IMG/VR virus record: IMGVR_UViG_3300008108_000037
Location: 68,002 to 132,001 of that record
Direction: 5' to 3' (one strand)
Source of the DNA: a virus
Lineage: Duplodnaviria > Heunggongvirae > Uroviricota > Caudoviricetes
DNA: 64,000 nt
The notes beneath the pieces are model-generated. The model had not been told where the DNA came from and searched no databases. It saw only the letters and a program-made list of their open reading frames with translations. Numbering within the stretch: the stretch's first letter is position 1; the number at the start of each line of letters is the position of its first letter. Position numbers and translations under genes: made by a program. This document shows positions 1 to 64,000 of this stretch, one piece after another.

Positions 1-647
1 TTTTTCATAGAGTTCCACATTTTTTCATTCCATTTTGTTGCATTTGTATGTAAATGGATTCGTTCTAAATTTGACCATTTTGACTTATCAAAGTTTCTTA
101 AAAAATCTCTAAATCCAACAGAAACAAATGGATCACCACTACCAGTTATATACAGCGTTTTTGTTGTTTTACCGTATTCATTTTCAATATCCTCAATCGT
201 TTTTTTAATCCTTTGTATTCCATCGGCACTTTCCACAATTAAATCAACCCTACAAGATGGACATTTAAGATTGCACGTTCTATCAAATGAAAATTGAATT
301 ATTGTTGGGGGTTCAGTGATCCCGTTATTAAATAAATCAATTCTTTCTTTTAATTTACTCGGCATCTCATTCTTATGATAAAGAGTATCAGTATTACCAA
401 TTTTTCCAAATGTTACTAATTGATGTAAAAACGGACACTGACCTTTATCACAATATTTATAAGAGCCATCTAAAACGGATTTTCTGATTTCTATAGCCTC
501 TTCGGATTCCCAGGAATTTTTTAATGTGGTGTTTTCTGGTAGATACTTTTTCAACCACGATGCACAACAAAGAAACCTATTTTTATGTTGTATTTCAAGT
601 GACACAAATGGAACAGCACACACATAATTTTTTAAATCGATACTCAT
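1..647 (-). CDS. radical SAM domain protein, partial (gene starts at 647-645 and runs past window start)
   Basis: Manual translation of minus strand from ATG (645-647) gives MSIDLKNYVCAVPF...FDRTCNLKCPSCRVD (CX3CX2C radical SAM cluster motif) then ...LYITGSGDPF; its start overlaps TAA stop of the upstream ORF (TAATG). Confidence 0.55.
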   Translation of the reverse strand, partial: MSIDLKNYVCAVPFVSLEIQHKNRFLCCASWLKKYLPENTTLKNSWESEEAIEIRKSVLDGSYKYCDKGQCPFLHQLVTFGKIGNTDTLYHKNEMPSKLKERIDLFNNGITEPPTIIQFSFDRTCNLKCPSCRVDLIVESADGIQRIKKTIEDIENEYGKTTKTLYITGSGDPFVSVGFRDFLRNFDKSKWSNLERIHLHTNATKWNEKMWNSMK

Positions 648-1321
648 TAAATTATATTTTTAATTTGTCTCTTGTTATTTAATATATCTATTAAAAATTC
701 TGAAAATTCATAGTGGGAGTCCTCGCACCAATGACCATCGTCTACCTCTCCATTGGTTTCTTGTTTTATGTTTCTATATTTTTTAGATAAAATAATCCCA
801 CATTTTGACAGGTCTGAACACCATGACCAATGAATTATTTTATTTTTAAGAGAAAAATTAATCAATTTCATCCAGTTACATATTTCTAGTACGTAAGGGA
901 AATTCGATCTATTAATTAGTAATTCTTGTATTGTTTTTTCCGAGATAAACTCAAATGTCTCAATTTTTTTATGTGCAAAAAATCCGTTTTCGTTACCTGG
1001 TTCAGGATTGAAATGTCCCCACTGATCTGACTTATTTACTAATCTAAACCTACTTTGATTAGTCCAACCAAAAATTAAAATATCCCCTTCCTTAATTTTA
1101 TCAACAACTTTACAAAACTCCTCTAAAATATGCGAGTTATCAACACCTCCCAGTCCTAAATTTATTAAATTTAAACCAAGTTTCTCAGCAATAATCTCAC
1201 CATAAACTTTCGGGACATATCCCTTATATTCAATGTATTTTTGTCTCCAGTGTATTGTTGATCTTTCCGGGGGGTAAAAATAATCGGTAAACGAATCCCC
1301 AAAGGTCCACAGATTATTCAT
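647..1321 (-). CDS. SGNH/GDSL-family hydrolase-like protein (paralog 1 of 7)
   Basis: N-terminal WTFGDSFTD block (GDS(x) catalytic Ser motif of SGNH hydrolases); paralogous to 3387-4022, 4528-5346, 13704-14489, 17095-17754, 21995-22915. Confidence 0.5.
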   Translation of the reverse strand: MNNLWTFGDSFTDYFYPPERSTIHWRQKYIEYKGYVPKVYGEIIAEKLGLNLINLGLGGVDNSHILEEFCKVVDKIKEGDILIFGWTNQSRFRLVNKSDQWGHFNPEPGNENGFFAHKKIETFEFISEKTIQELLINRSNFPYVLEICNWMKLINFSLKNKIIHWSWCSDLSKCGIILSKKYRNIKQETNGEVDDGHWCEDSHYEFSEFLIDILNNKRQIKNII

Positions 1322-1863
1322 CAGATCATTGTTTTATTTTTTTCTTGTCTTGTTGTTAATTTAATTGTTACATCGGATATCTCGATAGTATGATCTAGCT
1401 CTATAATAAAGTTTAAAATTTTAAACAAATCCTCGAATTTGAGTTTATTAAAATTCGCACCAAACATTTTATTATTCTCCATTGTACTTGGGTTAAAATT
1501 AATAACTCTAACTTTTTTATACGGATTGGCAATATTTAATGTCTGTGATAAATTTATTAGGTGTTTTTTATTTGAGACATATAGAGGACTAAAACATCCG
1601 TCCTCGTGTACTGCGGACGTTCCAAAATTTATTATTGTTTTTTCTAAATCCTTCCATTTTTCGAATAGTTCAAAAAAAACCAAGGATTGCTTCACATCTT
1701 TACTATATGCATGATTTAAAAATACATCGCATGAAGCTACCTGCGATAATATAGTGTCAATTTCTTCTCTTAGATCTATTTTAATTATATCGTGGGTCTT
1801 TCCCCACATAAGCGAAGCGTAATTGCCAAAACCGTCTGAAGTACCTGATATTGCTATTTTCAT
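1321..1863 (-). CDS. SDR-family NAD(P)-dependent oxidoreductase-like
   Basis: N-terminal IAISGTSDGFG glycine-rich Rossmann motif; downstream YVSNK (YxxxK) catalytic dyad; 180 aa. Confidence 0.4.
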   Translation of the reverse strand: MKIAISGTSDGFGNYASLMWGKTHDIIKIDLREEIDTILSQVASCDVFLNHAYSKDVKQSLVFFELFEKWKDLEKTIINFGTSAVHEDGCFSPLYVSNKKHLINLSQTLNIANPYKKVRVINFNPSTMENNKMFGANFNKLKFEDLFKILNFIIELDHTIEISDVTIKLTTRQEKNKTMI

Positions 1864-2363
1864 ATTAATTTCGAATTTCCTATTTGTAAATCATTCTTAT
1901 TTAAAAATAATATAAGGGACCATCTCTCACCTCCTAATATTTTTTTCACTTCATGGTCCCTATCACTTTTCATTGTATAAATTGTCCCAGTAACTTTAGG
2001 AAGTATTTCTAAAGGATTATATGCAATGAATTCTCCACCATCATAACTTTCATTTAAACAAACACCTATATTTAAAATTTGATCAGGATGCGTTGTCGAA
2101 TCATTATGTTTAGCAAATTCATTACCAGCCAAATAACGATGCAAATATATTTCTTGCATTTCATTTATTTTATTTTTTGAATATTCATCTAAAAGAAATT
2201 CTTTCAGTCGATCAAATATCCACTGGGTGTTACTATTTCTAAGTACAACATGATAATAGTAATTAAAATCATTTCTTTTAAATAATGATGATGAGTGTTT
2301 AGGTTTAAAAGTATTTGATAGATTAATTATCTTATTACATTCTTCTATTGAAAATGAAATCAT
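1860..2363 (-). CDS. 2OG-Fe(II) oxygenase superfamily protein
   Basis: HxD (AKHNDS) ... H (DHEVKK) ... RxS (GERWSLILF) triad arrangement typical of P4H/PhyH-like dioxygenases. Confidence 0.45.
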   Translation of the reverse strand: MISFSIEECNKIINLSNTFKPKHSSSLFKRNDFNYYYHVVLRNSNTQWIFDRLKEFLLDEYSKNKINEMQEIYLHRYLAGNEFAKHNDSTTHPDQILNIGVCLNESYDGGEFIAYNPLEILPKVTGTIYTMKSDRDHEVKKILGGERWSLILFLNKNDLQIGNSKLI

Positions 2364-2851
2364 ATTAATTTTTTTTTATTCATTATGTCGGTTCTTAATC
2401 GTTCAGAACTATTCTCGTCAAATAGATCTTCATAATATTGAATTGGTATTTTTAATTTATCAGACAATTCCTGTAAATCTTGACCCATTTTTATTAAAAG
2501 TTCTCTTGATTTATCAATCGTTTCTACTGGTGGTGCGACATATTCATATGGGGTTCCGGAATGATACCCATTTCGAATATTGTGATAAAGGTAAGAGTAT
2601 GATTCGAGATGATTTTTAAAATTTTTTCGATTTAATAATATCACATCATCAAATTTTTTTGATAATTCAAAATTATTCTCGTGCTGATGTATTATTGTTT
2701 TAACAACAACGTTATTCATATCATCGTCATATAAAAAACGATCACTACCGTCAAACGGCTCAAAGATTGCTCTAAATTCTCTTTCTTTCGAAATTTTATG
2801 TAATAAAGATGTAGATCCCGTTCTGGGTAATGATATTATTAAAATTCTCAT
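2360..2851 (-). CDS. sulfotransferase-domain protein
   Basis: N-terminal ISLPRTGSTSL resembles the PAPS 5'-phosphosulfate-binding loop (P-K/R-T/S-G-S/T-T) of sulfotransferases; 163 aa; same array as APS kinase. Confidence 0.45.
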   Translation of the reverse strand: MRILIISLPRTGSTSLLHKISKEREFRAIFEPFDGSDRFLYDDDMNNVVVKTIIHQHENNFELSKKFDDVILLNRKNFKNHLESYSYLYHNIRNGYHSGTPYEYVAPPVETIDKSRELLIKMGQDLQELSDKLKIPIQYYEDLFDENSSERLRTDIMNKKKLI

Positions 2852-3390
2852 ATTAATCTTTTATTGTCATATAATTTAAGATATTTAAAATCTGTATTAG
2901 TCATCCAAACATTTAAAGCGCATCTAACCCCAGTCGTGACAGGCATAACCCCATGGTATATTTTACTTCCATCAAAAGATATGGACTGTCCTATTTTTAA
3001 CAAATGTTTTTGTGAATCGTTTATGTTTTTTGATTTTGATAATATAAATCTCCCATCTTCAAAATTTTCGCTTAAAACTATTACTGTAGTTAGCTGTGAG
3101 GTTGAATCCAAGTGTAAATCTAATCTTCTACTATCGTAATATTTGGTAATACTTATATTAAAATCTTCAATTTTAAAATCTTTAAAATTAAACCACAATT
3201 TAAATTTTTCTTCTTCAAAATTTTTTATGAACCTGTCAAATATCAATTTATTAAATCCTAAATCGGAAATTCTTTTACAATCCCAAACCTCGGATGGATT
3301 ATAATTAAATTTTTTACCCACCCTATCTGCATATTCAATAATTGAATTACATTCCTCACCTCCAAAGAAATTGTTTATCGAATAGTTCAT
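2848..3390 (-). CDS. 2OG-Fe(II) oxygenase (P4H-like)
   Basis: LHLDST (HxD), IYHGV (second His), GVRCALNVW (Arg for 2OG C5 carboxylate). Confidence 0.45.
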   Translation of the reverse strand: MNYSINNFFGGEECNSIIEYADRVGKKFNYNPSEVWDCKRISDLGFNKLIFDRFIKNFEEEKFKLWFNFKDFKIEDFNISITKYYDSRRLDLHLDSTSQLTTVIVLSENFEDGRFILSKSKNINDSQKHLLKIGQSISFDGSKIYHGVMPVTTGVRCALNVWMTNTDFKYLKLYDNKRLI

Positions 3391-4022
3391 AATATTTTTT
3401 TATCCTTTATATCCTCCACAAATTCTACAACGGGTTCTTCTATTTCTAATAATCCATGAATTATTTTATACATTTCGTAACATCCTTTAGGTCCTGGATG
3501 AAAATCTATTTTTTCTCCAACTCCTTCTTCCCAATTGGAAGTTACCTTAATAAGTGTTACAAAGTCAGAGGTAGGAATGGCGAATTGTTCACTCCATGTA
3601 ATAAACACTGGATTATATATTTTTAACCATTTTTGGAGATTTTTTAAAAATTTAATGTCATTTTCCCTAACACCGTTTATCCAATTATTACCTTCAGTGA
3701 GTCTTAAATCATCTAATTTTTCGGCAAATTTACTATCCTTATAATATTGTGGCGATCTGTACTGGTTATTTAAATATAGTTCTTTTTTATCCCCATAATA
3801 CCTTCCGGGTAACCTTCCAGGGTCAGTAAATACAATAACAATTCTATCTCCCTCCATATATTCATCTAAATTACCTAATTGAAAAATTATTGAGGAGTTA
3901 TCAGCCCCAAGTTTACCATGTTTATAAACTTCGTAGTGTTTTGATAAATAATATCTCCAATGGTATTTTGGTATGTGCCAATCAACAAAAGAATCCCCAA
4001 AGCAAAATAATCTCGGTTTCAT
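3387..4022 (-). CDS. SGNH/GDSL-family hydrolase-like protein
   Basis: N-terminal LFCFGDSFVDW GDS motif; paralog family. Confidence 0.5.
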   Translation of the reverse strand: MKPRLFCFGDSFVDWHIPKYHWRYYLSKHYEVYKHGKLGADNSSIIFQLGNLDEYMEGDRIVIVFTDPGRLPGRYYGDKKELYLNNQYRSPQYYKDSKFAEKLDDLRLTEGNNWINGVRENDIKFLKNLQKWLKIYNPVFITWSEQFAIPTSDFVTLIKVTSNWEEGVGEKIDFHPGPKGCYEMYKIIHGLLEIEEPVVEFVEDIKDKKIL

Positions 4023-4525
4023 TAAATTAAAGACGTTCTTTTTTTATTAAACATTATAACTAAAACCCTCCTTTGTCCAGATTCTAACTGTGTAACTTGG
4101 TGAACCTGGTTGTTTCCCTCGAAATTAACATACTGTCCAATTTCTGTAAAATTTACATCCTCTCCATCAATTATTAATCTTCCTCCCACAAATTCATTCG
4201 ATAACAAAATTAACGTGGTCTGTAAAACAAAATACTTATCTCTGTGAGGTTTTGTTAAGTTTCCTTTATCATATATTAATTCATAGAAAAAATCTATTTC
4301 ATATTCAGGTTTGCCAAATTTTTCAACAATAAATGAATTAAACTTGCTATCGTGCATCCCATAATATTTCATTGATGTCAGGATTAGTGCATCCTCGCCT
4401 TTGATAACTATATAGGGATGCTTATATTTTAAATTTTCATATTCTAAAGGATTCATTCCCCCATTTTCCGAAAGTGCTTGATTGATGTAATCGATCTCTT
4501 CGCTATTTAAACAACCAATATCCAT
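4022..4525 (-). CDS. 2OG-Fe(II) oxygenase-like protein
   Basis: KPHRDK (HxD), QVHQV (His), GQRRVLVIMF (Arg) in P4H-like spacing. Confidence 0.4.
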   Translation of the reverse strand: MDIGCLNSEEIDYINQALSENGGMNPLEYENLKYKHPYIVIKGEDALILTSMKYYGMHDSKFNSFIVEKFGKPEYEIDFFYELIYDKGNLTKPHRDKYFVLQTTLILLSNEFVGGRLIIDGEDVNFTEIGQYVNFEGNNQVHQVTQLESGQRRVLVIMFNKKRTSLI

Positions 4526-4527
4526 AG

Positions 4528-5346
4528 TTATATCAAGATGTTAATTTTTCCTTTAGTCTTTTCCGATATGATTTTATTTTCTCCAATAAAACGGTATATT
4601 TCATCGGAAATTAGTTCATATCCAAGCTTATTTGGATGTACACCAACAAGGTTAATTGGGTTTTTAAAATTCTCCCAAATACTTTTTTTATCAAAACTGG
4701 TTAAAAAGTCCCTAAATGTTTCTTTGCGGAATCCCCAATAGTGCCTAGTGTCGATCAAATCGGTTTTATCAATTTCCCCTATAATATTTTTTGGCAACAT
4801 CATATCGAATCCATCGCAAAACAAATATCTAATACCCAAATTTTTAAACATATATTGCAAATACAATAAATAACCCTGGTTGACTATGTTATAATAATTT
4901 TCGTTGTATAAATTAACCGTGTACCATTCCTTATAGTCGATTTTTAATTTATTATAAATTTTATTTTCCCCATTTGAGCTCAGTATATGATCGTATATGT
5001 ATTTTTTGTCTAGATGTCTTTTACTCCATGAATGCCATTCATTATCTGGCGGAAAAAATGGCAATTCTTCCCTTAAGGGGGAAGACCACATTATAATCAC
5101 TAGATCATTCTCTTTAATCCTACCAGTATCTATACATTTACAAACGCAATTAAATATGAATCGATTATCTGATCCACCTACTCCGTAATTTTGGAGGTCT
5201 ATTTTTAATTTTTCTGCTAATTGTTTTGGCCAAGAATATTTGCTCCGAATTTTTGTTTTTTCCTCTAAACTACTTACCGCATTCTCTTCTGCTAAATCTC
5301 CACCAACACCCTCCGTCCAGCTATCCCCGAATGTATATAATTTCAT
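4528..5346 (-). CDS. SGNH/GDSL-family hydrolase-like protein
   Basis: N-terminal LYTFGDSWTEGVGG GDSL block; 272 aa. Confidence 0.5.
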   Translation of the reverse strand: MKLYTFGDSWTEGVGGDLAEENAVSSLEEKTKIRSKYSWPKQLAEKLKIDLQNYGVGGSDNRFIFNCVCKCIDTGRIKENDLVIIMWSSPLREELPFFPPDNEWHSWSKRHLDKKYIYDHILSSNGENKIYNKLKIDYKEWYTVNLYNENYYNIVNQGYLLYLQYMFKNLGIRYLFCDGFDMMLPKNIIGEIDKTDLIDTRHYWGFRKETFRDFLTSFDKKSIWENFKNPINLVGVHPNKLGYELISDEIYRFIGENKIISEKTKGKINILI

Positions 5347-5945
5347 AACAGGTTTTTTTTAAACATCTTATTGATTTCTCTTTCTCTTACCCAAATAACT
5401 AAAATATATTTTACACCATCCACAATTGGTAAACCAGCATGTAATGATTTTTTATTTAGTGTTCTATCCGGGTTTAAATTATTCCACACCAGCAAATCCC
5501 CCTGATTTCCTTTTATTTTAATTTTTTTCAAAGGAAATTCAGTTTCTCCCCCGATATAATCATCATTTAAATAAAATATTCCGGTTATTAATCGATCACC
5601 GCTTTCCCCATTAGGTATATTCTTTGGGTCTCCGTAGCAGTCATAATGTGGCTTGTATTCTCCCCCAATTCCATATCTTATAAAGGATACCGGGGTTTCT
5701 TGCTGATTAATGGTTGTTTTTGTTTTTTCTGAGAATATTTTACGAACTTTTTTTAGTAATTCGGATTCATTTCCATATACAGCAATTTCAGCTTTTCTAT
5801 ATTTTATATCTGATTCCACATCCCCATTAATTGTTCTCGCAGTTTTAAATTCGTTAAATTCTTTTATTAATTTTTCACAATCCATTTTATCTAATACTTC
5901 TGCATGTAATTGATATAAAAGGTTATTATTTTCAAAGTATCTCAT
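5343..5945 (-). CDS. prolyl 4-hydroxylase-like 2OG-Fe(II) oxygenase (start moved to second Met giving ATGA overlap at 5942-5945)
   Basis: KPHYDCYGD (HxD) ... SLHAGLPIVDGVKYILVIW matches P4Hc core; the ORF-track start at 6008 overlaps the upstream gene by 67 nt, whereas Met at 5945 gives a 4-nt ATGA overlap. Confidence 0.6.
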   Translation of the reverse strand: MRYFENNNLLYQLHAEVLDKMDCEKLIKEFNEFKTARTINGDVESDIKYRKAEIAVYGNESELLKKVRKIFSEKTKTTINQQETPVSFIRYGIGGEYKPHYDCYGDPKNIPNGESGDRLITGIFYLNDDYIGGETEFPLKKIKIKGNQGDLLVWNNLNPDRTLNKKSLHAGLPIVDGVKYILVIWVREREINKMFKKNLL

Positions 5946-6433
5946 ATAATAGTTTTTAATTTTCCCCAGTTCTTTATGTCCCCGTATCTTATATAAAATA
6001 ACGCACAATATCTAACCCCTCTTTTTACTTTTTTCACTTCGTGATATTCGCTTGATTTATAATGATATATTTCACCCATCGGTTTCAAGTATGGTTTATC
6101 GTTTAAATAAAACTCCCCACCTTCATAATCATCATTTAATAATATATTAATATTATAAATAAAATCTCTACTGAGTGAATTAGTGGCGGACCCCGAATCT
6201 ATATGTTTTTGAATTAGGTCACCCTCAATGTATTTTAATATACCTACATTAATTGTACTAATGTCCAAATTTAAATACTCACTACAATATTGAATAATTA
6301 AATTTTTAATTTCACCGTCTTCGACTTCAAATAAAGTGGAATAGTATGAACCACCAGTCTTCACCCTTTTCCATAAATTTTTTGATTCTGATAACTCAAT
6401 CAAATACCTACAATGACTATTTGAGATTTTCAT
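5942..6433 (-). CDS. 2OG-Fe(II) oxygenase-like protein
   Basis: QKHIDSG (HxD), EYHEVKK (His), GVRYCALFYI (Arg). Confidence 0.45.
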   Translation of the reverse strand: MKISNSHCRYLIELSESKNLWKRVKTGGSYYSTLFEVEDGEIKNLIIQYCSEYLNLDISTINVGILKYIEGDLIQKHIDSGSATNSLSRDFIYNINILLNDDYEGGEFYLNDKPYLKPMGEIYHYKSSEYHEVKKVKRGVRYCALFYIRYGDIKNWGKLKTII

Positions 6434-6436
6434 TAT

Positions 6437-6946
6437 TTAAATTAAATTTTTATAGATTTTAATCTGATCTATTTCATTTGTCAATGATCCATAAATTCCA
6501 ATTCTTTCTGGGGTTGAAAATTCGTCACATAAAAAATCCTCTGTTTTAAAAATTAATAGATCTCCGTCTTCCAATACTATTTCTTTTATTTCATTTTTTA
6601 ATCTTAATGATATCTTACTTTTAAAGGATTTTATAAAAAGAATGAATGAATATTTTGATTTTGGATTTATCCCTCTTTTTAACTGCTTATCGAATTTTAT
6701 TTCTTGGTCCAATTCCTGTTCCTGTATATAAGCGAAGGTGTTTTTGACATATACTTGAAAATCCTCTAGAGTTTCTTTTTCTAGGTTTTGTAATATGATT
6801 TCAATTATTTTTAAAGTTGTGTCCGATTCTAACCACAGGATTCTCTTATTAAATTCGGATTTTACGTGATGTGAATTCAGTATAATATCATATTTTAATA
6901 GTTCCAAATTAATTTTTGGCTTAACGATTTTATAAAACATGATCAA
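6437..6946 (-). CDS. hypothetical protein
   Basis: Long ORF in co-directional array; no motif recognised. Confidence 0.3.
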   Translation of the reverse strand: MIMFYKIVKPKINLELLKYDIILNSHHVKSEFNKRILWLESDTTLKIIEIILQNLEKETLEDFQVYVKNTFAYIQEQELDQEIKFDKQLKRGINPKSKYSFILFIKSFKSKISLRLKNEIKEIVLEDGDLLIFKTEDFLCDEFSTPERIGIYGSLTNEIDQIKIYKNLI

Positions 6947-7656
6947 GAATTTATATGATTTTTGAAGACGATCCTTCTATTTGTTTCCCTAATAGAATTA
7001 AAATCATAATTAATATTCGTTGTGTATACTATTCTATCAGATTCTGAACCTAATGTAAGGGTTGGCATATGTTGTAAATCACCAGGAAAAAATAGAATAT
7101 CGCTTTCTTTTGGAGTGAATGAATGTAATTTTTCGTCTTCTGTTTTAAAAATAAGATCCCCTTCTCCATCTTTAAGATCCGAAGGAATTTGTATATAAAA
7201 AACATAGGTCCATTGCGTTTTCAAATTTGTTCTATTCGATGATTCTATCCAGTCATGGGTGTGCATCCATTCCATTTTAAAACCCGGAACTTGTATGTAT
7301 ATCCAACTGGATTTTATAAATCTGTCTATTTTGCAAGACAATTTTTTCCTTAAAAAATCCAATGCCTGATTATCTACAGATCTAAATTCATCGCATCCAA
7401 TATGGACGTCCAATGAATTTTGTACCCTGTATGTCTCGTTTTGGTATAAGGATTCGTTTTGATATATTCTAGTTAAAAATTCTTTTTTCGAAAACTGATT
7501 ATCGTACCTTGTCTTGTAGATTGTGTATTTTTCTGACAGCTTATATTGTTCTGAAAAGTTTATTTTTTTCATATTTCCCATATTTAGTAAACAGTTCATT
7601 TCCACGATATATTTTTTTCGTGGCAATCGATAAATTTCTATCAATATTCGGTTCAC
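6943..7656 (-). CDS. hypothetical protein, possible cupin/2OG-oxygenase-like (true start probably an internal Met near 7572-7581)
   Basis: MHTHDW and DLQHMPT His-containing blocks; the 5' end overlaps the downstream-array gene 7541-7975 by ~115 nt unless an internal Met is used. Confidence 0.25.
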   Translation of the reverse strand: MNRILIEIYRLPRKKYIVEMNCLLNMGNMKKINFSEQYKLSEKYTIYKTRYDNQFSKKEFLTRIYQNESLYQNETYRVQNSLDVHIGCDEFRSVDNQALDFLRKKLSCKIDRFIKSSWIYIQVPGFKMEWMHTHDWIESSNRTNLKTQWTYVFYIQIPSDLKDGEGDLIFKTEDEKLHSFTPKESDILFFPGDLQHMPTLTLGSESDRIVYTTNINYDFNSIRETNRRIVFKNHINS

Positions 7657-7975
7657 TATCCCAAGAACAGCTGTTTACCCAGTGCATGGGTGTTTTAAAT
7701 ATCCAATGACAATTTTTTTCTAGATTGACATTAAACGTCCATTCGTCACCAATCTTAGAAAATTCGTACATATCATAAACATGGATCTTAACGTTATAAT
7801 CAAGGGAATTTAATTCTGATTCAGTTAATTGGTAAATCCCTGAATCCCCCTTCCAGTTAACGAATATTTCTTCCCCCTCATCGATATCTCTAAGAGCAAA
7901 AATACCTACTCCGTGTATATTGCTCGGCGACATTTTAACGTTCACATGATTTTTGATGTATTCATATGCAGTCAT
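7541..7975 (-). CDS. SET-domain protein (putative protein lysine methyltransferase), paralog A
   Basis: N-terminal HGVGIFALRDIDEGEEI (SET N-region G-x-G...GE-I), central WVNSCSWDSEPN (NHSCxPN-like pseudoknot), C-terminal RGNELFTKYG (GEEL..Y). Confidence 0.4.
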   Translation of the reverse strand: MTAYEYIKNHVNVKMSPSNIHGVGIFALRDIDEGEEIFVNWKGDSGIYQLTESELNSLDYNVKIHVYDMYEFSKIGDEWTFNVNLEKNCHWIFKTPMHWVNSCSWDSEPNIDRNLSIATKKIYRGNELFTKYGKYEKNKLFRTI

Positions 7976-8448
7976 TATATGAAATTTTTTGGTGTGGTTC
8001 TGAATTGAGATCCATAGTTTCCTAATATCTCTTCACCTTCTTTTATCTTTCTAATTGCAACAGGTGCCACATTATTATTGCTATCCACGTTACAGTTTTT
8101 CAATCCACTGTTCATAAACATTTTTGGCCAAATGTATATCCAGTGATAACCTCGCTCTAAGGGGAAAAATATTTTTCCATATTCCTTAGGTATGATTTGT
8201 TCGACCCCATTTTTATCAACAAACCACATTTTATTGTCAAAGGTTTCGTATAAATTTTTTTGGAGCTTATCAGGGAGTGTGAATAATTCTTCCTGTGTAA
8301 TTGAATATATCCCACTCTCCCCATGCCAAAGATCAAAAACAGATTCACCTGCTTCAATATCTCTAATGGCAAAAAATCCAACGCCCTCTACAGAACTCGG
8401 CTTAAGTATTGCTGTGACCTTTTGCTGAAGATATTCTAAAGGAGTCAT
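7975..8448 (-). CDS. SET-domain protein, paralog B
   Basis: EGVGFFAIRDIEAGESV, MNSGLKNCNVD, KEGEEILGNYG; tandem duplicate of 7541-7975 with a 1-nt stop/start overlap. Confidence 0.4.
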   Translation of the reverse strand: MTPLEYLQQKVTAILKPSSVEGVGFFAIRDIEAGESVFDLWHGESGIYSITQEELFTLPDKLQKNLYETFDNKMWFVDKNGVEQIIPKEYGKIFFPLERGYHWIYIWPKMFMNSGLKNCNVDSNNNVAPVAIRKIKEGEEILGNYGSQFRTTPKNFI

Positions 8449-8612
8449 AAATATCCACAGAATTTAAGAATGTTTTAACTTAATCAGTTCTACAAGTTTT
8501 GACAATATAGTGAAGGTTTTCTGTTTTTTATCCTCGCTGATCGATGAAGCTTGTCTTAATTTAAGATCAACAGTATTAATTGACTTATATTTTGTTGGTT
8601 TTATCATGATCT

Positions 8613-10487
8613 TTATATTTTTGGTATTCCTCTGTTATGTGCTAAAATTCCATTAGCAAAAAAGTTATGATTATTTTTAATATCCTGTAAATTATAAACT
8701 AGAGTGGTTTCTTCTATCATGTTTATGTTCACAATTTTTGAGCTCCCCTTTAATAACTTTAAACAGTCTCCAATCTCTATCTTACCGATTTTAGATTCTA
8801 TAGTATACAGTTTATTAGATAGATTATTATCGAATGAAGACCATCCTTTATCTTCAACATATACTGGGTGATCTATGGTACATTTTAAAAATTCACCATT
8901 CTCTAATTCATACTCAACAATTCGGTCCACTTTTTTACTATAAACAGCATTTACTGTATTGGCCTCAATATTATTTGATAGCATGTTAAGTGTCAGTACA
9001 GAATCACCAGCAATAATATCCTCTATATTTTTTGTAACACCTTCCGAGATGGTTATTTTCGTGCCTGCAACGAAACATGGTGCATTGTGTGTTACGAATG
9101 AATTGACAGGAGTTGATCCTGCTATTATGTAGGTGTCAGTATCCTCAACATCAATTTCAACTAAGCTGAAATTGTTTTCATTAATTATTAATATTTCAGA
9201 ATTTGTGACCTGCGCTAATGATCCATCATAATCTACTAAGTAATCTGTCGTTGTTTTTATGTTTACAGATTGTTTCCATACGATCGAGTCCATTCCCTCG
9301 TCATAAACTAAGAAAGATTTATGAACCGACGTATAAATTGAATCCTCGTTATTATTTACTGTTATATTAGATAATGTTTTATTCAACAATTCTTTACTAT
9401 TTTTATATATAACAGTAGATGTCGTTAGATTAGATTCCGGTGGTAAGGTGTTTCCTGATATTTGCCAAGTTGGATATGTGAAGTCGTCTTCCGTTAAATC
9501 TGTTCCCCCTATATAATAAGATTTTATTTCTTCCCCGACAGAAATGTTCCCTATTTCTACCTCAGTATCATCAGATTTAATTATTAAATGCGTGTTTAAA
9601 ATGCCATCAATTATACCATCATATTTAATAAAATTTGTTGCAAACTCGTAATAATGTTTATTGTCTATCTTATTAATGTATTGGGCTTCATTATAAATTG
9701 ATTCGACAGGTAATTCAAATGCCGCACTTTCCTGAAATTGTCCTACGTGAATTAGGGACAGATCACCTCCGTAAATAATCGAGAAAGTTCTCACTGTGGA
9801 AACTTTATTATCTGAAACGGTTTGTGAACTTATGTGATATTTTTGTATTACGTTATTTTCTGTTGCCTTTTCGCTGATGAATACTCCCCATCGGCTTTGG
9901 TCTGTATCTTCAGTGGATTCGCTGCCTATTTTATAAAAATCTATAAGGGAATGTTCCGCATCGCTTATGTTTTTTATTAAGCAATCTGGCAAATTTCCCG
10001 AATTAAAATCCCTAGAAATCGTATCGTATTGTCCGAGTGAGGATGAATGATAAAACTCCGCAACGCTATCCTGCTCATTATAATCACAGAATAGCCTAAG
10101 TGTGTTTAATGTTCCCTTAGCATACTCGCTATCAAAAATGGCTGATTCGTCATACGCCATTCTCAGAACGAATAAGTCTGAAGCATCCTCAACAGGAGTC
10201 GGGTATATTCTGTTTGATTGCTCTTTTATCTCCTTAAATTCTGTGATAAATGGAGCGTTCGATGTCAATGATTCGGAAAGTTTATCGACTATATACTGAT
10301 GTATGTTCGGCTTATGTACTACCGTTACTCTTGTGATGTTATTGCTCTCTAAAACCGAGATAAGGTCGTTAAAATCCAGATAGACTAAATTATTAGTCGA
10401 AATAGTTGTGTCTGTATTTACTTCCAATAGTCTTAAATTGCCAACGCTATCCTCAATAAAATCCGCGGAAAAAAAGGTTCCTTTCAT
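8613..10487 (-). CDS. protein with C-terminal Hint (Hedgehog/intein-like) autoprocessing domain
   Basis: C-terminal ~150 aa: CFVAGTKITI (Hint block A nucleophile Cys), CTIDHPVYV (TxxH block B), VYNLQDIKNNHNFFANGILAHN then RGIPKI-stop (block G ending HN with no nucleophile following, so not a classical intein); N-terminal 460 aa of unknown function. Confidence 0.55.
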   Translation of the reverse strand: MKGTFFSADFIEDSVGNLRLLEVNTDTTISTNNLVYLDFNDLISVLESNNITRVTVVHKPNIHQYIVDKLSESLTSNAPFITEFKEIKEQSNRIYPTPVEDASDLFVLRMAYDESAIFDSEYAKGTLNTLRLFCDYNEQDSVAEFYHSSSLGQYDTISRDFNSGNLPDCLIKNISDAEHSLIDFYKIGSESTEDTDQSRWGVFISEKATENNVIQKYHISSQTVSDNKVSTVRTFSIIYGGDLSLIHVGQFQESAAFELPVESIYNEAQYINKIDNKHYYEFATNFIKYDGIIDGILNTHLIIKSDDTEVEIGNISVGEEIKSYYIGGTDLTEDDFTYPTWQISGNTLPPESNLTTSTVIYKNSKELLNKTLSNITVNNNEDSIYTSVHKSFLVYDEGMDSIVWKQSVNIKTTTDYLVDYDGSLAQVTNSEILIINENNFSLVEIDVEDTDTYIIAGSTPVNSFVTHNAPCFVAGTKITISEGVTKNIEDIIAGDSVLTLNMLSNNIEANTVNAVYSKKVDRIVEYELENGEFLKCTIDHPVYVEDKGWSSFDNNLSNKLYTIESKIGKIEIGDCLKLLKGSSKIVNINMIEETTLVYNLQDIKNNHNFFANGILAHNRGIPKI

Positions 10488-10527
10488 ACTTAATATTTTC
10501 TTTTATATCCCAATATAACAAAATGCA

Positions 10528-10737
10528 TCACTTTTTTAGACCATATTTTATATATCTATACCATACCCTCTCGTGTAAAAAATATAAGGCCATCTTGGTT
10601 ATCACCTCAAAGCCGCCAATGGCGATTCCTATTTTTATATTACCTGTTATGGCCCAGCTTAAAATAATCGTATCTAATGTTCCGACTATTCTCCATGTTA
10701 TAGTTTTAGCTATGTGTCTCTTTACCTGAGGCATCAA
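10528..10737 (-). CDS. DUF2061-like small membrane protein
   Basis: 69 aa, KRHIAKTITWRIVGTLDT...AIGGFEVITKMALYFLHERVW; this family is recalled as frequently adjacent to APS kinase genes. Confidence 0.3.
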   Translation of the reverse strand: MMPQVKRHIAKTITWRIVGTLDTIILSWAITGNIKIGIAIGGFEVITKMALYFLHERVWYRYIKYGLKK

Positions 10738-11077
10738 TTGTTCCCTCCCTTATTTTGGTACCGCTTATTAGCGCAATATTTTCTGGGGGCTCGTGGTAAA
10801 TAACCTCATAACCTACCCCTCTCCCATAATTGATTGATTCAATGTCGGGAATTATCGAAAGAAGTATTCTGTCAGAATTTTTAACAAAAAACGATTCTTT
10901 GGAAAGATCTTCCAAAATTTGTTGTGCTTTTTTTGGATTATTGGCATCTTGATCTACGTCCCTGATAGCGACCCAAATGTTTTTTCCCTTCTCTAACTGT
11001 TGATTAATAAGCCATTCGTGTCCTTTGTGCCAGTTCTGCCATCTACCTATATAGAGAGCATATTTTTTACCTTCCAT
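10706..11077 (-). CDS. HxGH-motif nucleotidyltransferase (cytidylyl/adenylyltransferase superfamily)
   Basis: YIGRWQNWHKGHEWLI = (H/T)xGH signature; C-terminal ISGTKIREG = ISxTxIR motif of the cytidylyltransferase family; 123 aa. Confidence 0.5.
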   Translation of the reverse strand: MEGKKYALYIGRWQNWHKGHEWLINQQLEKGKNIWVAIRDVDQDANNPKKAQQILEDLSKESFFVKNSDRILLSIIPDIESINYGRGVGYEVIYHEPPENIALISGTKIREGTIDASGKETHS

Positions 11078-11083
11078 TAATAT

Positions 11084-11512
11084 TTATACGCGCAGAAGGA
11101 GACAAAGTTCCACGAAAGATCTTTCTATGCTGGATCCGTTTCGAAAAATTAAAAAGTTTTCCTCAGGACCTTCAAAATTTTTAACGTGTAACTTTTCCTT
11201 CCCTCCGTAATCGTTCCTGGAAAATAAAACCTCTACAACATCGTTATTTTGCTTTAGATCTTCCCTTATAGCACGATAAGGACAAACCATACTTATCACC
11301 ACGTTATGTCCTTTAACCGACATAAAACGAGCTATAGTGAAGGACCTTTCTATGTTCTTGATCCTGCCAGAATAAGAATAGTCAGTATTGGGGAATATTT
11401 CCCTCAGATCATCGCCATCTATCCATACAGTTCCCATTCCTAATCTTCTAACTAAGAGCTCTGCCATTGTAGTTTTACCCGATCCTGGCTGTCCTATTAA
11501 TAGGTATATCAT
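11084..11512 (-). CDS. cysC: adenylylsulfate (APS) kinase
   Basis: P-loop LIGQPGSGKTT, IDGDDLRE (APS kinase LDGDNxR-like block), ISMVCPYRAIREDL (CysC SPYxxxR-like block); 142 aa. Confidence 0.6.
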   Translation of the reverse strand: MIYLLIGQPGSGKTTMAELLVRRLGMGTVWIDGDDLREIFPNTDYSYSGRIKNIERSFTIARFMSVKGHNVVISMVCPYRAIREDLKQNNDVVEVLFSRNDYGGKEKLHVKNFEGPEENFLIFRNGSSIERSFVELCLLLRV

Positions 11513-11674
11513 AGTAAAGTAATATCTAGTGGTTATAAATAAATGGGTCTCTTTTTCTTAGTTCCTCCAGTTTTTTCTTAAATCTTTTTTTCCTTTTATA
11601 GTTGTCTATACTTTTCTTTATCCAACTGAAAAGAATCAATCCCCTTAAGAACACAAAGAATTTTCTAAAGTGCT

Positions 11675-12022
11675 TCATTTATAATTATTTTTAAATTCCT
11701 CTAATCCCATGGCTTTATCGTCGATTAGGTAGTCATAATGCAATTTTCCCATTATCAGTCCATGGTGATTTATTCCCCATTCTTTTAAACTATCCAGGGT
11801 AAGAACATAAAGACTGTTATAAACCTTAACCAGATCTCCATTGAACTGTCCCATTCCCCTAGCAGTGTAAATGTAAATGGTGTGACCCTCATCATAAAGT
11901 TTATTCGATTTATCAATCATGTGCTTTATGGGTACACAATGTTTATATTTATCTGGGCCAAGGTGTTCCAGATTTTTATCCCGGGTACATAATGTATCGT
12001 CTAAATCAAATGCGTAAATCAT
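11675..12022 (-). CDS. HAD-superfamily phosphatase-like protein
   Basis: IYAFDLDDTLC = HAD motif I DxDxT. Confidence 0.45.
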   Translation of the reverse strand: MIYAFDLDDTLCTRDKNLEHLGPDKYKHCVPIKHMIDKSNKLYDEGHTIYIYTARGMGQFNGDLVKVYNSLYVLTLDSLKEWGINHHGLIMGKLHYDYLIDDKAMGLEEFKNNYK

Positions 12023-12123
12023 AGCGTTAGTTCTTTTAATATGTATTCTGATAATATAATATGGAATATCTCACCATAATGAAGATCTTCAACTTTTCCT
12101 TGGTGTCTCCAAAGACCCAAAGA

Positions 12124-13083
12124 TTATTGGACATAACTGAGCAGTCTTATTAATCTTTGCTTTATGTTATTTTTAATCGTTTCATCCATAGAATAATCCA
12201 TTTTAATAATATTATTTAATTTTTGATAGTTATAGTGACCGCAAACCATTATTAATTTTCTTTTATTCGAAAAATCAAAATTCAGATCTACCCACTTTTC
12301 CCATTTTTTAGAATCGTAGCATACCTCGTAAAACATGTCTATCTGATCCTTTTCCATAAAATCTATTATCGTTTCCGTTTCAATTTGTGCTATTTCTGGC
12401 CCAATATTCAAACTATTCAATCCTCTTTTAAATCTTACAACAATATCCGGCCAATCAAGATAATCGCCATTATGTTCCTTTGATTTCTTTCCATATGATT
12501 TGCATATTCCGATCATAGATTCTAAATCTTCTATATTGAATTTTCCTATATTTTTTTTATTAGCTATATCTAAACCCACCCCCGATTGAATACACACATA
12601 TTCTATTTTTTCAAATTCATCCCCGGTTAGACCAATTTGTAATTCTCTCAAAAAAAAATCCAGATCTTCAGTGGTAATTTTTTTGATTGCCTCTTCTGTC
12701 CCAACTTCAAATAAGATGTTTGAATTTAATTTGTGAATGAATTTAATGTTTTCGATTGTTTCTTTTGTCCCAGATTCGATATCTTGGTATTTTTTCCATG
12801 GATCTATGTGTACGATATCAAGATACTTGGAGTCATTAAAATAAGATTCATATTCGTCAGTGTCTCCTTGCCCTATTCCCCCATGATCCCTTTCTATTAT
12901 TATTTCGGATCTTTCTTTGACATAATTCTTGAATGCTTCGGTTGTCCAATTATTAACATATCCTCCATTAAATTCTATCTGTCTTCTGCTTGGCAATAAT
13001 CCTATCTTTTTAGAGCCCAATTCTATGACTGCATCCACTATGTTTTTAGACATTGGACATATGAAATAATTTATTTCAGACAT
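12124..13083 (-). CDS. GatZ/KbaZ-like (tagatose-bisphosphate aldolase accessory/tagatose-6-P kinase family) protein
   Basis: N-terminal YFICPMSKNIVDAVIE and IIERDHGGIGQG resemble GatZ ICSxxSAHP...GGDHLGP blocks; assignment from memory only. Confidence 0.25.
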   Translation of the reverse strand: MSEINYFICPMSKNIVDAVIELGSKKIGLLPSRRQIEFNGGYVNNWTTEAFKNYVKERSEIIIERDHGGIGQGDTDEYESYFNDSKYLDIVHIDPWKKYQDIESGTKETIENIKFIHKLNSNILFEVGTEEAIKKITTEDLDFFLRELQIGLTGDEFEKIEYVCIQSGVGLDIANKKNIGKFNIEDLESMIGICKSYGKKSKEHNGDYLDWPDIVVRFKRGLNSLNIGPEIAQIETETIIDFMEKDQIDMFYEVCYDSKKWEKWVDLNFDFSNKRKLIMVCGHYNYQKLNNIIKMDYSMDETIKNNIKQRLIRLLSYVQ

Positions 13084-13732
13084 ATTCTATTCCCGTGTAT
13101 ATTTTAAACTGTTCGATAGCTTGATATCTTGACATTAATTTTCCGCTTTCGAATTCTGTTCTTGCTTCGATAATCCGACCGTTTGTGCAAACGTCCACTG
13201 GAGTTGCATTAAAAATCCACCCATCCAAACTTTCAATTTTGCTCCAGTTTTTCCTTTCTATTATTTCATACTCTATTCCCCGAATTCTACACACATATTG
13301 GACTGCTAGACTAAAACCTCCATTTCCCAGTATGGCTATTTTTTTAACTTCCCTTGGTAAATATTTATCTATGCCAATCCAGTCTGTGTTGTAACCGAGT
13401 AATTTGTTATCAACTATTTTAACAGTATTACACGAACCAATATCTGCGACGGAAGAATCACACCAATCTAAATAATCTAATATTTGCACTTTATACGGCA
13501 TGCTAATTGCAAATCCACCAAATTTTAAGTTCTTAGCGGATTCTACCGATAATTCTATATCGTCGCTATAAAATGATTTATAAATTGCATCAACTGAATA
13601 CTTCTGAAAAGCACTATTGAAAAAATGACATCCATTATTTCCTGGGTTCTTTGAAAAAGATCCGAATATCTTAGTATCCTTGTTTATCAACACCTGCGAC
13701 ATTTTATAGTGATAATAATATATTTTCAGCAA
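13076..13732 (-). CDS. shikimate/quinate dehydrogenase-family oxidoreductase
   Basis: GGFAISMPYK, NTVKI, GYNTDWIG (AroE substrate-domain motifs) followed by IAILGNGGFSLA (NAD(P) Rossmann). Confidence 0.5.
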   Translation of the reverse strand: MLKIYYYHYKMSQVLINKDTKIFGSFSKNPGNNGCHFFNSAFQKYSVDAIYKSFYSDDIELSVESAKNLKFGGFAISMPYKVQILDYLDWCDSSVADIGSCNTVKIVDNKLLGYNTDWIGIDKYLPREVKKIAILGNGGFSLAVQYVCRIRGIEYEIIERKNWSKIESLDGWIFNATPVDVCTNGRIIEARTEFESGKLMSRYQAIEQFKIYTGIEYV

Positions 13733-14489
13733 TTATATACTGTCCAGTTTCGTTTGGGTGATGATCGTTAACTAATTCTTCCCAAAATTTTGTATCATAA
13801 TTTTTATATCTGTCAGAATATCTTAAGCATTCATTTGATGTAAACCTCTGAGCGTCGATATTAAATTCATCATCATCTAGCGGAAAGTAAATAATTCTGC
13901 TTGGATGAGTAATTGTTTTAATGACATTTTCTTTCCTTTTTTGCGTGGAATTTACATCTTTAGGATGTATAGGGTTTAAAAACCAATATTTAACTGTCGC
14001 ACCTATTTTATTTTCCAAATAATCAAAAACAGGAAGTACGTTTTTAAATCCAAGAATTAATAATTCAATTCTAAAATCTAAAACGAAATCTACGTATTTT
14101 TTCATTTTTTCTTCATCATAAAATTTTTCACTCCTGAAATAATCAATCTGATGCCAATCAAAATCTATCAATACGTCATTTATTTCAAATATGTCTTTAC
14201 TAGACCACGATTCTCTTACGTGGTTTTCGTTAACAAAAGGTACAGGGAACCTATCTGGGTATGTAAACTCGAAAACCACTAAATCCCCCTTCTTTATTTT
14301 TTCCATCTGCCTGAACAGCTTTACCGTAGATTCAAAATTGGATTGACCACTAAACCCGTTATTTACAAAATTGAATCCAATTTTTTCGGCTAATATTTCT
14401 GGCCAAAATTTCAAGCCGTATTCTTTTTCGTGATGTGGAGAATGAGTCCAACTACATCCGTAAGCCCATAGTGTGTTTTTTGTAATCAT
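13704..14489 (-). CDS. SGNH hydrolase-like protein (divergent paralog)
   Basis: N-terminal TLWAYGCSWTHSP aligns with the FG(D/C)S(F/W)T block of the other six paralogs (Asp replaced by Cys, as in 17095-17754). Confidence 0.35.
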   Translation of the reverse strand: MITKNTLWAYGCSWTHSPHHEKEYGLKFWPEILAEKIGFNFVNNGFSGQSNFESTVKLFRQMEKIKKGDLVVFEFTYPDRFPVPFVNENHVRESWSSKDIFEINDVLIDFDWHQIDYFRSEKFYDEEKMKKYVDFVLDFRIELLILGFKNVLPVFDYLENKIGATVKYWFLNPIHPKDVNSTQKRKENVIKTITHPSRIIYFPLDDDEFNIDAQRFTSNECLRYSDRYKNYDTKFWEELVNDHHPNETGQYIIAENILLSL

Positions 14490-16383
14490 CTAGAATTTCT
14501 ATAGATTTGAACCATAACATTTTACCAAATTTTCCATCGTGTAATGGAGACATATTTAGAAATATCAGGCCTGTTATAAATTTAATCTTATCGAGATCGA
14601 ATCCGTTTTTCCTGATCCATCCCTCATATTCAGATCTAAACTTAATTAGATTCTTTGAGATATGATATTCATATTTAATAGAATAAGATCCTTCAAAGTA
14701 TGTGATATTACTGTCATCTTTCATTAAATTGTATGGGATTATTAATCCGCCATAAAACTTAGAAAGATCGTAATAAATGTCTCCAGATTCTACATTTTCT
14801 CCAAAGCAGTCTCTCCAGTCTATGTAATAGTATTCGCCATCTTCCGATAATATCATATTATCAAAGTGGAGATCACCATGAAAATTAGAATAGAAAGGAT
14901 TCTCGTAAAGACAGTCAAATATTTTTTCATCAGATAATATAAGATCCAAAGATGGTCTTTTAATTTCGTTTATTTCATGATCAGAAACAAAATAACTTTC
15001 TCCATATTTAGCAAGAAATGATTCTAGTCTTTTATGGGTTTTGTCGACATAAAACTTTTTAAGATCTTCTATGTTTGCAGGGATTGTCTCCTTGGTGAGG
15101 AATTCCAGCTTTGTCAAAAACCTACTAAAATCCCCCAGTTCCCCGCGATCGTATAAAGTTTTACCTTCTATCCAATCGTAATAAAGAAAATTCCCAGCAA
15201 CATTGAAATTTGGGGGAACCAAGCCTCTTAAAATTTCTCCTCTAATTTTCCTTCTTTCTAGCAGATCTCTATCTTGTGTAAACTTTAAAAATTTACCCCC
15301 GTCCTTATAGGTTATTTCTCCTATGTCTTTTTTCAAAGATAGCGGTTTATCATTAAAGTACTGTCTAGCTTTATCTAGATCGTCTAGATTTCCGGTATCT
15401 AGCCATTTTAACTTTTTTGCCTTTAGACTTGTATAGACTTGAGGTGATTCAAATGCAGAAACTAATTCACCGCTTTTAATATTTTCTTTAAGCTCTTTCC
15501 AGAAAGTGGAGTAATCTGATATTCCTCCGAAACCAACAAATGCTAGATCGTATCCGTCAGTACTTTTGTTAACGAAAGATGTTATATTTTCTTTATCGTC
15601 CATCTTCACCGTGGAGTATTTTTCTGGATATGATGTTGAATGAACCCCTAACCAGTTACCGTTTATTCCAGGGATCGGAGAATCTATGATACAATCTCCC
15701 ATTATAAAATAAAAAGGTCTTTGAAGATGCTCGGAGCACAACAGAGCGCTTGTACCTGGCCCAGTTTGCGAAGGATCATAATTCTCGACATTTACGAATG
15801 TAAATTTGTGATCTGGATAAACTAGATTACAATACTCTTTGACGGAATCTCCCTTGTATCCAATAGCTATGATAAAGTCATATTCCTTAGGGAATTTTTC
15901 TATTATGTAGGATATGATAGCCCGATTGTTTACCGGCAATAAAGTTTTATTTATGTTGTCTGTTAATTTTTTTAGACGGCTACCTAAGCCTGCACATAAT
16001 ATTAAAACCGCGGGAGTTTTATGCTCGCTTTCGATCTTTCCATCAGGTCTATTTGTATCATCCTCCACTCGTATTACATCGTCGACCTCCGGGGTAGAAA
16101 CTTCTTGCATTATCAGGTCGGTCAAAGCAATTACCCTGTGTTTTTTAGGAGGAATTACGTTATAGTATTGACCTGGGCCGTACACCTCCTTAACAATTTC
16201 ACCTTGATCATTCTCCAGCCAAATTTCTGCTTGTCCCGATATGATATAGTTAGTTTCTTTTTTAAAGTTGTGATACTGTAAAGATGTTTTATATCCCTCG
16301 TTTATATAGATTCTTTTATAACAATAAGAATCATTAAGTTCTATCCATTCTTCTTTACCCCACGGTTTATAAATTGTTTTCAT
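14452..16383 (-). CDS. tri-domain nucleotide-sugar activation enzyme: cupin + sugar-phosphate nucleotidyltransferase + APH/choline-kinase-like kinase
   Basis: N-terminal KPWGKEEW...SLQYHNFKKETNYIISGQA (mannose-6-P isomerase type II cupin); LILCAGLGSRLKKLTDNINKTLLPV (AGGxGTRLxPLT...KPLLPV nucleotidyltransferase signature); C-terminal HGDLHFDNMI and YYIDWRDC (Brenner HGDxxxxN kinase motif and DxD). Confidence 0.55.
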   Translation of the reverse strand: MKTIYKPWGKEEWIELNDSYCYKRIYINEGYKTSLQYHNFKKETNYIISGQAEIWLENDQGEIVKEVYGPGQYYNVIPPKKHRVIALTDLIMQEVSTPEVDDVIRVEDDTNRPDGKIESEHKTPAVLILCAGLGSRLKKLTDNINKTLLPVNNRAIISYIIEKFPKEYDFIIAIGYKGDSVKEYCNLVYPDHKFTFVNVENYDPSQTGPGTSALLCSEHLQRPFYFIMGDCIIDSPIPGINGNWLGVHSTSYPEKYSTVKMDDKENITSFVNKSTDGYDLAFVGFGGISDYSTFWKELKENIKSGELVSAFESPQVYTSLKAKKLKWLDTGNLDDLDKARQYFNDKPLSLKKDIGEITYKDGGKFLKFTQDRDLLERRKIRGEILRGLVPPNFNVAGNFLYYDWIEGKTLYDRGELGDFSRFLTKLEFLTKETIPANIEDLKKFYVDKTHKRLESFLAKYGESYFVSDHEINEIKRPSLDLILSDEKIFDCLYENPFYSNFHGDLHFDNMILSEDGEYYYIDWRDCFGENVESGDIYYDLSKFYGGLIIPYNLMKDDSNITYFEGSYSIKYEYHISKNLIKFRSEYEGWIRKNGFDLDKIKFITGLIFLNMSPLHDGKFGKMLWFKSIEILDDYKKHTMGLRM

Positions 16384-17098
16384 GATATTGATCTTGATTA
16401 TTTCCCCAATCCATCGTTTTTTGGAATATCGTATTTATAGATATCTCTTCTTTATTTAACTGTCTAGAGTTAGCCCTTACAGTAACGACAGATGTTCTTG
16501 GAATTTTTTTAATTTTTATTTCACTTAGTAAAATGTGTTTGGCTAAGTGATGATGCATGGAGCCGTTACATTCGTTTCCGTCTAATCTTTCCGGTATATT
16601 ATCAATTAATTTTTCGATTAGATCATATTTACCAAAGAAAAAAATATCCTGTATGAATAATTCTTCCCCGTTATTTCTAATCTCTTCTAACCCGTATACA
16701 GATCCCTCTCTTAAATCCTCATCCGAATTTATATTCTCAAAATCGAAATTAAAATCAAAATAATTATCAGGTCTTGTTAGCATGATATAATCATATTTTA
16801 TACCGCTTTTTTTGATCATTTTAAGCCCGGATTTCCAGTGGAATATCATCTTTTCTGGATTGGTTAATTCAGAAAACACATCATCTAATATTAAAACATT
16901 TGCGTCTTTAATATGATCTAATATTCTTTTTTCTGTGACTTCCTCGTCGATTATGATGTCTAGTTTTTTATTTTTTTGCTTGGATCTAGACCATGTTGAA
17001 AAATAAACCTCGCAATCAAACTTGCTTAAAAAATTCCAAGAAGTAACAGCAATATCAAATTCCCTATACATCCCATAAACCAAAATTGCAATTTTCAT
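16367..17098 (-). CDS. hypothetical protein, third copy of the MKIAI..SG domain found twice in 17751-19532
   Basis: MKIAILVYGMYREFD...EVYFSTWS parallels MKIAICFSGQIRR...DYFIHTWD and MKIAICLSGQFRT...DFFCHAWN. Confidence 0.3.
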   Translation of the reverse strand: MKIAILVYGMYREFDIAVTSWNFLSKFDCEVYFSTWSRSKQKNKKLDIIIDEEVTEKRILDHIKDANVLILDDVFSELTNPEKMIFHWKSGLKMIKKSGIKYDYIMLTRPDNYFDFNFDFENINSDEDLREGSVYGLEEIRNNGEELFIQDIFFFGKYDLIEKLIDNIPERLDGNECNGSMHHHLAKHILLSEIKIKKIPRTSVVTVRANSRQLNKEEISINTIFQKTMDWGNNQDQYHENNL

Positions 17099-17754
17099 AT
17101 GATTTTTACCTTTGATTTTATTTCATTTTCTATGTATTGGCAAAAATCCCTATGACCCTTGAATGACCAGTGATGGTTTACTATTTCTCCCTTTGTTGCA
17201 TTGACTATTAATTCAAATTTTTCCCAGAGACTTTCTACATCCCAGATATAGCAGAGATTTACTCCTCTATCTTTTAGTAGTCTTTCTCTCAAAAAATTCA
17301 GTCTAAAATCGTGTCTGATAGAATAAGCTTTCTGTGTTGCAAATTCTATTGAAAACATTTTTATGGTCTCTATCTGCTCGTTGGTAAATAATCCAACGGT
17401 TGCATCTTCAAACCATTTTTGTACGTCTTTTTCCCCTCCCCTATAAACTATAGATTTGACTTCCGGTGAATCATTTTCTTTCGGAAAGTCAAATCTGTGT
17501 GACCAGGTTTTACCTATTATTACTATATCGTCCTTAGAAATATCCTCCCAGTTTTTTATTATAGTATCAATAATAGTATCGTTAGACACCCCAGGTAAAC
17601 CTTTATTTTGTAGAGCATAGTTTATTTTTCTGGATAATAATTTATTCCAAGAAAGGTCATCATCTTTTAACCTATATCTTTGATAATATAGATCATGATC
17701 TAATGTGCCGTCTCCGTATGTAAAAGAACATCCAAATGTCCAGATTTTATTCAT
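17095..17754 (-). CDS. SGNH hydrolase-like protein (GCS variant)
   Basis: N-terminal IWTFGCSFTYGDG; paralog family. Confidence 0.4.
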   Translation of the reverse strand: MNKIWTFGCSFTYGDGTLDHDLYYQRYRLKDDDLSWNKLLSRKINYALQNKGLPGVSNDTIIDTIIKNWEDISKDDIVIIGKTWSHRFDFPKENDSPEVKSIVYRGGEKDVQKWFEDATVGLFTNEQIETIKMFSIEFATQKAYSIRHDFRLNFLRERLLKDRGVNLCYIWDVESLWEKFELIVNATKGEIVNHHWSFKGHRDFCQYIENEIKSKVKII

Positions 17755-19532
17755 ATTAATATTTTATCTATGACCTCTGTTTCACCTCCGGGGAACACCG
17801 CTATATCTTCGAACAGAACCTCATTGTCCCCAAGTCCCCCTAATTTTAATTGTTTTTTGAGAGTTATAAAATTCCTAAATTTGCATATCTGAAAATTAAG
17901 AGGGGTAGTTTGATTCTTTACTCCAATCTCTTTTAAATAGTGATAAAAAACTAACTCAGGTATCAGGTGGTTTCTGCTTTCTTCAAACGTTCTAATGTCT
18001 ATACTTGGTAGGTGCCTATAAAAATCGCAAATTTTATCGAACGTTAAAGAATCTGAAAACCAAAACACATCACCAATTGCAAAATGAGGGTAAACATCAA
18101 TTTTTCTATTATGTATAGAAAATATAGTATTTGGTTTAACAGTTGATAAAATTTCGATTAAATCAAAAACCTGTCCCCATGGAACATATTGATCGTACCG
18201 TAATCTGATACAAACATCATATTCGAAATTATTTTCTATCTCGTATTGTCTTTTCAATTCGCACGATCTCATCACTGCATAAAACTGGTTTGCACACCAA
18301 GTAATGGGCGGACCTTCATTTTCTGGATATCTCTCCTCTGCAATGTCAATAACATCCTGGTTTACTCTTTGATTTTTTTCAAAATCCTCAATTAGATATT
18401 TTTTCGGTTTGTATATTTTAATTATTTCATTTAATTTATCATCGTCGTACGGAGTTACTCTATTATTGGCGGTTACATCCAATATTGGTCTGGATTCGCT
18501 TTCAAAATTCCAAGCATGGCAGAAAAAGTCGACAGTGCTATTAGGATCACTTTCAACTTTATTTTTTAGCTTTATTATGTTGTGGTAGCATTTTTCATAA
18601 GTTCTGAATTGACCACTTAAGCAGATAGCAATTTTCATAGTTCTTAATTTTTTTAACACATTGGGTGAAAACCCGGTCTTTTCAAAAATTTCTTTTTTGA
18701 ATTTCAAAAGTAGATTGTATCCGATGTGTTTGACGTTTGATAATTTTTGAAACTCGTGATTATATAATATTCTATTGATTTCAACACACTCCCTAAAATT
18801 ATCCACTGGATGATAACCCAGGGAGAATTCTCTAAAGATTGTCCACTTATACTCCATTTCATTTAGAAACTCTATAGATTCTATATTATTTTCCTTGAGA
18901 TAATCATCAAAAAACACGTGATAAAGATCTTTGCTTTTATCTGTTGTGATAATATAGTTATGAAACAATGAAGCCTTATCCATAACTGAGGAATTTGACA
19001 TAAATACCACATCATGCAGCATTCTGCTTGAAGGATTCTCAAATTCTGTTATTGTGTCGACTAAAAAAATACCATTTTTGATAAAAGAAATGTTGTCGTG
19101 AATTATATTTTTTAATTTAATCGACGGATCATATATGCAATCCATTCTCATTTTTATTACAACGTCGTATTGAAAATTGTTTTCCTCTTCGTATTTCTTT
19201 TTTAAATTAACACTTTCATACCAGCTGTACCACATCGGGGAATTTGATGTCCCCTTTTTTAGAGACAAATCGTAATAGTCCTCGTAAATATCAACCTTAG
19301 TTTTTTTTGGTTTGTATATGTTATTAATTTTTATGTAATCATTTAGTTCTACCTTCTTGATATGGGTATATTCATGTTCGGGTCTTTCGTCCCCAAAAAA
19401 TCTTTTACCGTCATTAATATCCCACGTGTGTATAAAATAGTCGGCCTCACATCCCTCAATAAAATTGAGTATGTTGATGGAAGAATCAACTGCCCTTCTT
19501 ATTTGACCACTAAAGCAAATCGCAATTTTCAT
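17751..19532 (-). CDS. hypothetical protein with internally duplicated ~290-aa domain
   Basis: Two repeats each starting MKIAIC(F/L)SGQ(I/F)R and containing (Y/F)F(I/C)H(T/A)W(D/N); no known family recognised. Confidence 0.3.
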   Translation of the reverse strand: MKIAICFSGQIRRAVDSSINILNFIEGCEADYFIHTWDINDGKRFFGDERPEHEYTHIKKVELNDYIKINNIYKPKKTKVDIYEDYYDLSLKKGTSNSPMWYSWYESVNLKKKYEEENNFQYDVVIKMRMDCIYDPSIKLKNIIHDNISFIKNGIFLVDTITEFENPSSRMLHDVVFMSNSSVMDKASLFHNYIITTDKSKDLYHVFFDDYLKENNIESIEFLNEMEYKWTIFREFSLGYHPVDNFRECVEINRILYNHEFQKLSNVKHIGYNLLLKFKKEIFEKTGFSPNVLKKLRTMKIAICLSGQFRTYEKCYHNIIKLKNKVESDPNSTVDFFCHAWNFESESRPILDVTANNRVTPYDDDKLNEIIKIYKPKKYLIEDFEKNQRVNQDVIDIAEERYPENEGPPITWCANQFYAVMRSCELKRQYEIENNFEYDVCIRLRYDQYVPWGQVFDLIEILSTVKPNTIFSIHNRKIDVYPHFAIGDVFWFSDSLTFDKICDFYRHLPSIDIRTFEESRNHLIPELVFYHYLKEIGVKNQTTPLNFQICKFRNFITLKKQLKLGGLGDNEVLFEDIAVFPGGETEVIDKILI

Positions 19533-20679
19533 ACTCTAATAAATAATCTCCAATGTCTAGATTTCTTATAGAATCCATCATTTTTAAAAAATTGGAAGAT
19601 TTTTTTTCTAAATTCCCATCTTTTTTATTTTCTATCTCGTACATAAATCTATTTCTGTCGCCATCTCCCAATTTGTAGATTTGCTCCATTGCAAGATCCT
19701 TCAGCTTTGGGTGTAAACAAGATATGTGTAAGTAATTGGGGCTATAGACAAAATTATATTCAATTTGTTCACCGGAAAAAAACTCTCTAAAATTCCACAC
19801 ATTACAAACATTCAAAACACTTATTGTCTGGGTTATAGTAATTTGTAATTTTTCTTTTTTCAGTTTTAAAAAATTATCATACACAACTTCCCATTTTGAA
19901 GGATATCTTATATAATCATTCCTATTTCCAACGTCGTCTATAGAAAGCTGTAGTTTTACCTCCCGAAATTCTCTTAACAGCTCTAAAAACCTGTCTGGTA
20001 AATTTGTACAGTTTATGTTATATACCAGCTTTATATTTTTTGATTTGTCTAGAGAAATCAACTTCTCCAAAAAGTAAAAATGCTCCTTTATCAACGTTGG
20101 TTCTCCCCCGTTGATGTAAATTTCCTCCAATTCGCTAGAATGCTTTAATAATTCATCATACCATTCTTTGTTTTTAAACCAATCGCTTTTATAATCTTCA
20201 TAGTTGTAATGATCGTCTCCGAACGTGGACGGAAATCTTTTAACATCTTCTATCCACTTGCTACTTGACATCGGGTTGCATGTTAAACACTTTATGTTAC
20301 AAACATTACCGAGTCTTAATTCGATAAACTTAAGATGTATATTTGGGAGTTTTTCGCTTATACTTATTTTATTGAGATATTTAGCATTTTCTTCATCTCT
20401 TTTACTCTTGAATCCGTTTTCTTCTATCCTGTAACAACCTATACATTCGATAGGTTTCTCATTATTCATCATCTTTCTTCTAATTTCTGTGAAAGAATCA
20501 GAATTCATAATGTCTTCTATGCTATCCTTACCTAGGGTTAATACTCTATTTTTAGTTTTGGAGAAACAAACCCCATTTTCAAAATTAGCAATACAACAAG
20601 GTGACACCAGCCCGTTAGGATGAGTTGCTAAATGCGTAAACGGTAACGAACATATAGTTTTTAAATTTGTGTCCACCAT
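19510..20679 (-). CDS. radical SAM enzyme with N-terminal Cys-rich extension (short subfamily)
   Basis: CSLPFTHLATHPNGLVSPCC and CIGCYRIEE precede LGNVCNIKCLTC (CX3CX2C); IYINGGEPTL (GGEP SAM-binding glycine motif). Confidence 0.6.
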   Translation of the reverse strand: MVDTNLKTICSLPFTHLATHPNGLVSPCCIANFENGVCFSKTKNRVLTLGKDSIEDIMNSDSFTEIRRKMMNNEKPIECIGCYRIEENGFKSKRDEENAKYLNKISISEKLPNIHLKFIELRLGNVCNIKCLTCNPMSSSKWIEDVKRFPSTFGDDHYNYEDYKSDWFKNKEWYDELLKHSSELEEIYINGGEPTLIKEHFYFLEKLISLDKSKNIKLVYNINCTNLPDRFLELLREFREVKLQLSIDDVGNRNDYIRYPSKWEVVYDNFLKLKKEKLQITITQTISVLNVCNVWNFREFFSGEQIEYNFVYSPNYLHISCLHPKLKDLAMEQIYKLGDGDRNRFMYEIENKKDGNLEKKSSNFLKMMDSIRNLDIGDYLLEYENCDLL

Positions 20680-21998
20680 TCTAATAATTTTTTGTTTTGT
20701 CCTAGAATATTCTCAAATGTTAATGATCCATTTAAACCGTCCTTTCTGAACTCTGCTATTCTTATCATGTTTTCTTTCCCTCTCTTTCTGCCCTCTTTAT
20801 AATCTGGATACGATTCTTCGAAAGTTTTTTTGGTTTTTAAATCTTCTAAAGCCTCCACATAAATTTGGGTTTTCGATGTAACCCTTGGCTTAATGTAATC
20901 TAGGGTATCGTCTATAATTTCTTCGAGGATGGACCTAGGTATTGACAATGGAGACATAAGAACAGAGGAATCGAAAGAAAAAGTTGTTTTTATATAGGTT
21001 ACTACATTTAATTCCACTGCACGATCGAATAATTCTTTTATAGACAGTAGGCCTGGAAGAGTTATTGTAAGATCAAAAACCATTCCATGATCGCCGTATA
21101 AATCGTTTAGAAAAAGACCTCCCTTAAAATTATCTAGCCACTTTTCCCACACTATTCCAGTTCTGATAAATTCAACAATTTTTCCAGTTCCATCTATACT
21201 TGCACACAGATTTACCCTTTTAAAATGAGGCAGAAAATCATATAGATTCATTCCTTTATATGATACCCTGCTTAAATTTGTGTTGTATCTTATTATAACA
21301 TTCTTGGATTGATTATTATCAACCAAATACTTCATGATATCCCAATGAATGTCCCACATCAATGGTTCACCACCTACCCAATATATTTCTTCTATTCTAT
21401 TCTCTTTCACTGCTTCCCAAAGTTCGTTTTCAGTAACTTCTTTCTGGAATTTTTTAAATTTTTCTTGATTTTCTTTTTTATAAAATGGCTCGGTTTCTAA
21501 ATTAATGTTGCCCATTATTTTTCTTTCCGCCTCCCACTGTGAACTTAACAAGTCGCCACACATTCTACATTTAAAATTACACAGATTACTTATCCGATAG
21601 TCATATGATATTGGTTTCATGTGAGTGTAACCATCATCTTCCGTTTTTTCGAATATCTCGTCTATTTTGTGGGGAAAAAGTGTATTGGTGAAATAACCTT
21701 TGTATGTGTAAAGATTTAGAATTTGATCGTTACAAACCTGACATTGTGGAATTGACTCTCCGGACATTATTCTTTTTCTAATGTTTTTCATATAATCACT
21801 ATTCCAATGATCCTCCAGCGAAACTGGTTTAAAATGTGAGTTATCGTCAGGATTTTCAGAATCTATGTACTGTTTAATATAGTTTGCCTTTTCCCTACTT
21901 GCACAACATAATCTTCTTTCCCCCTGTGGGGAAAGATATGTGTGTGTCCACGGTGCTGTACAAAAAAATTCATTTCCATCCGAAGGTTTTATTCTCAT
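20661..21998 (-). CDS. radical SAM enzyme with N-terminal Cys-rich extension (short subfamily)
   Basis: FCTAPWTHTYLSPQGERRLCC, CQVCNDQ, then ISNLCNFKCRMC (CX3CX2C), IYWVGGEPLM. Confidence 0.6.
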   Translation of the reverse strand: MRIKPSDGNEFFCTAPWTHTYLSPQGERRLCCASREKANYIKQYIDSENPDDNSHFKPVSLEDHWNSDYMKNIRKRIMSGESIPQCQVCNDQILNLYTYKGYFTNTLFPHKIDEIFEKTEDDGYTHMKPISYDYRISNLCNFKCRMCGDLLSSQWEAERKIMGNINLETEPFYKKENQEKFKKFQKEVTENELWEAVKENRIEEIYWVGGEPLMWDIHWDIMKYLVDNNQSKNVIIRYNTNLSRVSYKGMNLYDFLPHFKRVNLCASIDGTGKIVEFIRTGIVWEKWLDNFKGGLFLNDLYGDHGMVFDLTITLPGLLSIKELFDRAVELNVVTYIKTTFSFDSSVLMSPLSIPRSILEEIIDDTLDYIKPRVTSKTQIYVEALEDLKTKKTFEESYPDYKEGRKRGKENMIRIAEFRKDGLNGSLTFENILGQNKKLLEWWTQI

Positions 21999-22915
21999 AT
22001 TAATCTGCTAGATTTTATTATATTCTGCGTATAGAGATCACCCCTTCCGTTTGAAATCCATTCATACAACAATTCTGCCCATAATTTGTGCGATTTGGGT
22101 GTTGGATGTACACCATATAATCTTTCCTCCAACGGTATCTGTTTTATATAATTTAAAAATGAATTTGATGGCTTGTCTTTCATCAGAAAATTGGATTCTG
22201 GTACATGGTCCCATTTTAATTTACTCATACGGTATAGATCCTCCCCCCAAATACCTTCAACATATTTGAAAGAATCTATCCATTTCATAATATTTAAGTC
22301 TATAAATTTTCTTTCCATTTTATAGATATGATGTTCCTCAGGTAAAGCATTGAACAAATAACATGGAATTCCGTACTTATCGCAAAACGTACGTATTTCA
22401 AAATTGTAGTTTATGAAATCGTACGCTCCTTCATAGTCATTTTGAACAACCGATAAATACCACTTAAAGAATTCCCTCATTCCATATTCCTCTTTATTGA
22501 AATCTCCGTTACTGTTTAGAGTTTTTCGGTATATTTTATTATGAGTATTGAAAAAAAATTCCTTTCTAACTATAGAGGTCCATCCAATGACTACAATGAT
22601 GTCATCTGGAGTTTTATTAGGGACAATGTAGTTTTCAAGTAGCCAGTTTAAAAGTGTTTCAAAAATCCATTTGTTACCTACTGCAGGCTTGGCTAAATTT
22701 ATAACCTCTTTTGCCCCTATTAATTCTTTTAAATATGTTGGCCAAATTCTTTCAATCCTATATTGATCGTTTTTTGCGTCAGTATCTTCTTCTATTATCC
22801 CGTTAAATTTATTTATTTGGTGAGGCTTTGATGGAGCTTCCAAAAACTGTGGGTCCACAATTTCACTACCATATGTAAAGCTATCTCCGCACACAACTAA
22901 TTTCATTTCACTCAT
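21995..22915 (-). CDS. SGNH/GDSL-family hydrolase-like protein
   Basis: N-terminal KLVVCGDSFTYGSE. Confidence 0.5.
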   Translation of the reverse strand: MSEMKLVVCGDSFTYGSEIVDPQFLEAPSKPHQINKFNGIIEEDTDAKNDQYRIERIWPTYLKELIGAKEVINLAKPAVGNKWIFETLLNWLLENYIVPNKTPDDIIVVIGWTSIVRKEFFFNTHNKIYRKTLNSNGDFNKEEYGMREFFKWYLSVVQNDYEGAYDFINYNFEIRTFCDKYGIPCYLFNALPEEHHIYKMERKFIDLNIMKWIDSFKYVEGIWGEDLYRMSKLKWDHVPESNFLMKDKPSNSFLNYIKQIPLEERLYGVHPTPKSHKLWAELLYEWISNGRGDLYTQNIIKSSRLI

Positions 22916-24467
22916 CTTTAATATATTTTAGCATTTCATCCTGGATATCGGGTTCGATGTAATCCTGAGATCCTGGATTGCTATTTTGAGGATCTAATAC
23001 CCATCCCTCTTTTTTTGCGGTTTCTATCACATCGTCGACATATTTATTAGATTTAGCATCGTCACCATCAACCATTCCTATTTCAAGGGGCTCTATTTTT
23101 GTTTCAGGTATCGAATCGAACCATTCTGATAACATCGGGAATGATTCTTTAAAATTCCTATTTCTTCTTATGTCATATTGAATATAAAAAGATTTAAAAT
23201 CTCTTTCTCTAGATTCAATAGATGATGTAAATCTATGCCCAGTTTCAACTTCTCTTATGTAAGCAATCATTCTGATTATTCCATCTCTCTCAATATCTAG
23301 TAAATCAGAAATATTCTTACTTAGCCATCCCTCTATATGATTTGCTCGTTCAATTCTTATGTCTTGCGGTAGTGTAACTATAGACTGAAAGCTTGGAAAC
23401 CTTAATATATTAAAAGAACAAATCGGGAAATGCTTGCCAAATTTTTTCTTCATTTTAATTACCTCATCCATAAATTCAGTAAGACTAAACAGACACAAAG
23501 AATTTATAGTCATCATTACGTTTAGGGATGCCAATTTACCTTCTTCACAAACCCTGTACATATTTTTAAGCCATTTTTCCCAGATTAATCCATATCTGAT
23601 ATACTCAGCTTGCTTCCCTGTTGCTTCGCATGATGTGTAGAGATGAAACGTTTTAAAGCTGTGTGTCGACTTAATAAGTTCTTCCAAGAGTTCGTCTTTC
23701 TGTCCTAGATTGGAGTTAACTGCAAATTCCACACTACAATCCTTATTGGTTTCCCACCATTTCATCAGTTTCCAGAAATCTTGAGACATTGTTGGTTCAC
23801 CTCCTGTTACTCTCAATTCTCTTAAAGAATATTGAAGCTCTCCCTCCCACCATTTCCAAAATGCTTCGATGTATGGATTTCCGATATTTTTTTTACCGTA
23901 TGGGAGAGAGTGCGAACCATCATGCTGGAAAGCAGCTGCACCATCACTTACTAAATTCTGATATGGGCCGAACTTTTTTATATCATTTTGCCAGGTTGTA
24001 GAAAATGAAGAATTGCAGTAAGAGCATGCAAAGTTACAATTGGGATCGAATGCAATTTCTAATGTTTTTAGATCCACGTCTTGCTGCCATCCGAGTTTGT
24101 TCTTGGCATCTTTTAGTTCTTCATCGGTGTAAATAACAGATTTATAAACCCGATCAGAAACTTTGTCGCTTCCCATGTCCTCTATTTTCCAGCAATACTC
24201 GCATTCTTTAGGTCTTTCTCCCTCCAGCATTTGTTTTCTGACCAATTTTTTATAGCTAGTGTTGTGTATTGCTTTATAACTTTGCGCAACTTCTGCGAGG
24301 GGTATTTTATGAGCTGGGGGGTGATGGCAACTAGCTGTAGTTCCGTTTCCTAACCAGATTGTTGCGTTATACCATTTAGCACCACAGAAGGAAGGGGAAA
24401 CAGAGTTTATCGCTCTGTCCCTATATTCTTGGTAGCTCTCCTCTCCTTTTTTTGCAAATATTCCCAT
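22908..24467 (-). CDS. radical SAM enzyme with N-terminal Cys/His-rich extension (long subfamily)
   Basis: SFCGAKWYNATIWLGNGTTASCHHPPAHKIPL, ECEYCWKIED, then FDPNCNFACSYC (CX3CX2C), LRVTGGEPTM. Confidence 0.6.
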   Translation of the reverse strand: MGIFAKKGEESYQEYRDRAINSVSPSFCGAKWYNATIWLGNGTTASCHHPPAHKIPLAEVAQSYKAIHNTSYKKLVRKQMLEGERPKECEYCWKIEDMGSDKVSDRVYKSVIYTDEELKDAKNKLGWQQDVDLKTLEIAFDPNCNFACSYCNSSFSTTWQNDIKKFGPYQNLVSDGAAAFQHDGSHSLPYGKKNIGNPYIEAFWKWWEGELQYSLRELRVTGGEPTMSQDFWKLMKWWETNKDCSVEFAVNSNLGQKDELLEELIKSTHSFKTFHLYTSCEATGKQAEYIRYGLIWEKWLKNMYRVCEEGKLASLNVMMTINSLCLFSLTEFMDEVIKMKKKFGKHFPICSFNILRFPSFQSIVTLPQDIRIERANHIEGWLSKNISDLLDIERDGIIRMIAYIREVETGHRFTSSIESRERDFKSFYIQYDIRRNRNFKESFPMLSEWFDSIPETKIEPLEIGMVDGDDAKSNKYVDDVIETAKKEGWVLDPQNSNPGSQDYIEPDIQDEMLKYIKDE

Positions 24468-24468
24468 G

Positions 24469-25122
24469 TTAAATTATTTTGGCGCTAGGCGCTATTTTAT
24501 TGAATTCGTTGATCGAATGGCTAGAGTATTCTGGATCTTCAAATATAATTCCATGATTTCCGTTCCCACTTTTATCGAATGTTTTAAATTTTGAATTTCT
24601 TTCAAAATCAAAAAACGAGTACAGCTTTTTTGATTTCTCGTCAAAGGAATCGACGATTTCATCGAAAACTGCAATTTTATAAATATCCCCTTTGAACCAG
24701 CATTCATAAGATCCACTGTATGGATTTATAGATCCTATAAAAATATTCTTGTCTGAATAAGATTCAATTGGACCGGTTTCTTTTTCACCTTTTAAAATTC
24801 CATCGATGTATATTTTAACAGAATCTGAAACTGTCACCATGACCTCCATTCTTTTATGTATATCATCAACAGGTATCCAAATATCGTTATATTGATAGGG
24901 TTTAGTGTACCAAGAGAATTTAACACCATTTGGTTTCTGTAAAAATATTCCCATATGGTATCCTATCCTTCCTACAATCAACGACTCATCCTCTGCAAAC
25001 TCAGAGAGTTGAAAATCCCCATAAAGAGAAAAATTCCCCTCCAGATTTTCAAAATTCTTTGTGTTCGTATTATTTTTAGAATTGTTTGGGATGTAATATG
25101 CTTTCTTTTCGAATCTCATCAA
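24469..25122 (-). CDS. LamG/concanavalin-A-like lectin-fold protein
   Basis: IYIDGILKGEK...NIFIGS...WFKGDIYKIAVFDEI matches the LamG F-x-G-x-I-D-E-hydrophobic signature. Confidence 0.4.
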   Translation of the reverse strand: MMRFEKKAYYIPNNSKNNTNTKNFENLEGNFSLYGDFQLSEFAEDESLIVGRIGYHMGIFLQKPNGVKFSWYTKPYQYNDIWIPVDDIHKRMEVMVTVSDSVKIYIDGILKGEKETGPIESYSDKNIFIGSINPYSGSYECWFKGDIYKIAVFDEIVDSFDEKSKKLYSFFDFERNSKFKTFDKSGNGNHGIIFEDPEYSSHSINEFNKIAPSAKII

Positions 25123-26501
25123 ATTATTTTTTTATAAAATTCCTCAAATTCTGGAAAAACCTTCAAAAAATTGGTGCCTCTTCTTTTATCGTGATTGTCT
25201 ACAAAAATTCGGAAATCCCTCCTGTTCTGTAATAAGGTCTCTTCAGGTTCTTCCGTTACCATCCAATCATGAATTCTATTTAACTTATTGATTTCGATGT
25301 CGGTATATCCAAATCCATCAAGACCAACTCTTATTTGTTCGTAGAAGTCCATTAGCTGAGCTTGCTCTTTTACTACTGCAGACCATTCCTTATCTAATAT
25401 TTTCACTGTCTGGTGTGGAGGCCACCTTAAATAGGACGAGTCTAACATAATAGAGGAGCCATAGTATCTGTGAGGGTTGTGATATTCTTCCTTAAGCTTT
25501 ACCACATTTTCTATTAACTTTTCATAATTAGGAACGGAAAGTGCGTTATATGTGGACATTATTATTACGGTCAGAGGCTCAATTTCTTTCAATAGAAAAT
25601 TAACTCTATCCCACCATTGGTTGAAGACCAAACCATGTCTAATGTATTCAGCTTGTTCTCCCCAGGTATCTGCACTGGTAAATAGTATCACCTCGTTTAC
25701 CCTGTTCTCGTCTATCATTCTTTTTAATTTTTCTACCATTAGATTAAAAAGCTTATCTGGTGCTCCTAAATTCGTATTGAGAGAAAAATTTAAATTTCTG
25801 TTTGGGTTTTTTTCATCCAAGATATAATCAAAAACCTTAAAAGTGTCTTTAGACAGAAGAGGTTCCCCTCCCGTTATTCTAAAAGTATGAAGATCTCTGT
25901 ATAAATCAGGCCACCATTTCCAGAAAGCCTCAACGTATGGGTTCTCCTGATTATGCGGTCTTGGGATCATGTTCAGATCCTTCAAATATTCTAAATTGTT
26001 AAATCTAAAGCTGGTAGGATATGGTCCATGCTGCTCTATTTCTTGAACCCATTGGGAAGAGAACGACGGTCCACAATACGAGCATTTAAAATTACAGTGA
26101 TTACTAAAAGCTACCTCAACATACTTAGGATTGTAATTTTCTTTCCACCCTAAATCTTTTATTTCATTAAAATATGGGGCAGACCAGGGTTCAGAAGATT
26201 TATAAATTCTATCGGAAAATGCATTTGATGTATCTTCTATATTCCAGCAATAATCGCATTCGTCTGGTCTTTTACCGTGAAGCATTTTTCTTCTCTGCTG
26301 CTTTTTATAAACTGTATTATGTAGAGCAGATGGGTTTTTTTCTAACTCTGATAGTGGGATATGATGCGTGCCTGGATGGTGACACGAATGTGTTTGTCCC
26401 ATTTGTAAATGAAGTGTTACTTGAGTCCATTTTGCTAAACAAAAGCCACATCCAACATCGTTTAATTTATTTCTAGTTTTGTCGAAAAATTCGTTTAGCA
26501 T
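25119..26501 (-). CDS. radical SAM enzyme with N-terminal Cys/His-rich extension (long subfamily)
   Basis: GCGFCLAKWTQVTLHLQMGQTHSCHHPGTHHIPL, ECDYCWNIED, then FSNHCNFKCSYC (CX3CX2C), FRITGGEPLL; paralog of 22908-24467. Confidence 0.6.
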   Translation of the reverse strand: MLNEFFDKTRNKLNDVGCGFCLAKWTQVTLHLQMGQTHSCHHPGTHHIPLSELEKNPSALHNTVYKKQQRRKMLHGKRPDECDYCWNIEDTSNAFSDRIYKSSEPWSAPYFNEIKDLGWKENYNPKYVEVAFSNHCNFKCSYCGPSFSSQWVQEIEQHGPYPTSFRFNNLEYLKDLNMIPRPHNQENPYVEAFWKWWPDLYRDLHTFRITGGEPLLSKDTFKVFDYILDEKNPNRNLNFSLNTNLGAPDKLFNLMVEKLKRMIDENRVNEVILFTSADTWGEQAEYIRHGLVFNQWWDRVNFLLKEIEPLTVIIMSTYNALSVPNYEKLIENVVKLKEEYHNPHRYYGSSIMLDSSYLRWPPHQTVKILDKEWSAVVKEQAQLMDFYEQIRVGLDGFGYTDIEINKLNRIHDWMVTEEPEETLLQNRRDFRIFVDNHDKRRGTNFLKVFPEFEEFYKKII

Positions 26502-27808
26502 TATAGTAATCTTTTTTTAATTATCGGATTGAGACTCTCCAAACAAATTAGATCGTTTGGTAAATTTCTGTGTTTTGAATTATTTGCAATCATTAAATCG
26601 TGTCTTTCTTTATGATTTACCCATGGATTATCTCCAAATAATCTTATATGTTCATTTATACTCGATATAAATATCTTCGATTCAAAGTCGTCGTTATCTA
26701 AAATAAACTCTGGAAGATGATACGAATTAACAAACGGAACAATGTAATCATAATTTCTCCTGAGAATTGATTCAAAGCTATTTTTTATATTCGCTCCGTC
26801 AAGTAATATACATCCATTCTTGACGTAGAATATTATATTCTTTTTACTATCCTTTAAAATATTTAAAATTATTTGGGATTCTAAATCTTCCGATGATGTG
26901 TCCAAGAAAACATATTCATATTCAAAATGATCAGTAATCATGCTTCTGAGCGTCTCCTTGCTGTTTTTTTCGATCACAAAATATCTAAGATTTTTAAATT
27001 TATTTTTATAAAAGTTTAGCGTAGTTTCCAAAACCCCTCCATAATTTTCTTCAGCTCCATCTACCGAAATAAAAGCACAGACCTCAGTAGAGATGCACGG
27101 TATGTCTTCATATGGTGGATAATGATTGTCTCTAAAATTTACTAGCTGTTTATAAAGAGAATTTGATATGGTTGAAGGAAATTCGCAGTTTGATAACGCA
27201 AGGCCAAAAACAGCTCCCTCTCCTCTTAAATCATCATCAGCCTCCTTCGCTACCTTTTTTCTAAGCATCGAATAAAATTCATAGGTTTCAAACAATTTGT
27301 CTATCTTTTCTTCGTCAATACCCTCGAAATTAAAATACATTAAATCTTCCCATGGAGTAACTGTATTTCTAAATTCAACATTATTTTTTATCAGCTCATC
27401 TTTAAATTTTCCAAGTTTTGGATTCGTTTCTAATAAGGCTTTGAAATGTATGCTTGTAAATCTGTTGTATGAAAATCCTGGATTAAAATTCTTAGAAATA
27501 ATATCATTTATGAATTCTTCAGAATTTATCAATATCAGATCAGAATCCATATAAAGTATTTTATTATACCCCCTTTTTCTTACCTGGTTAATGAATATAA
27601 ATTTGCTATGAAAATCAAAGGTTGTGGAAAAATCGTGCTTTATTGTTTCAACCCCTTCCATGTCTTTGAATTCTGACACATTATCAGTGTAAACAAATAT
27701 TTTAAAAGATCCACTATCAGTGAAATTCTTTATTAAAAATTTGCAGCAGGTATAATAATACTCAGTATTAGAAGCAATTGTCGCTATTGCTATTTTATTT
27801 TCCATCAT
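26501..27808 (-). CDS. putative GT-A fold glycosyltransferase (DxD)
   Basis: N-terminal IAIATIASNTEYY and ILYMDSDLILIN (DxD) resemble GT8/GT77-type nucleotide-diphospho-sugar transferases; weak. Confidence 0.3.
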   Translation of the reverse strand: MMENKIAIATIASNTEYYYTCCKFLIKNFTDSGSFKIFVYTDNVSEFKDMEGVETIKHDFSTTFDFHSKFIFINQVRKRGYNKILYMDSDLILINSEEFINDIISKNFNPGFSYNRFTSIHFKALLETNPKLGKFKDELIKNNVEFRNTVTPWEDLMYFNFEGIDEEKIDKLFETYEFYSMLRKKVAKEADDDLRGEGAVFGLALSNCEFPSTISNSLYKQLVNFRDNHYPPYEDIPCISTEVCAFISVDGAEENYGGVLETTLNFYKNKFKNLRYFVIEKNSKETLRSMITDHFEYEYVFLDTSSEDLESQIILNILKDSKKNIIFYVKNGCILLDGANIKNSFESILRRNYDYIVPFVNSYHLPEFILDNDDFESKIFISSINEHIRLFGDNPWVNHKERHDLMIANNSKHRNLPNDLICLESLNPIIKKRLL

Positions 27809-29251
27809 TTATGCTTTGCAATTAATCAGAAGGGTATTGTTGAATACCTCTTTAGTAGAGACTAACTCGTACTTCATACTGTTGAATCCCTCACTTTTAT
27901 AGTTTATACATTTCCTTTGCATTTCAGTTACGAACCTTTTTTCATTTCTTGCTGTTGTTTCCCCCTTTGCCCACTTATTATTTACTAGCCCTTCGTCAAT
28001 GTGTGGTAAACACTCGAAAGATCCTTCTCTCCTATAAGGAATTGGCATGTCGCTAACCTCTATGGAATCTTCAACGATTTCTAAATTATAAGCCTTAGCT
28101 TTAATTCCACTCATTACGTCTTCGATTTCTCCATTTTCTATCAAATCAAATTTAAAATGCAGAACTGGCTTATGTTTTAAATCGTGAAATTTAGTAACAT
28201 CTCCTGGAATTTTTACTGCCTTATCAAAAATCATTAATTCTGCAATTTCACCTCTAAAAAATAATGGATTTTCCTCGTCGCCGTTATATCCCATGATAGA
28301 TTTTTCTTTATCCCTATACTGAAATAAATCATTATTTATTATTGTAGATTTATTTTCTTTGATTCCTTTTTCGTTAGATCTTGCTAGTTCGTCATTTAGA
28401 AAAAAATTAAAGTGACCACTTGAAGAATCATAAGATGTTGTTACCCAGGACCAAACACCATCATCCCTCTTGATCCAATTATAGATCTGGGATGATGAAA
28501 AATCTGAAATCATGCTAGTAACAGCTCTGGAGTTGTTAAAAGATATGCAGTACGGACTATATGATTGCTTTCGGAAAACCGGAAATTCTATGAATTTTTT
28601 GTCATCCGTTCCTATTAGCCAATCTTTATATTTTTCAGGTTGTTGTTCTGCTTTAAATAGAGCACATACCGTATGATCTGATCCCAGTATTTTGTTTATG
28701 GATTTTATCCATGGGATTTCAACATATGAGTTGTTTCCATTAAATCTTGAAAATTTTCTTTTTTTATATTTTTTATAAATCCTTTTTTCAACATATCCTT
28801 CGAAATAACATCGATAAAAAAGGTCGTCATCTTCCATACCCCAATCCCAATAATCATTAGAATATCCGTTAGTTTTTATAACTTGATCCTTAGTAAATAG
28901 AATTACCCCACCGAAGTATTGTTCATAATTTAGTTTGAAATCGTACTTCGAAAGTTTTGTTGCTATATGAATTGGATATTTTTCCGGATATGAATAGTCA
29001 CAATCATCGGAGAATGGCACCATATCAACGTCATGCCATGCAATATAATCACATCCATCATCGAAGGCAAACTTGGCTGCTATGTTTTTCATTAGTCCCC
29101 TATTAAACAGCTTATTATCCACCTGATGGGCCACATAAAATTTATGATCTATTCCACGATTTTTTAGATACTCCCCCAGGTCTTCAGTTAGCTTCTGTAA
29201 GTGATCGAATCTATTTCTGTAAGGTATGCAAATTCCCAGTTTATGACTCAT
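27809..29251 (-). CDS. GT7-family (beta-1,4-galactosyltransferase-like) glycosyltransferase fused to C-terminal LamG-like domain
   Basis: FNRGLMKNIAA...DYIAWHDVDMVP...YFGGVILFTKDQVIKTNGYSNDYWDWGMEDDDLFYRC is the GT7 core (FNRG, DVD, WGWGxEDDD); C-terminal FFRGEIAELMIFDKAV LamG signature. Confidence 0.55.
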   Translation of the reverse strand: MSHKLGICIPYRNRFDHLQKLTEDLGEYLKNRGIDHKFYVAHQVDNKLFNRGLMKNIAAKFAFDDGCDYIAWHDVDMVPFSDDCDYSYPEKYPIHIATKLSKYDFKLNYEQYFGGVILFTKDQVIKTNGYSNDYWDWGMEDDDLFYRCYFEGYVEKRIYKKYKKRKFSRFNGNNSYVEIPWIKSINKILGSDHTVCALFKAEQQPEKYKDWLIGTDDKKFIEFPVFRKQSYSPYCISFNNSRAVTSMISDFSSSQIYNWIKRDDGVWSWVTTSYDSSSGHFNFFLNDELARSNEKGIKENKSTIINNDLFQYRDKEKSIMGYNGDEENPLFFRGEIAELMIFDKAVKIPGDVTKFHDLKHKPVLHFKFDLIENGEIEDVMSGIKAKAYNLEIVEDSIEVSDMPIPYRREGSFECLPHIDEGLVNNKWAKGETTARNEKRFVTEMQRKCINYKSEGFNSMKYELVSTKEVFNNTLLINCKA

Positions 29252-30654
29252 ATTCCTACGTTAATTTCTGTTATATTTCCCTCTCTTTTTCTTCCGTGAT
29301 CTGTGTACTTTAGATCCGATAATCCGTCTCCAAATAAAAGATTGCTGTTATTTCTTACCTCGTTATAGAATCTTAATTGATTCCATCTAGTTGCTTTATC
29401 CTTCCATCTATTTTCGAAGAAACCATTTTGCTCATGTTTCATGGATTTAAAGATAGAATCCCTTCTGATCGGAAGGTCTATTTTTTTAAACCAAGGACCT
29501 TCCATATCAACAATTTCACATTTGAAAATACTAGCATCGTTTCCGTTTCCTGAAAGATCTACTAACTTATAATTTTCTATGTGCTCTGCATCATAGTGAC
29601 AAAGAATGGATCCGGATTTTTTATATTCCGAAAAGTCGTTTGTTGCTGAAACAGATTTAACTTCATTTTCACTTAAAATTCCTTCTAAGACTACCAAAGA
29701 ATCTATGTACCCCTTGAAAAAATTAGGATCTCCATTTCTTTTAGGATTTCCTGCACCGATAAAGAAATACTTTTCGTCTGAATAATCCTTTAATTCTCCC
29801 TCCCAATTTGTTTTTCCTATATGTTCTCCGTCTTGATAGAAATTTATTTCTCTCAACGATTGATTTAATGTGATACAAATATTTGTTTGATAATTAGTAG
29901 TTATTTCTGTGTTTATGTATGATGCTTTTTCTTCGGAGTTGAATGTAACAAAATTGTATCTCTTGAATGAATTATAGGAAATTGCAGTGTCATACCCCGG
30001 AATGCTAAAAACCGTATAAACATCAAGATCCTTCGTTGAATCATAAACCAATTCATCGGGGAAAAAAGATGCAAATAATGTTAGATCCTTGTCTATGCAA
30101 AAATTATTTTTTGCTCTCACAAAAGAATCCTGTCCGTTAAATTTTAGTGATTTATGGAAATTTCTTGTTTTTTTGATGTAATAAGGCTCTGTGCCTATGC
30201 TCTTGTTTTTGCATCTTAGGAAAAGGTCATCATCTTCAAATCCCCATCCCCAATACTTATTTGAATATCCGTTTATCTTTTTGAAATCTTTAATCGGAAA
30301 CATAGTGACCCCGCCGAAGTATTCGTCGAATGGCTTTGATCTTTCCCCCGAGTCCTCGTCCTCTATTAGAGTTGCAAGATGAACTGGATGATCACAGTAA
30401 GAATAATCAACATCCAATGGCAGCAAATCAACATCATGAAAAACCACATAATCACATCTTAAGTTTCTGGCACACTTAAATCCTATATTTAATAGCATCC
30501 CTCGATTAAATTGCTTACCGTCGTCTTGATTTACGATGATAATTTCATGTGGTATTTTTTCCTCGTTTAGATATTTTACTATCTCCTTGAGAAAAAAATA
30601 AAGATGTTCCCCTCTGTGGCGGAAAGGAACTATGACTCCTAGTTTTTTATCCAT
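29248..30654 (-). CDS. GT7-family (beta4GalT-like) glycosyltransferase fused to C-terminal LamG-like domain
   Basis: FNRGMLLNIGF...DYVVFHDVDLLP...YFGGVTMFPIKDFKKINGYSNKYWGWGFEDDDLFLRC; C-terminal FFKGYIDSLVVLEGILSENEV LamG signature; paralog of 27809-29251. Confidence 0.55.
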   Translation of the reverse strand: MDKKLGVIVPFRHRGEHLYFFLKEIVKYLNEEKIPHEIIIVNQDDGKQFNRGMLLNIGFKCARNLRCDYVVFHDVDLLPLDVDYSYCDHPVHLATLIEDEDSGERSKPFDEYFGGVTMFPIKDFKKINGYSNKYWGWGFEDDDLFLRCKNKSIGTEPYYIKKTRNFHKSLKFNGQDSFVRAKNNFCIDKDLTLFASFFPDELVYDSTKDLDVYTVFSIPGYDTAISYNSFKRYNFVTFNSEEKASYINTEITTNYQTNICITLNQSLREINFYQDGEHIGKTNWEGELKDYSDEKYFFIGAGNPKRNGDPNFFKGYIDSLVVLEGILSENEVKSVSATNDFSEYKKSGSILCHYDAEHIENYKLVDLSGNGNDASIFKCEIVDMEGPWFKKIDLPIRRDSIFKSMKHEQNGFFENRWKDKATRWNQLRFYNEVRNNSNLLFGDGLSDLKYTDHGRKREGNITEINVGI

Positions 30655-30856
30655 CTATTGTAGGGTCCTTTGGTTTTATCGATTTATGAAATTCCGTCAG
30701 ATAGTACTGAATCCTGTTGCTCCAATCATCCTTATCAATATCTTCTATCCAAGCTGAAATGTCATCGAGGGAATCTGAGATTCTTTCGAGTGCTTTTACT
30801 TTTCTAAGTTCCAATTCTAAAAATTGATCCTCGTTTGATTTTTTAGCTGTTGCCAT
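30647..30856 (-). CDS. small hypothetical protein
   Basis: 69-aa acidic ORF in the array; no motif. Confidence 0.2.
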   Translation of the reverse strand: MATAKKSNEDQFLELELRKVKALERISDSLDDISAWIEDIDKDDWSNRIQYYLTEFHKSIKPKDPTIDG

Positions 30857-30857
30857 A

Positions 30858-31706
30858 TTAGATTGATATTATTTTTTTAATTAAAGAGCTCCATTCTTTA
30901 TAATCTTCAAAATAGACGCATCCATATTCAAACATAAAATCAGAATTACTGAGGTCTATCCTAGATTTATTTCTCTTTATAGCATCATACATCACTTTAT
31001 ATTCGTCAGAATATGAATAATCCTGATTAATATCTGCGACATTTTTGATCCTTTCTAAGCATGTTGAATCCCATTTAAAATGGTGGACCTGGACGGAATA
31101 TTTTTCTACTGGTGCAATTAGTGGATGGCTCCATCCTTGCCACCTCCAGGTAGTCTGCCCATTTATTTTTGCATAATGCTGCCCAGAAGTTATTTCAATT
31201 CCTCCTTTAACCAAGCAGATTTTGTTAGGGCATGCGTTACTCATGGGGTATCTGAAAAATCCGGCTATGGGAAACTGGTCAAAGATTGGTACATCTTCAA
31301 GTATCTTACAGAACTCCCCGTTGTTTCCTATCCTGTCTAGAAATCCTCCCCTAATTAATTCCCACCCCTGACTTTCACAATCACTAACCATATAATTAGG
31401 TGACTCAGGATAAACGTGAAATTCGTCTATATCAGCAATCATGTACCAGTTGCTTCTTGATTTTTTTATTTGTTCATTATATAGATCAGTAACCCTGTTC
31501 CAATCAAAGATCCTATCATAAACAGTTTTAACTATTTTTACTTTTTCCTTACCTCGGATAGATCTTCTTACCTCTCTCTTTAAATCTGGATGCAGATCAG
31601 ATTCATAGACCACAAAATTTATTTCATCTACCATGTTATAATAATGATTGATGAAGTGTGGTATTAGAGGAACCCCATGACCTATTATAGATATTAATTT
31701 TATCAA
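30858..31706 (-). CDS. hypothetical protein, possible glycosyltransferase (DxD)
   Basis: WYMIADIDEF DxD-like block; otherwise unassigned. Confidence 0.25.
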   Translation of the reverse strand: MIKLISIIGHGVPLIPHFINHYYNMVDEINFVVYESDLHPDLKREVRRSIRGKEKVKIVKTVYDRIFDWNRVTDLYNEQIKKSRSNWYMIADIDEFHVYPESPNYMVSDCESQGWELIRGGFLDRIGNNGEFCKILEDVPIFDQFPIAGFFRYPMSNACPNKICLVKGGIEITSGQHYAKINGQTTWRWQGWSHPLIAPVEKYSVQVHHFKWDSTCLERIKNVADINQDYSYSDEYKVMYDAIKRNKSRIDLSNSDFMFEYGCVYFEDYKEWSSLIKKIISI

Positions 31707-32431
31707 ATCTCTTTTCTTTTAAATAGGGTTATTCCTGATGACGAAGGTTTATCTTTTAATGATCCGTAATTAAATAGACTGAATTTTTCCCATTCAGAGT
31801 CGTCAAAATCTTTTACAAATTGGGATGGACCAGAGAAATCGTGGAAATCTTTTTTCTGATCTTCAGATACTATGAAGCTGGAAGAAAATTTAGGATCTGT
31901 GTCATGGATTGCTATGATGCCCTGATCGTTCAAAATGTTTTTGTATAACTTAAAATCCTTGTCTACTCCTTCATATGAATGATCTCCATCTATAAAAAGA
32001 AAGTCTATTTTAATATCTTGTAAAACGAAAAAATCATAATATGCTCTTTCTGAAGTTTCTTTAACAAATCTTGGATGGAATGTTTTTCTGTAAAAACTTT
32101 CTTCATCACACATATTAGATTGTCCCCCTACACCATTACACGGATCTACCACATAAGTTGCTCCGATATTCCCCCAATTATAATCGGGATTTCCCGAGAA
32201 AGTTCCTATTGAATGCAGATCTATTCGGGCTTGTGTTAGAATTCGCGGAATATATCCGCCTCCACTTCCTATGCAAACACAATTTTTAAATCTGAAAAAT
32301 TGCACTAGAGAATAGATCAGAAGTCCATCCCCCATATCCAGATCAGTCGCTCCGTGGGAGTATCTGAACGGGACAGGATTGTCCAAATCGTTGGTTATTC
32401 TTTGTTTTATGTAATCAGTATTCAGAATCAT
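31703..32431 (-). CDS. class I SAM-dependent methyltransferase (TylF/CmcI, Methyltransf_24-like)
   Basis: CVCIGSGGGY and FLFIDGDHSYEGVDKDFKLY...GIIAIHD match the macrocin-O-MTase-type family; first gene of the minus-strand array. Confidence 0.5.
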   Translation of the reverse strand: MILNTDYIKQRITNDLDNPVPFRYSHGATDLDMGDGLLIYSLVQFFRFKNCVCIGSGGGYIPRILTQARIDLHSIGTFSGNPDYNWGNIGATYVVDPCNGVGGQSNMCDEESFYRKTFHPRFVKETSERAYYDFFVLQDIKIDFLFIDGDHSYEGVDKDFKLYKNILNDQGIIAIHDTDPKFSSSFIVSEDQKKDFHDFSGPSQFVKDFDDSEWEKFSLFNYGSLKDKPSSSGITLFKRKEI

Positions 32432-32439
32432 CCTTACAT

Positions 32440-32539
32440 TTTACCCTATTTTCTATGAAAATTTCATGCAAAGATTGTCTATGAAATAGACAAGGTTGCA
32501 TTTTATTTAACCGGGGATTATTTTTACATTTACGACATC
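32440..32539. promoter_or_regulatory. divergent intergenic region with two palindromes: ATGAAAATTTCAT (32456-32468) and GTCTATGAAATAGAC (32477-32491)
   Basis: Seen directly in sequence, between minus-strand array start (32431) and plus-strand gene start (32540). Confidence 0.35.
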
Positions 32540-33328
32540 ATGGAAAAGAAGCAAAAAATATTGACTATAGGGGACATTCACGGGAGGGATTACTGGAAAT
32601 TCATTACCCATGGTAGTAGTTACGAATTTGAGCAGTGGGTAACCATGGTGAATGCTGGGGCTAATCCCATGGACGATTTGTTTAAAGAGGATTATCCTTA
32701 TTTTTCCGCAGACAAGATAGTTTTTGTTGGTGATTACGTTGACAGTTTCACAATTAGTAATGTTGAGATCAAGAAAAATCTTGAGGATATCATTTTCTTT
32801 AAAAAGACACTACCAAATAAGGTAGTGCTTCTCTGGGGAAATCACGATGTTCAGTATTTTATTCCCAATCAAATCTGTAGCGGATATCGTCCAGAGGCAA
32901 GATGGGATCTACAGATTCTTTTTGAGAGCAATAAAGATCTTTTCCAGATGGCATATCACGAGGGTGATTATCTTTGGACTCATGCTGGTTTATTAAAGCC
33001 AGTATTAAGTGATCTTTTAAAACATCATCCAGATCTAAAGGAACTTGGTAATGAGGCAGATATTTTAAACGAGGCATTTAAAATGGAACTCCCCCAAATT
33101 TTTCAGGTGGACGGTGCCAGTGGGGGATGGAGCATGTACGGGGGACCGCTCTGGGTTAGGCCAAATCAGCTTCAAGAATATGGAGTAGACCTGCATCAGA
33201 TAGTAGGACACACCCCGGTTTCAGAATTGAAGAATTTAAAAAATAAAAGAGACTATAACATCTGGCTCACAGATTATTTAGAATATAGCTTGGGCGAAGG
33301 ACTTGATCCCTTAACTTTAGAAATATGA
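32540..33328 (+). CDS. calcineurin-like metallophosphoesterase (Ser/Thr phosphatase / ApaH-like)
   Basis: LTIGDIHGR, FVGDYVDS, LLWGNHDV = GDxHG / GDxxDRG / GNHE-type phosphoesterase motifs. Confidence 0.6.
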   Translation: MEKKQKILTIGDIHGRDYWKFITHGSSYEFEQWVTMVNAGANPMDDLFKEDYPYFSADKIVFVGDYVDSFTISNVEIKKNLEDIIFFKKTLPNKVVLLWGNHDVQYFIPNQICSGYRPEARWDLQILFESNKDLFQMAYHEGDYLWTHAGLLKPVLSDLLKHHPDLKELGNEADILNEAFKMELPQIFQVDGASGGWSMYGGPLWVRPNQLQEYGVDLHQIVGHTPVSELKNLKNKRDYNIWLTDYLEYSLGEGLDPLTLEI

Positions 33329-33609
33329 TATCGAAAAAAACGAAAGAAAGGGCAAAACAAATTATGAATGGAACATATGTACCTCCAGAGCCAGAAAAGA
33401 TAGCGGTTACTTTTGAGGTCACTGAAAAACAATATAAAAAATACAAAAGGTGGAGAAATGCTAAGAAGAAAAAAGAAGGGGAGCTTTACGTCGGAGCAAT
33501 CGGAGGAGCATACACTTTTTGTTTTACTGCAACAGGAATAGGTGAAATAGTAACTGTGAAAGCAGCAGACGGAGATGAGTTAGATTTAACAGATTATAAT
33601 ACTTGGTAA
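33325..33609 (+). CDS. hypothetical protein
   Basis: 94-aa ORF with 4-nt overlap to upstream gene. Confidence 0.3.
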   Translation: MISKKTKERAKQIMNGTYVPPEPEKIAVTFEVTEKQYKKYKRWRNAKKKKEGELYVGAIGGAYTFCFTATGIGEIVTVKAADGDELDLTDYNTW

Positions 33610-33610
33610 T

Positions 33611-34216
33611 ATGAAAGTGATATTTTTAGACAATGACGGAGTAATTTGCCTTTCCAATAATTGGGGATCACGACACAAGAAGCAAAAAAAATGGGGTGGT
33701 AGGAAACTATCTATGACTACTCGTGAAATGCCCCTTGAATATAGATTTGATAATTTTGATAAAAAAGCAATTAAAATCTTAAATGAAATTCTAGAACAAA
33801 CTGGAGCTGAAATTGTAGTGAGCTCCGATTGGAGATTGTATGCGGATTTAGAGGAGTTGGGGAAATACTACACATCCCAGGGTATTATCAAAAATCCTAT
33901 AGGAGTAACTGAAATATTTCACCATAAAAATTGGGTAGAAGAAGGTAGAATACCCCCAGATTTTGATTGGTACAGAATCGAAGATAGGGAGCAAGAAAGG
34001 CACTTCGAAATTCTGGAATGGCTAAAGAAGAATCCGGAGGTTACTCAATGGGTAGCTGTGGATGATTTACACATGGGGATTCACGTCGAAGCAAGTTCTT
34101 ATGGAGCATTCGATAGAGATTGGGGATTGAAAAATTTTGTATGGACTCCCAGAGCCTGGGAAGGAATTAAACAGTCAGGAATCAAAAAAAAGATTTTAAA
34201 ATTTTTAAACAACTAA
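33611..34216 (+). CDS. HAD-like hydrolase
   Basis: VIFLDNDGVIC = DxDG(T/V) HAD motif I. Confidence 0.4.
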   Translation: MKVIFLDNDGVICLSNNWGSRHKKQKKWGGRKLSMTTREMPLEYRFDNFDKKAIKILNEILEQTGAEIVVSSDWRLYADLEELGKYYTSQGIIKNPIGVTEIFHHKNWVEEGRIPPDFDWYRIEDREQERHFEILEWLKKNPEVTQWVAVDDLHMGIHVEASSYGAFDRDWGLKNFVWTPRAWEGIKQSGIKKKILKFLNN

Positions 34217-34219
34217 AAA

Positions 34220-34429
34220 ATGGAATACGTAATCGCAATTGGAATAAGCTTCGGACTTGCTGCTATCATAGCATTTTTCTGGGTAAGAGGAATTGATAAT
34301 ATGCAGAAGAATTATCCAGACTATAAAGGGGAAGACTTCCTAAATTGGAACGAGAAGGAAATAGACGATGAATTTAGCAGACAATCCAAACAAAATAACA
34401 AAAAACAAAATCATGAAGGAGATCTTTAG
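34220..34429 (+). CDS. small membrane protein
   Basis: N-terminal hydrophobic helix IAIGISFGLAAIIAFFWV. Confidence 0.25.
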   Translation: MEYVIAIGISFGLAAIIAFFWVRGIDNMQKNYPDYKGEDFLNWNEKEIDDEFSRQSKQNNKKQNHEGDL

Positions 34430-34760
34430 AAAAGCATTTAGTGTTAAATCATTAGAACCTTTTGTTGTGGGTATTAGTGTAATTCTATTATTAGAATTTG
34501 CAATTTTTCCCGCTCTTACAATTGCCAACACTTTTTTGAATCTATTAGGAGGAGGATTAGGTGTGGGACTTGTGATATTTCTTTACGAATATGTAAAGAA
34601 AAAAATTCATAATGTTATACCTGATGAACTGCCAGAAGGGGAAACTGAATTGGATTATGTCAACCCAGAGGAACTAAAGCCTAAGGGAAAAAGAAATCCT
34701 AAGCAGTTTCCCGAGGTAAAAAGCGAAGGACCTTTTATAAAAACTAGAAAAAATAAATAA
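34413..34760 (+). CDS. membrane protein (start taken at internal Met MKEIF)
   Basis: Two predicted TM helices (FVVGISVILLLEFAIFPAL; LLGGGLGVGLVIFLY); ORF-track start 34368 would overlap upstream ORF by 62 nt. Confidence 0.25.
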   Translation: MKEIFRKAFSVKSLEPFVVGISVILLLEFAIFPALTIANTFLNLLGGGLGVGLVIFLYEYVKKKIHNVIPDELPEGETELDYVNPEELKPKGKRNPKQFPEVKSEGPFIKTRKNK

Positions 34761-34761
34761 T

Positions 34762-35673
34762 ATGGGACTTTATGATAACGATTATCAGGCTCTAAGACAA
34801 AAAGAGCGTGAAGAAGAAAAATTAAAACAACAATTAAAAATTAAAAAAATGATTAAAACAATCGGAGTTGCAGTTGCAGGATTTTTTCTGCTAGTATTTT
34901 TATTCATGTCTTGCGAAAGAATTGATGCTGGACATGTTGGGGTGAAAGTTAATCTTTACGGAGACAATAAAGGGGTAGATGATGTTGTGGAAGTTACTGG
35001 GATGGTTTTTTATAATCCATTAACCCACAACATTTACGAATTTCCTACATACGTCCAGCACAAAGAATACGTTGGGGATAATTCATTTATAGTTAACTCT
35101 AAAGATGGTTCAGAATTTCACGTGAGCCCGATTATTAACTATTCAGTTAAAAGAGAGATGGTACCAAAGATTTTTTCTAAGTATAGAAGAAATCTAGAAA
35201 GTATCGAAGAAGGATTTTTGAAGACCGCAGTATTTGATGCCTTTAGATTAGCAACAAACGTATACACTGCAGATGAGTTAATAGGCAACAGACAGAAATT
35301 TGAAGTAGAGGTCAGAAGAATTCTCGAAGATCAACTAAATAAAGAGGGATTCTACATTCAGCAATTTACGTCAAACCTAGTTTATCCTGAAACATTCAAG
35401 AAAGCTATCGAGGCAAAGAACAATGCTGTTCAATCAGCTTTAATGGCAGAAAATAAAGTTAAACAAGCTGAAGCAGAGGCTAAAATCAAAGTAGCTACTG
35501 CGGACGGTAACGCTCAAGCGATGTTAACATCAGCTAAAGCTGAAGCTGAAGCCAATAGACTGAAGCAGCAAACAATCACCCCGATGTTATTACAATTGGA
35601 ATGGATTAATAAGTGGGACGGAAAGCTACCAGTATATGGACAAGCACCTATGCTTTATAAACCAGTACAATAA
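34762..35673 (+). CDS. SPFH/Band-7 (prohibitin/HflKC-like) domain membrane protein
   Basis: N-terminal TM helix then ERIDAGHVGVKVNLYGD...core, and C-terminal coiled-coil ALMAENKVKQAEAEAKIKVATADG typical of SPFH proteins. Confidence 0.6.
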   Translation: MGLYDNDYQALRQKEREEEKLKQQLKIKKMIKTIGVAVAGFFLLVFLFMSCERIDAGHVGVKVNLYGDNKGVDDVVEVTGMVFYNPLTHNIYEFPTYVQHKEYVGDNSFIVNSKDGSEFHVSPIINYSVKREMVPKIFSKYRRNLESIEEGFLKTAVFDAFRLATNVYTADELIGNRQKFEVEVRRILEDQLNKEGFYIQQFTSNLVYPETFKKAIEAKNNAVQSALMAENKVKQAEAEAKIKVATADGNAQAMLTSAKAEAEANRLKQQTITPMLLQLEWINKWDGKLPVYGQAPMLYKPVQ

Positions 35674-35687
35674 ACTAAAATAAAAAA

Positions 35688-36758
35688 ATGAGTATCGCCT
35701 TAACTTATGATGACATCCAATTAGTTCCTGCTTACTCTGAAGTTGTTTCCAGGAGTACAATCAATCTTAACACTTTGGTGACACGAAGATACGGATTAAT
35801 TAGACCCCTGGTGGCTTCTCCGATGGATACGGTGTGTGAACTTGACATGGCCTATAGAATTTTTCTATTCGGAGGAGTTGGATGTATCCATCGTTTCATG
35901 CCTATTGAAAATCAATCCCGGATGATTGAGATGCTAAGATATAAAATATATGGAGACGGATTTGGTGGTCCTTTCGAGGATTGGGGAATCATGTATGACG
36001 ATTGGCATTCTGAGATCAAGCAGATACCTATTATGGCAGCTGTTGGAGCTAATGGCGATTATTTGGATAGAGCAAAAAGTCTAATAAAGAATGGAGCAAA
36101 TATCATCCTCATAGACGTAGCTCATGGACATCATAAAAATGTCAAAGATGCAATCGAATCTATAAAATCTATTAGTCCCGAAATTGATGTGATAGCAGGA
36201 AATATTGCAACACCAGAAGCTGCTCAAGATTTAGAATCGTGGGGAGCGGACGGATTAAGAGTTGGTATTGGAGGTGGATCCCTTTGTACAACTAGAGTTA
36301 AAACTGGATTTGGTATTCCTAACGTAACTTGTATAGAAGAGATATCAAAAATTGCCACAGTTCCTGTTATGGCAGATGGAGGTATTCGAACTAGTGGAGA
36401 TATTGCTAAGGCTTTAGCACTTGGGGCAAGCAGTGTGATGCTAGGATCATTGCTTGCAGGGACAGAAGAATCCCCTGGACAGATAGTTGAAAAATCAACG
36501 GGTCTATATAAAAGATACAGGGGTGCAGCATCATTAGAAACCAAAACGGTTCACGGACAAGCACAGAGAAATGTAGAGGGGGAATCTACAATTATTCCAT
36601 ATAAAGGAGGAGCTAAATTTGTTTTAGAGGGATTACTTGACGGGGTTAAATCTGCTCTTTCATATGCAGGTGCGGTTTGTTTGAAAACATATCACCCAAA
36701 ATATGTTCAAATTACCAACGCTGGTATGAACGAAGCAAAGCCGCATCTGATAAATTAA
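35688..36758 (+). CDS. guaC: GMP reductase (IMPDH/GMPR family, no CBS insert)
   Basis: LTYDDIQLVPAYS N-terminus, catalytic loop GIGGGSLCTTRVKTG, MADGGIRTSGDIAKALALGASSVMLGSLLAG; 356 aa without CBS pair fits GuaC. Confidence 0.65.
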   Translation: MSIALTYDDIQLVPAYSEVVSRSTINLNTLVTRRYGLIRPLVASPMDTVCELDMAYRIFLFGGVGCIHRFMPIENQSRMIEMLRYKIYGDGFGGPFEDWGIMYDDWHSEIKQIPIMAAVGANGDYLDRAKSLIKNGANIILIDVAHGHHKNVKDAIESIKSISPEIDVIAGNIATPEAAQDLESWGADGLRVGIGGGSLCTTRVKTGFGIPNVTCIEEISKIATVPVMADGGIRTSGDIAKALALGASSVMLGSLLAGTEESPGQIVEKSTGLYKRYRGAASLETKTVHGQAQRNVEGESTIIPYKGGAKFVLEGLLDGVKSALSYAGAVCLKTYHPKYVQITNAGMNEAKPHLIN

Positions 36759-36808
36759 TTCGGTTCGCACGAAACAAACTTCTTAAAAGATATATAAATT
36801 TCATCATT

Positions 36809-37191
36809 GGGGGTGTATTTGGCACTTGACAGACATTGGTAGTTCTTTGAGATGATGCAGGCCGAGTTAGTATTGGAAACTCGTTAATCACCTATGCAAA
36901 CAATAAACGACGTAGAATTATCTACAATGACCTTCGAAGACGCTATGTCTTTCGTTGGTGCTGATTACGCAATAGCTGCCTAATCCCTCCCGCACACATC
37001 GTGGGGCTTAAAATAGAATGTGAACCCAGGTGGAATATGACTGAACCCGAAATCGAGTCATCTGAATTTGGTAGTTTAATCAGCCAACTATAAACTACAT
37101 ATTTTGTTTGTAAAGAAAAACAAGCTAAGCCTGTGAATGAGTTTCTTTTAACAGATGGACTGGACACCGGTTCGATTCCGGTCACCTCCAC
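36809..37191 (+). ncRNA. ssrA: tmRNA (ssrA); CCA not encoded
   Basis: 5' GGGGGTG pairs with 3' CACCTCC with a G3-U70 wobble (alanine identity); 3' tRNA-like T-arm ACCGGTTCGATTCCGGT; internal ORF ending GCT GAT TAC GCA ATA GCT GCC TAA (...ADYAIAA-stop), resembling canonical tags ending YALAA. Confidence 0.6.
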
Positions 37192-37206
37192 AAAAATTAA
37201 TTTAAT

Positions 37207-37839
37207 ATGCAAGACAGAAAAGAATTCCCGTCGTTATTGAAATCGATGGGATTGACCAACAAGGGAGTTGAGGTTGGATCTTTTAAGGGTGACTTTGCTA
37301 AAGAAATTCTTGAGCAGTGGCCAGGAATATTATATTTAGTGGATCCTTGGCGAGAAATGAAGGAAGAGGAGTATGACGATATTTCAAACATGAAACACCA
37401 GGGAAAAGTTTATGAAAAAACTTTTGAAAACCTAACAGGATTTGAAGAGCGAGCATTAATGATGAGAATGACATCAGATCAGGCTGCTGAATTATTTCCC
37501 GACAGGTCTTTGGATTTTGTTTATATTGACGCAAACCACACTTATGAGCATGTGAAAAATGATATCATGCTTTGGTATCCCAAAGTTAAAATAGGAGGAA
37601 TTCTTGCAGGACATGATTTTTTAAAACTAGAATGCTTCAACAAAGAATCTTACGCTAATGGACAAAAGAACCACCCGATTTGGATGTGGTTAGATGGGGA
37701 TTACAATAATAGATTCTATGCTGGAATGTTTGGAGTGAATCCAGCAGTGGAAGAATTTTTGGAATATAATGGTTACGATCTTCATGTCACTAATGAGTTC
37801 ACAGGAACTTGGTGGATAGTCAAAAAAAGCAATCTATGA
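37207..37839 (+). CDS. class I SAM-dependent methyltransferase (Methyltransf_24/TylF-like)
   Basis: GVEVGSFKGDFA and LDFVYIDANHTYEHVKNDIMLW...GGILAGHDF; same family as 31703-32431. Confidence 0.5.
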   Translation: MQDRKEFPSLLKSMGLTNKGVEVGSFKGDFAKEILEQWPGILYLVDPWREMKEEEYDDISNMKHQGKVYEKTFENLTGFEERALMMRMTSDQAAELFPDRSLDFVYIDANHTYEHVKNDIMLWYPKVKIGGILAGHDFLKLECFNKESYANGQKNHPIWMWLDGDYNNRFYAGMFGVNPAVEEFLEYNGYDLHVTNEFTGTWWIVKKSNL

Positions 37840-38777
37840 AAACCGCCTTTCTAAATCTCAGAAATCACAGGAAGGCTTATCTTATTTGTTCAGTTGGTCA
37901 AAGGTATATTGATATGGTTGAAGAACTGGTCCGCCAGTTAGACAAATATTCATCATTTCCTGTTTTTTTATACTATTCGGATGGCCAGGTTAATTTTGAT
38001 TTTCCCAATCTAATAAAACAGAAGTTTGAAATTGATTCCTCGATAAAGTATGAAATCGAAGGAATAAATCCAGAGAGTGTTAAAACACTAATGCTTACCA
38101 CAGTTAAACCCAGGGCTTGCAAGCTTTTATTGGAAAACTATGAGGTAGATGAATTTGTCTTTCTTGATTCCGATGTTTTGGTTACACCTGCTATAGATTC
38201 TGTTTTTCTAAACTATGGCGATTCTATTTCTAACTTTCCTATTTTTCTAAGATATTCATGGGACTGGGTAACCACCAACGGAAAGCAGCATGTTGCAGAT
38301 ATTATCTTAGAGAGAATTGGAATTTCTAGGGCTCCAACAGTAACCTCACTTTGTACCTGTCTTTTTATTGCAAACAGAAATTGTAAATCTTTCTTATCTG
38401 ATTGGGAAAAATATTGTTCAGATCCTGAAATAATTAAGTTTGCTTTAAGTCCGGAGGGATACGGAGGATTTACCGATGAATCTGTTGCTAACGCAGTCGC
38501 TTGGCTTTATAGATGTAATATTTCCATTCCAACTAATCTTTGTTGGGCTTGGAAATATGAACCAGTGAAATATGTCTTTGATTTTTATGACGGGATAATT
38601 TCAGATCTAGAAAGACACACTTCACAGCCGACCCATTATAAATTGAGTGGAGAAAATGAAGTACCTTTTGGTCTTTCTGTTATTCCCGAAAGAAAAAATA
38701 ATTTTTTAGGATTTCATTTCATCAAAGATCTAGAGACAATTAAAAAAGTTGCAGAAGAAATAGAAAAAAGGTTCTAA
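37809..38777 (+). CDS. hypothetical protein, possible GT-A glycosyltransferase
   Basis: FVFLDSDVLV DxD-like block; weak. Confidence 0.25.
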   Translation: MVDSQKKQSMKTAFLNLRNHRKAYLICSVGQRYIDMVEELVRQLDKYSSFPVFLYYSDGQVNFDFPNLIKQKFEIDSSIKYEIEGINPESVKTLMLTTVKPRACKLLLENYEVDEFVFLDSDVLVTPAIDSVFLNYGDSISNFPIFLRYSWDWVTTNGKQHVADIILERIGISRAPTVTSLCTCLFIANRNCKSFLSDWEKYCSDPEIIKFALSPEGYGGFTDESVANAVAWLYRCNISIPTNLCWAWKYEPVKYVFDFYDGIISDLERHTSQPTHYKLSGENEVPFGLSVIPERKNNFLGFHFIKDLETIKKVAEEIEKRF

Positions 38778-38854
38778 TTTCTGAAAATTTTTCTTTTTAT
38801 CTTCTATAATCTAAAACAAAAGGAATATATAAAAATTCCTAGATCTTTAAACAT

Positions 38855-38929
38855 TGCGGGGTAGAGCAGTGGTAGCTCGCTGGGCTCATAACCCAGAAGT
38901 CGTGGGTTCGAATCCCACCCCCGCTACCA
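38855..38929 (+). tRNA. tRNA-fMet (CAT), initiator-type, CCA encoded
   Basis: Near-colinear with E. coli tRNA-fMet: TGCGGGG TA GAGCAGTGGTAGCTC GCTGGG CTCATAA CCCAG...GTGGGTTCGAATCCCAC CCCCGCT ACCA; three G-C pairs closing the anticodon stem and a mismatched 1:72 pair (U:U). Confidence 0.75.
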
Positions 38930-39083
38930 AAAAGAAGTTGGTAGCAAACTTGTGTATGATACGTTCCGGCTTCGATTGATAATCGAAGGTATCAAAAAGG
39001 AAGACGTCTCCGAGGTCTAATTCCCGCAAGTCCCTGCTACCTTTTTTATTGTAACCATTTCGTTATTCAATCGTATAATATGC

Positions 39084-39857
39084 ATGAGCAAAAATTTGGT
39101 AATTTATTTAAATGTCTTTGATGACATATCAAAGACAGCACAAAGTGTAGAATCGATTAGAAGAGCATGTCATCGATGGGGTGCTAATTTTTACGAGGTG
39201 ACAAACGTTCAGTATCCAAATGCACCTTATCCCTTTCTCTGGGAAACCCTTGCAGCTTTTGAAGAGTTCAATCACTATGATAAAATTTTAAATTTGGATC
39301 ATGATATCATCATAAATTCTAATGCTCCAAACATATTTGAGGAATTAACAGATGAATATGATTTTTGTGCTGTTAGAGACGGGAATCCGGGAGGAAGATT
39401 TCCTCATAATGATGGATTTCTAAGAGATTCTATTATAAAAACAATTAGTCACGATCAAAATTGCTTTGATCTTTTTCATAGTGTTTTAAAGAATTTTAAT
39501 TATGAAAAATACTGGCAAAATTATTTTAATTTAGGTGTCTATCTATTTAACCCCAAAAAATACAATCGATTGATTAAAGAAATCAAGCAATTGGCTTTTG
39601 ATGACAAAAGAGTTTATCAAATGCTTATGGGACAGGGATTTCCTTGGCACGCATTACAGAATTTTTTTAATGCTTACATATCTTCCTCCGATCTTAAAAT
39701 TAAATTAATTGACAATACTTGGAATTGGATTATGCCAGATATATCCGAGGAATATCACGATGATTTTTATCTGGGAAAAATGAAACCAAACATCTATCAT
39801 TTCTGTGGAACCCCAACATCAAAGGAGGACCTTCCTTTTTATGACAGATGGAAATAA
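39084..39857 (+). CDS. hypothetical protein, possible nucleotide-sugar transferase
   Basis: ILNLDHDIIIN DxD-like block; weak. Confidence 0.25.
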   Translation: MSKNLVIYLNVFDDISKTAQSVESIRRACHRWGANFYEVTNVQYPNAPYPFLWETLAAFEEFNHYDKILNLDHDIIINSNAPNIFEELTDEYDFCAVRDGNPGGRFPHNDGFLRDSIIKTISHDQNCFDLFHSVLKNFNYEKYWQNYFNLGVYLFNPKKYNRLIKEIKQLAFDDKRVYQMLMGQGFPWHALQNFFNAYISSSDLKIKLIDNTWNWIMPDISEEYHDDFYLGKMKPNIYHFCGTPTSKEDLPFYDRWK

Positions 39858-39872
39858 TTAAAATGAATCGAT

Positions 39873-40520
39873 ATGGCAAATGGAGTATACAAAATTACAG
39901 AAGAATTTGAAAAATCACTCGAAAGCTATACAGGAGCTCCACATGTTGTAACTTTAGACAATCAGAGTAACGGACTTTTTCTTTCCCTATATTATGAAAA
40001 TTACGTTAAAAAGAGCATAGAAAAAGGAAGTATAAAAATTCCAAGTCGAACTTATCCTTCAGTTCCTTGCGAGATTATTCATGCTGGCCTTAAAGTAGAG
40101 TTTGAGCATGTGAAAGGTAAGACGATTAAAGGTGCATACCAACTAAAAGGGAGCAAGGTTTGGGATTCTGCATTGTGTTTTACCTATAATATGTATAAGA
40201 AAAATACCCATATGTGCGTTTCTTTTACTGGACCATTTAAGCATTTTAAGTTGTCTAAAGGTGGAGCAATATTAACAGATGATCATGAAGCATATCTTTG
40301 GTTTAAAAGAGCTAGATATAGTGGCAGAAGAGAATGTTCTTATCATGACGATCACTTTGATATGCTGGGATGGAATTTTTATATGATGCCAGAATTAGCA
40401 GCAAGGGGTTTACTCATGATGGGACAATTTTATGATCCTACAACGGGAAAACCTAAAAACAATCCAGATCTGGAACTACCATATCCAGATTTATCAAAAT
40501 TTGATATTTATAAAAAATGA
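39873..40520 (+). CDS. hypothetical protein
   Basis: 215-aa ORF; no motif recognised. Confidence 0.3.
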   Translation: MANGVYKITEEFEKSLESYTGAPHVVTLDNQSNGLFLSLYYENYVKKSIEKGSIKIPSRTYPSVPCEIIHAGLKVEFEHVKGKTIKGAYQLKGSKVWDSALCFTYNMYKKNTHMCVSFTGPFKHFKLSKGGAILTDDHEAYLWFKRARYSGRRECSYHDDHFDMLGWNFYMMPELAARGLLMMGQFYDPTTGKPKNNPDLELPYPDLSKFDIYKK

Positions 40521-42700
40521 GTAAAAAATTATCTATAATAATTCCCTCACTAAACAGGGAAAAATTACTTATAAGTTCTATCAATAGCATAGTAGAAATT
40601 TTTAATTCATTCAACTTTCAAGATTATGATGTACATGCTATAGTAAATGGGTCAAACAAAAATACAACAGAAAAAATTAGAGAGAATATTTTTTTACATC
40701 ATCATGAAAAAAAATTGAATCCTGGAATAGCGAGAAATATAGGAATTGAAAAAAGCGACTCTGAGTGGATTTGGTTTATTGACGACGACGATGAAATAGT
40801 AGGTGAAAACATATCAAAAGTAATAGATTTTTTATACGACAAAAATGGTAATCATGGATTCGATTTAATAGCTCATTCTTTAAAAAATAAATACATTCCG
40901 GAAGATAATAAGAGATCTCTATTGGAAAATGTTTGTTTTTTTAAAGAAAAACAGGAGGCATTCAATTACATTTTCAAAAGAGATTTAATAAAAAAGCATA
41001 ATATATTATTTTCCGACGGATTACACGAGGATATCAGATACGTAACAGAACTGATAATAAATTCCTCCATCATTAAAATATTTGATTTTTTCCTGTATAA
41101 AAAAATTAACCGGGATGATTCGATAACTAAAAATCTCAATCCATCTAGAATAGATGGATATTTACTAGCAATCAGCGAGATTCAATCACTAGATAGCGAT
41201 GAAATTTCTTCGATGTCTAATGGAATAGTGACACAGTGTCTAGGAACTATCCTATATCTAATAAACAAATCCCAAAATAAGTTGGAGCTACTAGAATATC
41301 TGGACAGCAAATTCACATTTTATCTAAGATCAAAAATAACCGAAACGTATAGTGAAAAAGATACTAATTTCAAATACGCTGTTTCTCTTTACATTAATAA
41401 GAAAGACAATCTAGTATTTCTTGAAAGATTAAACGAATGCTTTTCTAGCTATCTCTCTTGTAGAGATCTAAAAAACTCAATATTTCTTGGTCCGAAAGAA
41501 ATAATAGGATGCTGTAAAAGATTCTTTTATAATGGTAAGATGAAGGGTGACATCGTTTTAATGTCGGAATCAATAGATGTTAATTTAGATTCTATACTTA
41601 AAAGAAAGGCTGAGGTTGAAGATGGGATAAATTCACAGACATATGAACCTTGTGAGGGGTGCCCTTATATAGAAAGATATAGTAGATTAGAAAATAAAAA
41701 AATAAACTACATAAGCTTAGAAAATTTCACTTATTGCAACATGCGTTGTACTTATTGTTCTCCTAAATATTATGGGGGTAAAGAAGCAGTATACAACACT
41801 CATGATATAATTAGTCAATTAATAGATGGTGAATATCTTGACGATAAAGTACACGTTGTTTGGGGAGGGGGAGAGCCAACATTACAAAGGGAATTTGGGG
41901 AAATAACAGAGAAACTAATAAACATAGAAAATGTCTATAAGATAAGAGTTCTTACAAACAGTCTAAGATTTTCAAACGATCTTTATAACCTAGCATCGAA
42001 TGATAAAATAAGGATAGTTACTAGTATAGATGCAGGAACTCAAGATGTATTTAAAAATATCAGGGGAAAAGGAGAAATTTTAACAGTTTTAGAGAACCTA
42101 AAAAAATATACAGAGCAAACCAAGGATCCAGAGAATCTAACTTTAAAATACATTCTAACTGAACAAAACTATCATTCCAATCAGTTAGAACAATTTGTAA
42201 AAACTATAAAAGAATTTGGATTTGAAAACAATTTTGTCCAAATAAGTTGTAATTTTTTATATGATCATCTGGGTGATGAGATAATATTTTCAATATACGA
42301 ATTAGCAGCTAGACTATTAAATAATGGATTTAAGTTTGTTTATTTTGATGATTTAATCCGTGACAGATTAGCTATAAGTGAGGATATTGCGGATAAAGTA
42401 ATCAATTATTTGTCGGAAAAATACCTCTATCACGATGATATAATTTCTTATAAGAGTAATAAACGGGTAGTTCTTTGGGGAGATGGATACCAATCTAGAT
42501 GGATAAAAAACAGCACAACCTTTGGAAAATCTAATAAAATAAGGGGAATCGTTTCCGATATAAATGGATTTAACAATTTGAATTTAAATGTGGGTTTTAC
42601 AGTATCCCCTGCCGCAATCCAACAATTACCAGACATATTTAAGGAAATTAAGAAGGAAAAAGATGTCTATAATAAATTGAAATTCCACATATTTCTATAA
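40517..42700 (+). CDS. GT2-family glycosyltransferase fused to C-terminal radical SAM domain
   Basis: N-terminal LSIIIPSLNRE and WIWFIDDDDEI (GT2 core, DxD); C-terminal NFTYCNMRCTYCSP (CX3CX2C) and HVVWGGGEPTLQ (GGEP); 727 aa, 4-nt overlap with upstream gene. Confidence 0.6.
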   Translation: MSKKLSIIIPSLNREKLLISSINSIVEIFNSFNFQDYDVHAIVNGSNKNTTEKIRENIFLHHHEKKLNPGIARNIGIEKSDSEWIWFIDDDDEIVGENISKVIDFLYDKNGNHGFDLIAHSLKNKYIPEDNKRSLLENVCFFKEKQEAFNYIFKRDLIKKHNILFSDGLHEDIRYVTELIINSSIIKIFDFFLYKKINRDDSITKNLNPSRIDGYLLAISEIQSLDSDEISSMSNGIVTQCLGTILYLINKSQNKLELLEYLDSKFTFYLRSKITETYSEKDTNFKYAVSLYINKKDNLVFLERLNECFSSYLSCRDLKNSIFLGPKEIIGCCKRFFYNGKMKGDIVLMSESIDVNLDSILKRKAEVEDGINSQTYEPCEGCPYIERYSRLENKKINYISLENFTYCNMRCTYCSPKYYGGKEAVYNTHDIISQLIDGEYLDDKVHVVWGGGEPTLQREFGEITEKLINIENVYKIRVLTNSLRFSNDLYNLASNDKIRIVTSIDAGTQDVFKNIRGKGEILTVLENLKKYTEQTKDPENLTLKYILTEQNYHSNQLEQFVKTIKEFGFENNFVQISCNFLYDHLGDEIIFSIYELAARLLNNGFKFVYFDDLIRDRLAISEDIADKVINYLSEKYLYHDDIISYKSNKRVVLWGDGYQSRWIKNSTTFGKSNKIRGIVSDINGFNNLNLNVGFTVSPAAIQQLPDIFKEIKKEKDVYNKLKFHIFL

Positions 42701-42726
42701 TAGAATATTTTTAAAGAGAATTATAA

Positions 42727-43827
42727 ATGAAAAATAAAAAATTAAAAGTTTCTGTCATAGGAGGGGGTATAAATTCTGCAGTGGGATACGCACACTATTC
42801 TGCTATTAAGCTTTCAAACAAGTTCGAGATAACCTGCGGAAATTTTAGCAGAAATTCAAAGACTAATAGGGAAAGCGCTGAAATATATGGAGTGAATAAA
42901 GTTTATAGCGACTATAGGACTATGCTGTTGGAAGAAAAAAATAATATAGATGCAGTTGTAATATTAACCCCTACGGATCAGCATTATGATCAGTTAGACC
43001 TTGCAATAAGCTTAGGAATCCCTATTGTTTGTGAGAAATGCTTGATCGCTAATAATTTGGAATTAGAAAAACTGAAGGAGAAACAATCTAATAATTTCAT
43101 AGCAGTTGTTTTCAATTATCTCTGTTATCCTATGTTGAAGGAATTAAAAAGCATAATTGATTCGGGTGGAATTGGAAAAATTTTACAGATTCAAATCGAG
43201 ATGCCGCAAGAAGGATTTCTTAGGCACATGAACGGATTACCACTTAAACCACAAAAATGGAGATTAGTGGATGGAAGAGTTCCCACCCTTTCTCTTGATC
43301 TAGCAACGCACACATATTCTATAGTAAGATTTTTAACATCACAAAATCCTTTAGAGGTTATTGCAGTCGAAAGTAGTTTTGGAAATTTTCCTGGAATAGT
43401 TGATGATATAAATTGCATAATTAAATACACGAATGATATAATTTGTAATATGTGGTATAGTAAAACCGCATTAGGGAATAGAAATGGATTAAGGGTTAGA
43501 ATATTTGGGTCTGATGGAAGTGCAGAATGGTACCAATTAGAACCAGAAGTAATTCACATGTCAGATAAAAGTGGAAAGATATCTTTGCTAGATAGGGGAT
43601 CTGAAGGATTATTAACAGCTAATGAATTCAAATATAATAGATTCAAAGTTGGGCATCCTGTAGGATTTATTGAATCCCTCGCTAATTTTTATGAGGACGT
43701 CTATGATGATTTTAAAAAAAGTCATGATGATCGCGTTACATATGGTCTAGAGCAATCAGAGGAGTGTATTAAACTGCTAGAGGCAATATCTAAGTCATCC
43801 GAAGAAAAATCTTGGCAATCCTTATGA
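42727..43827 (+). CDS. Gfo/Idh/MocA-family NAD(P)-dependent sugar oxidoreductase
   Basis: KVSVIGGGINSAVGYAH...IDAVVILTPTDQHYDQ...IPIVCEKCLI matches the family N-terminal Rossmann and EKP block. Confidence 0.55.
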   Translation: MKNKKLKVSVIGGGINSAVGYAHYSAIKLSNKFEITCGNFSRNSKTNRESAEIYGVNKVYSDYRTMLLEEKNNIDAVVILTPTDQHYDQLDLAISLGIPIVCEKCLIANNLELEKLKEKQSNNFIAVVFNYLCYPMLKELKSIIDSGGIGKILQIQIEMPQEGFLRHMNGLPLKPQKWRLVDGRVPTLSLDLATHTYSIVRFLTSQNPLEVIAVESSFGNFPGIVDDINCIIKYTNDIICNMWYSKTALGNRNGLRVRIFGSDGSAEWYQLEPEVIHMSDKSGKISLLDRGSEGLLTANEFKYNRFKVGHPVGFIESLANFYEDVYDDFKKSHDDRVTYGLEQSEECIKLLEAISKSSEEKSWQSL

Positions 43828-44987
43828 AAAAAATTTTACTGCTCGATACTAACGTTTCATCGTTTCCTATTTATAATTTTTTGGTTAACGAGGGATATGA
43901 AGTTTATGTTGCTGGATCAAAAGAAAATGATTGTCTGGCAAAATGCTCTACTAATTATATTTTTTTAGACTATTCCAGAATAGAAGAATTAAACAAAATA
44001 ATTGAAGATTATAAATTTGATTATATTGTTCCAGGGTGTAACGACATGTCTTATGCTTGTGTTACTAAAATAAATAAATCTAGAAAATTTCCTGGATTAG
44101 ATCCGACTGAAATTTGCGAAACTATTAATAATAAATCGATGTTTAGGGATTTTGCAATTTCGAATGGATTAAATGTTCCCAAGGTTTATTCTTTAAAAGA
44201 TGCTTATTGTGTTAATGTTCCACTAATAATAAAACCAGTTGATGCTTATAGCGGGAGAGGGATTTCTATAGTAAACGAACCAAACAAGATGTTACTAGAT
44301 TTGGCTGTTGAAAATGCTATAAAATTTTCAAAAGACAAAAAATATGTAATAGAAGAATACAAAACAGGTCAGCTATACAGTCATTCTGCATTTATAGAAA
44401 ACAAAAAGATAGTAAAAGATTTTATAGTTGTAGAAAATTGTACTGCCAATCCTTTTACTGTGGATTCTAGTTATGTTGTACATGATGACTTTCCTGTTAA
44501 TTTGCTAGAATCAATAAGGAAAGATATAGAGATAATAGCAAAAATTTTAAAATTAGAGGATGGTCTTATTCATACGCAATTTATAAGGTCTGGAGATTCT
44601 TTTTATATAATAGAGGTTACCAGAAGATGTCCGGGGGATTTGTATAGCTTGCTGATTGAAAAATCTACAAATTTTAAATATTCACAAAATTATGTTAGAC
44701 CTTTTATTGGGAAAAAAATAATACAATCCACATCAGAAGAAATTAAAAAATACATTTTTAGACACACTATATCTAGCGATGCAGACCTTTTTTCGATTGG
44801 AATTGAATTTAAAAACGAATTGGATATAGATTTATACATTTCTCTTTCTGTTACTGGGGATGAAATGAAAAAATCACCATTCAGTAGATTTGGTCTGGTC
44901 TTCATTAAATGTAACGATCAGAAGGATCTTGAGAATAAATACGGCCTAGCTTTGAGGAGAGAACTATATTATTATAAGAGTATATAG
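43812..44987 (+). CDS. ATP-grasp domain ligase
   Basis: PLIIKPVDAYSGRGISIV and YVIEEYKTGQLYSHSAF resemble ATP-grasp B-loop/core blocks. Confidence 0.5.
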   Translation: MAILMKKILLLDTNVSSFPIYNFLVNEGYEVYVAGSKENDCLAKCSTNYIFLDYSRIEELNKIIEDYKFDYIVPGCNDMSYACVTKINKSRKFPGLDPTEICETINNKSMFRDFAISNGLNVPKVYSLKDAYCVNVPLIIKPVDAYSGRGISIVNEPNKMLLDLAVENAIKFSKDKKYVIEEYKTGQLYSHSAFIENKKIVKDFIVVENCTANPFTVDSSYVVHDDFPVNLLESIRKDIEIIAKILKLEDGLIHTQFIRSGDSFYIIEVTRRCPGDLYSLLIEKSTNFKYSQNYVRPFIGKKIIQSTSEEIKKYIFRHTISSDADLFSIGIEFKNELDIDLYISLSVTGDEMKKSPFSRFGLVFIKCNDQKDLENKYGLALRRELYYYKSI

Positions 44988-45003
44988 AGATATTTTTATA
45001 GAA

Positions 45004-45327
45004 ATGATTACAGTAACTGAAAAAGCAGCACAAAGAATTAAATACCTAATAGAAGAAGCAGAAGATTCTAAGTTTTATCTAAGAGTATCTGTTAAAGGGG
45101 GAGGATGTAGCGGACTTTCATATGATTTATCATTTGATGACGAGATGAACGAAAAAGACACTCTTTATGAAGATAAAGCAGTTAAAATATTAGTGGATAA
45201 TAAATCCATTCTTTATCTGTTTGGAACTGAACTAGACTTCTCTGACGGACTTAACGGTAAGGGATTTCAGTTCGTAAATCCTAATGCCTCCCGCACATGT
45301 GGATGTGGAGAAAGCTTTGCTGTGTAG
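45004..45327 (+). CDS. IscA/HesB/ErpA A-type Fe-S cluster carrier
   Basis: VKGGGCSGLSY...GFQFVNPNASRTCGCGESF: the three conserved Cys (C-x...C-G-C-G) of A-type carriers; 107 aa. Confidence 0.7.
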   Translation: MITVTEKAAQRIKYLIEEAEDSKFYLRVSVKGGGCSGLSYDLSFDDEMNEKDTLYEDKAVKILVDNKSILYLFGTELDFSDGLNGKGFQFVNPNASRTCGCGESFAV

Positions 45328-45343
45328 CTTGATATATAGCTAC

Positions 45344-46036
45344 ATGATAAAGGGGTTTTCTGAATACATTAACGAAGCTTATAGCAATCCTAAAAATTAT
45401 ACGGATTTAAAATACGGAAATCCACAAAAGTGGCAAAAAGAAGCCATGGACAGAGGATCTAACCTTTTAAAATCTGTCAAAGAATCAAATCTTTGGGAAA
45501 AATGGACTTCTAGTTTACCTCCCAATCAAGATTCAGAGGAGGTAAAATCCGATTTACAAAATTTAATTCTCATGGGAAATTCTTTAACCGAGGAGGAAAA
45601 AGAGTTTGTAAAGGATTCAGAAAATGATATGCTAGGAATCTTTGAGAAATTTTTAAAGTTAAATGGGGTTGATTCTATTAAGAAAGAAGATTTGGAATCG
45701 GTAACAGATGAATTGGATCCGATCACTTTTATTTTAAAATATCAGTTTAACTATCCTAGACCACTTCAACTGGCTCTTGTCCACGACATACCCCTTTATC
45801 CAGAGCAGCCAACTAACGCTTGCAGTCCCGCTTATCCTTCCGGACACTCAATAGATGCTTTTGTGATTGCTGGATTGATTGCTAAAAAATACCCTCAACT
45901 TGCCGATGATGTTTCTAAGCTTTCTGAAAGAGTTTCTATGACTAGAAACCTGGGAGGAATACATTTCACGTTTGATTCATCCTTTGGTAAAGAAATAGCA
46001 GAAGATATACTTTCTTTGGATCTTTTATCCCTTTAG
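45344..46036 (+). CDS. PAP2-superfamily phosphatase (start taken at internal Met)
   Basis: YPRP (KxxxxxxRP), YPSGHS (PSGH), SMTRNLGGIHFTFD (SRxxxxxHxxxD) tripartite PAP2 signature; ORF-track start 45284 would overlap IscA gene. Confidence 0.5.
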   Translation: MIKGFSEYINEAYSNPKNYTDLKYGNPQKWQKEAMDRGSNLLKSVKESNLWEKWTSSLPPNQDSEEVKSDLQNLILMGNSLTEEEKEFVKDSENDMLGIFEKFLKLNGVDSIKKEDLESVTDELDPITFILKYQFNYPRPLQLALVHDIPLYPEQPTNACSPAYPSGHSIDAFVIAGLIAKKYPQLADDVSKLSERVSMTRNLGGIHFTFDSSFGKEIAEDILSLDLLSL

Positions 46037-46153
46037 AAAAATAGTTTAACCGATTAAACTTTCCCGTTTGTTTTATTGAATATATAAATTGGGCTTGATA
46101 AAAGGATATCTCATTGATACACTAATCATGCTGGAGAAATTGTATGAATTATT

Positions 46154-49100
46154 ATGGCAAATTATAGAATTTTAGGACAAGAAACTGTTAACAATTCGGT
46201 AAGTCCGGGACCTACCCTTGTAACACTTTATACGGTTCCTCAAAATGCTTCCATTCTAATCAATGCAATAACCGGATATAATGAGGGATTTAATAGTGGA
46301 TATCTTACCGTTGCAGTAAAAAGGAACGGGGACGAGGACTATTCTCCAGATCAAATTGTTATAAATACTCCCTTAGCACCCGGTGCTTCAATACAAATTT
46401 CTCCTCAATTTTCTCCTGTTGGTTTAACTGCCGGCGACGTAATACTTTTAGTTGGTAATTATTCTCCTGCCCCTACAACAGTAGCGGTAACCTTATTCGG
46501 TGAAGACGGGGCTTCTAGCGGTGGATCCGGCAATGCAGGAACATCCGGAACTTCAGGAAACAGTGGGGGCTCAAGTACTTCAGGAAGTAATGGTACTAGC
46601 GGGACTTCGGGAACTAATGGATCTACAGGAACTGGTGGTACTAGTGGTACCTCTGGAATGAACGGATCTATCGGAACTAATGGTACGAGTGGAACCTCAG
46701 GTGAAACCTTCGGAACTAGTGGAACGTCAGGGGCAGCTGGTGCTCCTGGAGCAGCGGGATCTTCTGGAACATCTGGGGTTTCCGGAGCATCTGGTTCTTC
46801 TGGAACCTCTGGGGTTTCCGGAGCATCCGGTTCTTCCGGAACATCGGGAAATTCAGGTTCTTCTGGAACATCTGGGATTTCCGGGGCATCTGGTTCTTCC
46901 GGAACATCAGGAAATTCGGGATCCTCTGGTACATCAGGAAATTCGGGAACCTCTGGTACTTCGGGAGAATCTGGTTCTGCTGGTACATCCGGATCATCTG
47001 GAACATCAGGAAACTCCGGGTCATCCGGTACATCAGGAAACTCCGGGTCCTCCGGTACATCAGGAAATTCGGGAACCTCTGGTACTTCTGGGGAATCTGG
47101 CTCTTCTGGAACATCAGGATTCTCTGGGTCCTCCGGAACATCAGGAAACTCCGGGTCATCCGGTACATCAGGATCCTCTGGAGAACCCGGTTCTGCCGGA
47201 ACATCGGGATCCTCAGGTACATCTGGTACATCAGGAAACTCCGGGTCATCCGGTACATCAGGGTCATCCGGTACATCAGGGTCCTCTGGTACATCTGGTG
47301 CTGATGGTACATCCGGTTCTTCCGGAACCTCGGGAAACCCTGGATCATCAGGGACCTCTGGAACATCAGGAAACTCTGGATCATCGGGGACCTCCGGATC
47401 CGCTGGAACTTCTGGTTTAAGCGGAATATCTGCAGGACAGATTTATTATTTTAACCAATCTCAGTCTTCTGACATTTCTCCATATAAAGTCCTTAGTGTT
47501 TACCCATCAGGAGCTGCTGAACAAACAGTTCCTATGGTATTAACGGGCGGGCAATTGAATGTTCTGGTAAGTCAATTCCTGACCCCCGAATTGGGATTTG
47601 CTGTAATTCCACCAGGCACTCAGAGATTTCATCTGCATTTTTTAAAACAACAGTTTAATGATGACATAGATGGCTATGTTACCATAGAACTTGCAAATTC
47701 GTCAGGTGTAGGATATGGCACTATTATTCAATCAAACAAAGCTTTAATTGGATGGGTGAGTGTTTCTCAATCTTATGAGCTGTTGGTTGATATTGTTTTA
47801 CCTTCAGTATACATAAACACCACAGACAGAATGATTGTCAAGGTTTACGTTGACAATAATGAAGCAACCGTCAGAAATTTAACTTGGTACACAGAGGGGG
47901 CTCAAAACTATTCATATGTAATCACATCGGTTGGAGCAATTGTAGCAAGCTCTGGAACGTCAGGGAGTTCTGGAACTAGTGGATCAAGCGGAACTTCGGG
48001 ATCCGGGGGTTCATCAGGAACTAGCGGATCTAGTGGATCGGAGGGAACTTCAGGTAGCTCTGGTACTTCCGGCAGTTCTGGAACCTCTGGAGAAGATGGA
48101 ACTTCAGGTAGCTCTGGTACTTCCGGCAGTTCTGGAACCTCTGGAGAAGATGGAACTTCGGGATCTGGGGGTTCATCAGGAACTAGCGGATCTAGTGGAT
48201 CGGAGGGAACTTCAGGTAGCTCTGGTACTTCGGGAACCTCTGGAGAAGATGGAACTTCAGGTAGCTCTGGTACTTCGGGAACCTCTGGAGAAGATGGAAC
48301 TAGTGGATCTTCAGGTACATCAGGAACCTCGGGGGTGTGCGAGTGTCCACACAGCTACACTATCACGGCTCCAACGGATATCACGTGTTACTCTTTAACA
48401 AATGACGGAGATCCCGACAACGTAAATAGTACAAACTATCTCGATTGTAACGGGAATCCTGCGGTCATTTACAATAAAATTTTTCTCACACCAGCTACTT
48501 ATTTCTGTGCTCAGACCGGATCTGTTACAACTGATTCGGGGCTCACTGTAATATCAGTACCTGATGATCCTGGATCTTGCGACGGATGTTGCGATGGATA
48601 TGCTTATTCTTATACCGACGAAACAGATACTATCATAAGTGGAATCATATATGACGGAGAATCTCTAACTTTCTGTGCGATCCCAGGATCTGTAGTTTGG
48701 TCCCATACAATAGTAGACAATGGGCATTGTGTAGGAAGTTCAGGTACTTCCGGCAGTTCTGGTTCGAATGGTACGTCAGGTAGCTCTGGTACTTCCGGCA
48801 GTTCTGGTTCGAATGGTACGTCAGGTAGCTCTGGTACTTCCGGCAGTTCTGGATCTTCTGGGACATCAGGAACTGATGGTTCCTCCGGTAGTACAGGTAC
48901 TTCTGGTTCTTCCGGCAGTTCTGGATCTTCTGGGACATCAGGAACTGATGGTTCCTCCGGTAGTACAGGTACTTCTGGATCCTCAGGGTCATCTGGAACT
49001 TCCGGAACTGATGGATCTTCAGGTACATCAGGTAACTCTGGTTCTTCTGGAACCTCAGGATCAGCAGGTACATCAGGAAATGAGGGTCCCCCTGGATCTT

Positions 49101-50857
49101 CGGGAACGTCAGGAATTGATGGAACCAACGGATCGACAGGTTCTTCTGGAACCTCAGGAAACTCTGGTTCTTCAGGTACTTCAGGTACTTCAGGTAGTTC
49201 TGGTTCAACTGGTACTTCAGGTACTTCAGGTAGTTCTGGTTCAACTGGTACTTCAGGTAGTTCTGGTTCTTCTGGAACCTCTGGTTCTTCTGGTTCAACT
49301 GGTACTTCAGGTACTTCCGGTAGTTCTGGTTCAACTGGTACTTCAGGTAGTTCTGGTTCTTCTGGAACCTCAGGAAACTCTGGATCTTCTGGAACCTCTG
49401 GAGCATCAGGATCTTCTGGAACCTCAGGAAACTCTGGTTCTTCTGGAACCTCTGGAGCATCAGGTAGTTCTGGTTCTTCTGGAACCTCTGGAGCATCAGG
49501 ATCTTCTGGAACCTCAGGAAACTCTGGATCTTCTGGAACCTCAGGAAACTCTGGATCTTCTGGAACCTCTGGAGCATCAGGATCTTCTGGAACCTCAGGA
49601 AACTCTGGATCTTCTGGAACCTCTGGAGCATCAGGATCTTCTGGAACCTCTGGAGCATCGGGAGCTAATGGATCTTCTGGAACCTCTGGAGCATCAGGAT
49701 CTTCTGGAACCTCTGGAGCATCAGGAGCTAATGGATCTTCTGGAACCTCTGGAGCATCAGGAGCTAATGGATCTTCTGGAACCTCAGGAAACTCTGGTTC
49801 TTCTGGAACCTCTGGAGCATCAGGAGCTAATGGATCTTCTGGAACCTCAGGATCTTCTGGAACCCGAGGTTCCTCAGGAACTTCAGGAGCTTCCGGTGGA
49901 AACGGAACATCCGGAACTTCAGGAGCTTCCGGGGGAAGCGGAACATCCGGAACTTCGGGAGCTTCTAGTTCAGCAATATCTAGTAATAACATCGACAACT
50001 ATGTTGTTACCATGACTGGAAACAATTCCACGCCTTTCCAAGGGGAGCCTAACTTAACATTCGATAATACGAGACTTTTTGTAACTGGGAAAGTAAGGGT
50101 TTATCAAAATCCATTAAGCATAAGTTCAGGAAGTCTTTCTTGGCCTTTAAGATCTGGAGCAAATGCAACAGTTACTTTAAATCAAAATGTAACTACGTTT
50201 ACACTTAGCGAATTTGAAGCTGGAGATACTGGGGTATTAATAGTAAAACAAGATGCTACTGGAGGTAGAACAATGGTACTTCCCTCTAGTTCACAAGTAG
50301 TTGGAGGAGGATCTTATACCCCAACATCCGCTGCAAACTCACAAGACGTTCTTGGAGTTTACTACGACGGAACAACATATTTCTGGACCATTGGGCTCGC
50401 TAGTGTTACAGGTAACTTACTTACAATAAACAATAATGCAGATCACAGAATATTGACTGCAACTGGTAGTGCTACTTCGATAGACGGAGAAACAGGATTG
50501 ACTTATAACAGCAGTACATTAGCAGTAACTGGAGCAATCACAGCAACAGGAGATATCACTGCTTATTCATCTTCGGATGAAAGATTAAAGGATAATATTT
50601 CGGTTATTCAGGATGCTTTGGAAAAGGTCTCTAGCATAAGAGGAGTGGAATTTGATTGGAACGACAAGGCTCATGAAGTTAATAGAGGTCACGATCTTGG
50701 AGTAATTGCTCAAGAGCTGATTAAAGTTCTTCCTGATGCAGTTAAAGAAAGAGAAGATGGATATTATGGGGTAAGATATGACAGAATTATACCTCTTCTC
50801 ATAGAGGCTATAAAAGACTTAAGAAAAGAAATAGAAGAACTTAAAAGAGAAAAATAA
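46154..50857 (+). CDS. collagen-like tail fibre protein with C-terminal S74 intramolecular chaperone (endosialidase-chaperone) autoprocessing domain
   Basis: Hundreds of Gly-X-Y triplets dominated by GTSGSSGTSGNSG, in three blocks separated by globular inserts (one Cys-rich: VCECPHSY...CDGCCDGY); C-terminus SSSDERLKDNISVIQDALEKVSSIRGVEFDWND...HDLGVIAQELIKVLPDAV...YYGVRYDRIIPLLIEAIKDLRKEIEELKREK matches the phage tail-fibre IMC/peptidase S74 domain. Confidence 0.75.
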   Translation: MANYRILGQETVNNSVSPGPTLVTLYTVPQNASILINAITGYNEGFNSGYLTVAVKRNGDEDYSPDQIVINTPLAPGASIQISPQFSPVGLTAGDVILLVGNYSPAPTTVAVTLFGEDGASSGGSGNAGTSGTSGNSGGSSTSGSNGTSGTSGTNGSTGTGGTSGTSGMNGSIGTNGTSGTSGETFGTSGTSGAAGAPGAAGSSGTSGVSGASGSSGTSGVSGASGSSGTSGNSGSSGTSGISGASGSSGTSGNSGSSGTSGNSGTSGTSGESGSAGTSGSSGTSGNSGSSGTSGNSGSSGTSGNSGTSGTSGESGSSGTSGFSGSSGTSGNSGSSGTSGSSGEPGSAGTSGSSGTSGTSGNSGSSGTSGSSGTSGSSGTSGADGTSGSSGTSGNPGSSGTSGTSGNSGSSGTSGSAGTSGLSGISAGQIYYFNQSQSSDISPYKVLSVYPSGAAEQTVPMVLTGGQLNVLVSQFLTPELGFAVIPPGTQRFHLHFLKQQFNDDIDGYVTIELANSSGVGYGTIIQSNKALIGWVSVSQSYELLVDIVLPSVYINTTDRMIVKVYVDNNEATVRNLTWYTEGAQNYSYVITSVGAIVASSGTSGSSGTSGSSGTSGSGGSSGTSGSSGSEGTSGSSGTSGSSGTSGEDGTSGSSGTSGSSGTSGEDGTSGSGGSSGTSGSSGSEGTSGSSGTSGTSGEDGTSGSSGTSGTSGEDGTSGSSGTSGTSGVCECPHSYTITAPTDITCYSLTNDGDPDNVNSTNYLDCNGNPAVIYNKIFLTPATYFCAQTGSVTTDSGLTVISVPDDPGSCDGCCDGYAYSYTDETDTIISGIIYDGESLTFCAIPGSVVWSHTIVDNGHCVGSSGTSGSSGSNGTSGSSGTSGSSGSNGTSGSSGTSGSSGSSGTSGTDGSSGSTGTSGSSGSSGSSGTSGTDGSSGSTGTSGSSGSSGTSGTDGSSGTSGNSGSSGTSGSAGTSGNEGPPGSSGTSGIDGTNGSTGSSGTSGNSGSSGTSGTSGSSGSTGTSGTSGSSGSTGTSGSSGSSGTSGSSGSTGTSGTSGSSGSTGTSGSSGSSGTSGNSGSSGTSGASGSSGTSGNSGSSGTSGASGSSGSSGTSGASGSSGTSGNSGSSGTSGNSGSSGTSGASGSSGTSGNSGSSGTSGASGSSGTSGASGANGSSGTSGASGSSGTSGASGANGSSGTSGASGANGSSGTSGNSGSSGTSGASGANGSSGTSGSSGTRGSSGTSGASGGNGTSGTSGASGGSGTSGTSGASSSAISSNNIDNYVVTMTGNNSTPFQGEPNLTFDNTRLFVTGKVRVYQNPLSISSGSLSWPLRSGANATVTLNQNVTTFTLSEFEAGDTGVLIVKQDATGGRTMVLPSSSQVVGGGSYTPTSAANSQDVLGVYYDGTTYFWTIGLASVTGNLLTINNNADHRILTATGSATSIDGETGLTYNSSTLAVTGAITATGDITAYSSSDERLKDNISVIQDALEKVSSIRGVEFDWNDKAHEVNRGHDLGVIAQELIKVLPDAVKEREDGYYGVRYDRIIPLLIEAIKDLRKEIEELKREK

Positions 50858-51210
50858 TGACACATTTAGAGCCAGTAATAGTTCAAAATGAAATACCTCC
50901 ATACTTTGATATTTACTTTGAAAACACCCTTCCAGAAGGTGAGGATGAATTTTCTTTTTCTTTTGGACCCCAACCGGGATACGATACTTGGGAGATAGAA
51001 TTCGCTGAAGGATCAACTGATTGGGAGGTTAAACCTGATGGCTGGGTACAGATTGAAATAGGATGGGGTCAAGAAACATATTTAACCCCTTTCCATCATT
51101 TGAACCAAATAATACATTTAGAATTTAATAGAATCCATGTGATGAAACCCGGAACTCTAAAAACATTAAAATTAAGAGGTAGAAGAATAGCATTGAAAGA
51201 TAAATCATGA
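50857..51210 (+). CDS. hypothetical protein (possible fibre-associated)
   Basis: 117-aa ORF, 1-nt stop/start overlap with tail fibre gene. Confidence 0.3.
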   Translation: MTHLEPVIVQNEIPPYFDIYFENTLPEGEDEFSFSFGPQPGYDTWEIEFAEGSTDWEVKPDGWVQIEIGWGQETYLTPFHHLNQIIHLEFNRIHVMKPGTLKTLKLRGRRIALKDKS

Positions 51211-51911
51211 GCCAGAGATATTACATGACCAGCTTAGGAAGAAGGCCTACTGGACCATCTACTGCTATCATCGGTAGTGATGCCGATGTTCTGATGTTCA
51301 GATATGTTTGGCCAGGAACTTTGAATGGAGGTGATGCTGATACATTCACTGGCATTGAACCAGGAACTGGTACATCCTATGATGGTATAAAAAATGCTAG
51401 CGGGGCACCAACCCGTTATGTTGGATATGCTCCAGGGGGAGGAATGACATCTACTGTGGGCTCGACGACAGGCATAAATACCTCAACAACACTCATTTAT
51501 TGGGCTGGTGATAATACCTCAACTGCTGGACAGGAAGTTGTTTTAGTTAGACCCAAATCAATAGCTGCATTAGACACCTCTATAACAAGATGGAAAATCG
51601 GAATATATCTCAATTGGTATGATACAGTAGGGGTTGGGTGTATGGACTTTATAATCAGGTGCTACAGTGGTTCAACTTTCTCGGATACCGGTACAGACAT
51701 CAGTGCATCAGGGGGAACGCTTTTAAGAACTTACCTGTTTAATGCTAATACAAACAACCAAAATAATCCCTCTGGGACTGGATACCCATCGAATGGTATC
51801 AATGGATATGCTCAAATCGGTATTTTTGAATTTTTTTCCAGTGGAGATGGGTTTTTTAGATATAATCTAACCTCTATCGGGAGCTGCAGTACTGAGAATG
51901 ATATGGCTTAA
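51207..51911 (+). CDS. Gly/Thr/Ser-rich hypothetical protein (possible receptor-binding/fibre component)
   Basis: 234-aa ORF with locally higher GC and G/T/S-rich composition; 4-nt overlap with upstream ORF. Confidence 0.3.
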   Translation: MSQRYYMTSLGRRPTGPSTAIIGSDADVLMFRYVWPGTLNGGDADTFTGIEPGTGTSYDGIKNASGAPTRYVGYAPGGGMTSTVGSTTGINTSTTLIYWAGDNTSTAGQEVVLVRPKSIAALDTSITRWKIGIYLNWYDTVGVGCMDFIIRCYSGSTFSDTGTDISASGGTLLRTYLFNANTNNQNNPSGTGYPSNGINGYAQIGIFEFFSSGDGFFRYNLTSIGSCSTENDMA

Positions 51912-52096
51912 TTTTTTTGTAACTTTTTTGTATATTTGTATAAAATAGATATTCAAACGATATATAGATCAATTAACATGAAAAAAGGTTTCAACATATT
52001 GCCCCTTCATAGTTCGTTATCATCTTCAACAAGAAGACCGATAACCCCTGTGGAGAATCTGGGCAATTAAGAAACTTAAATTCATTTTAGTTCTAA

Positions 52097-52135
52097 AAAA
52101 CCCAGATCTCCTTCAAAAGAGGTCTGGGTTTTTAT
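52097..52135 (+). terminator. intrinsic terminator hairpin (copy 1) AAAACCCAGATCTCC...GGAGGTCTGGGTTTTTATTT
   Basis: GC-rich inverted repeat followed by T-run, immediately upstream of tRNA array 1; near-identical to 58861-58894. Confidence 0.4.
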
Positions 52136-52165
52136 TTAGGGTTCTTTGACATTGTGGAAAATAAC

Positions 52166-52252
52166 GGAGGCTTGGCAGAGCGGTCGAATGCGGCAGTCTT
52201 GAAAACTGCTTTACGGGTAACTGTAACCGGGGTTCGAATCCCTGAGCCTCCG
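52166..52252 (+). tRNA. tRNA-Ser (TGA), type II
   Basis: Acceptor GGAGGCT/AGCCTCC, anticodon loop CTTGAAA, long variable arm, T-loop GGTTCGAATCC. Confidence 0.8.
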
Positions 52253-52257
52253 CAATT

Positions 52258-52320
52258 GCCTCCTTAGCTCAGCTGGTAGAGCGACGCACTTGTAATGCGT
52301 AGGTCATTGGTTCGATCCCG
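52258..52320 (+). tRNA. tRNA-Thr (TGT)
   Basis: GCCTCCT TA GCTCAGCTGGTAGAGC G ACGCA CTTGTAA TGCGT ... AGGAGGC. Confidence 0.8.
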
Positions 52321-52401
52321 ATAGGAGGCTCGATACTAACGTAAAACTTGTACACTAACATAATCCTTGTTAGCGTACAAAAAGTTCGTTAGCAGTCAAA
52401 T

Positions 52402-52488
52402 AGAGAGGTGTCCGAGAGGCTGATGGAGCACGCTTGGAAAGCGTGTTTACGAGCGATCGTAACAAGGGTTCGAATCCCTTTCTCTCTG
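52402..52488 (+). tRNA. tRNA-Ser (GGA), type II
   Basis: Anticodon arm CACGC TTGGAAA GCGTG, long variable arm, T-loop GGTTCGAATCC. Confidence 0.7.
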
Positions 52489-52494
52489 CACATG

Positions 52495-52600
52495 CCGGTG
52501 TGGCGGAATGATGACTTGGCCAGTCATAGACGTCCCTGATCTAGAGTGGGGGTGTAACCGAAAAGGACACCGTGAAGGTAAACAACCCTTCCACCGGCAC
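52495..52600 (+). ncRNA. unusual ~105-nt tRNA-like element flanked by a perfect 7-bp acceptor-like pairing (GCCGGTG...CACCGGC)
   Basis: Sits 6 nt after tRNA-Ser and 5 nt before tRNA-Leu with the same spacing as bona fide tRNAs; no canonical cloverleaf could be folded by eye (internal hairpin ATGAC-TTGGCCA-GTCAT). Confidence 0.3.
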
Positions 52601-52605
52601 CTTTT

Positions 52606-52691
52606 GCCTGGGTGTTGGAATAGGTAGACAAGACAGACTTAAAATCTGTTGGACTGCAAAGTCCGTGCGGGTTCGATTCCCGCCCCAGGTA
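52606..52691 (+). tRNA. tRNA-Leu (TAA), type II
   Basis: Acceptor GCCTGGG/CCCAGGT, anticodon arm ACAGA CTTAAAA TCTGT, variable arm GGACTGCAAAGTCC, T-loop GGTTCGATTCC. Confidence 0.8.
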
Positions 52692-52788
52692 CAAACCAAA
52701 AACAGCGTCGAGCCACATTTTGCGTCGTTCTTGGTCTAGATCTTCTCAACGGGAGAGGTGGCCGCGACCCCGAGGAGATCACCAAATT

Positions 52789-52862
<74 letters not shown>

Positions 52863-52871
52863 CATTAAAAT

Positions 52872-52945
52872 GTTGGATGTAGCTCAGTTGGCAGAGCACT
52901 AGCTTGTGGCGCTAGATGTCGCCGGTTCGATCCCGGTCGTTCAAC
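52872..52945 (+). tRNA. tRNA-His (GTG) with encoded G-1
   Basis: G-1 then TTGGATG TA GCTCAGTTGGCAGAGC A CTAGC TTGTGGC GCTAG ... CGTTCAA C; G-1 opposite discriminator C73. Confidence 0.75.
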
Positions 52946-52951
52946 CATTAT

Positions 52952-53028
52952 CGAGTAGTTCGGGAGTCAGGTTACCCGGCTTGGTTTGGGACCAAGACAA
53001 CTCGCAAGTTCGAATCTTGCCTACTCGA
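52952..53028 (+). tRNA. tRNA-Pro (TGG)
   Basis: Acceptor CGAGTAG/CTACTCG, anticodon arm CTTGG TTTGGGA CCAAG, T-arm GCAAG TTCGAAT CTTGC. Confidence 0.75.
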
Positions 53029-53033
53029 CAAAA

Positions 53034-53125
53034 AGGAGAGGTGCCTGAGTGGCCGAAAGGGCCGGTTTGCTAAACCGTTGTACGGACTTAAATCTGTACC
53101 GAGGGTTCGAATCCCTCCCTCTCCG
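53034..53125 (+). tRNA. tRNA-Ser (GCT), type II
   Basis: Acceptor GGAGAGG/CCTCTCC, D-arm with GTGG, anticodon loop TTGCTAA, long variable arm, T-arm GAGGG TTCGAAT CCCTC. Confidence 0.75.
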
Positions 53126-53185
53126 CGTAGATTCTAAGCTAATTTTCTTTCCAGTAGGATATATAAATGGACATAAAAATAGGAA

Positions 53186-53881
53186 ATGGAAATTATCACT
53201 AGATTTTTAGACTTCGTTAACGAGTCCATGATTTTAGAGTATCGCCCCAAGTCAGAACAAACCGGGGCTTACTCTATTTTTAAAATCACATTCTCCAATG
53301 GAGAAACACATTATGGACAACTAAGGGGTATTATCGACCCCGATGTTTATCTTAATACACTAAGATCCGGAGCTAAAAACGCAGCATCAAAAACGAGGTT
53401 GCAAGAAAGAATTCTTTTCGAAGAGCCAAATCCAGACACAGAACTAGTCTTTTTTTCAAAAGACGAGGGTGAGGTTGTTGAAAAAATGAAAGATCTAGTT
53501 AAGAATGATCCTGACAGCATAAATACCCTGAATATGATAGGGTTAAAAAGAAGACTCGGTGTCAAGAATAAAACCATTTCAGTTCCGATTGATAAAACAT
53601 ATCTTTCTTCCGATGATCAAATTTTCATAGAAATGGATTATGCTATGAACGATCCGGAATTAAAATTAAGAGTTGATCTAGGAAAGACAGCATATAATCC
53701 AATAAACAGGAAAAAGTATGTTAAATCGAAAAACAAGAATTATATTAAACTAATTTCATTGGAAAAACCCACAGAATTTTCTGGCGAAACTGACTATCCC
53801 TATAAAGAATTAATACCCACAGAGGAAATGACAGCGGATTATATCAAGCAGTACTTTGGATTGGGTAAATACTCGAGATAA
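53186..53881 (+). CDS. hypothetical protein
   Basis: 231-aa ORF between tRNA arrays. Confidence 0.35.
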   Translation: MEIITRFLDFVNESMILEYRPKSEQTGAYSIFKITFSNGETHYGQLRGIIDPDVYLNTLRSGAKNAASKTRLQERILFEEPNPDTELVFFSKDEGEVVEKMKDLVKNDPDSINTLNMIGLKRRLGVKNKTISVPIDKTYLSSDDQIFIEMDYAMNDPELKLRVDLGKTAYNPINRKKYVKSKNKNYIKLISLEKPTEFSGETDYPYKELIPTEEMTADYIKQYFGLGKYSR

Positions 53882-53921
53882 GTCCCTTAAATCACGCAAC
53901 TTCTTAAAATTTAATAATATT

Positions 53922-53995
53922 GGACCTGTAGCTCAGTTGGTTAGAGCACCTGACTCATAATCAGTAGGTCCCTGGTTCGAGCCCAGGCTGGTCCA
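53922..53995 (+). tRNA. tRNA with CAT anticodon (elongator Met or lysidine-Ile)
   Basis: GGACCTG TA GCTCAGTTGGTTAGAGC A CCTGA CTCATAA TCAGT ... CCTGG TTCGAGC CCAGG CTGGTCC A. Confidence 0.75.
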
Positions 53996-54003
53996 CGATA
54001 TTT

Positions 54004-54942
54004 TTGTTATGTATGAAAACTATTTGGGTTTTAGAGGACATAAAAAAAGATGGAGAATTTTTCCTTCATGAGGTTGAGCTCGTTTGTCTGATTGCATCAG
54101 TTTCGAATTGGAAGGTGTTATATCCGGAATGTGAAACTGTAATTTATGTGTGTCCCTCAGTTTACAATTATCTAGAAAAAATTGGAATTTTAAATTTATG
54201 GGACAGTGTAGAAACTAATCCTTTATCAAAAAGTGATAATATTAATAGAAGAGCTTTCTGGACTGCTTCCAAGCTGAAGTGTATGAAAAACATAGAAGCT
54301 CCTTTCATAATGATGGATTGTGATTTATATTTCAAAAGAAAAACATTTGAAATCAAGGACTTATCCAAATACGATATAATAGTTAATCAGATCGAAGAAG
54401 GAGTAAAGGTTTATCCCAGCATCAAAGACAAAATACTAAATCAGATAGTAAATGAATATCCGATTAAATTCGGATGGAAAAACACACATTCAACCAACGT
54501 TTCATTCCTTTATATAAATAATGAAGATTTTAGAATGGAATATGCTAACATCTCATTGGAATGGATGGAAATCCTTTCGCAAAGATTTTGGGACGATCCT
54601 GATTTGAACGGAAAATATATGGTTTTTTGTGAACAGAAGATTTTAAAAGAGCTTGGGGATTTAAGAGTTCAAAAGATAGCAGCTCTTTCTCCACAATTCT
54701 TTTTCGGAGAAGAAAATACAATTCTGAATATCCCTGATGAATATGGAACTTTTTCAATGAATGACAGTCTAGATTATTCTCATCTCCATGCGAATAAAAG
54801 ATTTGTTCTCAAGGACAGGAGTCTTTTTTTAGATATAAGAAGCGATATTATAGAATCCATGGTAAATCTAAATAGTTTTACTATGAAACTTTTGCATCAG
54901 ATATTACTTAAAAATAAAGAAATAATTGGCCCAGTGGCGTAA
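54004..54942 (+). CDS. hypothetical protein
   Basis: 312-aa ORF; its stop codon (54940-54942) lies inside the D-loop of the following tRNA-Leu. Confidence 0.35.
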   Translation: MLCMKTIWVLEDIKKDGEFFLHEVELVCLIASVSNWKVLYPECETVIYVCPSVYNYLEKIGILNLWDSVETNPLSKSDNINRRAFWTASKLKCMKNIEAPFIMMDCDLYFKRKTFEIKDLSKYDIIVNQIEEGVKVYPSIKDKILNQIVNEYPIKFGWKNTHSTNVSFLYINNEDFRMEYANISLEWMEILSQRFWDDPDLNGKYMVFCEQKILKELGDLRVQKIAALSPQFFFGEENTILNIPDEYGTFSMNDSLDYSHLHANKRFVLKDRSLFLDIRSDIIESMVNLNSFTMKLLHQILLKNKEIIGPVA

Positions 54943-55009
54943 TTGGTAGCCGCACTAGACTTAGGATCTAGTGTCGAAAGACGTGGGGGTTCGAGTCCCT
55001 CCTGGGTCA
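54928..55009 (+). tRNA. tRNA-Leu (TAG), type II
   Basis: Acceptor GGCCCAG/CTGGGTC, anticodon arm CTAGA CTTAGGA TCTAG, variable arm TGTCGAAAGACGT, T-loop GGTTCGAGTCC. Confidence 0.75.
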
Positions 55010-55017
55010 CACAGAAA

Positions 55018-55635
55018 ATGATAGTTCACTTTATTTGGGTTGGGGATCGAAAAATTCCTCAGCATTTTTTGTCTAATCTGGAAAAGTTTAAATCCTTAAA
55101 TCCCTCTGAAGAAATTCTGGAGTGGGACGATGAGCATTTAATCCCATTAATTAAATCTTACGGCAGGGAAGAACTTTATTTTTCTTCTGGTATTTTCCAC
55201 AAGTTACAAATTGCTAGATACACTGTTTTAGATTACTATGGAGGAATTTACATAGACTATGATCTGAATTGGAAAGTCTCAGTCAAAGAAGGACTAGGAT
55301 TAAGAACAGAAAGGGATCTGTGTTTAATTAAAAGAAGATCCCTATATTTCTACAAGAAAGAAGAATCAATCTTAAAGATTGATCTATTAGACGATTATGT
55401 AATTTTTGCTAAGCCTGGAATTACAAACGGGTTTATAGATTATAGCCTGAACAGGTTCCTAGATAAATCTAGAATCAAAGAATGCCAAACTGAACCTTTC
55501 AGCGTGTATTCTTTGACTGAATGGGTTCACGATTCACAATTCGATTTTGATTGTTTCGATCATACTGAGATATATGACAGCGGGGAATGTAAGCTAGCAT
55601 ATCATGATAACAAAAAAACCTGGGAGGGAAAATAA
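55018..55635 (+). CDS. GT32-like glycosyltransferase (sugar-binding region with DXD motif); start set after tRNA
   Basis: HFIWVGDRKIP ... YTVLDYYGGIYIDYDL matches the Gly_transf_sug/OCH1-type family; ORF-track start 54943 translates the tRNA and is rejected. Confidence 0.45.
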   Translation: MIVHFIWVGDRKIPQHFLSNLEKFKSLNPSEEILEWDDEHLIPLIKSYGREELYFSSGIFHKLQIARYTVLDYYGGIYIDYDLNWKVSVKEGLGLRTERDLCLIKRRSLYFYKKEESILKIDLLDDYVIFAKPGITNGFIDYSLNRFLDKSRIKECQTEPFSVYSLTEWVHDSQFDFDCFDHTEIYDSGECKLAYHDNKKTWEGK

Positions 55636-55637
55636 GA

Positions 55638-55949
55638 ATGCCGACTAAAAAAATAAAAGAGATAGTTAAAGAGTATAAGGATGCAACCGCCTTTGAGATT
55701 TTTGAGGGAGTTAGAGATAATTTTCTCTTTGGATTTATTGGAGCAACTTTGGTAGTTTTCATTTCGACCCGGTTAGATATAGGAGTTTTATTGGGTTATA
55801 TTACATATTACTATTTTATGGGAAGAATTGTAAATCGTCCTAAATACGTGACCTCCTTAGGAAAATTAATAGTTTTCCCCATTCCCTCTGCACTTGGGGC
55901 TTTTGCAGGATACAAGTTAGCTTATTATCTACATCTGATAATTCAATAA
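55638..55949 (+). CDS. small membrane protein
   Basis: Two hydrophobic helices (FLFGFIGATLVVFISTRL; LIVFPIPSALGAFAGY). Confidence 0.3.
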   Translation: MPTKKIKEIVKEYKDATAFEIFEGVRDNFLFGFIGATLVVFISTRLDIGVLLGYITYYYFMGRIVNRPKYVTSLGKLIVFPIPSALGAFAGYKLAYYLHLIIQ

Positions 55950-55951
55950 CT

Positions 55952-56024
55952 ACACCCGTAGTTCAATGGATTAGAACACTTGACTACGGATCAAGAAATG
56001 TGGGTTCGACCCCTACCGGGTGTA
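55952..56024 (+). tRNA. tRNA-Arg (ACG)
   Basis: Acceptor ACACCCG/CGGGTGT, D-arm GTTC AATGGATTA GAAC, anticodon arm CTTGA CTACGGA TCAAG. Confidence 0.75.
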
Positions 56025-56076
56025 CATTTTTTATTTTTAAAAAATCCTCGTAAATTTGATCCTAAATTAAAAAGCA

Positions 56077-56337
56077 ATGAAAAAGATTCTTCTATTCTTA
56101 TTAGTTCTAGGATTTAGCTATTCCGTATTTGCTCAGGAACCTAAAACTGTTGAAGTTACAATTCAAAAATTTAGGGAAATTAAAAAAGATTTGGAAAAGA
56201 GGAAAATTGCCTACTATATAGATGCTGGCATTATCCACACAGAAAACTTCGGTAAAGAACCTAAAGAGATCTTGATTTATGTTTCCAAGGATGAAAACGG
56301 ACTGAAACAGGTTTTAACTACTGGAAGTAGACCTTAA
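56077..56337 (+). CDS. small secreted protein with Bacteroidota-like signal peptide
   Basis: MKKILLFLLVLGFSYSVFAQ signal peptide; 86 aa. Confidence 0.4.
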   Translation: MKKILLFLLVLGFSYSVFAQEPKTVEVTIQKFREIKKDLEKRKIAYYIDAGIIHTENFGKEPKEILIYVSKDENGLKQVLTTGSRP

Positions 56338-57539
56338 TTATCAACCTTACCAGATCCATGGGTGATTCCCCCCGTTCCTATTCCTCCTGTGGACTGTACA
56401 GCGGAACCTACCTCAACATTTGCAATCGCACTATTGTATGTTTTTGGCATTTCTCTTAAGATTCTATTTACTATTGCGTTAGAAAGCACGTTCCAGTATT
56501 TGGGTAAAAATTCATCAAATTCTGGGTAGTCCTTAAGTGTTTTTGGCTGGTAGATCTTTAGCATCTCCATGATTTGGGTTTTTATAGAGGTGGGATCGAA
56601 ACTTTTGATGTCATTTGGCTGTGCACTTACAATTTTTTCAGCATATGGTTGGAGATCCACCTTATAAATTTTACTTAAATCCATCGGATAAAAATCCGAT
56701 AAACCAGCAAGACAATATTGAAAAACAACAGCTAAATAGTACGCCGGCGGTTCTTTTGCGAAAACCTTCTTCATCTCGCTAAATCCGAAAAACGAGCTAA
56801 ATTTAGAATTCCATTTAGCATTATTTCTTAAGAAATGAGCTGCTTTAATTCCATCAGCGATACTATCTCCTGAAACTACTATTTGATCATTAGAGCTAGT
56901 TTGAATTTCGTCTGGTTTTTGATCTTGTGATAAAGCTTCTTTGAGTTGATTCTCGAATCTTTTCACAAGATCGGCATATCCAGTTGAGATCCTAACTCCA
57001 TTTGCTTGATCATATTTTCCATTAACACTTAGACCCATTCCTTTTCTAGTGACCTCTCCAATTTTGATCATCATGATTCCCTCAAATGGAAACTTATAAT
57101 CAAACGAATTTTTAGTAACTGCAACATTCAAATAATGCAAAGCTCTTAATAAAGCTAATAATCCATTTCCCGAACCCTCGACTTCCAAAACTGTGGAATT
57201 ATTGAACGGAATCTTGACGGAACCGGTTTCTGTCATTGTGTATTTTTTGCCATCAGCAGTTATTGTTAAATAATCCATTCCTGCTTTGACTTTTTTCCCG
57301 CTCGTTACACTCTCGAATTTTTTTGCAGCCCCTATCTTTATCATCTCTTCTACTCCGCTTATTTTAAGCGAGGTTGTGGTATCCTGTTGAATACCTATAG
57401 GATTTGCAGCTCCCGCAAAAAGATTGTCAGTGTCTGTGGATCCTATAACGGCTATAAAACCTTTATCTGTTCCTTCCTGCTCTAAGATTGCATAGCTGTT
57501 TCTTTTTAAGAATTGATCGAACGTTTCTAGTATTTTCAT
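56334..57539 (-). CDS. hypothetical protein (possible virion/structural)
   Basis: 401-aa ORF with Gly-rich C-terminus; no motif recognised. Confidence 0.35.
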   Translation of the reverse strand: MKILETFDQFLKRNSYAILEQEGTDKGFIAVIGSTDTDNLFAGAANPIGIQQDTTTSLKISGVEEMIKIGAAKKFESVTSGKKVKAGMDYLTITADGKKYTMTETGSVKIPFNNSTVLEVEGSGNGLLALLRALHYLNVAVTKNSFDYKFPFEGIMMIKIGEVTRKGMGLSVNGKYDQANGVRISTGYADLVKRFENQLKEALSQDQKPDEIQTSSNDQIVVSGDSIADGIKAAHFLRNNAKWNSKFSSFFGFSEMKKVFAKEPPAYYLAVVFQYCLAGLSDFYPMDLSKIYKVDLQPYAEKIVSAQPNDIKSFDPTSIKTQIMEMLKIYQPKTLKDYPEFDEFLPKYWNVLSNAIVNRILREMPKTYNSAIANVEVGSAVQSTGGIGTGGITHGSGKVDN

Positions 57540-57570
57540 AAAGATATATATCTTGTAAATATTCGTTTAT

Positions 57571-58365
57571 ATGAGAAAAATACAGTCATTTTCACAATTT
57601 GTCAGCGAAGCTCAATTTGCTATAAGTGATCCCTCAACAGCAGGAGAGAAATTAGCAGGTGTCCTAGTAGCTAATAAAGACGCAAAAGAAGAACCAAAGG
57701 GAAGTAATAAAGGACCGGAAGTAGACAAATATCTACAATCAGTAGGATTAGGCCCAGGTTTACCCTGGTGTGCAGCCTTTGTTTATTATATTTTTGACCA
57801 GCTTTCCAAGCAACTTGGAACTTCAAACCCACTTCCTAAGACTGGAGGGGTAATGAATCACTGGAATAAATCAGACCAGGATGCAAAGATTACCATAGAT
57901 CAAGCTAGGATCAATCCAAATTTAGTTAGGCCAGGACAAGTATTTATAATGACCAGACCAGGTAAAGGATTGGGACATACTGGTATAATAGTATCAGTAG
58001 ATCCACAAAAGAAAACCATGACAACTATGGAGGGTAACACCAACGATCAGCTTTCTGGTGAAGGTAACAGAGTCGGAACTAATGTGAGAAAATTGGATCA
58101 AGGAACCCTAGTAGGATTCTTGGATTATTTTAAAACAAGTAGAACACCAGAATTTGAAGCAGATCTTTCTAAAGCAATAACAGGTCAAGCCACAGCATTA
58201 CCTCCTCTTTCAGCTGACGATGTTCCAGGAGACGATGTAGTAGGTCCGGTTAAAACCGATGCTGGAGGACAATTAATGGCTCAAGCTCTTGGTAATGTTG
58301 CAGCGGCAACTGCAAATATGGAAGCTCCTAGAACACCAGAAGAAGTTCCGGTGGAACTTAGATAA
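57571..58365 (+). CDS. CHAP-like peptidoglycan amidase/peptidase (phage lysin-type)
   Basis: GPGLPWCAAFV (catalytic Cys context) and KGLGHTGIIVSVD (His) then TMEGNTND, as in CHAP-domain phage proteins (resembles the TIGR02594 family, from memory). Confidence 0.5.
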   Translation: MRKIQSFSQFVSEAQFAISDPSTAGEKLAGVLVANKDAKEEPKGSNKGPEVDKYLQSVGLGPGLPWCAAFVYYIFDQLSKQLGTSNPLPKTGGVMNHWNKSDQDAKITIDQARINPNLVRPGQVFIMTRPGKGLGHTGIIVSVDPQKKTMTTMEGNTNDQLSGEGNRVGTNVRKLDQGTLVGFLDYFKTSRTPEFEADLSKAITGQATALPPLSADDVPGDDVVGPVKTDAGGQLMAQALGNVAAATANMEAPRTPEEVPVELR

Positions 58366-58400
58366 ATAGATTATTAAATACAAAAATATAATAAGTAGAT

Positions 58401-58697
58401 ATGAAACATCTTAAAGGATATAACGAAATAAGCGAAAGTTTTTTCGATTTTAATTTTGGAAGGCCTACCGCTACAAAGGCAGCTAAAGACAGTCTAAGAG
58501 GAACTGGGGTTTCTGGATATTCAAGGGGAGATCAAAATTACGGAGAAGCTCCAGATCCTAAGAAAGAGGTAGTAATTTTTCAAGGAAGGGAATTCACGCA
58601 GGATCAAATAGAATATGCTGGTTATAACGATCTTGGAGAAATTCCAAGAATTGAAGGAGATAAATTAATTATTGCAAATCCTGTTTGGGAAATGTAA
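58401..58697 (+). CDS. hypothetical protein
   Basis: 98-aa ORF. Confidence 0.3.
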   Translation: MKHLKGYNEISESFFDFNFGRPTATKAAKDSLRGTGVSGYSRGDQNYGEAPDPKKEVVIFQGREFTQDQIEYAGYNDLGEIPRIEGDKLIIANPVWEM

Positions 58698-58860
58698 TTT
58701 TTTTCTTAAATTTACACGAAACAAAAAATAACGTTTGATATATAACAAACATCTCATGAAGACTCAGTTCACATATAATTGCAACCAAATGCCTGAACAA
58801 GGTAATAAGGGGGATTATATGGATACGGATCTGGGTTAACATGTCTAAAATATAAATTGA

Positions 58861-58894
58861 AAAACCCAGATCCAAAAGGTCTGGGTTTTTCTTT
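58861..58894 (+). terminator. intrinsic terminator hairpin (copy 2) AAAACCCAGATCCAAAAGGTCTGGGTTTTTCTTTT
   Basis: Same AAAACCCAGATC / GGTCTGGGTTTTT arms as 52097-52135; directly upstream of tRNA array 2. Confidence 0.4.
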
Positions 58895-58898
58895 TGAT

Positions 58899-58970
58899 GG
58901 CGATTTGGCCGAGTGGTTCAGGCAGGGGTCTGCAAAACCTCTTACTCCAGTTCGACTCTGGAAATCGCCT
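58899..58970 (+). tRNA. tRNA-Cys (GCA)
   Basis: Acceptor GGCGATT/AATCGCC, anticodon arm GGGGT CTGCAAA ACCTC, T-arm TCCAG TTCGACT CTGGA. Confidence 0.75.
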
Positions 58971-58978
58971 CAGAAATT

Positions 58979-59050
58979 GGGGATATAGCTCAGCGGTAGA
59001 GCAAGCGACTGTTAATCGCTAGGTCATAGGTTCGAATCCTTTTATCCCCG
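58979..59050 (+). tRNA. tRNA-Asn (GTT)
   Basis: GGGGATA TA GCTCAGCGGTAGAGC A AGCGA CTGTTAA TCGCT ... TTCGAATCC ... TATCCCC G. Confidence 0.8.
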
Positions 59051-59054
59051 CATT

Positions 59055-59127
59055 TGGCCCCGTCGTCTAATGGTTAGGACGCCTCCCTTTCACGGAGGAA
59101 ATTTCGGTTCGACTCCGTGCGGGGCTA
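59055..59127 (+). tRNA. tRNA-Glu (TTC)
   Basis: GGCCCCG TC GTCTAATGGTTAGGAC G CCTCC CTTTCAC GGAGG ... TTCGACTCC ... CGGGGCT A. Confidence 0.75.
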
Positions 59128-59135
59128 CATTCGAG

Positions 59136-59208
59136 GATCTCTTAGCTCAATCGGTAGAGCACTACACTTTTAATGTAGGGGTTTTGGGTTCGAGTCCCAA
59201 AGGGATCA
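59136..59208 (+). tRNA. tRNA-Lys (TTT)
   Basis: GATCTCT TA GCTCAATCGGTAGAGC A CTACA CTTTTAA TGTAG GGGTT TTGGG TTCGAGT CCCAA AGGGATC A. Confidence 0.8.
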
Positions 59209-59297
59209 CATAATACCTTATTATAAGCTCATAGCTGAACTCTAATTTTTAATCAGATTTAGATACTATAAGCTAAAATAATCTCTTTAAACAAAGC

Positions 59298-59380
59298 GGG
59301 AGCATCGCATAGCGGCAATTGCAAGGGACTGTAAATCCCTCCTCTTACGAGTTCGGTGGTTCGAGTCCACCTGCTCCCAC
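59298..59380 (+). tRNA. tRNA-Tyr (GTA), bacterial type II
   Basis: Acceptor GGGAGCA/TGCTCCC, anticodon arm AGGGA CTGTAAA TCCCT, long variable arm TCTTACGAGTTCG, T-arm GGTGG TTCGAGT CCACC. Confidence 0.8.
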
Positions 59381-59463
59381 AAATCAGAAGCGGTAAGAAG
59401 CGTTACTTCATCAAAATTGGATTTGACAACAACACACGCTGATTAAATATTCTCTGATTTTAT

Positions 59464-59534
59464 TGCCCGATGGTGTAATGGCAGCACAAGTGGTTTTGGT
59501 CCACTTAGTCTAGGTTCGAATCCTAGTCGGGCAT
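59464..59534 (+). tRNA. tRNA-Gln (TTG)
   Basis: U1-A72 acceptor TGCCCGA/TCGGGCA, anticodon arm AGTGG TTTTGGT CCACT, T-arm CTAGG TTCGAAT CCTAG. Confidence 0.75.
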
Positions 59535-59539
59535 CATTA

Positions 59540-60196
59540 TTACCAATAATAGGATTCCCATTTAAATTTTTCAATCGGAGTAAATACTGGTTCTTTTGTT
59601 CCGTATGATGCACGCTTCTCCACATCATCTTTAGGATTTTGAAGAATTTGGAGTGCATAATCTACAATTCTGGGTCCATGAGGTAAAACGTGAGTAACTT
59701 TATATCGGGATGCAAATTCTTTCACCCTGTTTATTATTTCAGGTAATATCTCATAGTATTTTTCACTGTATCTTGATCCCCATGTTCTTTCAATTTTAAG
59801 ATAATTTTCTGAATCCCATGATGCTCCGGGGGCGTAAACCTTTATAGGGGAGAATTGATAAACAGTATCTATATACATAGGATGATAATAGGAGATAAGA
59901 CACTCAAGTTCTTCCAGCTTATTTCCTATGAACCCCTTTATATTTTTTTCCGCATGTTCTGCTCTTTTGATCTCGTCATTATTTAAGGTGAATCCCCCCC
60001 TCCACCCAAGATAACATGCATCAATTAATTTGGACTGATTTCTCTCGCTGAAAAGTTCCTCTATCTTTTCCTCGTTATAAATTGGCCCAGTTATTACTGT
60101 TCTATTATGGAGGATTTTTTTAAATTCCATCCCGAATAGATCTCTTCCTTTCTGAGAGATACCATAAAAACTCTCGTAAATTGTTAGATGTCTCAC
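59540..60196 (-). CDS. hypothetical protein
   Basis: 218-aa ORF on minus strand between tRNA arrays. Confidence 0.3.
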   Translation of the reverse strand: MRHLTIYESFYGISQKGRDLFGMEFKKILHNRTVITGPIYNEEKIEELFSERNQSKLIDACYLGWRGGFTLNNDEIKRAEHAEKNIKGFIGNKLEELECLISYYHPMYIDTVYQFSPIKVYAPGASWDSENYLKIERTWGSRYSEKYYEILPEIINRVKEFASRYKVTHVLPHGPRIVDYALQILQNPKDDVEKRASYGTKEPVFTPIEKFKWESYYW

Positions 60197-60269
60197 AAAT
60201 CTATATATTCCGCATTTTTTATTAATAATCCTCTTTATTAAATTTGGGATAGATAGGAAACACTTTTAT

Positions 60270-60764
60270 ATGAAAACGAAAAAAATATTAGTGCTAATTT
60301 TTCTTTTTTTAATTCCAGCTTGGGAATTTCAAAAAGAACCAGATTTTAAATTCTTCAAAATAATTCCGGAGGAGGTAGAAAAAATTTCTCATCAAAATCT
60401 TTATAATGAAATTATTGAAAGCGGAATAAAATTCCCCGAAATAGCTTTCGTACAGGCAATTATAGAATCCGGGAATTTTACATCCGGGCTTTTTAAAAAG
60501 CATAACAATCTTTTTGGAATGAGATTTCCAGGAAGGAGAGAAACAACTTCTATAGGTAGAAACAAAAGGGGATATGCAAGATACGAAGATTGGGACGATA
60601 GCGTAAAGGATTATTTTCATTGGCAATCCTTTTTTATGAGAAGGAGAGACATCAACACCAAAGAAGAGTATCTAGATCTTTTAGATGATGTGTATGCTGA
60701 AGATAAATCTTATGTTACTGTTATTAGAAAGAATATAAAGCAATACAAACACATTTTTGATTAA
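60270..60764 (+). CDS. mannosyl-glycoprotein endo-beta-N-acetylglucosaminidase-like peptidoglycan hydrolase (FlgJ-type glucosaminidase domain)
   Basis: AFVQAIIESGNFTSGLFKKHNNLFGMRF matches the glucosaminidase-domain core (AQAxxESGWG...NNLFGI); N-terminal hydrophobic segment. Confidence 0.55.
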   Translation: MKTKKILVLIFLFLIPAWEFQKEPDFKFFKIIPEEVEKISHQNLYNEIIESGIKFPEIAFVQAIIESGNFTSGLFKKHNNLFGMRFPGRRETTSIGRNKRGYARYEDWDDSVKDYFHWQSFFMRRRDINTKEEYLDLLDDVYAEDKSYVTVIRKNIKQYKHIFD

Positions 60765-60765
60765 T

Positions 60766-60839
60766 GGACCGGTAGTTCAGCTGGTTAGAATGCCGCCCTG
60801 TCACGGCGGAGGTCGCGGGTTCGAGTCCCGTCCGGTCCG
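60766..60839 (+). tRNA. tRNA-Asp (GTC)
   Basis: GGACCGG TA GTTCAGCTGGTTAGAAT G CCGCC CTGTCAC GGCGG AGGTC GCGGG TTCGAGT CCCGT CCGGTCC G. Confidence 0.8.
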
Positions 60840-60937
60840 CAAATGGTCAAAATTTGAGTAGTAAAACGGTCAAAATTTGAGTAGCAAATAATTACTAGGA
60901 ACTTTTAAAATTTTTTAGCATATAATTTCGGATACTA

Positions 60938-61010
60938 GCAGCGGTGGTGTTCAATGGTAGCACGCCAGCCTTCCAAGCTGGACGAGAGGGTTCGAATCCC
61001 TTTCGCTGCT
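60938..61010 (+). tRNA. tRNA-Gly (TCC)
   Basis: Acceptor GCAGCGG/TCGCTGC, anticodon arm CCAGC CTTCCAA GCTGG, T-arm GAGGG TTCGAAT CCCTT. Confidence 0.75.
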
Positions 61011-61077
61011 CAATATAATAAACCAGATTCTGTCTAATAATCACATCTGGTTTATTTAGTAAAAACAGGTTTAGTAA

Positions 61078-61150
<73 letters not shown>

Positions 61151-61185
61151 CAAAATATAAAAACAAGTATTTTTATAAATAGAAC

Positions 61186-62274
61186 ATGACTGATTATCTA
61201 ATAGTTGGAGCTGGACTTTACGGATCTATTGTTGCAAACGAATTAAAAAAATCAGGTAAGTCAGTTATTGTAATAGATCAGAGAGATCATATTGGAGGAA
61301 ACTGTTTCACACAAAGCATAGATGGTATTAATGTTCATAAATATGGGCCCCATATATTTCACACAGATAATCTAAGTGTTTGGAATTACATTCAAAAATT
61401 CTGCGATTTTAATCATTTTAGCTACAGACCAAGGGTTAACTATAAAGGAAAAATATATTCCTTTCCGATCAACTTACTAACTTTTCAACAAGTATATGGT
61501 ATCAGTTCTCCTGCTGAAGTCCAGAAATTACTGGAAGAGATAAGGATTTTTCACGAGGATCCAAAAAACATGGAAGAATGGATGCTAGATCAAATTGGAC
61601 CAGATCTTTATAAAATTTTTATAGAAGGGTATACTACAAAACAGTGGGGAAGATCTCCGAAGGAACTTCCTGCTTCCATAGTAAAAAGAATTCCAATACG
61701 TCTAACTTTTGATGATAATTACTATAATCATCCATACCAAGGAATCCCAGTTGGCGGGTACACACAGATTTTTGAAAAACTTCTTAATGGTATAGACGTC
61801 AGATTAAATCACAATTATTTTGATAATAAAGAATTTTTTGACTCTCTAGCAAAGAATGTAATTTACACCGGTCCGATAGACAGATTCTATAATTATGAAT
61901 TTGGAAAATTAGAATATAGATCCTTAGATTTTAAAACAGAACTTTTAGATATTCCGGATTTTCAGGGGGTAGCTGGGGTTAATTATACAGATTTAGATGT
62001 ACCATATACAAGAATAGTAGAACACAAACATTTTGAATTTGGAAAACAAAACCACACGATCATCACAAAAGAATATTCAAAATCGTTAGGTGATCCCTAC
62101 TATCCAATAAATGACGGAAGAAATCAAAAGATTTATGAAGTGTATAGATCCAAGTCCGTGGAAAATCCGAAGTTTAATTTTGGCGGAAGATTAGCAGAGT
62201 ATAAGTATTATGACATGCATCAAATAATCTCGCAAGCCCTTGATTTCTCTTCGAAAATTAGAATCAAAAATTAA
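61186..62274 (+). CDS. glf: UDP-galactopyranose mutase
   Basis: Near-colinear with bacterial Glf: YLIVGAGLYGSIVANELKK...IGGNCFT...HKYGPHIFHT...GYTTKQWGRSPKELPASIVKRIPIRLTFDDNYYNHPYQGIPVGGYT...VPYTRIVEHKHF...FGGRLAEYKYYDMHQ. Confidence 0.9.
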   Translation: MTDYLIVGAGLYGSIVANELKKSGKSVIVIDQRDHIGGNCFTQSIDGINVHKYGPHIFHTDNLSVWNYIQKFCDFNHFSYRPRVNYKGKIYSFPINLLTFQQVYGISSPAEVQKLLEEIRIFHEDPKNMEEWMLDQIGPDLYKIFIEGYTTKQWGRSPKELPASIVKRIPIRLTFDDNYYNHPYQGIPVGGYTQIFEKLLNGIDVRLNHNYFDNKEFFDSLAKNVIYTGPIDRFYNYEFGKLEYRSLDFKTELLDIPDFQGVAGVNYTDLDVPYTRIVEHKHFEFGKQNHTIITKEYSKSLGDPYYPINDGRNQKIYEVYRSKSVENPKFNFGGRLAEYKYYDMHQIISQALDFSSKIRIKN

Positions 62275-62876
62275 TTTTTGTGATCCTTGTCTTCGCAAAG
62301 CATTTCTAATTGTTCCCAGCTAAATTTTGGCTTTTCATTTAAAAAAACAAAGCATCTCCACTTTTTTTGAGACTCAAAGTAGATATGCTTTTGTAGGTGG
62401 GAGGGAATGGCAGCATTTGTCTCAACTCTTTTAACGGGATTGTCAAAAAATATTTTAATTAATACAGTGATATTTTCTTTATCGTCCCATTTTCTGATCT
62501 GCTCCTCCAATAATCTCCATTCACCCCTATTCAGATACTGATTTTGCATAATGCAATTAAGGTAAGAAAATGTTTGCTTTAGGTTTTCCATGTTGTCAGA
62601 AAATGTAGCAGCAGGTGCTCCATGTCCTTTATCATACACATTTTTTACATAATCATCAGCATCCGAAGTTTTGACTGATTTTTCTGTGTAAAAATCCATT
62701 GATCCCCTATTAACATTAGTAGGTCTGTTGGTTGATCTATATTTGATCCATAAAGGCTGCTCTAATTTCTGCGAATATAAAACTTCAAACACTTGATTTT
62801 TAATTCTTACTGTGTCTTGGGCTTTTAATACTACTGATAGTGATAAAAATAGAAGTACTGATAAAATTCTTTTCAT
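62271..62876 (-). CDS. secreted DNA/RNA non-specific endonuclease (Endonuclease_NS-like) with Bacteroidota-type signal peptide
   Basis: MKRILSVLLFLSLSVVLKAQ signal peptide; DKGHGAP (DRGH-type catalytic His block) and downstream Asn-containing NQYLNRGEWRLLE block. Confidence 0.5.
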   Translation of the reverse strand: MKRILSVLLFLSLSVVLKAQDTVRIKNQVFEVLYSQKLEQPLWIKYRSTNRPTNVNRGSMDFYTEKSVKTSDADDYVKNVYDKGHGAPAATFSDNMENLKQTFSYLNCIMQNQYLNRGEWRLLEEQIRKWDDKENITVLIKIFFDNPVKRVETNAAIPSHLQKHIYFESQKKWRCFVFLNEKPKFSWEQLEMLCEDKDHKN

Positions 62877-62878
62877 GT

Positions 62879-63697
62879 TTATTTTTTTCTTTTTAACTCT
62901 TTCATCGGAACATTTACATGTTTACCGAACGGCATTTGTTTACTGCTTATCATTGCCCAAATAATTTTTTTGTGCCATTTTGGTTTTTCAGGGTCGTGAG
63001 CACCACCGTCAGTAAAGTATATGAGGCAGGCAAGATCTTTTCCTTTTTTTAGAATGTTATCTTCTGCCCATTTTATAGGCGGGTCAAATCCAAGTTCGTT
63101 ACCACCCGTAGATCCCTGTTTAGAAGGATCTAATTTTTGAGTTGGGTATTTTAAATAATCTATACCATCTATGTCATCACTGCAATAGATTATCCAAATT
63201 TCTTCAGGAGAAAAAGCTTTAAGTATACTTCTAGCTTCTGTCAAGAAAGTATTATATTCTTCGGATCCTATACTTCCGGAGGTATCAACTGCAATTACAA
63301 CTGATCCAAATCCCTCTTCCTTTCCTCTTAGACCAGGAAGGTAAATGCCTTGACTAGCATATCTTCTGTTTGGTATTTTATACATTGTAGGTTCCTCGTT
63401 GGCAGTCGAAACGTATCTTTGTAATATTTTTCTCCAATTAATCTGTGGATTAGCTAATCTTTCAACGAATTTTCTAAGAGCCCCTGATCCTCCTCCACTG
63501 CCCATTCCTCTGTTTGCAGCATTGTTTACTATTTCTTTTACCTTGTCTTTTACAGATTTTCTTTCCTTCTGTATTGGTTTTTCTTTCTGTGGATTCCAAT
63601 CCCCCTTCTCTTGATCTGGCTTATCTGGATCCCCATCTTTCCATTCGCTTTCTTTTTCGTCAGAAATGATTTTGTATTTTCCTTTTTGTACGTACAT
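62879..63697 (-). CDS. von Willebrand factor A (VWA) domain protein
   Basis: VVIAVDTSGSIGSEEY = MIDAS DxSxS motif in VWA context; Lys/Glu-rich N-terminus. Confidence 0.5.
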   Translation of the reverse strand: MYVQKGKYKIISDEKESEWKDGDPDKPDQEKGDWNPQKEKPIQKERKSVKDKVKEIVNNAANRGMGSGGGSGALRKFVERLANPQINWRKILQRYVSTANEEPTMYKIPNRRYASQGIYLPGLRGKEEGFGSVVIAVDTSGSIGSEEYNTFLTEARSILKAFSPEEIWIIYCSDDIDGIDYLKYPTQKLDPSKQGSTGGNELGFDPPIKWAEDNILKKGKDLACLIYFTDGGAHDPEKPKWHKKIIWAMISSKQMPFGKHVNVPMKELKRKK

Positions 63698-63700
63698 ATT

Positions 63701-64000
63701 AAACTTCTATATCTCCGTTTTTATAAACCTTCTTTATAGTTTTAATAGCTCCGCTATCTAATCTTACTTTTTGTCCGGTTTTAGGTAACTCCAATTCTCC
63801 GGATCCTCCCTCGGCATTTCCTGATCCTCCTTCACCTTCACCTTCTCCTTCACCTTCACCTTCTCCCTCGCCTTCTCCTTCACCTTCTCCCTCGCCTTCT
63901 CCCTCGCCTTCTCCTTCGCCTTCTCCTTCTCCTTCTCCTTCACCTTCTCCTTCACCTTCTCCCTCGCCTTCTCCCTCGCCTTCTCCTTCACCTTCTCCCT
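63701..64000 (-). CDS. Gly-Glu dipeptide-repeat protein, partial (N-terminus beyond window end); frame differs from ORF-track call 63764-63991
   Basis: Minus-strand frame reading ...GEGEGEGEGEGGSGNAEGGSGELELPKTGQKVRLDSGAIKTIKKVYKNGDIEV-stop ends at TAA 63701-63703, giving a TAATATG junction with the downstream VWA gene start at 63697; the track ORF (KEKAREKVKEK...) is the +1 frame of the same repeat. Confidence 0.35.

Follow-up and report, generated by a model that had tools for sequence, protein, structure and literature searches.

Few radical SAM enzymes act on sugars, those that do come almost exclusively from antibiotic pathways, and we know of no example with a fused glycosyltransferase. 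The partners of BtrN in the butirosin pathway are BtrS, an aminotransferase of the DegT family, and the ATP-grasp enzyme BtrJ. Radical SAM and GT2-type enzymes do serve one pathway in mycofactocin synthesis (MftC/MftF) and in arsenosugar synthesis (ArsS/TIGR04283), although in both cases the enzymes are separate proteins, the substrates are a peptide and an arsenical, respectively, and the gene neighborhoods differ from the one described here. On the glycosyltransferase side, the best described counterparts are the wall teichoic acid GT2 enzymes TarS, TarP and RmlT (5tze, 6h1j, 8bz5). On the radical SAM side, a comparable domain layout is found in the twitch radical SAM family NF033640, for which we found no characterized function. 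No relevant account of GT2-radical SAM fusions, of a role for radical SAM enzymes in the glycosylation of flagellin, or of sugar-modifying twitch radical SAM enzymes emerged from a literature search, and a search for close relatives of the fusion that had been solved or characterized found none.

A glycosyltransferase and a radical SAM enzyme in one reading frame

The window analyzed here, a 64-kb (64,000-nucleotide) stretch of a viral contig, contains one open reading frame in which both activities appear to be combined. A preliminary description had reported a 727-residue product carrying the motifs LSIIIPSLNRE, WFIDDDDEI, CNMRCTYC and GGGEPTL, all four of which are present in the translation. 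The domain assignment also held in Pfam, where Glycos_transf_2 matched amino acids 6-110 (E 9.3e-18, 65.2 bits against a cut-off of 23.3) and Radical_SAM (PF04055) matched amino acids 405-540 (E 5.3e-18, 66.2 bits against 29.5), so that the C-terminal motifs agree with the radical SAM profile. We consider it likely that the protein is a genuine bifunctional enzyme of glycan biosynthesis and the core of a four-gene sugar cassette on a large T4-like phage. It is built of five modules.

40517 to 42700, plus strand: GT2-radical SAM fusion ORF, 727 amino acids plus stop, ATG start
40517 to 41140, plus strand: GT-A catalytic domain, amino acids 1-208 (Pfam PF00535; TarS profile match)
41141 to 41446, plus strand: helical subdomain and linker, amino acids 209-310 (AlphaFold helices at 209-309, pLDDT above 90)
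41447 to 41701, plus strand: Cys-rich twitch-like module, amino acids 311-395 (conserved cysteines; beta-hairpin plus helix in the model)
41702 to 42436, plus strand: radical SAM core barrel, amino acids 396-640 (Pfam PF04055 match; CX3CX2C)
42437 to 42697, plus strand: C-terminal alpha/beta mini-domain, amino acids 641-727 (AlphaFold beta-alpha-beta elements at 650-713)

Split, adjacent versions of both genes exist elsewhere, and a frameshift or mis-assembly that falsely joined two neighbors is therefore conceivable in principle. Inspection of the domain junction gave no sign of either. The exact 727-residue product is encoded by 23 or more contigs, one of them 0.2-1 Mb in length, that were assembled independently from several metagenomes, and a search for homologous fusions recovered more than 100 protein clusters with the full-length two-domain architecture, at 33-73% identity. 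Sequence conservation in the homologue alignment is continuous across the junction between the two halves, where the longest homopolymer is A7, and the full-length AlphaFold (AF2) model spans this region with high confidence (pLDDT 93, pTM 0.86, no segment below 50). The other reading frames are closed, with 88-90 stop codons in each other frame of the same strand across the ORF. Because identical proteins recur on contigs from different samples, fused clusters are numerous, and both the conservation and the confident model run unbroken through the junction, the artifact reading is effectively refuted, and we assign it a vanishingly small probability.

The N-terminal half has the profile, the DxD motif with an acidic base, and the GT-A fold expected of a GT2 enzyme. 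Its DxD residues (D89/D91/D92, nt 40781-40792), together with H120 and E171-D172, were invariant in 98 of 98 sequences. TarS was the best match in a profile search of the PDB (E 1e-21), with its E177-D178 aligned to E171-D172; we take TarS D178 to be the catalytic base, and fusion D172 aligns with it. The GT-A fold of the AF2 model was likewise matched by Foldseek to RmlT, TarS and TarP (E 5e-13 to 1e-10), in alignments of 340-400 columns that reach into the helical subdomain. These three enzymes thus gave both the best profile and the best Foldseek matches to residues 1 to ~310, sharing the fold, the DxD motif, the aspartate base of the 'ED' pair and an extra helical region, while identity to the fusion is only 14-20%. 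The helical subdomain corresponds to this region of TarS, TarP and RmlT, which is mainly helical and lies outside the core GT-A fold, and may participate in acceptor binding. The C-terminal oligomerization domains of TarS and RmlT, in contrast, are absent from the fusion, which has the radical SAM module in that position. The fusion is carried by Gram-negative bacteria or by phages, so this likeness need not mean that its acceptor is poly-ribitol-phosphate.

In the radical SAM barrel, the CX3CX2C motif (C407/C411/C414, nt 41735-41758) was 100% conserved in both a 57-sequence and a 98-sequence set. Further motifs are GGGEPT at 450-455, VTSxDxG at 501-507 and KYI at 544-546, and the protein has the SAM-binding motifs of the superfamily (GGE, ribose motif and beta-5 motif) along with a partial TIM-barrel fold. 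N-terminal to the barrel, five cysteines (C315, C332, C333, C379 and C382) are putative ligands of an auxiliary Fe-S cluster; in 57 homologues, both fused and stand-alone, they are conserved to at least 98%. This arrangement, a Cys-rich and possibly SPASM/twitch-type module in front of the barrel with the pattern C...CC...CxxC, resembles the layout of NF033640, to which all four other radical SAM genes of the window belong (307-331 bits against a cut-off of 170). An hhalign comparison of the CC and CxxC elements with the SPASM-type N-termini of those four proteins gave E 3.5e-4, at a probability of only 37%. Against the NF033640 model itself the fusion scored 40.6 bits and its stand-alone relatives 31-69 bits, all below the 170-bit cut-off, and the match of the fusion covers model positions 100-311 only, that is, the barrel. 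Two features set the fusion family apart from NF033640, an additional alpha/beta domain at the C-terminus and the pairing with a GT2. The C-terminal mini-domain contains a conserved LWGxGxQ loop, whose glycines G655 and G657 show at least 95% conservation across the wide family.

Pfam gave no match to the twitch-like region or to the C-terminal mini-domain of the fusion, nor to SPASM (PF13186), and the homologue alignment has no conserved cysteines C-terminal to the barrel; PF22674 appears on stand-alone homologues in the precomputed Pfam annotation of their source. The twitch/SPASM dehydrogenases BtrN and anSME carry their auxiliary module C-terminally, whereas that of the fusion is N-terminal, and no specific sequence relationship between them was detectable. 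DesII, AprD4, BlsE and viperin, which act on sugars or nucleotides, have neither a glycosyltransferase fusion nor an N-terminal five-cysteine module, and their likeness to the fusion is confined to the common barrel.

The sugar cassette and its phage setting

The fusion gene is the second gene of a mobile four-gene sugar cassette, and its ATG overlaps the stop codon of the upstream gene (ATGA). Promoter and terminator scans gave signal at chance level only. The flanking Gfo/Idh/MocA, ATP-grasp and IscA genes named in the preliminary description were all recovered by Pfam.

39873 to 40520, plus strand: mini-DegT, PLP aminotransferase-like, 215 amino acids, first cassette gene (Pfam PF01041)
42727 to 43827, plus strand: Gfo/Idh/MocA NAD(P) oxidoreductase, third cassette gene (Pfam; best PDB relative 3v5n)
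43812 to 44987, plus strand: ATP-grasp amide ligase, fourth cassette gene (Pfam ATP-grasp_4 / ATPgrasp_ST)
45004 to 45327, plus strand: IscA-type Fe-S carrier (Pfam PF01521, Fe-S_biosyn, E 1e-19)

The mini-DegT protein keeps the PLP lysine and aspartate and is without the C-terminal domain; full-length copies that are 76-80% identical occur in three viral loci (L001-L003). The best PDB relatives of the Gfo/Idh/MocA protein are uncharacterized oxidoreductases, with inositol- and levoglucosan-type dehydrogenases lower in the list, and for this reason its identification as a WbpB/GnnA-type UDP-sugar 3-dehydrogenase, which we considered, is not supported. The ATP-grasp protein resembles the L-amino-acid ligase 3vot and 4dim, a PDB entry named phosphoribosylglycinamide synthetase; the public gene call for it begins at 43824. 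A 72% identical copy of IscA adjoins NifU_N near the cassette in loci L003 and L014, and the carrier is a probable helper for the five radical SAM enzymes of the phage.

A census of 26 loci showed that these associations are not peculiar to the window. In 21 of the 26, a Gfo/Idh/MocA gene lay no more than 8 kb from the fusion; ATP-grasp was present in at least 15 (a lower bound, as an overlapping ORF masked the gene in L007, where it is nevertheless present), full DegT in 15 with mini-DegT in 4 more, AMP-binding proteins in 8 and an ACP-like protein in 5. The gene order of the cassette is kept in three IMG/VR contigs, and also in contigs that carry a T4 clamp loader or a family B DNA polymerase. 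In Neptuniibacter, the cassette lies between FliS and FleQ together with a TPR-GT41 protein, an RmlA-like protein, an SDR and a DegT; this locus is a flagellin glycosylation island, and the bacterial equivalent of the cassette has a full-length DegT.

The window belongs to a large T4-like phage and is no bacterial gene cluster; in this phage the cassette sits inside a glycan island of roughly 35 kb. The window encodes 21 tRNAs, a tmRNA, an S74 fiber, CHAP and glucosaminidase lysins, and many glycosyltransferases besides the fusion; neither a capsid nor a terminase gene was seen in these 64 kb. Just past its right end lie genes for a UvsX-like RecA, RNaseH, an AAA_5/DUF2201 pair and NT5C, as read from contigs of 153.6 kb and 77 kb that carry a 100% identical fusion gene. 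A collagen-like fiber gene (46154 to 50857) lies about 3.5 kb downstream of the fusion. Cassettes of glycosyltransferase and radical SAM genes have been described in pelagimyophages, in a hypervariable region near the tail fibers (PMC7029224). When GenBank phages were searched, the cassette had no match at the nucleotide level and the fusion, in tblastn, had only four weak radical SAM matches, to Listeria phage fragments, so that the fusion was not found in any cultured phage of that collection. An exact 40-mer taken from the fusion gene likewise had no match in the IMG/VR collection searched. A literature search on jumbo phages with tmRNA and radical SAM genes returned nothing.

Proposed function and competing readings

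The preliminary description suggested that glycosyl transfer is coupled to radical modification of the same sugar, for example C-methylation, epimerization or dehydration. The coupling is well supported, since the same two proteins also occur as adjacent separate genes, and always with sugar-modifying partners. The chemistries that it named were not supported, as they cannot be read from sequence. Pfam searches with E up to 1 gave no B12-binding domain (PF02310) in the fusion, which therefore lacks this feature of class B methyltransferases; a B12-radical SAM gene was called in a related phage locus (L016). C578 was entertained as the hydrogen donor of an epimerase, given that it is invariant in the alignment of fused proteins, but this idea was dropped because conservation of the residue falls to 32% when the wider family is considered.

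For the reaction type, substrate, order of steps, biological target and second cluster of the fusion, we can only infer a scheme from the domains and partner genes. The GT-A domain, with a metal at its DxD motif and Asp172 as base, would catalyze the inverting transfer of a sugar, with a nucleotide sugar as donor and a glycan, a polyol or a protein-linked group as acceptor; the TarS/TarP-like helical subdomain may help to hold this acceptor. The [4Fe-4S] cluster at C407/C411/C414 would cleave SAM, and the resulting 5'-deoxyadenosyl radical could take a hydrogen from the same sugar or a substituent, with a second cluster in the N-terminal twitch-like module (C315/C332/C333/C379/C382) accepting an electron. 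The chemistry we prefer, tentatively and with well under half of the total probability, is a two-electron oxidation of the BtrN/anSME type that would turn a hydroxyl group of the sugar into a ketone. Amination of the ketone by the DegT partner and N-acylation of the amine by the ATP-grasp enzyme could follow, and for the acylation other genomes may use an AMP-ligase plus ACP instead of ATP-grasp. The Gfo/Idh/MocA dehydrogenase is an addition of this cassette relative to the BtrN pathway. Dehydration or deoxygenation, epimerization and C-C chemistry are possible alternatives.

A more far-reaching proposal, which we put forward as speculative and rather doubtful, is that the fusion performs an undescribed kind of in-situ glycan editing, in which the glycosyltransferase places a sugar and the linked radical SAM domain, with its N-terminal twitch-type cluster, modifies that sugar after transfer. 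A large aquatic phage that encodes the cassette together with an Fe-S carrier and four further radical SAM enzymes of the N-twitch type might in this manner build an unusual N-acylated amino sugar on its collagen-like fiber or on the host surface.

Several other divisions of labor between the two halves are conceivable. The GT2 half could be a module that binds an NDP-sugar and transfers nothing, with the radical SAM half modifying the NDP-sugar at the donor level, as DesII and viperin do, and another glycosyltransferase using the product. Such an arrangement would fit the nucleotide-binding MoaA and viperin families among the best sequence matches of the radical SAM core (TIGR02666, 56.4 against 284 bits; NF038283, 33.1 against 180 bits; both below the NCBIfam cut-offs), its many invariant basic residues (R335, K364, R477, R516, K544, R615 and R617), the other glycosyltransferases close by in most loci, and the loss of the beta-2 acidic 'DD' motif from the GT half of a phage-like clade. 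However, mere binding is hard to square with purifying selection on the catalytic base, the complete invariance of the DxD motif, H120 and the E171-D172 pair aligned with the TarS catalytic region speaks for transfer, and the TarS/TarP/RmlT-like helical subdomain is kept and well conserved; we therefore regard a purely binding role as unlikely.

Modification of a protein or peptide by the radical SAM half, through oxidation or cross-linking as in anSME and the sactisynthases, with the GT half then glycosylating the residue, appears less probable still. It draws on the top structural neighbors of the radical SAM half (SkfB, CteB, SuiB, anSME and PFL-AE), all of which modify peptides or proteins, on the flagellin setting of the Neptuniibacter gene, and on the nearby collagen-like fiber gene. 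A further possibility, which we consider very improbable, is adenosylation of the substrate by the radical SAM half, a reaction of the kind catalyzed by ArsS, HpnH and MqnE. The sugar would then derive from the 5'-deoxyribose of SAM, and the GT2-like half would process it in the manner of the arsenosugar pair ArsS and TIGR04283. Arsenosugars are made by marine cyanobacteria, among which Prochlorococcus has homologues of the fusion, as does SAR11, and ArsS (TIGR04167) and the TIGR04283 glycosyltransferase are, like families of the MftC/MftF type, among its weak NCBIfam matches. Their scores, however, are far under the cut-offs (29.3 against 300 bits and 21.6 against 182 bits), there are no arsenic genes nearby, and the conserved partners indicate amino-sugar chemistry.

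Distribution of the family

The GT2-radical SAM proteins form a real, widely conserved and unstudied enzyme family that is also moved by phages as a compact cassette. Members were found in SAR11, Prochlorococcus, Vibrio, Helicobacter, Rhizobium, Sulfurimonas and Planctomycetes. Because the family is widespread, occurs in flagellin glycosylation islands and travels in a phage-mobile cassette, its product is probably a common sugar modification of bacterial and perhaps also viral surfaces that has yet to be described. This modification would be relevant to how phages recognize their hosts, several of the most abundant microbes of aquatic habitats among them.

Fused representatives are many, and a stand-alone radical SAM form of ~435 amino acids is also present, with a GT2 gene directly upstream of the separate radical SAM gene in a TARA contig and in Prochlorococcus and SAR11/Pelagibacteraceae genomes. 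This pattern of fused and split forms, together with the constant partners, yields a pathway hypothesis that is directly testable, as culturable carriers exist. These carriers are Neptuniibacter pectenicola LFT 1.8 (locus L019), Hirschia baltica (Hbal_2322) and Rhizobium aethiopicum.

A single-frame fusion of glycosyltransferase and radical SAM domains

The preliminary description reported a GT2 glycosyltransferase joined to a radical SAM (rSAM) domain, and translation recovered every motif it had named within a single 727-aa frame:

40517..42700, + strand: GT2-rSAM fusion ORF, 727 aa, ATG start

Two Pfam domains scored well over their curated thresholds, Glycos_transf_2 (aa 6-110, E 9.3e-18) and Radical_SAM (aa 405-540, E 5.3e-18). 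NCBIfam returned only generic matches to the fusion, all far under the cut-offs (MoaA, NF033640, PapB, viperin, ArsS and PglI-type glycosyltransferases). The ATG of the fusion and the stop codon of the preceding gene overlap (ATGA at 40517-40520), suggesting translational coupling.

An assembly error or frameshift could have joined two genes, and the evidence on this point shows that the fusion is not an artefact. At least 23 contigs, spread over 38 blocks of the collection and drawn from different JGI and ENA samples, encode the identical product; one of them is 0.2-1 Mb long. The two alternative frames hold 88-90 stops, and the longest homopolymer by the junction is A7. Homologous fusions are plentiful: among 5.8 billion proteins, more than 100 clusters of 699-770 aa carry both Pfam domains at 33-73% identity, and a profile search of 1.84 billion representatives also recovered many full-length examples. 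Alignments of 24 and 98 members showed no break in conservation at the domain junction, and the AlphaFold model of the full-length protein (pLDDT 93, pTM 0.86) lacked any low-confidence segment. This model and the alignments delimited five modules.

Modules of the GT2-rSAM fusion
aa 1-208: GT-A catalytic domain; DxD = D89/D91/D92, H120, E171-D172
aa 209-310: helical subdomain; Foldseek alignments to RmlT, TarS and TarP
aa 311-395: Cys-rich module; modelled beta-hairpin and helix
aa 396-640: radical SAM barrel; C407/C411/C414, GGGEPT, VTSxDxG, KYI
aa 641-727: C-terminal alpha/beta mini-domain; conserved LWGxGxQ loop, no Pfam family match

The listed GT-A residues are unchanged in 98/98 sequences. 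The family profile matched TarS (5tze) at 1e-21, aligning E171-D172 of the fusion with TarS E177-D178, where D178 is the catalytic base. In GT-A enzymes an acidic 'DD' after beta-2 contacts the nucleotide; bacterial homologues keep it at aa 43-44 (nt 40643-40648), whereas the phage-like clade has N/V-S/N (alignment A2, of fusion homologues), a change suggestive of another donor nucleotide or of weaker binding. Aligned by Foldseek to RmlT, TarS and TarP, the protein matches over 340-400 columns, which takes in their extra, mainly helical region beyond the core GT-A fold; the helical subdomain may contribute to acceptor binding. In the Cys-rich module, C315, C332, C333, C379 and C382 show ≥98% conservation across 57 sequences, stand-alone homologues included, and a second Fe-S cluster is predicted there. 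Every fused protein of alignment A2 has C578, yet family-wide its conservation is just 32%, and it was therefore rejected as a general catalytic residue.

We modelled aa 300-727 separately so that GT2 matches would not swamp the structure search (pLDDT 93.1, pTM 0.91). Foldseek (best E 3e-7, TM ≤0.40) confirmed a radical SAM fold, but no solved enzyme was close enough for its reaction to be transferred to this half. The C...CC...CxxC pattern of the Cys-rich module aligned with the SPASM-type N-termini of four paralogous proteins of the window (hhalign E 3.5e-4, probability 37% only), which belong to the N-terminal twitch family NF033640 at 307-331 bits against a 170-bit cut-off:

19510-20679, - strand: NF033640 rSAM gene
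20661-21998, - strand: NF033640 rSAM gene
22908-24467, - strand: NF033640 rSAM gene
25119-26501, - strand: NF033640 rSAM gene

Neither the fusion, at 40.6 bits, nor its stand-alone relatives, at 31-69 bits, scores as a member. On these grounds we treat the rSAM half as a family of its own, which would have the N-terminal-twitch layout in common with NF033640. A DUF6071 gene and ORFs of no assigned family are interleaved with the four genes, and Ralstonia jumbo phage RsoM2USA has, in two places, a homologue 38% identical to the copy at 25119.

Separate forms and conserved partners

A stand-alone rSAM form of ~435 aa covers profile positions ~330-740 in the profile search. On a TARA contig its gene lies directly downstream of a 352-aa GT2 gene, in the company of Gfo/Idh/MocA, an AMP-binding enzyme, an 82-aa ORF (of an ACP-like family in our census) and DegT. 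When one genome per species was scanned, fused genes turned up in Aquabacterium, Hyphomonadaceae, Neptuniibacter, Azospirillum, Helicobacter, Rhizobium, Vibrio, Maricaulaceae, Planctomycetaceae and Sulfurimonas, and split but adjacent genes in Prochlorococcus and Pelagibacteraceae single-cell genomes. In a rough neighbour-joining tree the window's clade groups with the nearer bacterial fusions, and further fused forms are scattered among the stand-alone ones; this tree, built from distances only, suggests that fusion or fission happened more than once. JGI names several ~450-aa stand-alone homologues lacking GT2 (P0255, P0256, P0264 and others) 'poly(ribitol-phosphate) beta-N-acetylglucosaminyltransferase', probably a misleading carry-over from fused relatives.

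The flanking Gfo/Idh/MocA, ATP-grasp and IscA genes of the preliminary description proved real, and a truncated DegT gene precedes the fusion:

39873-40520, + strand: mini-DegT, 215 aa; PLP-lysine motif SFTGPFKH and cofactor aspartate WDSA kept
42727-43827: Gfo/Idh/MocA
43812-44987: ATP-grasp
45004-45327, + strand: IscA-type Fe-S carrier (Fe-S_biosyn), right after the cassette

Across 26 non-redundant loci, we clustered the ORFs lying up to 8 kb from the gene and found Gfo/Idh/MocA in 21, ATP-grasp in at least 15, full-length DegT in 15 and mini-DegT in 4 further loci, together with an SDR epimerase/dehydratase (10/26), an AMP-binding enzyme (8/26), an RmlA-like nucleotidyltransferase (5/26) and an ACP-like protein of ~90 aa (5/26). 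The Neptuniibacter locus is a flagellin glycosylation island, in the order FlaG, FliD, FliS, TPR-GT41, SDR, RmlA-like, DegT, Gfo/Idh/MocA, ATP-grasp, GT2-rSAM, Methyltransf_24, FleQ. The order mini-DegT, fusion, Gfo/Idh/MocA, ATP-grasp is common to the window and three IMG/VR contigs at 55-80% identity. Compared with normal DegT aminotransferases of ~370 aa, mini-DegT lacks the entire C-terminal domain, ~35 residues at the N-terminus and an internal stretch of ~37 residues; it is 76-80% identical between phage loci, more conserved than the fusion, and has no sequence match in PDB. The window's ATP-grasp is nearest to PDB entries 3vot, an L-amino-acid ligase, and 4dim, which bears the name phosphoribosylglycinamide synthetase. 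A WbpB-type assignment of Gfo/Idh/MocA is not supported, as the protein resembles uncharacterised oxidoreductases instead. The related phage contig L014 has NifU_N and IscA (19486-20219) near its cassette copy; it seems that the phages carry helpers of Fe-S assembly together with their rSAM genes, and this placement fits phage-supplied Fe-S clusters for the window's five rSAM enzymes.

Proposed chemistry and alternatives

We propose a bifunctional enzyme that combines sugar transfer with radical tailoring. The GT-A half would transfer a sugar, the rSAM half would abstract hydrogen from that sugar or its substituent, and the twitch-like module would hold the second cluster. In the butirosin pathway, a DegT-family enzyme aminates the ketone that the twitch dehydrogenase BtrN produces, and the N-acyl group comes from an ATP-grasp/ACP system. 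Because the partner set resembles this logic, rSAM oxidation feeding amination and N-acylation is a possible route, given well under half of the weight; the rest is divided among epimerisation, dehydration or deoxygenation, and chemistry of the C-C or C-methyl type.

Against the proposed mechanism, Gfo/Idh/MocA could already be the ketone source, the structural neighbours are generic, and the acidic beta-2 motif of the GT domain is no longer present in the phage-like clade. That loss would also suit a non-catalytic GT half, a rival set against the unvarying DxD, H120 and E171-D172. An rSAM half directed at protein and one performing ArsS-like adenosylation are two further, unlikely rivals; the sub-threshold ArsS score speaks against the latter. 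Sugar transfer with radical tailoring is the reading to which we commit.

Both superfamilies are familiar, and public databases already contain the architecture under generic names, among them 'glycosyltransferase', 'AslB', 'MoaA' and 'organic radical activating enzyme'. Our literature search found no paper on the fusion, and we found no solved or curated family to which it belongs. Not surprising in principle, it offers a well-defined, widespread and testable case in surface-glycan chemistry, of which the phage-borne form is unusual.

Phage context and the glycan block

The window (GC 31%) is part of a large phage and includes a large glycan block, with one GT8, further GT2-type and two Methyltransf_24 genes besides the NF033640 set; the GT7-lectin pair, the 643-aa cupin protein and the UDP-galactopyranose mutase listed below belong to it too.

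Other features of the window
5343-6008 and 6943-7656, - strand: two 2OG-Fe(II) oxygenase genes
11084-11512 and 10706-11077, - strand: adjacent ORFs matching phrog_10255 kinase (230 positions) at its N-terminal 4-95 and C-terminal 133-226
14452-16383, - strand: 643-aa protein; mannose-6-phosphate isomerase C-terminal-type cupin, nucleotidyltransferase, APH-like kinase
27809-29251 and 29248-30654, - strand: two tandem GT7 (beta-1,4-galactosyltransferase-like) and Laminin_G_3/concanavalin-like lectin proteins
36809-37191 and 38855-61151, + strand: tmRNA and 21 tRNA genes, the tRNA arrays interspersed with small ORFs
45284-46036, + strand: PAP2-like ORF, 250 aa; borderline PAP2 (lipid phosphatase) match, 28.2 bits vs 27.2 cut-off
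46154-50857, + strand: 1567-aa collagen-repeat protein; ~nine collagen triple-helix stretches, C-terminal Peptidase_S74 intramolecular chaperone
61186-62274, + strand: UDP-galactopyranose mutase (Glf), ~50% identical to glf of Streptococcus suis phages

The collagen-repeat protein is probably a phage fibre and a candidate glycosylation target, the host surface being another; its gene, at 45-49% GC against ~31% elsewhere, starts ~3.5 kb beyond the fusion's stop codon and closely follows the PAP2-like gene. The PAP2 match, if real, could tie the island to lipid-carrier chemistry; a crude hydropathy scan gave that ORF fewer than two transmembrane segments. Since no multi-pass membrane protein was found within the window, its enzymes appear soluble. 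Glf implies, at the level of gene content, that galactofuranose would belong to the phage-encoded glycan repertoire, and the 643-aa protein may combine the kinase and nucleotidyltransferase steps of sugar activation in one polypeptide. GT7 is a mostly eukaryotic family. The phrog_10255 pair may represent a split or frameshifted gene, and further PHROGs matches were to nucleases, 2OG oxygenases and a putative endolysin. Both oxygenase genes lie inside a run of ~14 small (144-272 aa), tightly packed - strand ORFs at 647-8448, most of those tested being without a family match.

Just past the window's right end, 153.6-kb and 77-kb contigs that share the same gene (100% identical) carry UvsX-like RecA, RNaseH, an AAA_5/DUF2201 pair and NT5C, and contigs bearing the fusion's closest relatives encode a T4-type clamp loader or family B DNA polymerase. 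A pelagimyophage survey described a hypervariable region of this type, in which glycosyltransferases and radical SAM cassettes lie close to the tail fibres (PMC7029224). The tmRNA and 21 tRNAs are a large translation-related load for a phage, and the tmRNA tag is unusual, at 24 residues: DVELSTMTFEDAMSFVGADYAIAA.

Follow-up and report, generated by a model that had tools for sequence, protein, structure and literature searches.

We found that the gene at 46154..50857 on the plus strand of the window, that is, of the whole 64,000-nucleotide stretch of DNA analysed here, encodes a long collagen-like protein that ends in a Peptidase_S74 domain (1567 aa plus a stop codon, as the initial annotation of this DNA had stated). 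The protein very probably forms a modular homotrimeric fibre on the virion, and this is most probably a tail fibre. The phage would be a widespread freshwater jumbo phage, rich in AT, whose genome measures at least 219 kb. Pfam Collagen matches 11 stretches of the protein (E=3.8e-105, 344 bits), and this match, which the initial annotation had proposed as a check, lies above the cut-off of 27.2. Tail-fibre PHROGs such as phrog_6320, phrog_8745 (aa 1137-1565) and phrog_5073 and others match the protein as well, and the exact protein is encoded on the metagenomic JGI contig Ga0114351_1000298. The structural description given by the initial annotation, namely a Pro-poor collagen-like shaft dominated by Ser and Thr, one insert rich in beta structure and another rich in Cys, and a C-terminal S74 domain, is supported by our analysis.

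Collagen-like tail fibres with an S74 cap are well known among the receptor-binding proteins of phages, and the gene as such is ordinary. Two features are less ordinary. One is the composition of the 280 triplets, which have essentially only Ser, Thr, Ala and Asn at the X and Y positions. This composition contradicts the collagen stabilisation schemes described previously (PMC11923368, PMC3368898, PMC8968730), and yet at least 120 viral contigs carry the repeat type. Such fibres need modification unless a network of hydroxyls and water is by itself enough to hold the triple helix. The other feature is that diverse glycosyltransferases (GTs) recur near such fibres, from which one can derive the testable hypothesis that virion fibres of aquatic phages are glycosylated.

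Domain organization and phage context

The N-terminal non-collagen domain (46154..46519, plus strand; aa 1-122) is 100% conserved in three assemblies and has no Pfam, PHROG or homologue match. From its position, it is presumed to be the virion-attachment end. The first insert, NC2 (47432..47953, plus strand; aa 427-600, 174 aa), is predicted to be a conserved all-beta jelly-roll with a galactose-binding-domain-like fold. Among the 120 fibre relatives listed, 28 match NC2 over at least 150 aa with 29-61% identity. The AlphaFold2 model of NC2, built on a 19-sequence alignment, had a pLDDT of 90.4 and a pTM of 0.85, and in a Foldseek search of the PDB it matched the jelly-roll at the C-terminus of cocaine esterase/PepX (E=7e-7, TM 0.62-0.66). 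In BFVD, NC2 matched uncultured Caudovirales collagen-repeat proteins (TM 0.90, 64% identity) and also many S74 fibre proteins (TM about 0.75). It was not found in deposited phages.

The second insert, NC3 (48341..48733, plus strand; aa 730-860, 131 aa), consists of a Cys-rich module of ~70 aa and a degenerate half-copy of it. All ten Cys residues of the protein are located at aa 729-859; nine of them are in NC3, including C859, which is 2 residues before the third collagen block, and the tenth, C729, ends the second block. A word-index search with NC3 gave no match, and exhaustive phmmer gave 12 weak matches (best E=6e-9, ~80 aa covered); in the matching proteins that were inspected, the module sits among Pro/Thr-rich linkers. 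A fold assignment for NC3 was dropped, since its all-beta AlphaFold2 model was of low confidence (pLDDT 69.9) and no PDB/Foldseek match below E=0.1 was obtained. When used in isolation, the N-terminal, NC2, NC3 and pre-S74 domains had no PHROG match.

The region preceding the chaperone (49967..50572, plus strand; aa 1272-1473), presumably the distal receptor-binding tip, is 33% identical over 233 aa to the metagenomic relative P0008, and the precomputed Pfam annotation of the truncated 281-aa product is PF26209 (Phage_phiTE_241_C). The Peptidase_S74 intramolecular chaperone/auto-processing domain (50573..50854, plus strand; aa 1474-1567) is recognised by Pfam (E=7.2e-16, 58.7 bits against a cut-off of 22, aa 1474-1531) and by its motif. 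The catalytic motif S1474-D-E-R1477-L-K1479 is intact, with Ser and Lys five residues apart and the oxyanion Arg between them. Thus, the S74 identity, which the initial annotation had made dependent on such a match, stands. The domain aligns to the solved chains 8jov and 6f45, which are annotated in the PDB as 'Putative tail fiber protein' and 'Long tail fiber distal subunit', and it is 47% identical to the C-terminus of the P-SSM2 tail fibre PSSM2_033. C-termini of cyanophage tail fibres also match that of this fibre.

No tail, baseplate or capsid gene was found in the 64-kb window. The neighbours of the fibre gene in the window are sugar genes, two coupled ORFs and tRNAs, with no tail/baseplate module and no tail-fibre assembly chaperone. 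The name 'tail fibre' used in the initial annotation is therefore backed by the homology of the collagen and S74 parts but not by tail genes in the window, and we infer the 'tail' part of it from sequence homology. In relatives, Phage_tail_APC, a tail assembly chaperone family, accounts for 6 of 149 neighbours of such collagen ORFs; among these neighbours tail assembly chaperones rank third in frequency by family row and second by kind, after group-1 GTs. Giant structural-looking ORFs are located upstream of the fibre in loci L006 and L008. A bacterial host is supported by the lysins of the phage, of the CHAP and glucosaminidase types, and by its 21 tRNAs and its tmRNA. For close relatives, the phage collection gave only tRNA and S74 matches.

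Immediately downstream of the fibre gene, two translationally coupled ORFs of 117 aa and 234 aa (50857..51911, plus strand) follow with TAATG and ATGA overlaps. Neither has a Pfam match, and the 234-aa ORF has one weak match to a PHROG of unknown function. The exact 117-aa and 234-aa proteins are encoded on 26 and 15 contigs, respectively, the longest of which is 219,355 bp, and on the contigs carrying them the two ORFs always adjoin the fibre. The idea of a conserved small ORF after S74 fibres was rejected, because the two ORFs are not homologous to those of similar size in L006 and L008.

Collagen-like blocks and reality of the repeat region

The 280 Gly-X-Y triplets are arranged in three blocks at aa 123-426, 601-729 and 861-1271. 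Block 1 (46520..47431, plus strand), recognised by Pfam, has 100 triplets in three runs. The small breaks between them lie at aa 141-143, where Ser replaces Gly in a triplet that keeps the register ('STS'), and at F186, a single inserted residue. The DNA of block 1 is made of degenerate repeats. Block 2 (47954..48340, plus strand) has 43 triplets and ends at C729-E-C731. Block 3 (48734..49966, plus strand) has 137 uninterrupted triplets, and it is here that the number of triplets varies and that assemblies break. The X position is occupied by Thr (114), Ser (99), Ala (24) and Asn (21), and the Y position by Ser in 230 of the 280 triplets (82%). Ser and Thr together make up 81% of X/Y positions, Pro 0.9% (5/560) and Lys/Arg 0.2%. 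The blocks contain no Lys, one Arg and no KG[ED] motif, so KGE/KGD salt bridges are absent. Thr is found 114 times at X versus 9 times in 280 at Y, and this X/Y asymmetry is common to distant relatives.

By sequence, the protein has the hallmarks of the collagen family, a long (Gly-X-Y)n stretch above the Pfam PF01391 threshold and a trimer-dependent C-terminal S74 domain. Nevertheless, the stabilisers known from other collagens (Pro/Hyp, Lys-Gly-Glu/Asp salt bridges and Thr at Y; PMC11923368, PMC3368898, PMC8968730) are absent from its blocks, and therefore a triple helix of the unmodified chain is not assured. Tracts without these stabilisers, rich in Gly and Ser as classic flexible linkers are, might instead be disordered linkers or another glycine-rich structure, for example a polyglycine-II bundle. 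We consider this quite improbable. The longest period-3 Gly run is 137 triplets, a value never approached in 1000 composition-preserving shuffles, in which the maximum was 9. The triplet GTS is encoded by 30 distinct 9-mers and four Gly codons are used, so the Gly periodicity is kept despite the synonymous diversity of the repeat DNA. Both the periodicity and the strong X/Y asymmetry, which is conserved among distant relatives, argue for a defined helix over a linker. In addition, all natural indels are whole triplets, Pfam Collagen matches at 344 bits, and the C-terminus carries a trimerising S74 domain. A second alternative, that the repeat region is a collapsed, expanded or chimeric assembly product, had been named by the initial annotation as a ground for rejecting its reading. 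Most assemblies of the phage break inside the fibre gene at block 3 (contigs L133-L137 and L139 end 0.9-1.7 kb before the stop codon, in or just past this block), exact DNA repeats reach 80 nt, and block 3 differs by 1-5 triplets among assemblies. Against this, no exact repeat of 100 nt or more is present, and three independent assemblies from different samples (JGI 3300008117, ENA ERZ27247995 and JGI 3300031857) are 100% identical in the N-terminal, COL1, NC2, COL2, NC3 and C-terminal parts and keep the frame intact. They differ only by block-3 indels of 5 triplets and 1 triplet, which are whole Gly-X-Y units. Independent assemblies that reproduce the gene include L132 and L138, and the GC content at third codon positions (GC3) of the repeats is native, as described below. 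An artefact is thus extremely improbable as an explanation of the repeats, and the fibre gene is not an assembly artefact. It is, however, a systematic assembly breakpoint, and the repeat count of block 3 from short reads is not to be trusted.

The GC content of the fibre gene is 0.45-0.49 versus 0.30-0.36 in its surroundings, because of its Gly, Ser and Thr codons. GC3 is 0.22 in the fibre repeats and 0.29 in other genes, which indicates that the gene is native; horizontal transfer, considered in view of the GC anomaly, was rejected on this ground. As the initial annotation had pointed out, the repeat DNA generates long artefactual ORFs, in other frames of the plus strand (46680-47420 and 48768-50015) and on the minus strand (46716-47384, 48610-49998 and 48645-49658), all within the fibre gene. 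Gene callers choose them only on contigs that cut the true gene short. A scan for promoters and terminators gave counts equal to the shuffled expectation and was uninformative.

Sugar genes around the fibre and possible glycosylation

The fibre gene is located within a sugar island of ~50 kb, with at least six GTs in the window. The upstream context (37207..46036, plus strand), which is not part of the fibre, has Pfam matches to a methyltransferase, GT8, a DegT-like protein, a GT2-radical SAM fusion, a GFO/IDH/MocA oxidoreductase, ATP-grasp, an IscA-like protein and PAP2. Altogether, the sugar genes upstream of the fibre comprise two GT7+LamG paralogues, a GT2-like protein, GT8, the GT2-radical SAM fusion, the DegT-like, GFO and ATP-grasp proteins and two methyltransferases; those downstream are Gly_transf_sug and UDP-galactopyranose mutase. 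The DegT-like/GT2-radical SAM/GFO/ATP-grasp cassette is also present at 55-80% identity in L003-L005, where it sits in another sugar island and no collagen ORF accompanies it (flanks of 5.6-10 kb per side). Specific linkage of this adjacent four-gene cassette to the fibre was therefore rejected.

In L006, L007, L008 and L010, the G-[TS]-S fibres have non-homologous GTs no more than a few kb away, usually together with a methyltransferase. Group-1 GTs are the top Pfam family among the 149 nearest neighbours on 42 viral contigs, a count that stands without a matched background. In five loci, a GT of 690-890 aa immediately adjoins the fibre with a gap of 19-102 nt, and these GTs are mutually 30-54% identical. 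On the other hand, a search of flanks of up to ~7 kb for GT-B, the only GT type looked for in this comparison, was negative at 43 of 52 such loci, and the L002/L009 lineage has none within 10 kb. GT density showed no sharp decay with gene rank from the fibre within flanks of ~7 kb.

The initial annotation suggested that the hydroxyl-rich repeats are glycosylated or sulfated by the upstream cluster. The glycosylation part is favoured by the location of the fibre in the GT/sugar island and by the recurrence of GTs beside such fibres, but weakened by the cassette found elsewhere without a fibre and by the 43 of 52 loci without GT-B. Judged from these gene neighbourhoods, phage-encoded glycosylation of the fibre is plausible but unproven. 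The sulfation part is unsupported, since no sulfotransferase or PAPS-synthesis gene was found among the ~55 ORFs scanned with Pfam. A regular expression for the PAPS 5'-PSB loop hit one ORF outside that scan, 2360-2851 (163 aa), with an N-terminal 'LPRTGST', at a distance of 43 kb from the fibre; this ORF has no PDB or phage-database match.

Two readings of the island have to be weighed. The fibre may be unmodified, and the GT, sugar and radical-SAM genes may act on other targets or on the host envelope, where altering the O-antigen or capsule would exclude superinfection, so that their proximity to the fibre comes from a shared hypervariable island. We give this somewhat less than an even chance. 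T4-like pelagimyophages and cyanomyophages have a hypervariable cluster of 34-45 kb with tail fibres, many GTs (GT8 being the commonest), LPS-sugar genes and radical-SAM cassettes, which its authors attribute to modification of the host O-chain (PMC7029224). The present island is like that host recognition cluster in mixing such genes, as the window has GT8, sugar-nucleotide genes and at least five radical SAM proteins. The cassette moves independently of the fibre, and GT density has no sharp peak at the fibre, which is also consistent with action on the host. However, VrlC and the neck gene gp14, which flank the published cluster, were not recognised in this 64-kb window, and published freshwater members of the cluster, unlike this island, are without LPS and radical-SAM genes (PMC7029224). 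Nor would action on the host account for the excess of GTs over every other family that G-[TS]-S fibres have beside them in unrelated contigs, for the conserved position of large GTs right next to such fibres, or for the stability of the helix.

Alternatively, enzymes of the island may attach a dense array of O-glycans to the Ser/Thr residues of the fibre in the host cytoplasm, and these glycans would stabilise a weak triple helix and/or form a mucin-like coat. This is possible, although we judge it rather unlikely. Sugar genes lie on both sides of the fibre, GTs occur near G-[TS]-S fibres in other lineages, with group-1 GTs as the top neighbour family and large GTs immediately adjacent in five loci, and the chain has none of the stabilisers discussed above. 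There are also precedents: (Gly-Pro-Thr)10 becomes triple-helical when its Thr carries galactose (PMC11923368), the collagen-like protein BclA is glycosylated (PMC8968730), and so are mycobacteriophage virions (as cited in PMC12619734). On the contrary side stand the three viral contigs that carry the cassette without a collagen ORF, the loci without GT-B, the L002/L009 lineage with none within 10 kb, the lack of a sharp rank decay, and the fact that the GT enrichment is a count without matched background. Moreover, the hydroxyl at Y is that of Ser, not of Thr as in BclA and the (Gly-Pro-Thr) peptide. One could further speculate that G-[Thr/Ser]-Ser collagens are a distinct, widespread class of phage fibres whose helix, without Pro, salt bridges or Thr at Y, folds only through dense O-glycosylation of its Ser/Thr ladder by cytoplasmic phage GTs, giving a mucin-like 'glyco-collagen' of ~240 nm with inter-chain cystine knots at C729/C731 and C859. 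We judge this unlikely. If true, it would be without precedent among viruses of bacteria, both as a collagen that depends on glycosylation and as a glycosylated tail fibre of its kind. Glycosylation of the fibre would also alter how host range, fibre length and the 'auxiliary' sugar genes of phages are read.

Proposed assembly and comparison with known systems

For the trimeric fibre, the following assembly may be proposed. The C-terminal S74 domain has the complete Ser/Arg/Lys catalytic motif, and in S74 proteins the Ser/Lys dyad with Arg is active only after trimerisation (PMC3742443). Three chains would meet at this domain, the active site would form only in the correctly folded trimer, and the ~94-aa chaperone would then cleave itself off at S1474. 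The C-terminal trimer would set the register of the chains, and the blocks of 137, 43 and ~100 triplets would zip from C to N, as described for collagen (PMC11923368). Fully extended triple helices of these lengths would measure about 118, 37 and 87 nm, ~240 nm in total. The helices would be interrupted by two globular nodes, NC2 and NC3. NC2, a predicted jelly-roll shared by many phage fibres, probably forms a carbohydrate-binding knob on the side of the fibre. With C729/C731 and C859, which flank the NC3 module, placed at helix ends, disulfides between the chains could staple the trimer there. The N-terminal domain would anchor the fibre to the virion, and the pre-S74 region would form the distal receptor-binding tip. 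The triplet number of block 3 varies between populations/assemblies, and this variation would change the length of the fibre.

At least 120 IMG/VR contigs encode GTSGSSGTSGSS. As far as sequence comparison can tell, the repeat type is common in uncultivated phages and the protein belongs to a known kind. It resembles the 'Collagen triple helix repeat' proteins of uncultured Caudovirales (such as UniProt A0A6J5SWS4) and the metagenomic matches P0001-P0120, which have the same Pro-free G-[TS]-S repeats, the same NC2 jelly-roll (at most 64% identity, TM 0.90) and often the same S74 end. None of the 120 fibre relatives listed has the N-terminal domain or the Cys-rich NC3 of this fibre. The metagenomic G-[TS]-S relatives are all uncharacterised.

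The S74 domain resembles those of endosialidase tailspikes and tail fibres in its C-terminal position, in Ser and Lys at i and i+5 and in the Arg. Unlike in these proteins, it caps a collagen-like shaft, not a triple beta-helix, and its cleavage is predicted. PSSM2_033 of P-SSM2 has a similar S74 C-terminus but is without collagen repeats. EPclA-D of E. coli O157 prophages (PMC3368898) and orf028/PSSM2_028 of P-SSM2 (PMC1079782) combine, as this fibre does, a Gly-X-Y shaft with globular trimerisation/binding domains, and all share a side- or tail-fibre role and a dumbbell or beaded rod architecture, both of them predicted in the present case. EPcl collagens have 48% Pro at X and 31% Arg/Lys at Y, and 'viral collagens' have 22% Pro and 35% Asp/Glu at X and 38% Arg/Lys at Y (PMC3368898). 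Whereas EPclA-D and PSSM2_028 are thus rich in Pro and charged residues, with Pro at 43% of X/Y positions in PSSM2_028, this fibre is dominated by Ser and Thr. It also differs in having 280 triplets versus 89 in PSSM2_028, in the two globular inserts within its shaft, and in being capped by S74 where the others have PfC.

Streptococcal serine-rich repeat adhesins have hydroxyl-rich repeats, with dedicated sugar and GT genes nearby. In such systems, as in those of the BclA and vent-worm type, stabilisation or coating of the fibre by glycans has been either proposed or demonstrated, and dedicated sugar/GT genes lie nearby; in contrast, the cassette adjoining the present fibre is not fibre-specific. 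Like BclA and the vent-worm collagen (a 1996 report, here as cited in PMC11923368), this fibre has hydroxyl-rich repeats without hydroxyproline. Those two collagens are glycosylated on a Thr at Y, which in most cases follows a Pro at X, whereas this fibre has Ser at Y and Thr or Ser at X.

Architecture and authenticity of the fibre gene

The fibre gene (46154-50857, plus strand) encodes a protein of 1567 aa, which is matched by Pfam Collagen in eleven stretches (E=3.8e-105, 344 bits), by Pfam Peptidase_S74 at aa 1474-1531 (E=7.2e-16) and by many tail-fibre families in the PHROGs search. By direct parsing of its Gly-X-Y triplets, the protein is composed of a non-collagen N-terminal domain (aa 1-122), collagen block 1 (aa 123-426; 100 triplets in three runs with two small breaks), the insert NC2 (aa 427-600; 174 aa), collagen block 2 (aa 601-729; 43 triplets), the insert NC3 (aa 730-860; 131 aa), collagen block 3 (aa 861-1271; 137 unbroken triplets) and a C-terminal region (aa 1272-1567) that includes the S74 domain. 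The initial annotation had called this ORF and read it as a collagen-like shaft with inserts and an S74 domain; the parse and the two Pfam families confirm the call and support the structural reading.

Thr (114) and Ser (99) dominate the X position of the 280 triplets, followed by Ala (24) and Asn (21), and Ser occupies 230 (82%) of the Y positions, where Thr is found only 9 times. Pro is present at 5 of the 560 X/Y positions, and the collagen blocks contain no Lys and one Arg. The period-3 run of Gly reaches 137, whereas the maximum among 1000 shuffles of the same composition was 9.

GC rises to 0.45-0.49 across the fibre gene because of its Gly, Ser and Thr codons, and GC3 is 0.22 in the repeats versus 0.29 in other genes. 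The repeat DNA is degenerate: TRF matches are mostly 60-88%, 30 distinct 9-mers encode GTS and 26 encode GSS, the longest exact DNA repeat in the gene is 80 nt and no 100-mer recurs. The window corresponds to JGI contig Ga0114351_1000298. Independent assemblies of the phage mostly stop in block 3, at about 49.1-50.0 kb of the window, and in six of the eight places listed the contig ends within the fibre gene, in or just beyond block 3 (contigs L133-L137 and L139). The fibre repeats are a real assembly breakpoint. Long ORFs are present in other frames and on the opposite strand across the repeats, and gene callers choose such spurious ORFs only in contigs where the true gene is truncated; at the truncated ends of L133-L137 and L139 they predict them on the opposite strand.

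An assembly artefact in the repeat region was considered as a rival explanation. Two more independent assemblies cross the whole gene and reproduce it (L132, 1552 aa; L138, 1570 aa), with 100% identity to the window protein in every domain but block 3. The differences in block 3 are one 5-triplet indel, one 1-triplet indel and three substitutions, and the indels are without exception whole Gly-X-Y units. The fibre gene is real, neither an artefact nor foreign DNA, and the triplet count of block 3 (132, 137 or 138) is its sole uncertain or polymorphic feature. Two small ORFs 3' of the fibre gene (117 and 234 aa), which overlap the fibre stop (TAATG) and each other (ATGA), accompany the fibre in every case. 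They have exact matches on 26 and 15 contigs (NCBI, JGI, ENA, Logan), the longest of 219,355 bp; therefore, the phage is widespread and of jumbo size.

Inserts, terminal domains and a model of the fibre

The S74 domain carries the motif S1474-D-E-R1477-L-K1479. Catalysis in endosialidase-type domains depends on a dyad of Ser and Lys, the Lys five positions after the Ser, and on an Arg for oxyanion stabilisation; these residues come into place only once the trimer has folded (PMC3742443). The fibre S74 domain also aligns with the solved tail-fibre chains 8jov and 6f45.

NC2 is a conserved domain that recurs in 28 of the 120 relatives listed (alignments of 150 aa or more, 29-61% identity), always between collagen segments; a search for it in deposited phage genomes found none. 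The AlphaFold2 model of NC2, made from a 19-sequence alignment, is all-beta (pLDDT 90.4, pTM 0.85). In the PDB the model comes closest to the jelly-roll at the C-terminus of cocaine esterase/PepX-type hydrolases (E about 1e-6, TM 0.62-0.66). Its BFVD matches include "Collagen triple helix repeat" proteins from uncultured Caudovirales (TM 0.90, 64% identity) and many S74/intramolecular-chaperone fibre proteins (TM about 0.75).

NC3 is rare: a word-index search gave zero matches and an exhaustive search gave 12 weak ones (best E=6e-9) spanning about 80 aa. The Cys module of roughly 70 aa, CxCYxYTNDGDP...YLDC...YFCA..GSV...C.GC, recurs in uncharacterised proteins (P0121-P0131) with several Cys-containing modules and long Pro/Thr linkers. 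In the matched proteins that were inspected it lies amid Pro/Thr-rich linkers, one protein also having a LamG domain, and in a Pfam scan of the NC3-containing proteins the module matched no family. NC3 of the fibre keeps five of the six conserved Cys and is followed by a degenerate half-copy; its model is weak (pLDDT 69.9) and the fold-match search found nothing. All ten Cys of the fibre protein are within aa 729-859. C729 and C731 are found where block 2 ends, and C859 is two residues N-terminal to block 3. All three are outside the shared module and may link the chains through disulfides at the ends of the helices. Homologue searches with the N-terminal domain (aa 1-122) detected no relative.

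The analysis shows the domain content, the catalytic motif, the conserved NC2 fold and length variation in triplet units; a homotrimeric virion fibre is the best-supported reading. From established knowledge of S74 domains, the C-terminal chaperone would trimerise the chains, set their register and then remove itself. Collagen folding begins at a C-terminal nucleus and zips toward the N-terminus (PMC11923368). The Gly-X-Y blocks would then form triple-helical rods, which at 0.286 nm per residue come to about 118, 37 and 87 nm in length, with NC2 and NC3 as nodes between them. Judging from position, a lateral knob that binds carbohydrate is a plausible role for NC2, the N-terminus would anchor the fibre and the region preceding S74 may bind the receptor. 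Alternatively, the repeats might be a disordered Gly/Ser linker. A defined helix is favoured, since the Gly periodicity is strict despite synonymous divergence, indels are whole-triplet only, and the strong X/Y asymmetry of Thr is also seen in distant relatives.

The putative assignment of the fibre to a tail rests on homology. No tail or capsid genes were found within the 64-kb window; among relatives, tail assembly chaperones often neighbour the fibre and giant ORFs lie 5' of it. A bacterial host is indicated by the CHAP and glucosaminidase lysins, the tRNAs and the tmRNA of the phage.

The phage tRNA array comprises 21 tRNAs. The first three 3' of the fibre operon (52166-52489) are Ser(TGA), Thr(TGT) and Ser(GGA), which read the X/Y repeat codons (TCN, 88% of Ser codons; ACN for Thr); the chance of this order is about 0.004, calculated post hoc. 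Two Gly tRNAs (TCC, GCC) are at 60938-61151, and the fibre alone contributes about 26% of the Gly and Ser codons found in window genes. The tmRNA (36809-37193; Rfam RF00023, 79.5 bits, full length) has an ARAGORN tag ending in ...ADYAIAA. A tRNA-Leu(TAG) found by ARAGORN at 54928-55010 overlaps both the end of a DUF6734 ORF (54004-54942) and a TTG-start ORF (54943-55635). The JGI call for the latter starts only past the tRNA (about 55018), so the mechanical ORF probably begins too early. A 624-aa protein (8613-10487, minus strand) ends in a Hint/intein-like domain (AXH, Intein_splicing, PT-HINT and Vint at aa 462-620).

The sugar island and possible modification of the fibre

The fibre gene sits within a sugar island of about 50 kb. 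Upstream are an NTP-transferase/kinase, five or more radical SAM proteins, two GT7+LamG paralogues, a glycosyltransferase (GT) 2-like gene, two methyltransferases, a GT8 (at 39084), DegT-like, GT2-radical SAM fusion (40517-42700), GFO and ATP-grasp genes and a PAP2 gene; downstream are DUF6734, Gly_transf_sug (at 54943) and UDP-galactopyranose mutase genes. In the radical SAM run (19510-26501, minus strand), two proteins have an N-terminal SPASM domain, and a DUF6071 protein and a LamG protein are interspersed. The tandem GT7+LamG paralogues (27809-30654, minus strand) have GT7-type (beta-1,4-galactosyltransferase-like) N and C domains and a ConA-like LamG lectin domain, an animal-like GT family that is unusual in phage. 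The mutase gene (glf, 61186-62274) shares some 50% identity with annotated glf genes of Streptococcus suis phages, which implies galactofuranose synthesis by the phage.

The initial annotation proposed that the upstream cluster glycosylates or sulfates the fibre. Glycosylation of the Ser/Thr fibre by the island enzymes is plausible in view of the island itself and of recurrent GT neighbours, though on balance we consider it less likely than not. In other lineages (L006, L007, L008 and L010) the fibre has non-homologous GTs, usually with a methyltransferase, at a distance of a few kb or less. We surveyed 149 nearest neighbours of complete Gly-Thr/Ser-Ser (G-[TS]-S) collagen ORFs on 42 IMG/VR contigs; the top Pfam families, by counts uncorrected for background, were Glycos_transf_1 and Glyco_trans_1_4 (8 each), followed by Phage_tail_APC (6), 2OG-FeII_Oxy_3 (4), Glyco_transf_9 (4) and Glyco_trans_1_2 (3). 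At five loci a GT-B type GT of 690-890 aa directly adjoins the Ser/Thr collagen ORF with a gap of 19-102 nt (L011:3352-5736, L042:3854-5932, L054:10443-12758, L058:5851-8532, L115:6400-8532). These are multi-domain, with GT1 plus GT25 or GT9 matches where individually scanned. Identity is only 30-54%, both among them and with the GTs close to the L006 and L008 fibres; therefore, the pairing of GT and collagen is old. However, a GT-B type GT is missing from 43 of 52 loci (in fetched flanks of up to ~7 kb), GT occurrence shows no sharp decay with gene rank, and in one lineage there is none up to 10 kb from the fibre.

The four-gene cassette next to the fibre (DegT-like, GT2-radical SAM fusion, GFO oxidoreductase and ATP-grasp; 39873-44987) also speaks against fibre glycosylation. 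Three further AT-rich IMG/VR contigs (L003, L004, L005) carry it with 55-80% identity inside another sugar island, a GT1 and HAD-nucleotidyltransferase island in L004, and with no collagen ORF in flanks of 5.6-10 kb per side. The cassette is apparently a portable module for sugar modification. The island genes may instead modify the host surface, a reading that we hold with a little less than even confidence. In pelagimyophages and cyanomyophages, "host recognition clusters" contain tail fibres, GT8, LPS genes and radical-SAM cassettes, which the authors assigned to modification of the host O-chain (PMC7029224); a putative tail fibre, GT8 and radical-SAM genes are likewise present in the window.

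The sulfation part of the proposal is unsupported, no sulfotransferase being detected among the roughly 55 window ORFs scanned. The sole lead is ORF 2360-2851 (minus strand, 163 aa), whose N-terminus has a PAPS-loop-like "LPRTGST"; it starts MRILIISLPRTGSTSLL, resembling the PAPS-binding 5'-PSB loop of sulfotransferases. This ORF had no match in the PDB or the phage database. Two 2OG-Fe(II)_Oxy_3 (prolyl-hydroxylase-like) oxygenases are encoded at 1860-2363 and 5343-6008 (minus strand), and this family ranks fourth among neighbours of Ser/Thr collagen ORFs on other viral contigs (4 of 149; alignment A3), though these collagens are nearly Pro-free.

Comparison with known collagens and phage fibres

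A collagen-like phage fibre with an S74 chaperone is known, and as an object the fibre is ordinary for phage genomics; the G-[TS]-S class is biochemically undescribed, and our literature search found no paper on Ser-rich collagen-like phage fibres. The DNA pattern for GTSGSSGTSGSS is present in at least 120 IMG/VR contigs, and nearly all of the 120 top relatives are Pro-free with a Ser-dominant Y and mostly Thr or Ser at X. Published surveys put Pro at 22% and Asp/Glu at 35% of X, and Arg/Lys at 38% of Y, in viral collagens (PMC3368898); for bacterial ones the figures are 19-31% Pro at X and 32-48% Thr at Y (PMC8968730), and KGD/KGE salt-bridge triplets, proposed as a universal clamp, make up to 13% of viral triplets (PMC11923368). 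The fibre follows none of these norms, whether Pro, charged residues, Thr at Y or KGD/KGE. In the cultured phage P-SSM2, the collagen fibre PSSM2_028 (43% Pro) and the S74 fibre PSSM2_033, which has no collagen and whose C-terminus is 47% identical to the S74 domain of the fibre, are separate proteins, whereas here the two are joined in one. Collagens of Ser and Thr that are free of the usual stabilisers, together with recurrent GT neighbours, provide a concrete testable lead.
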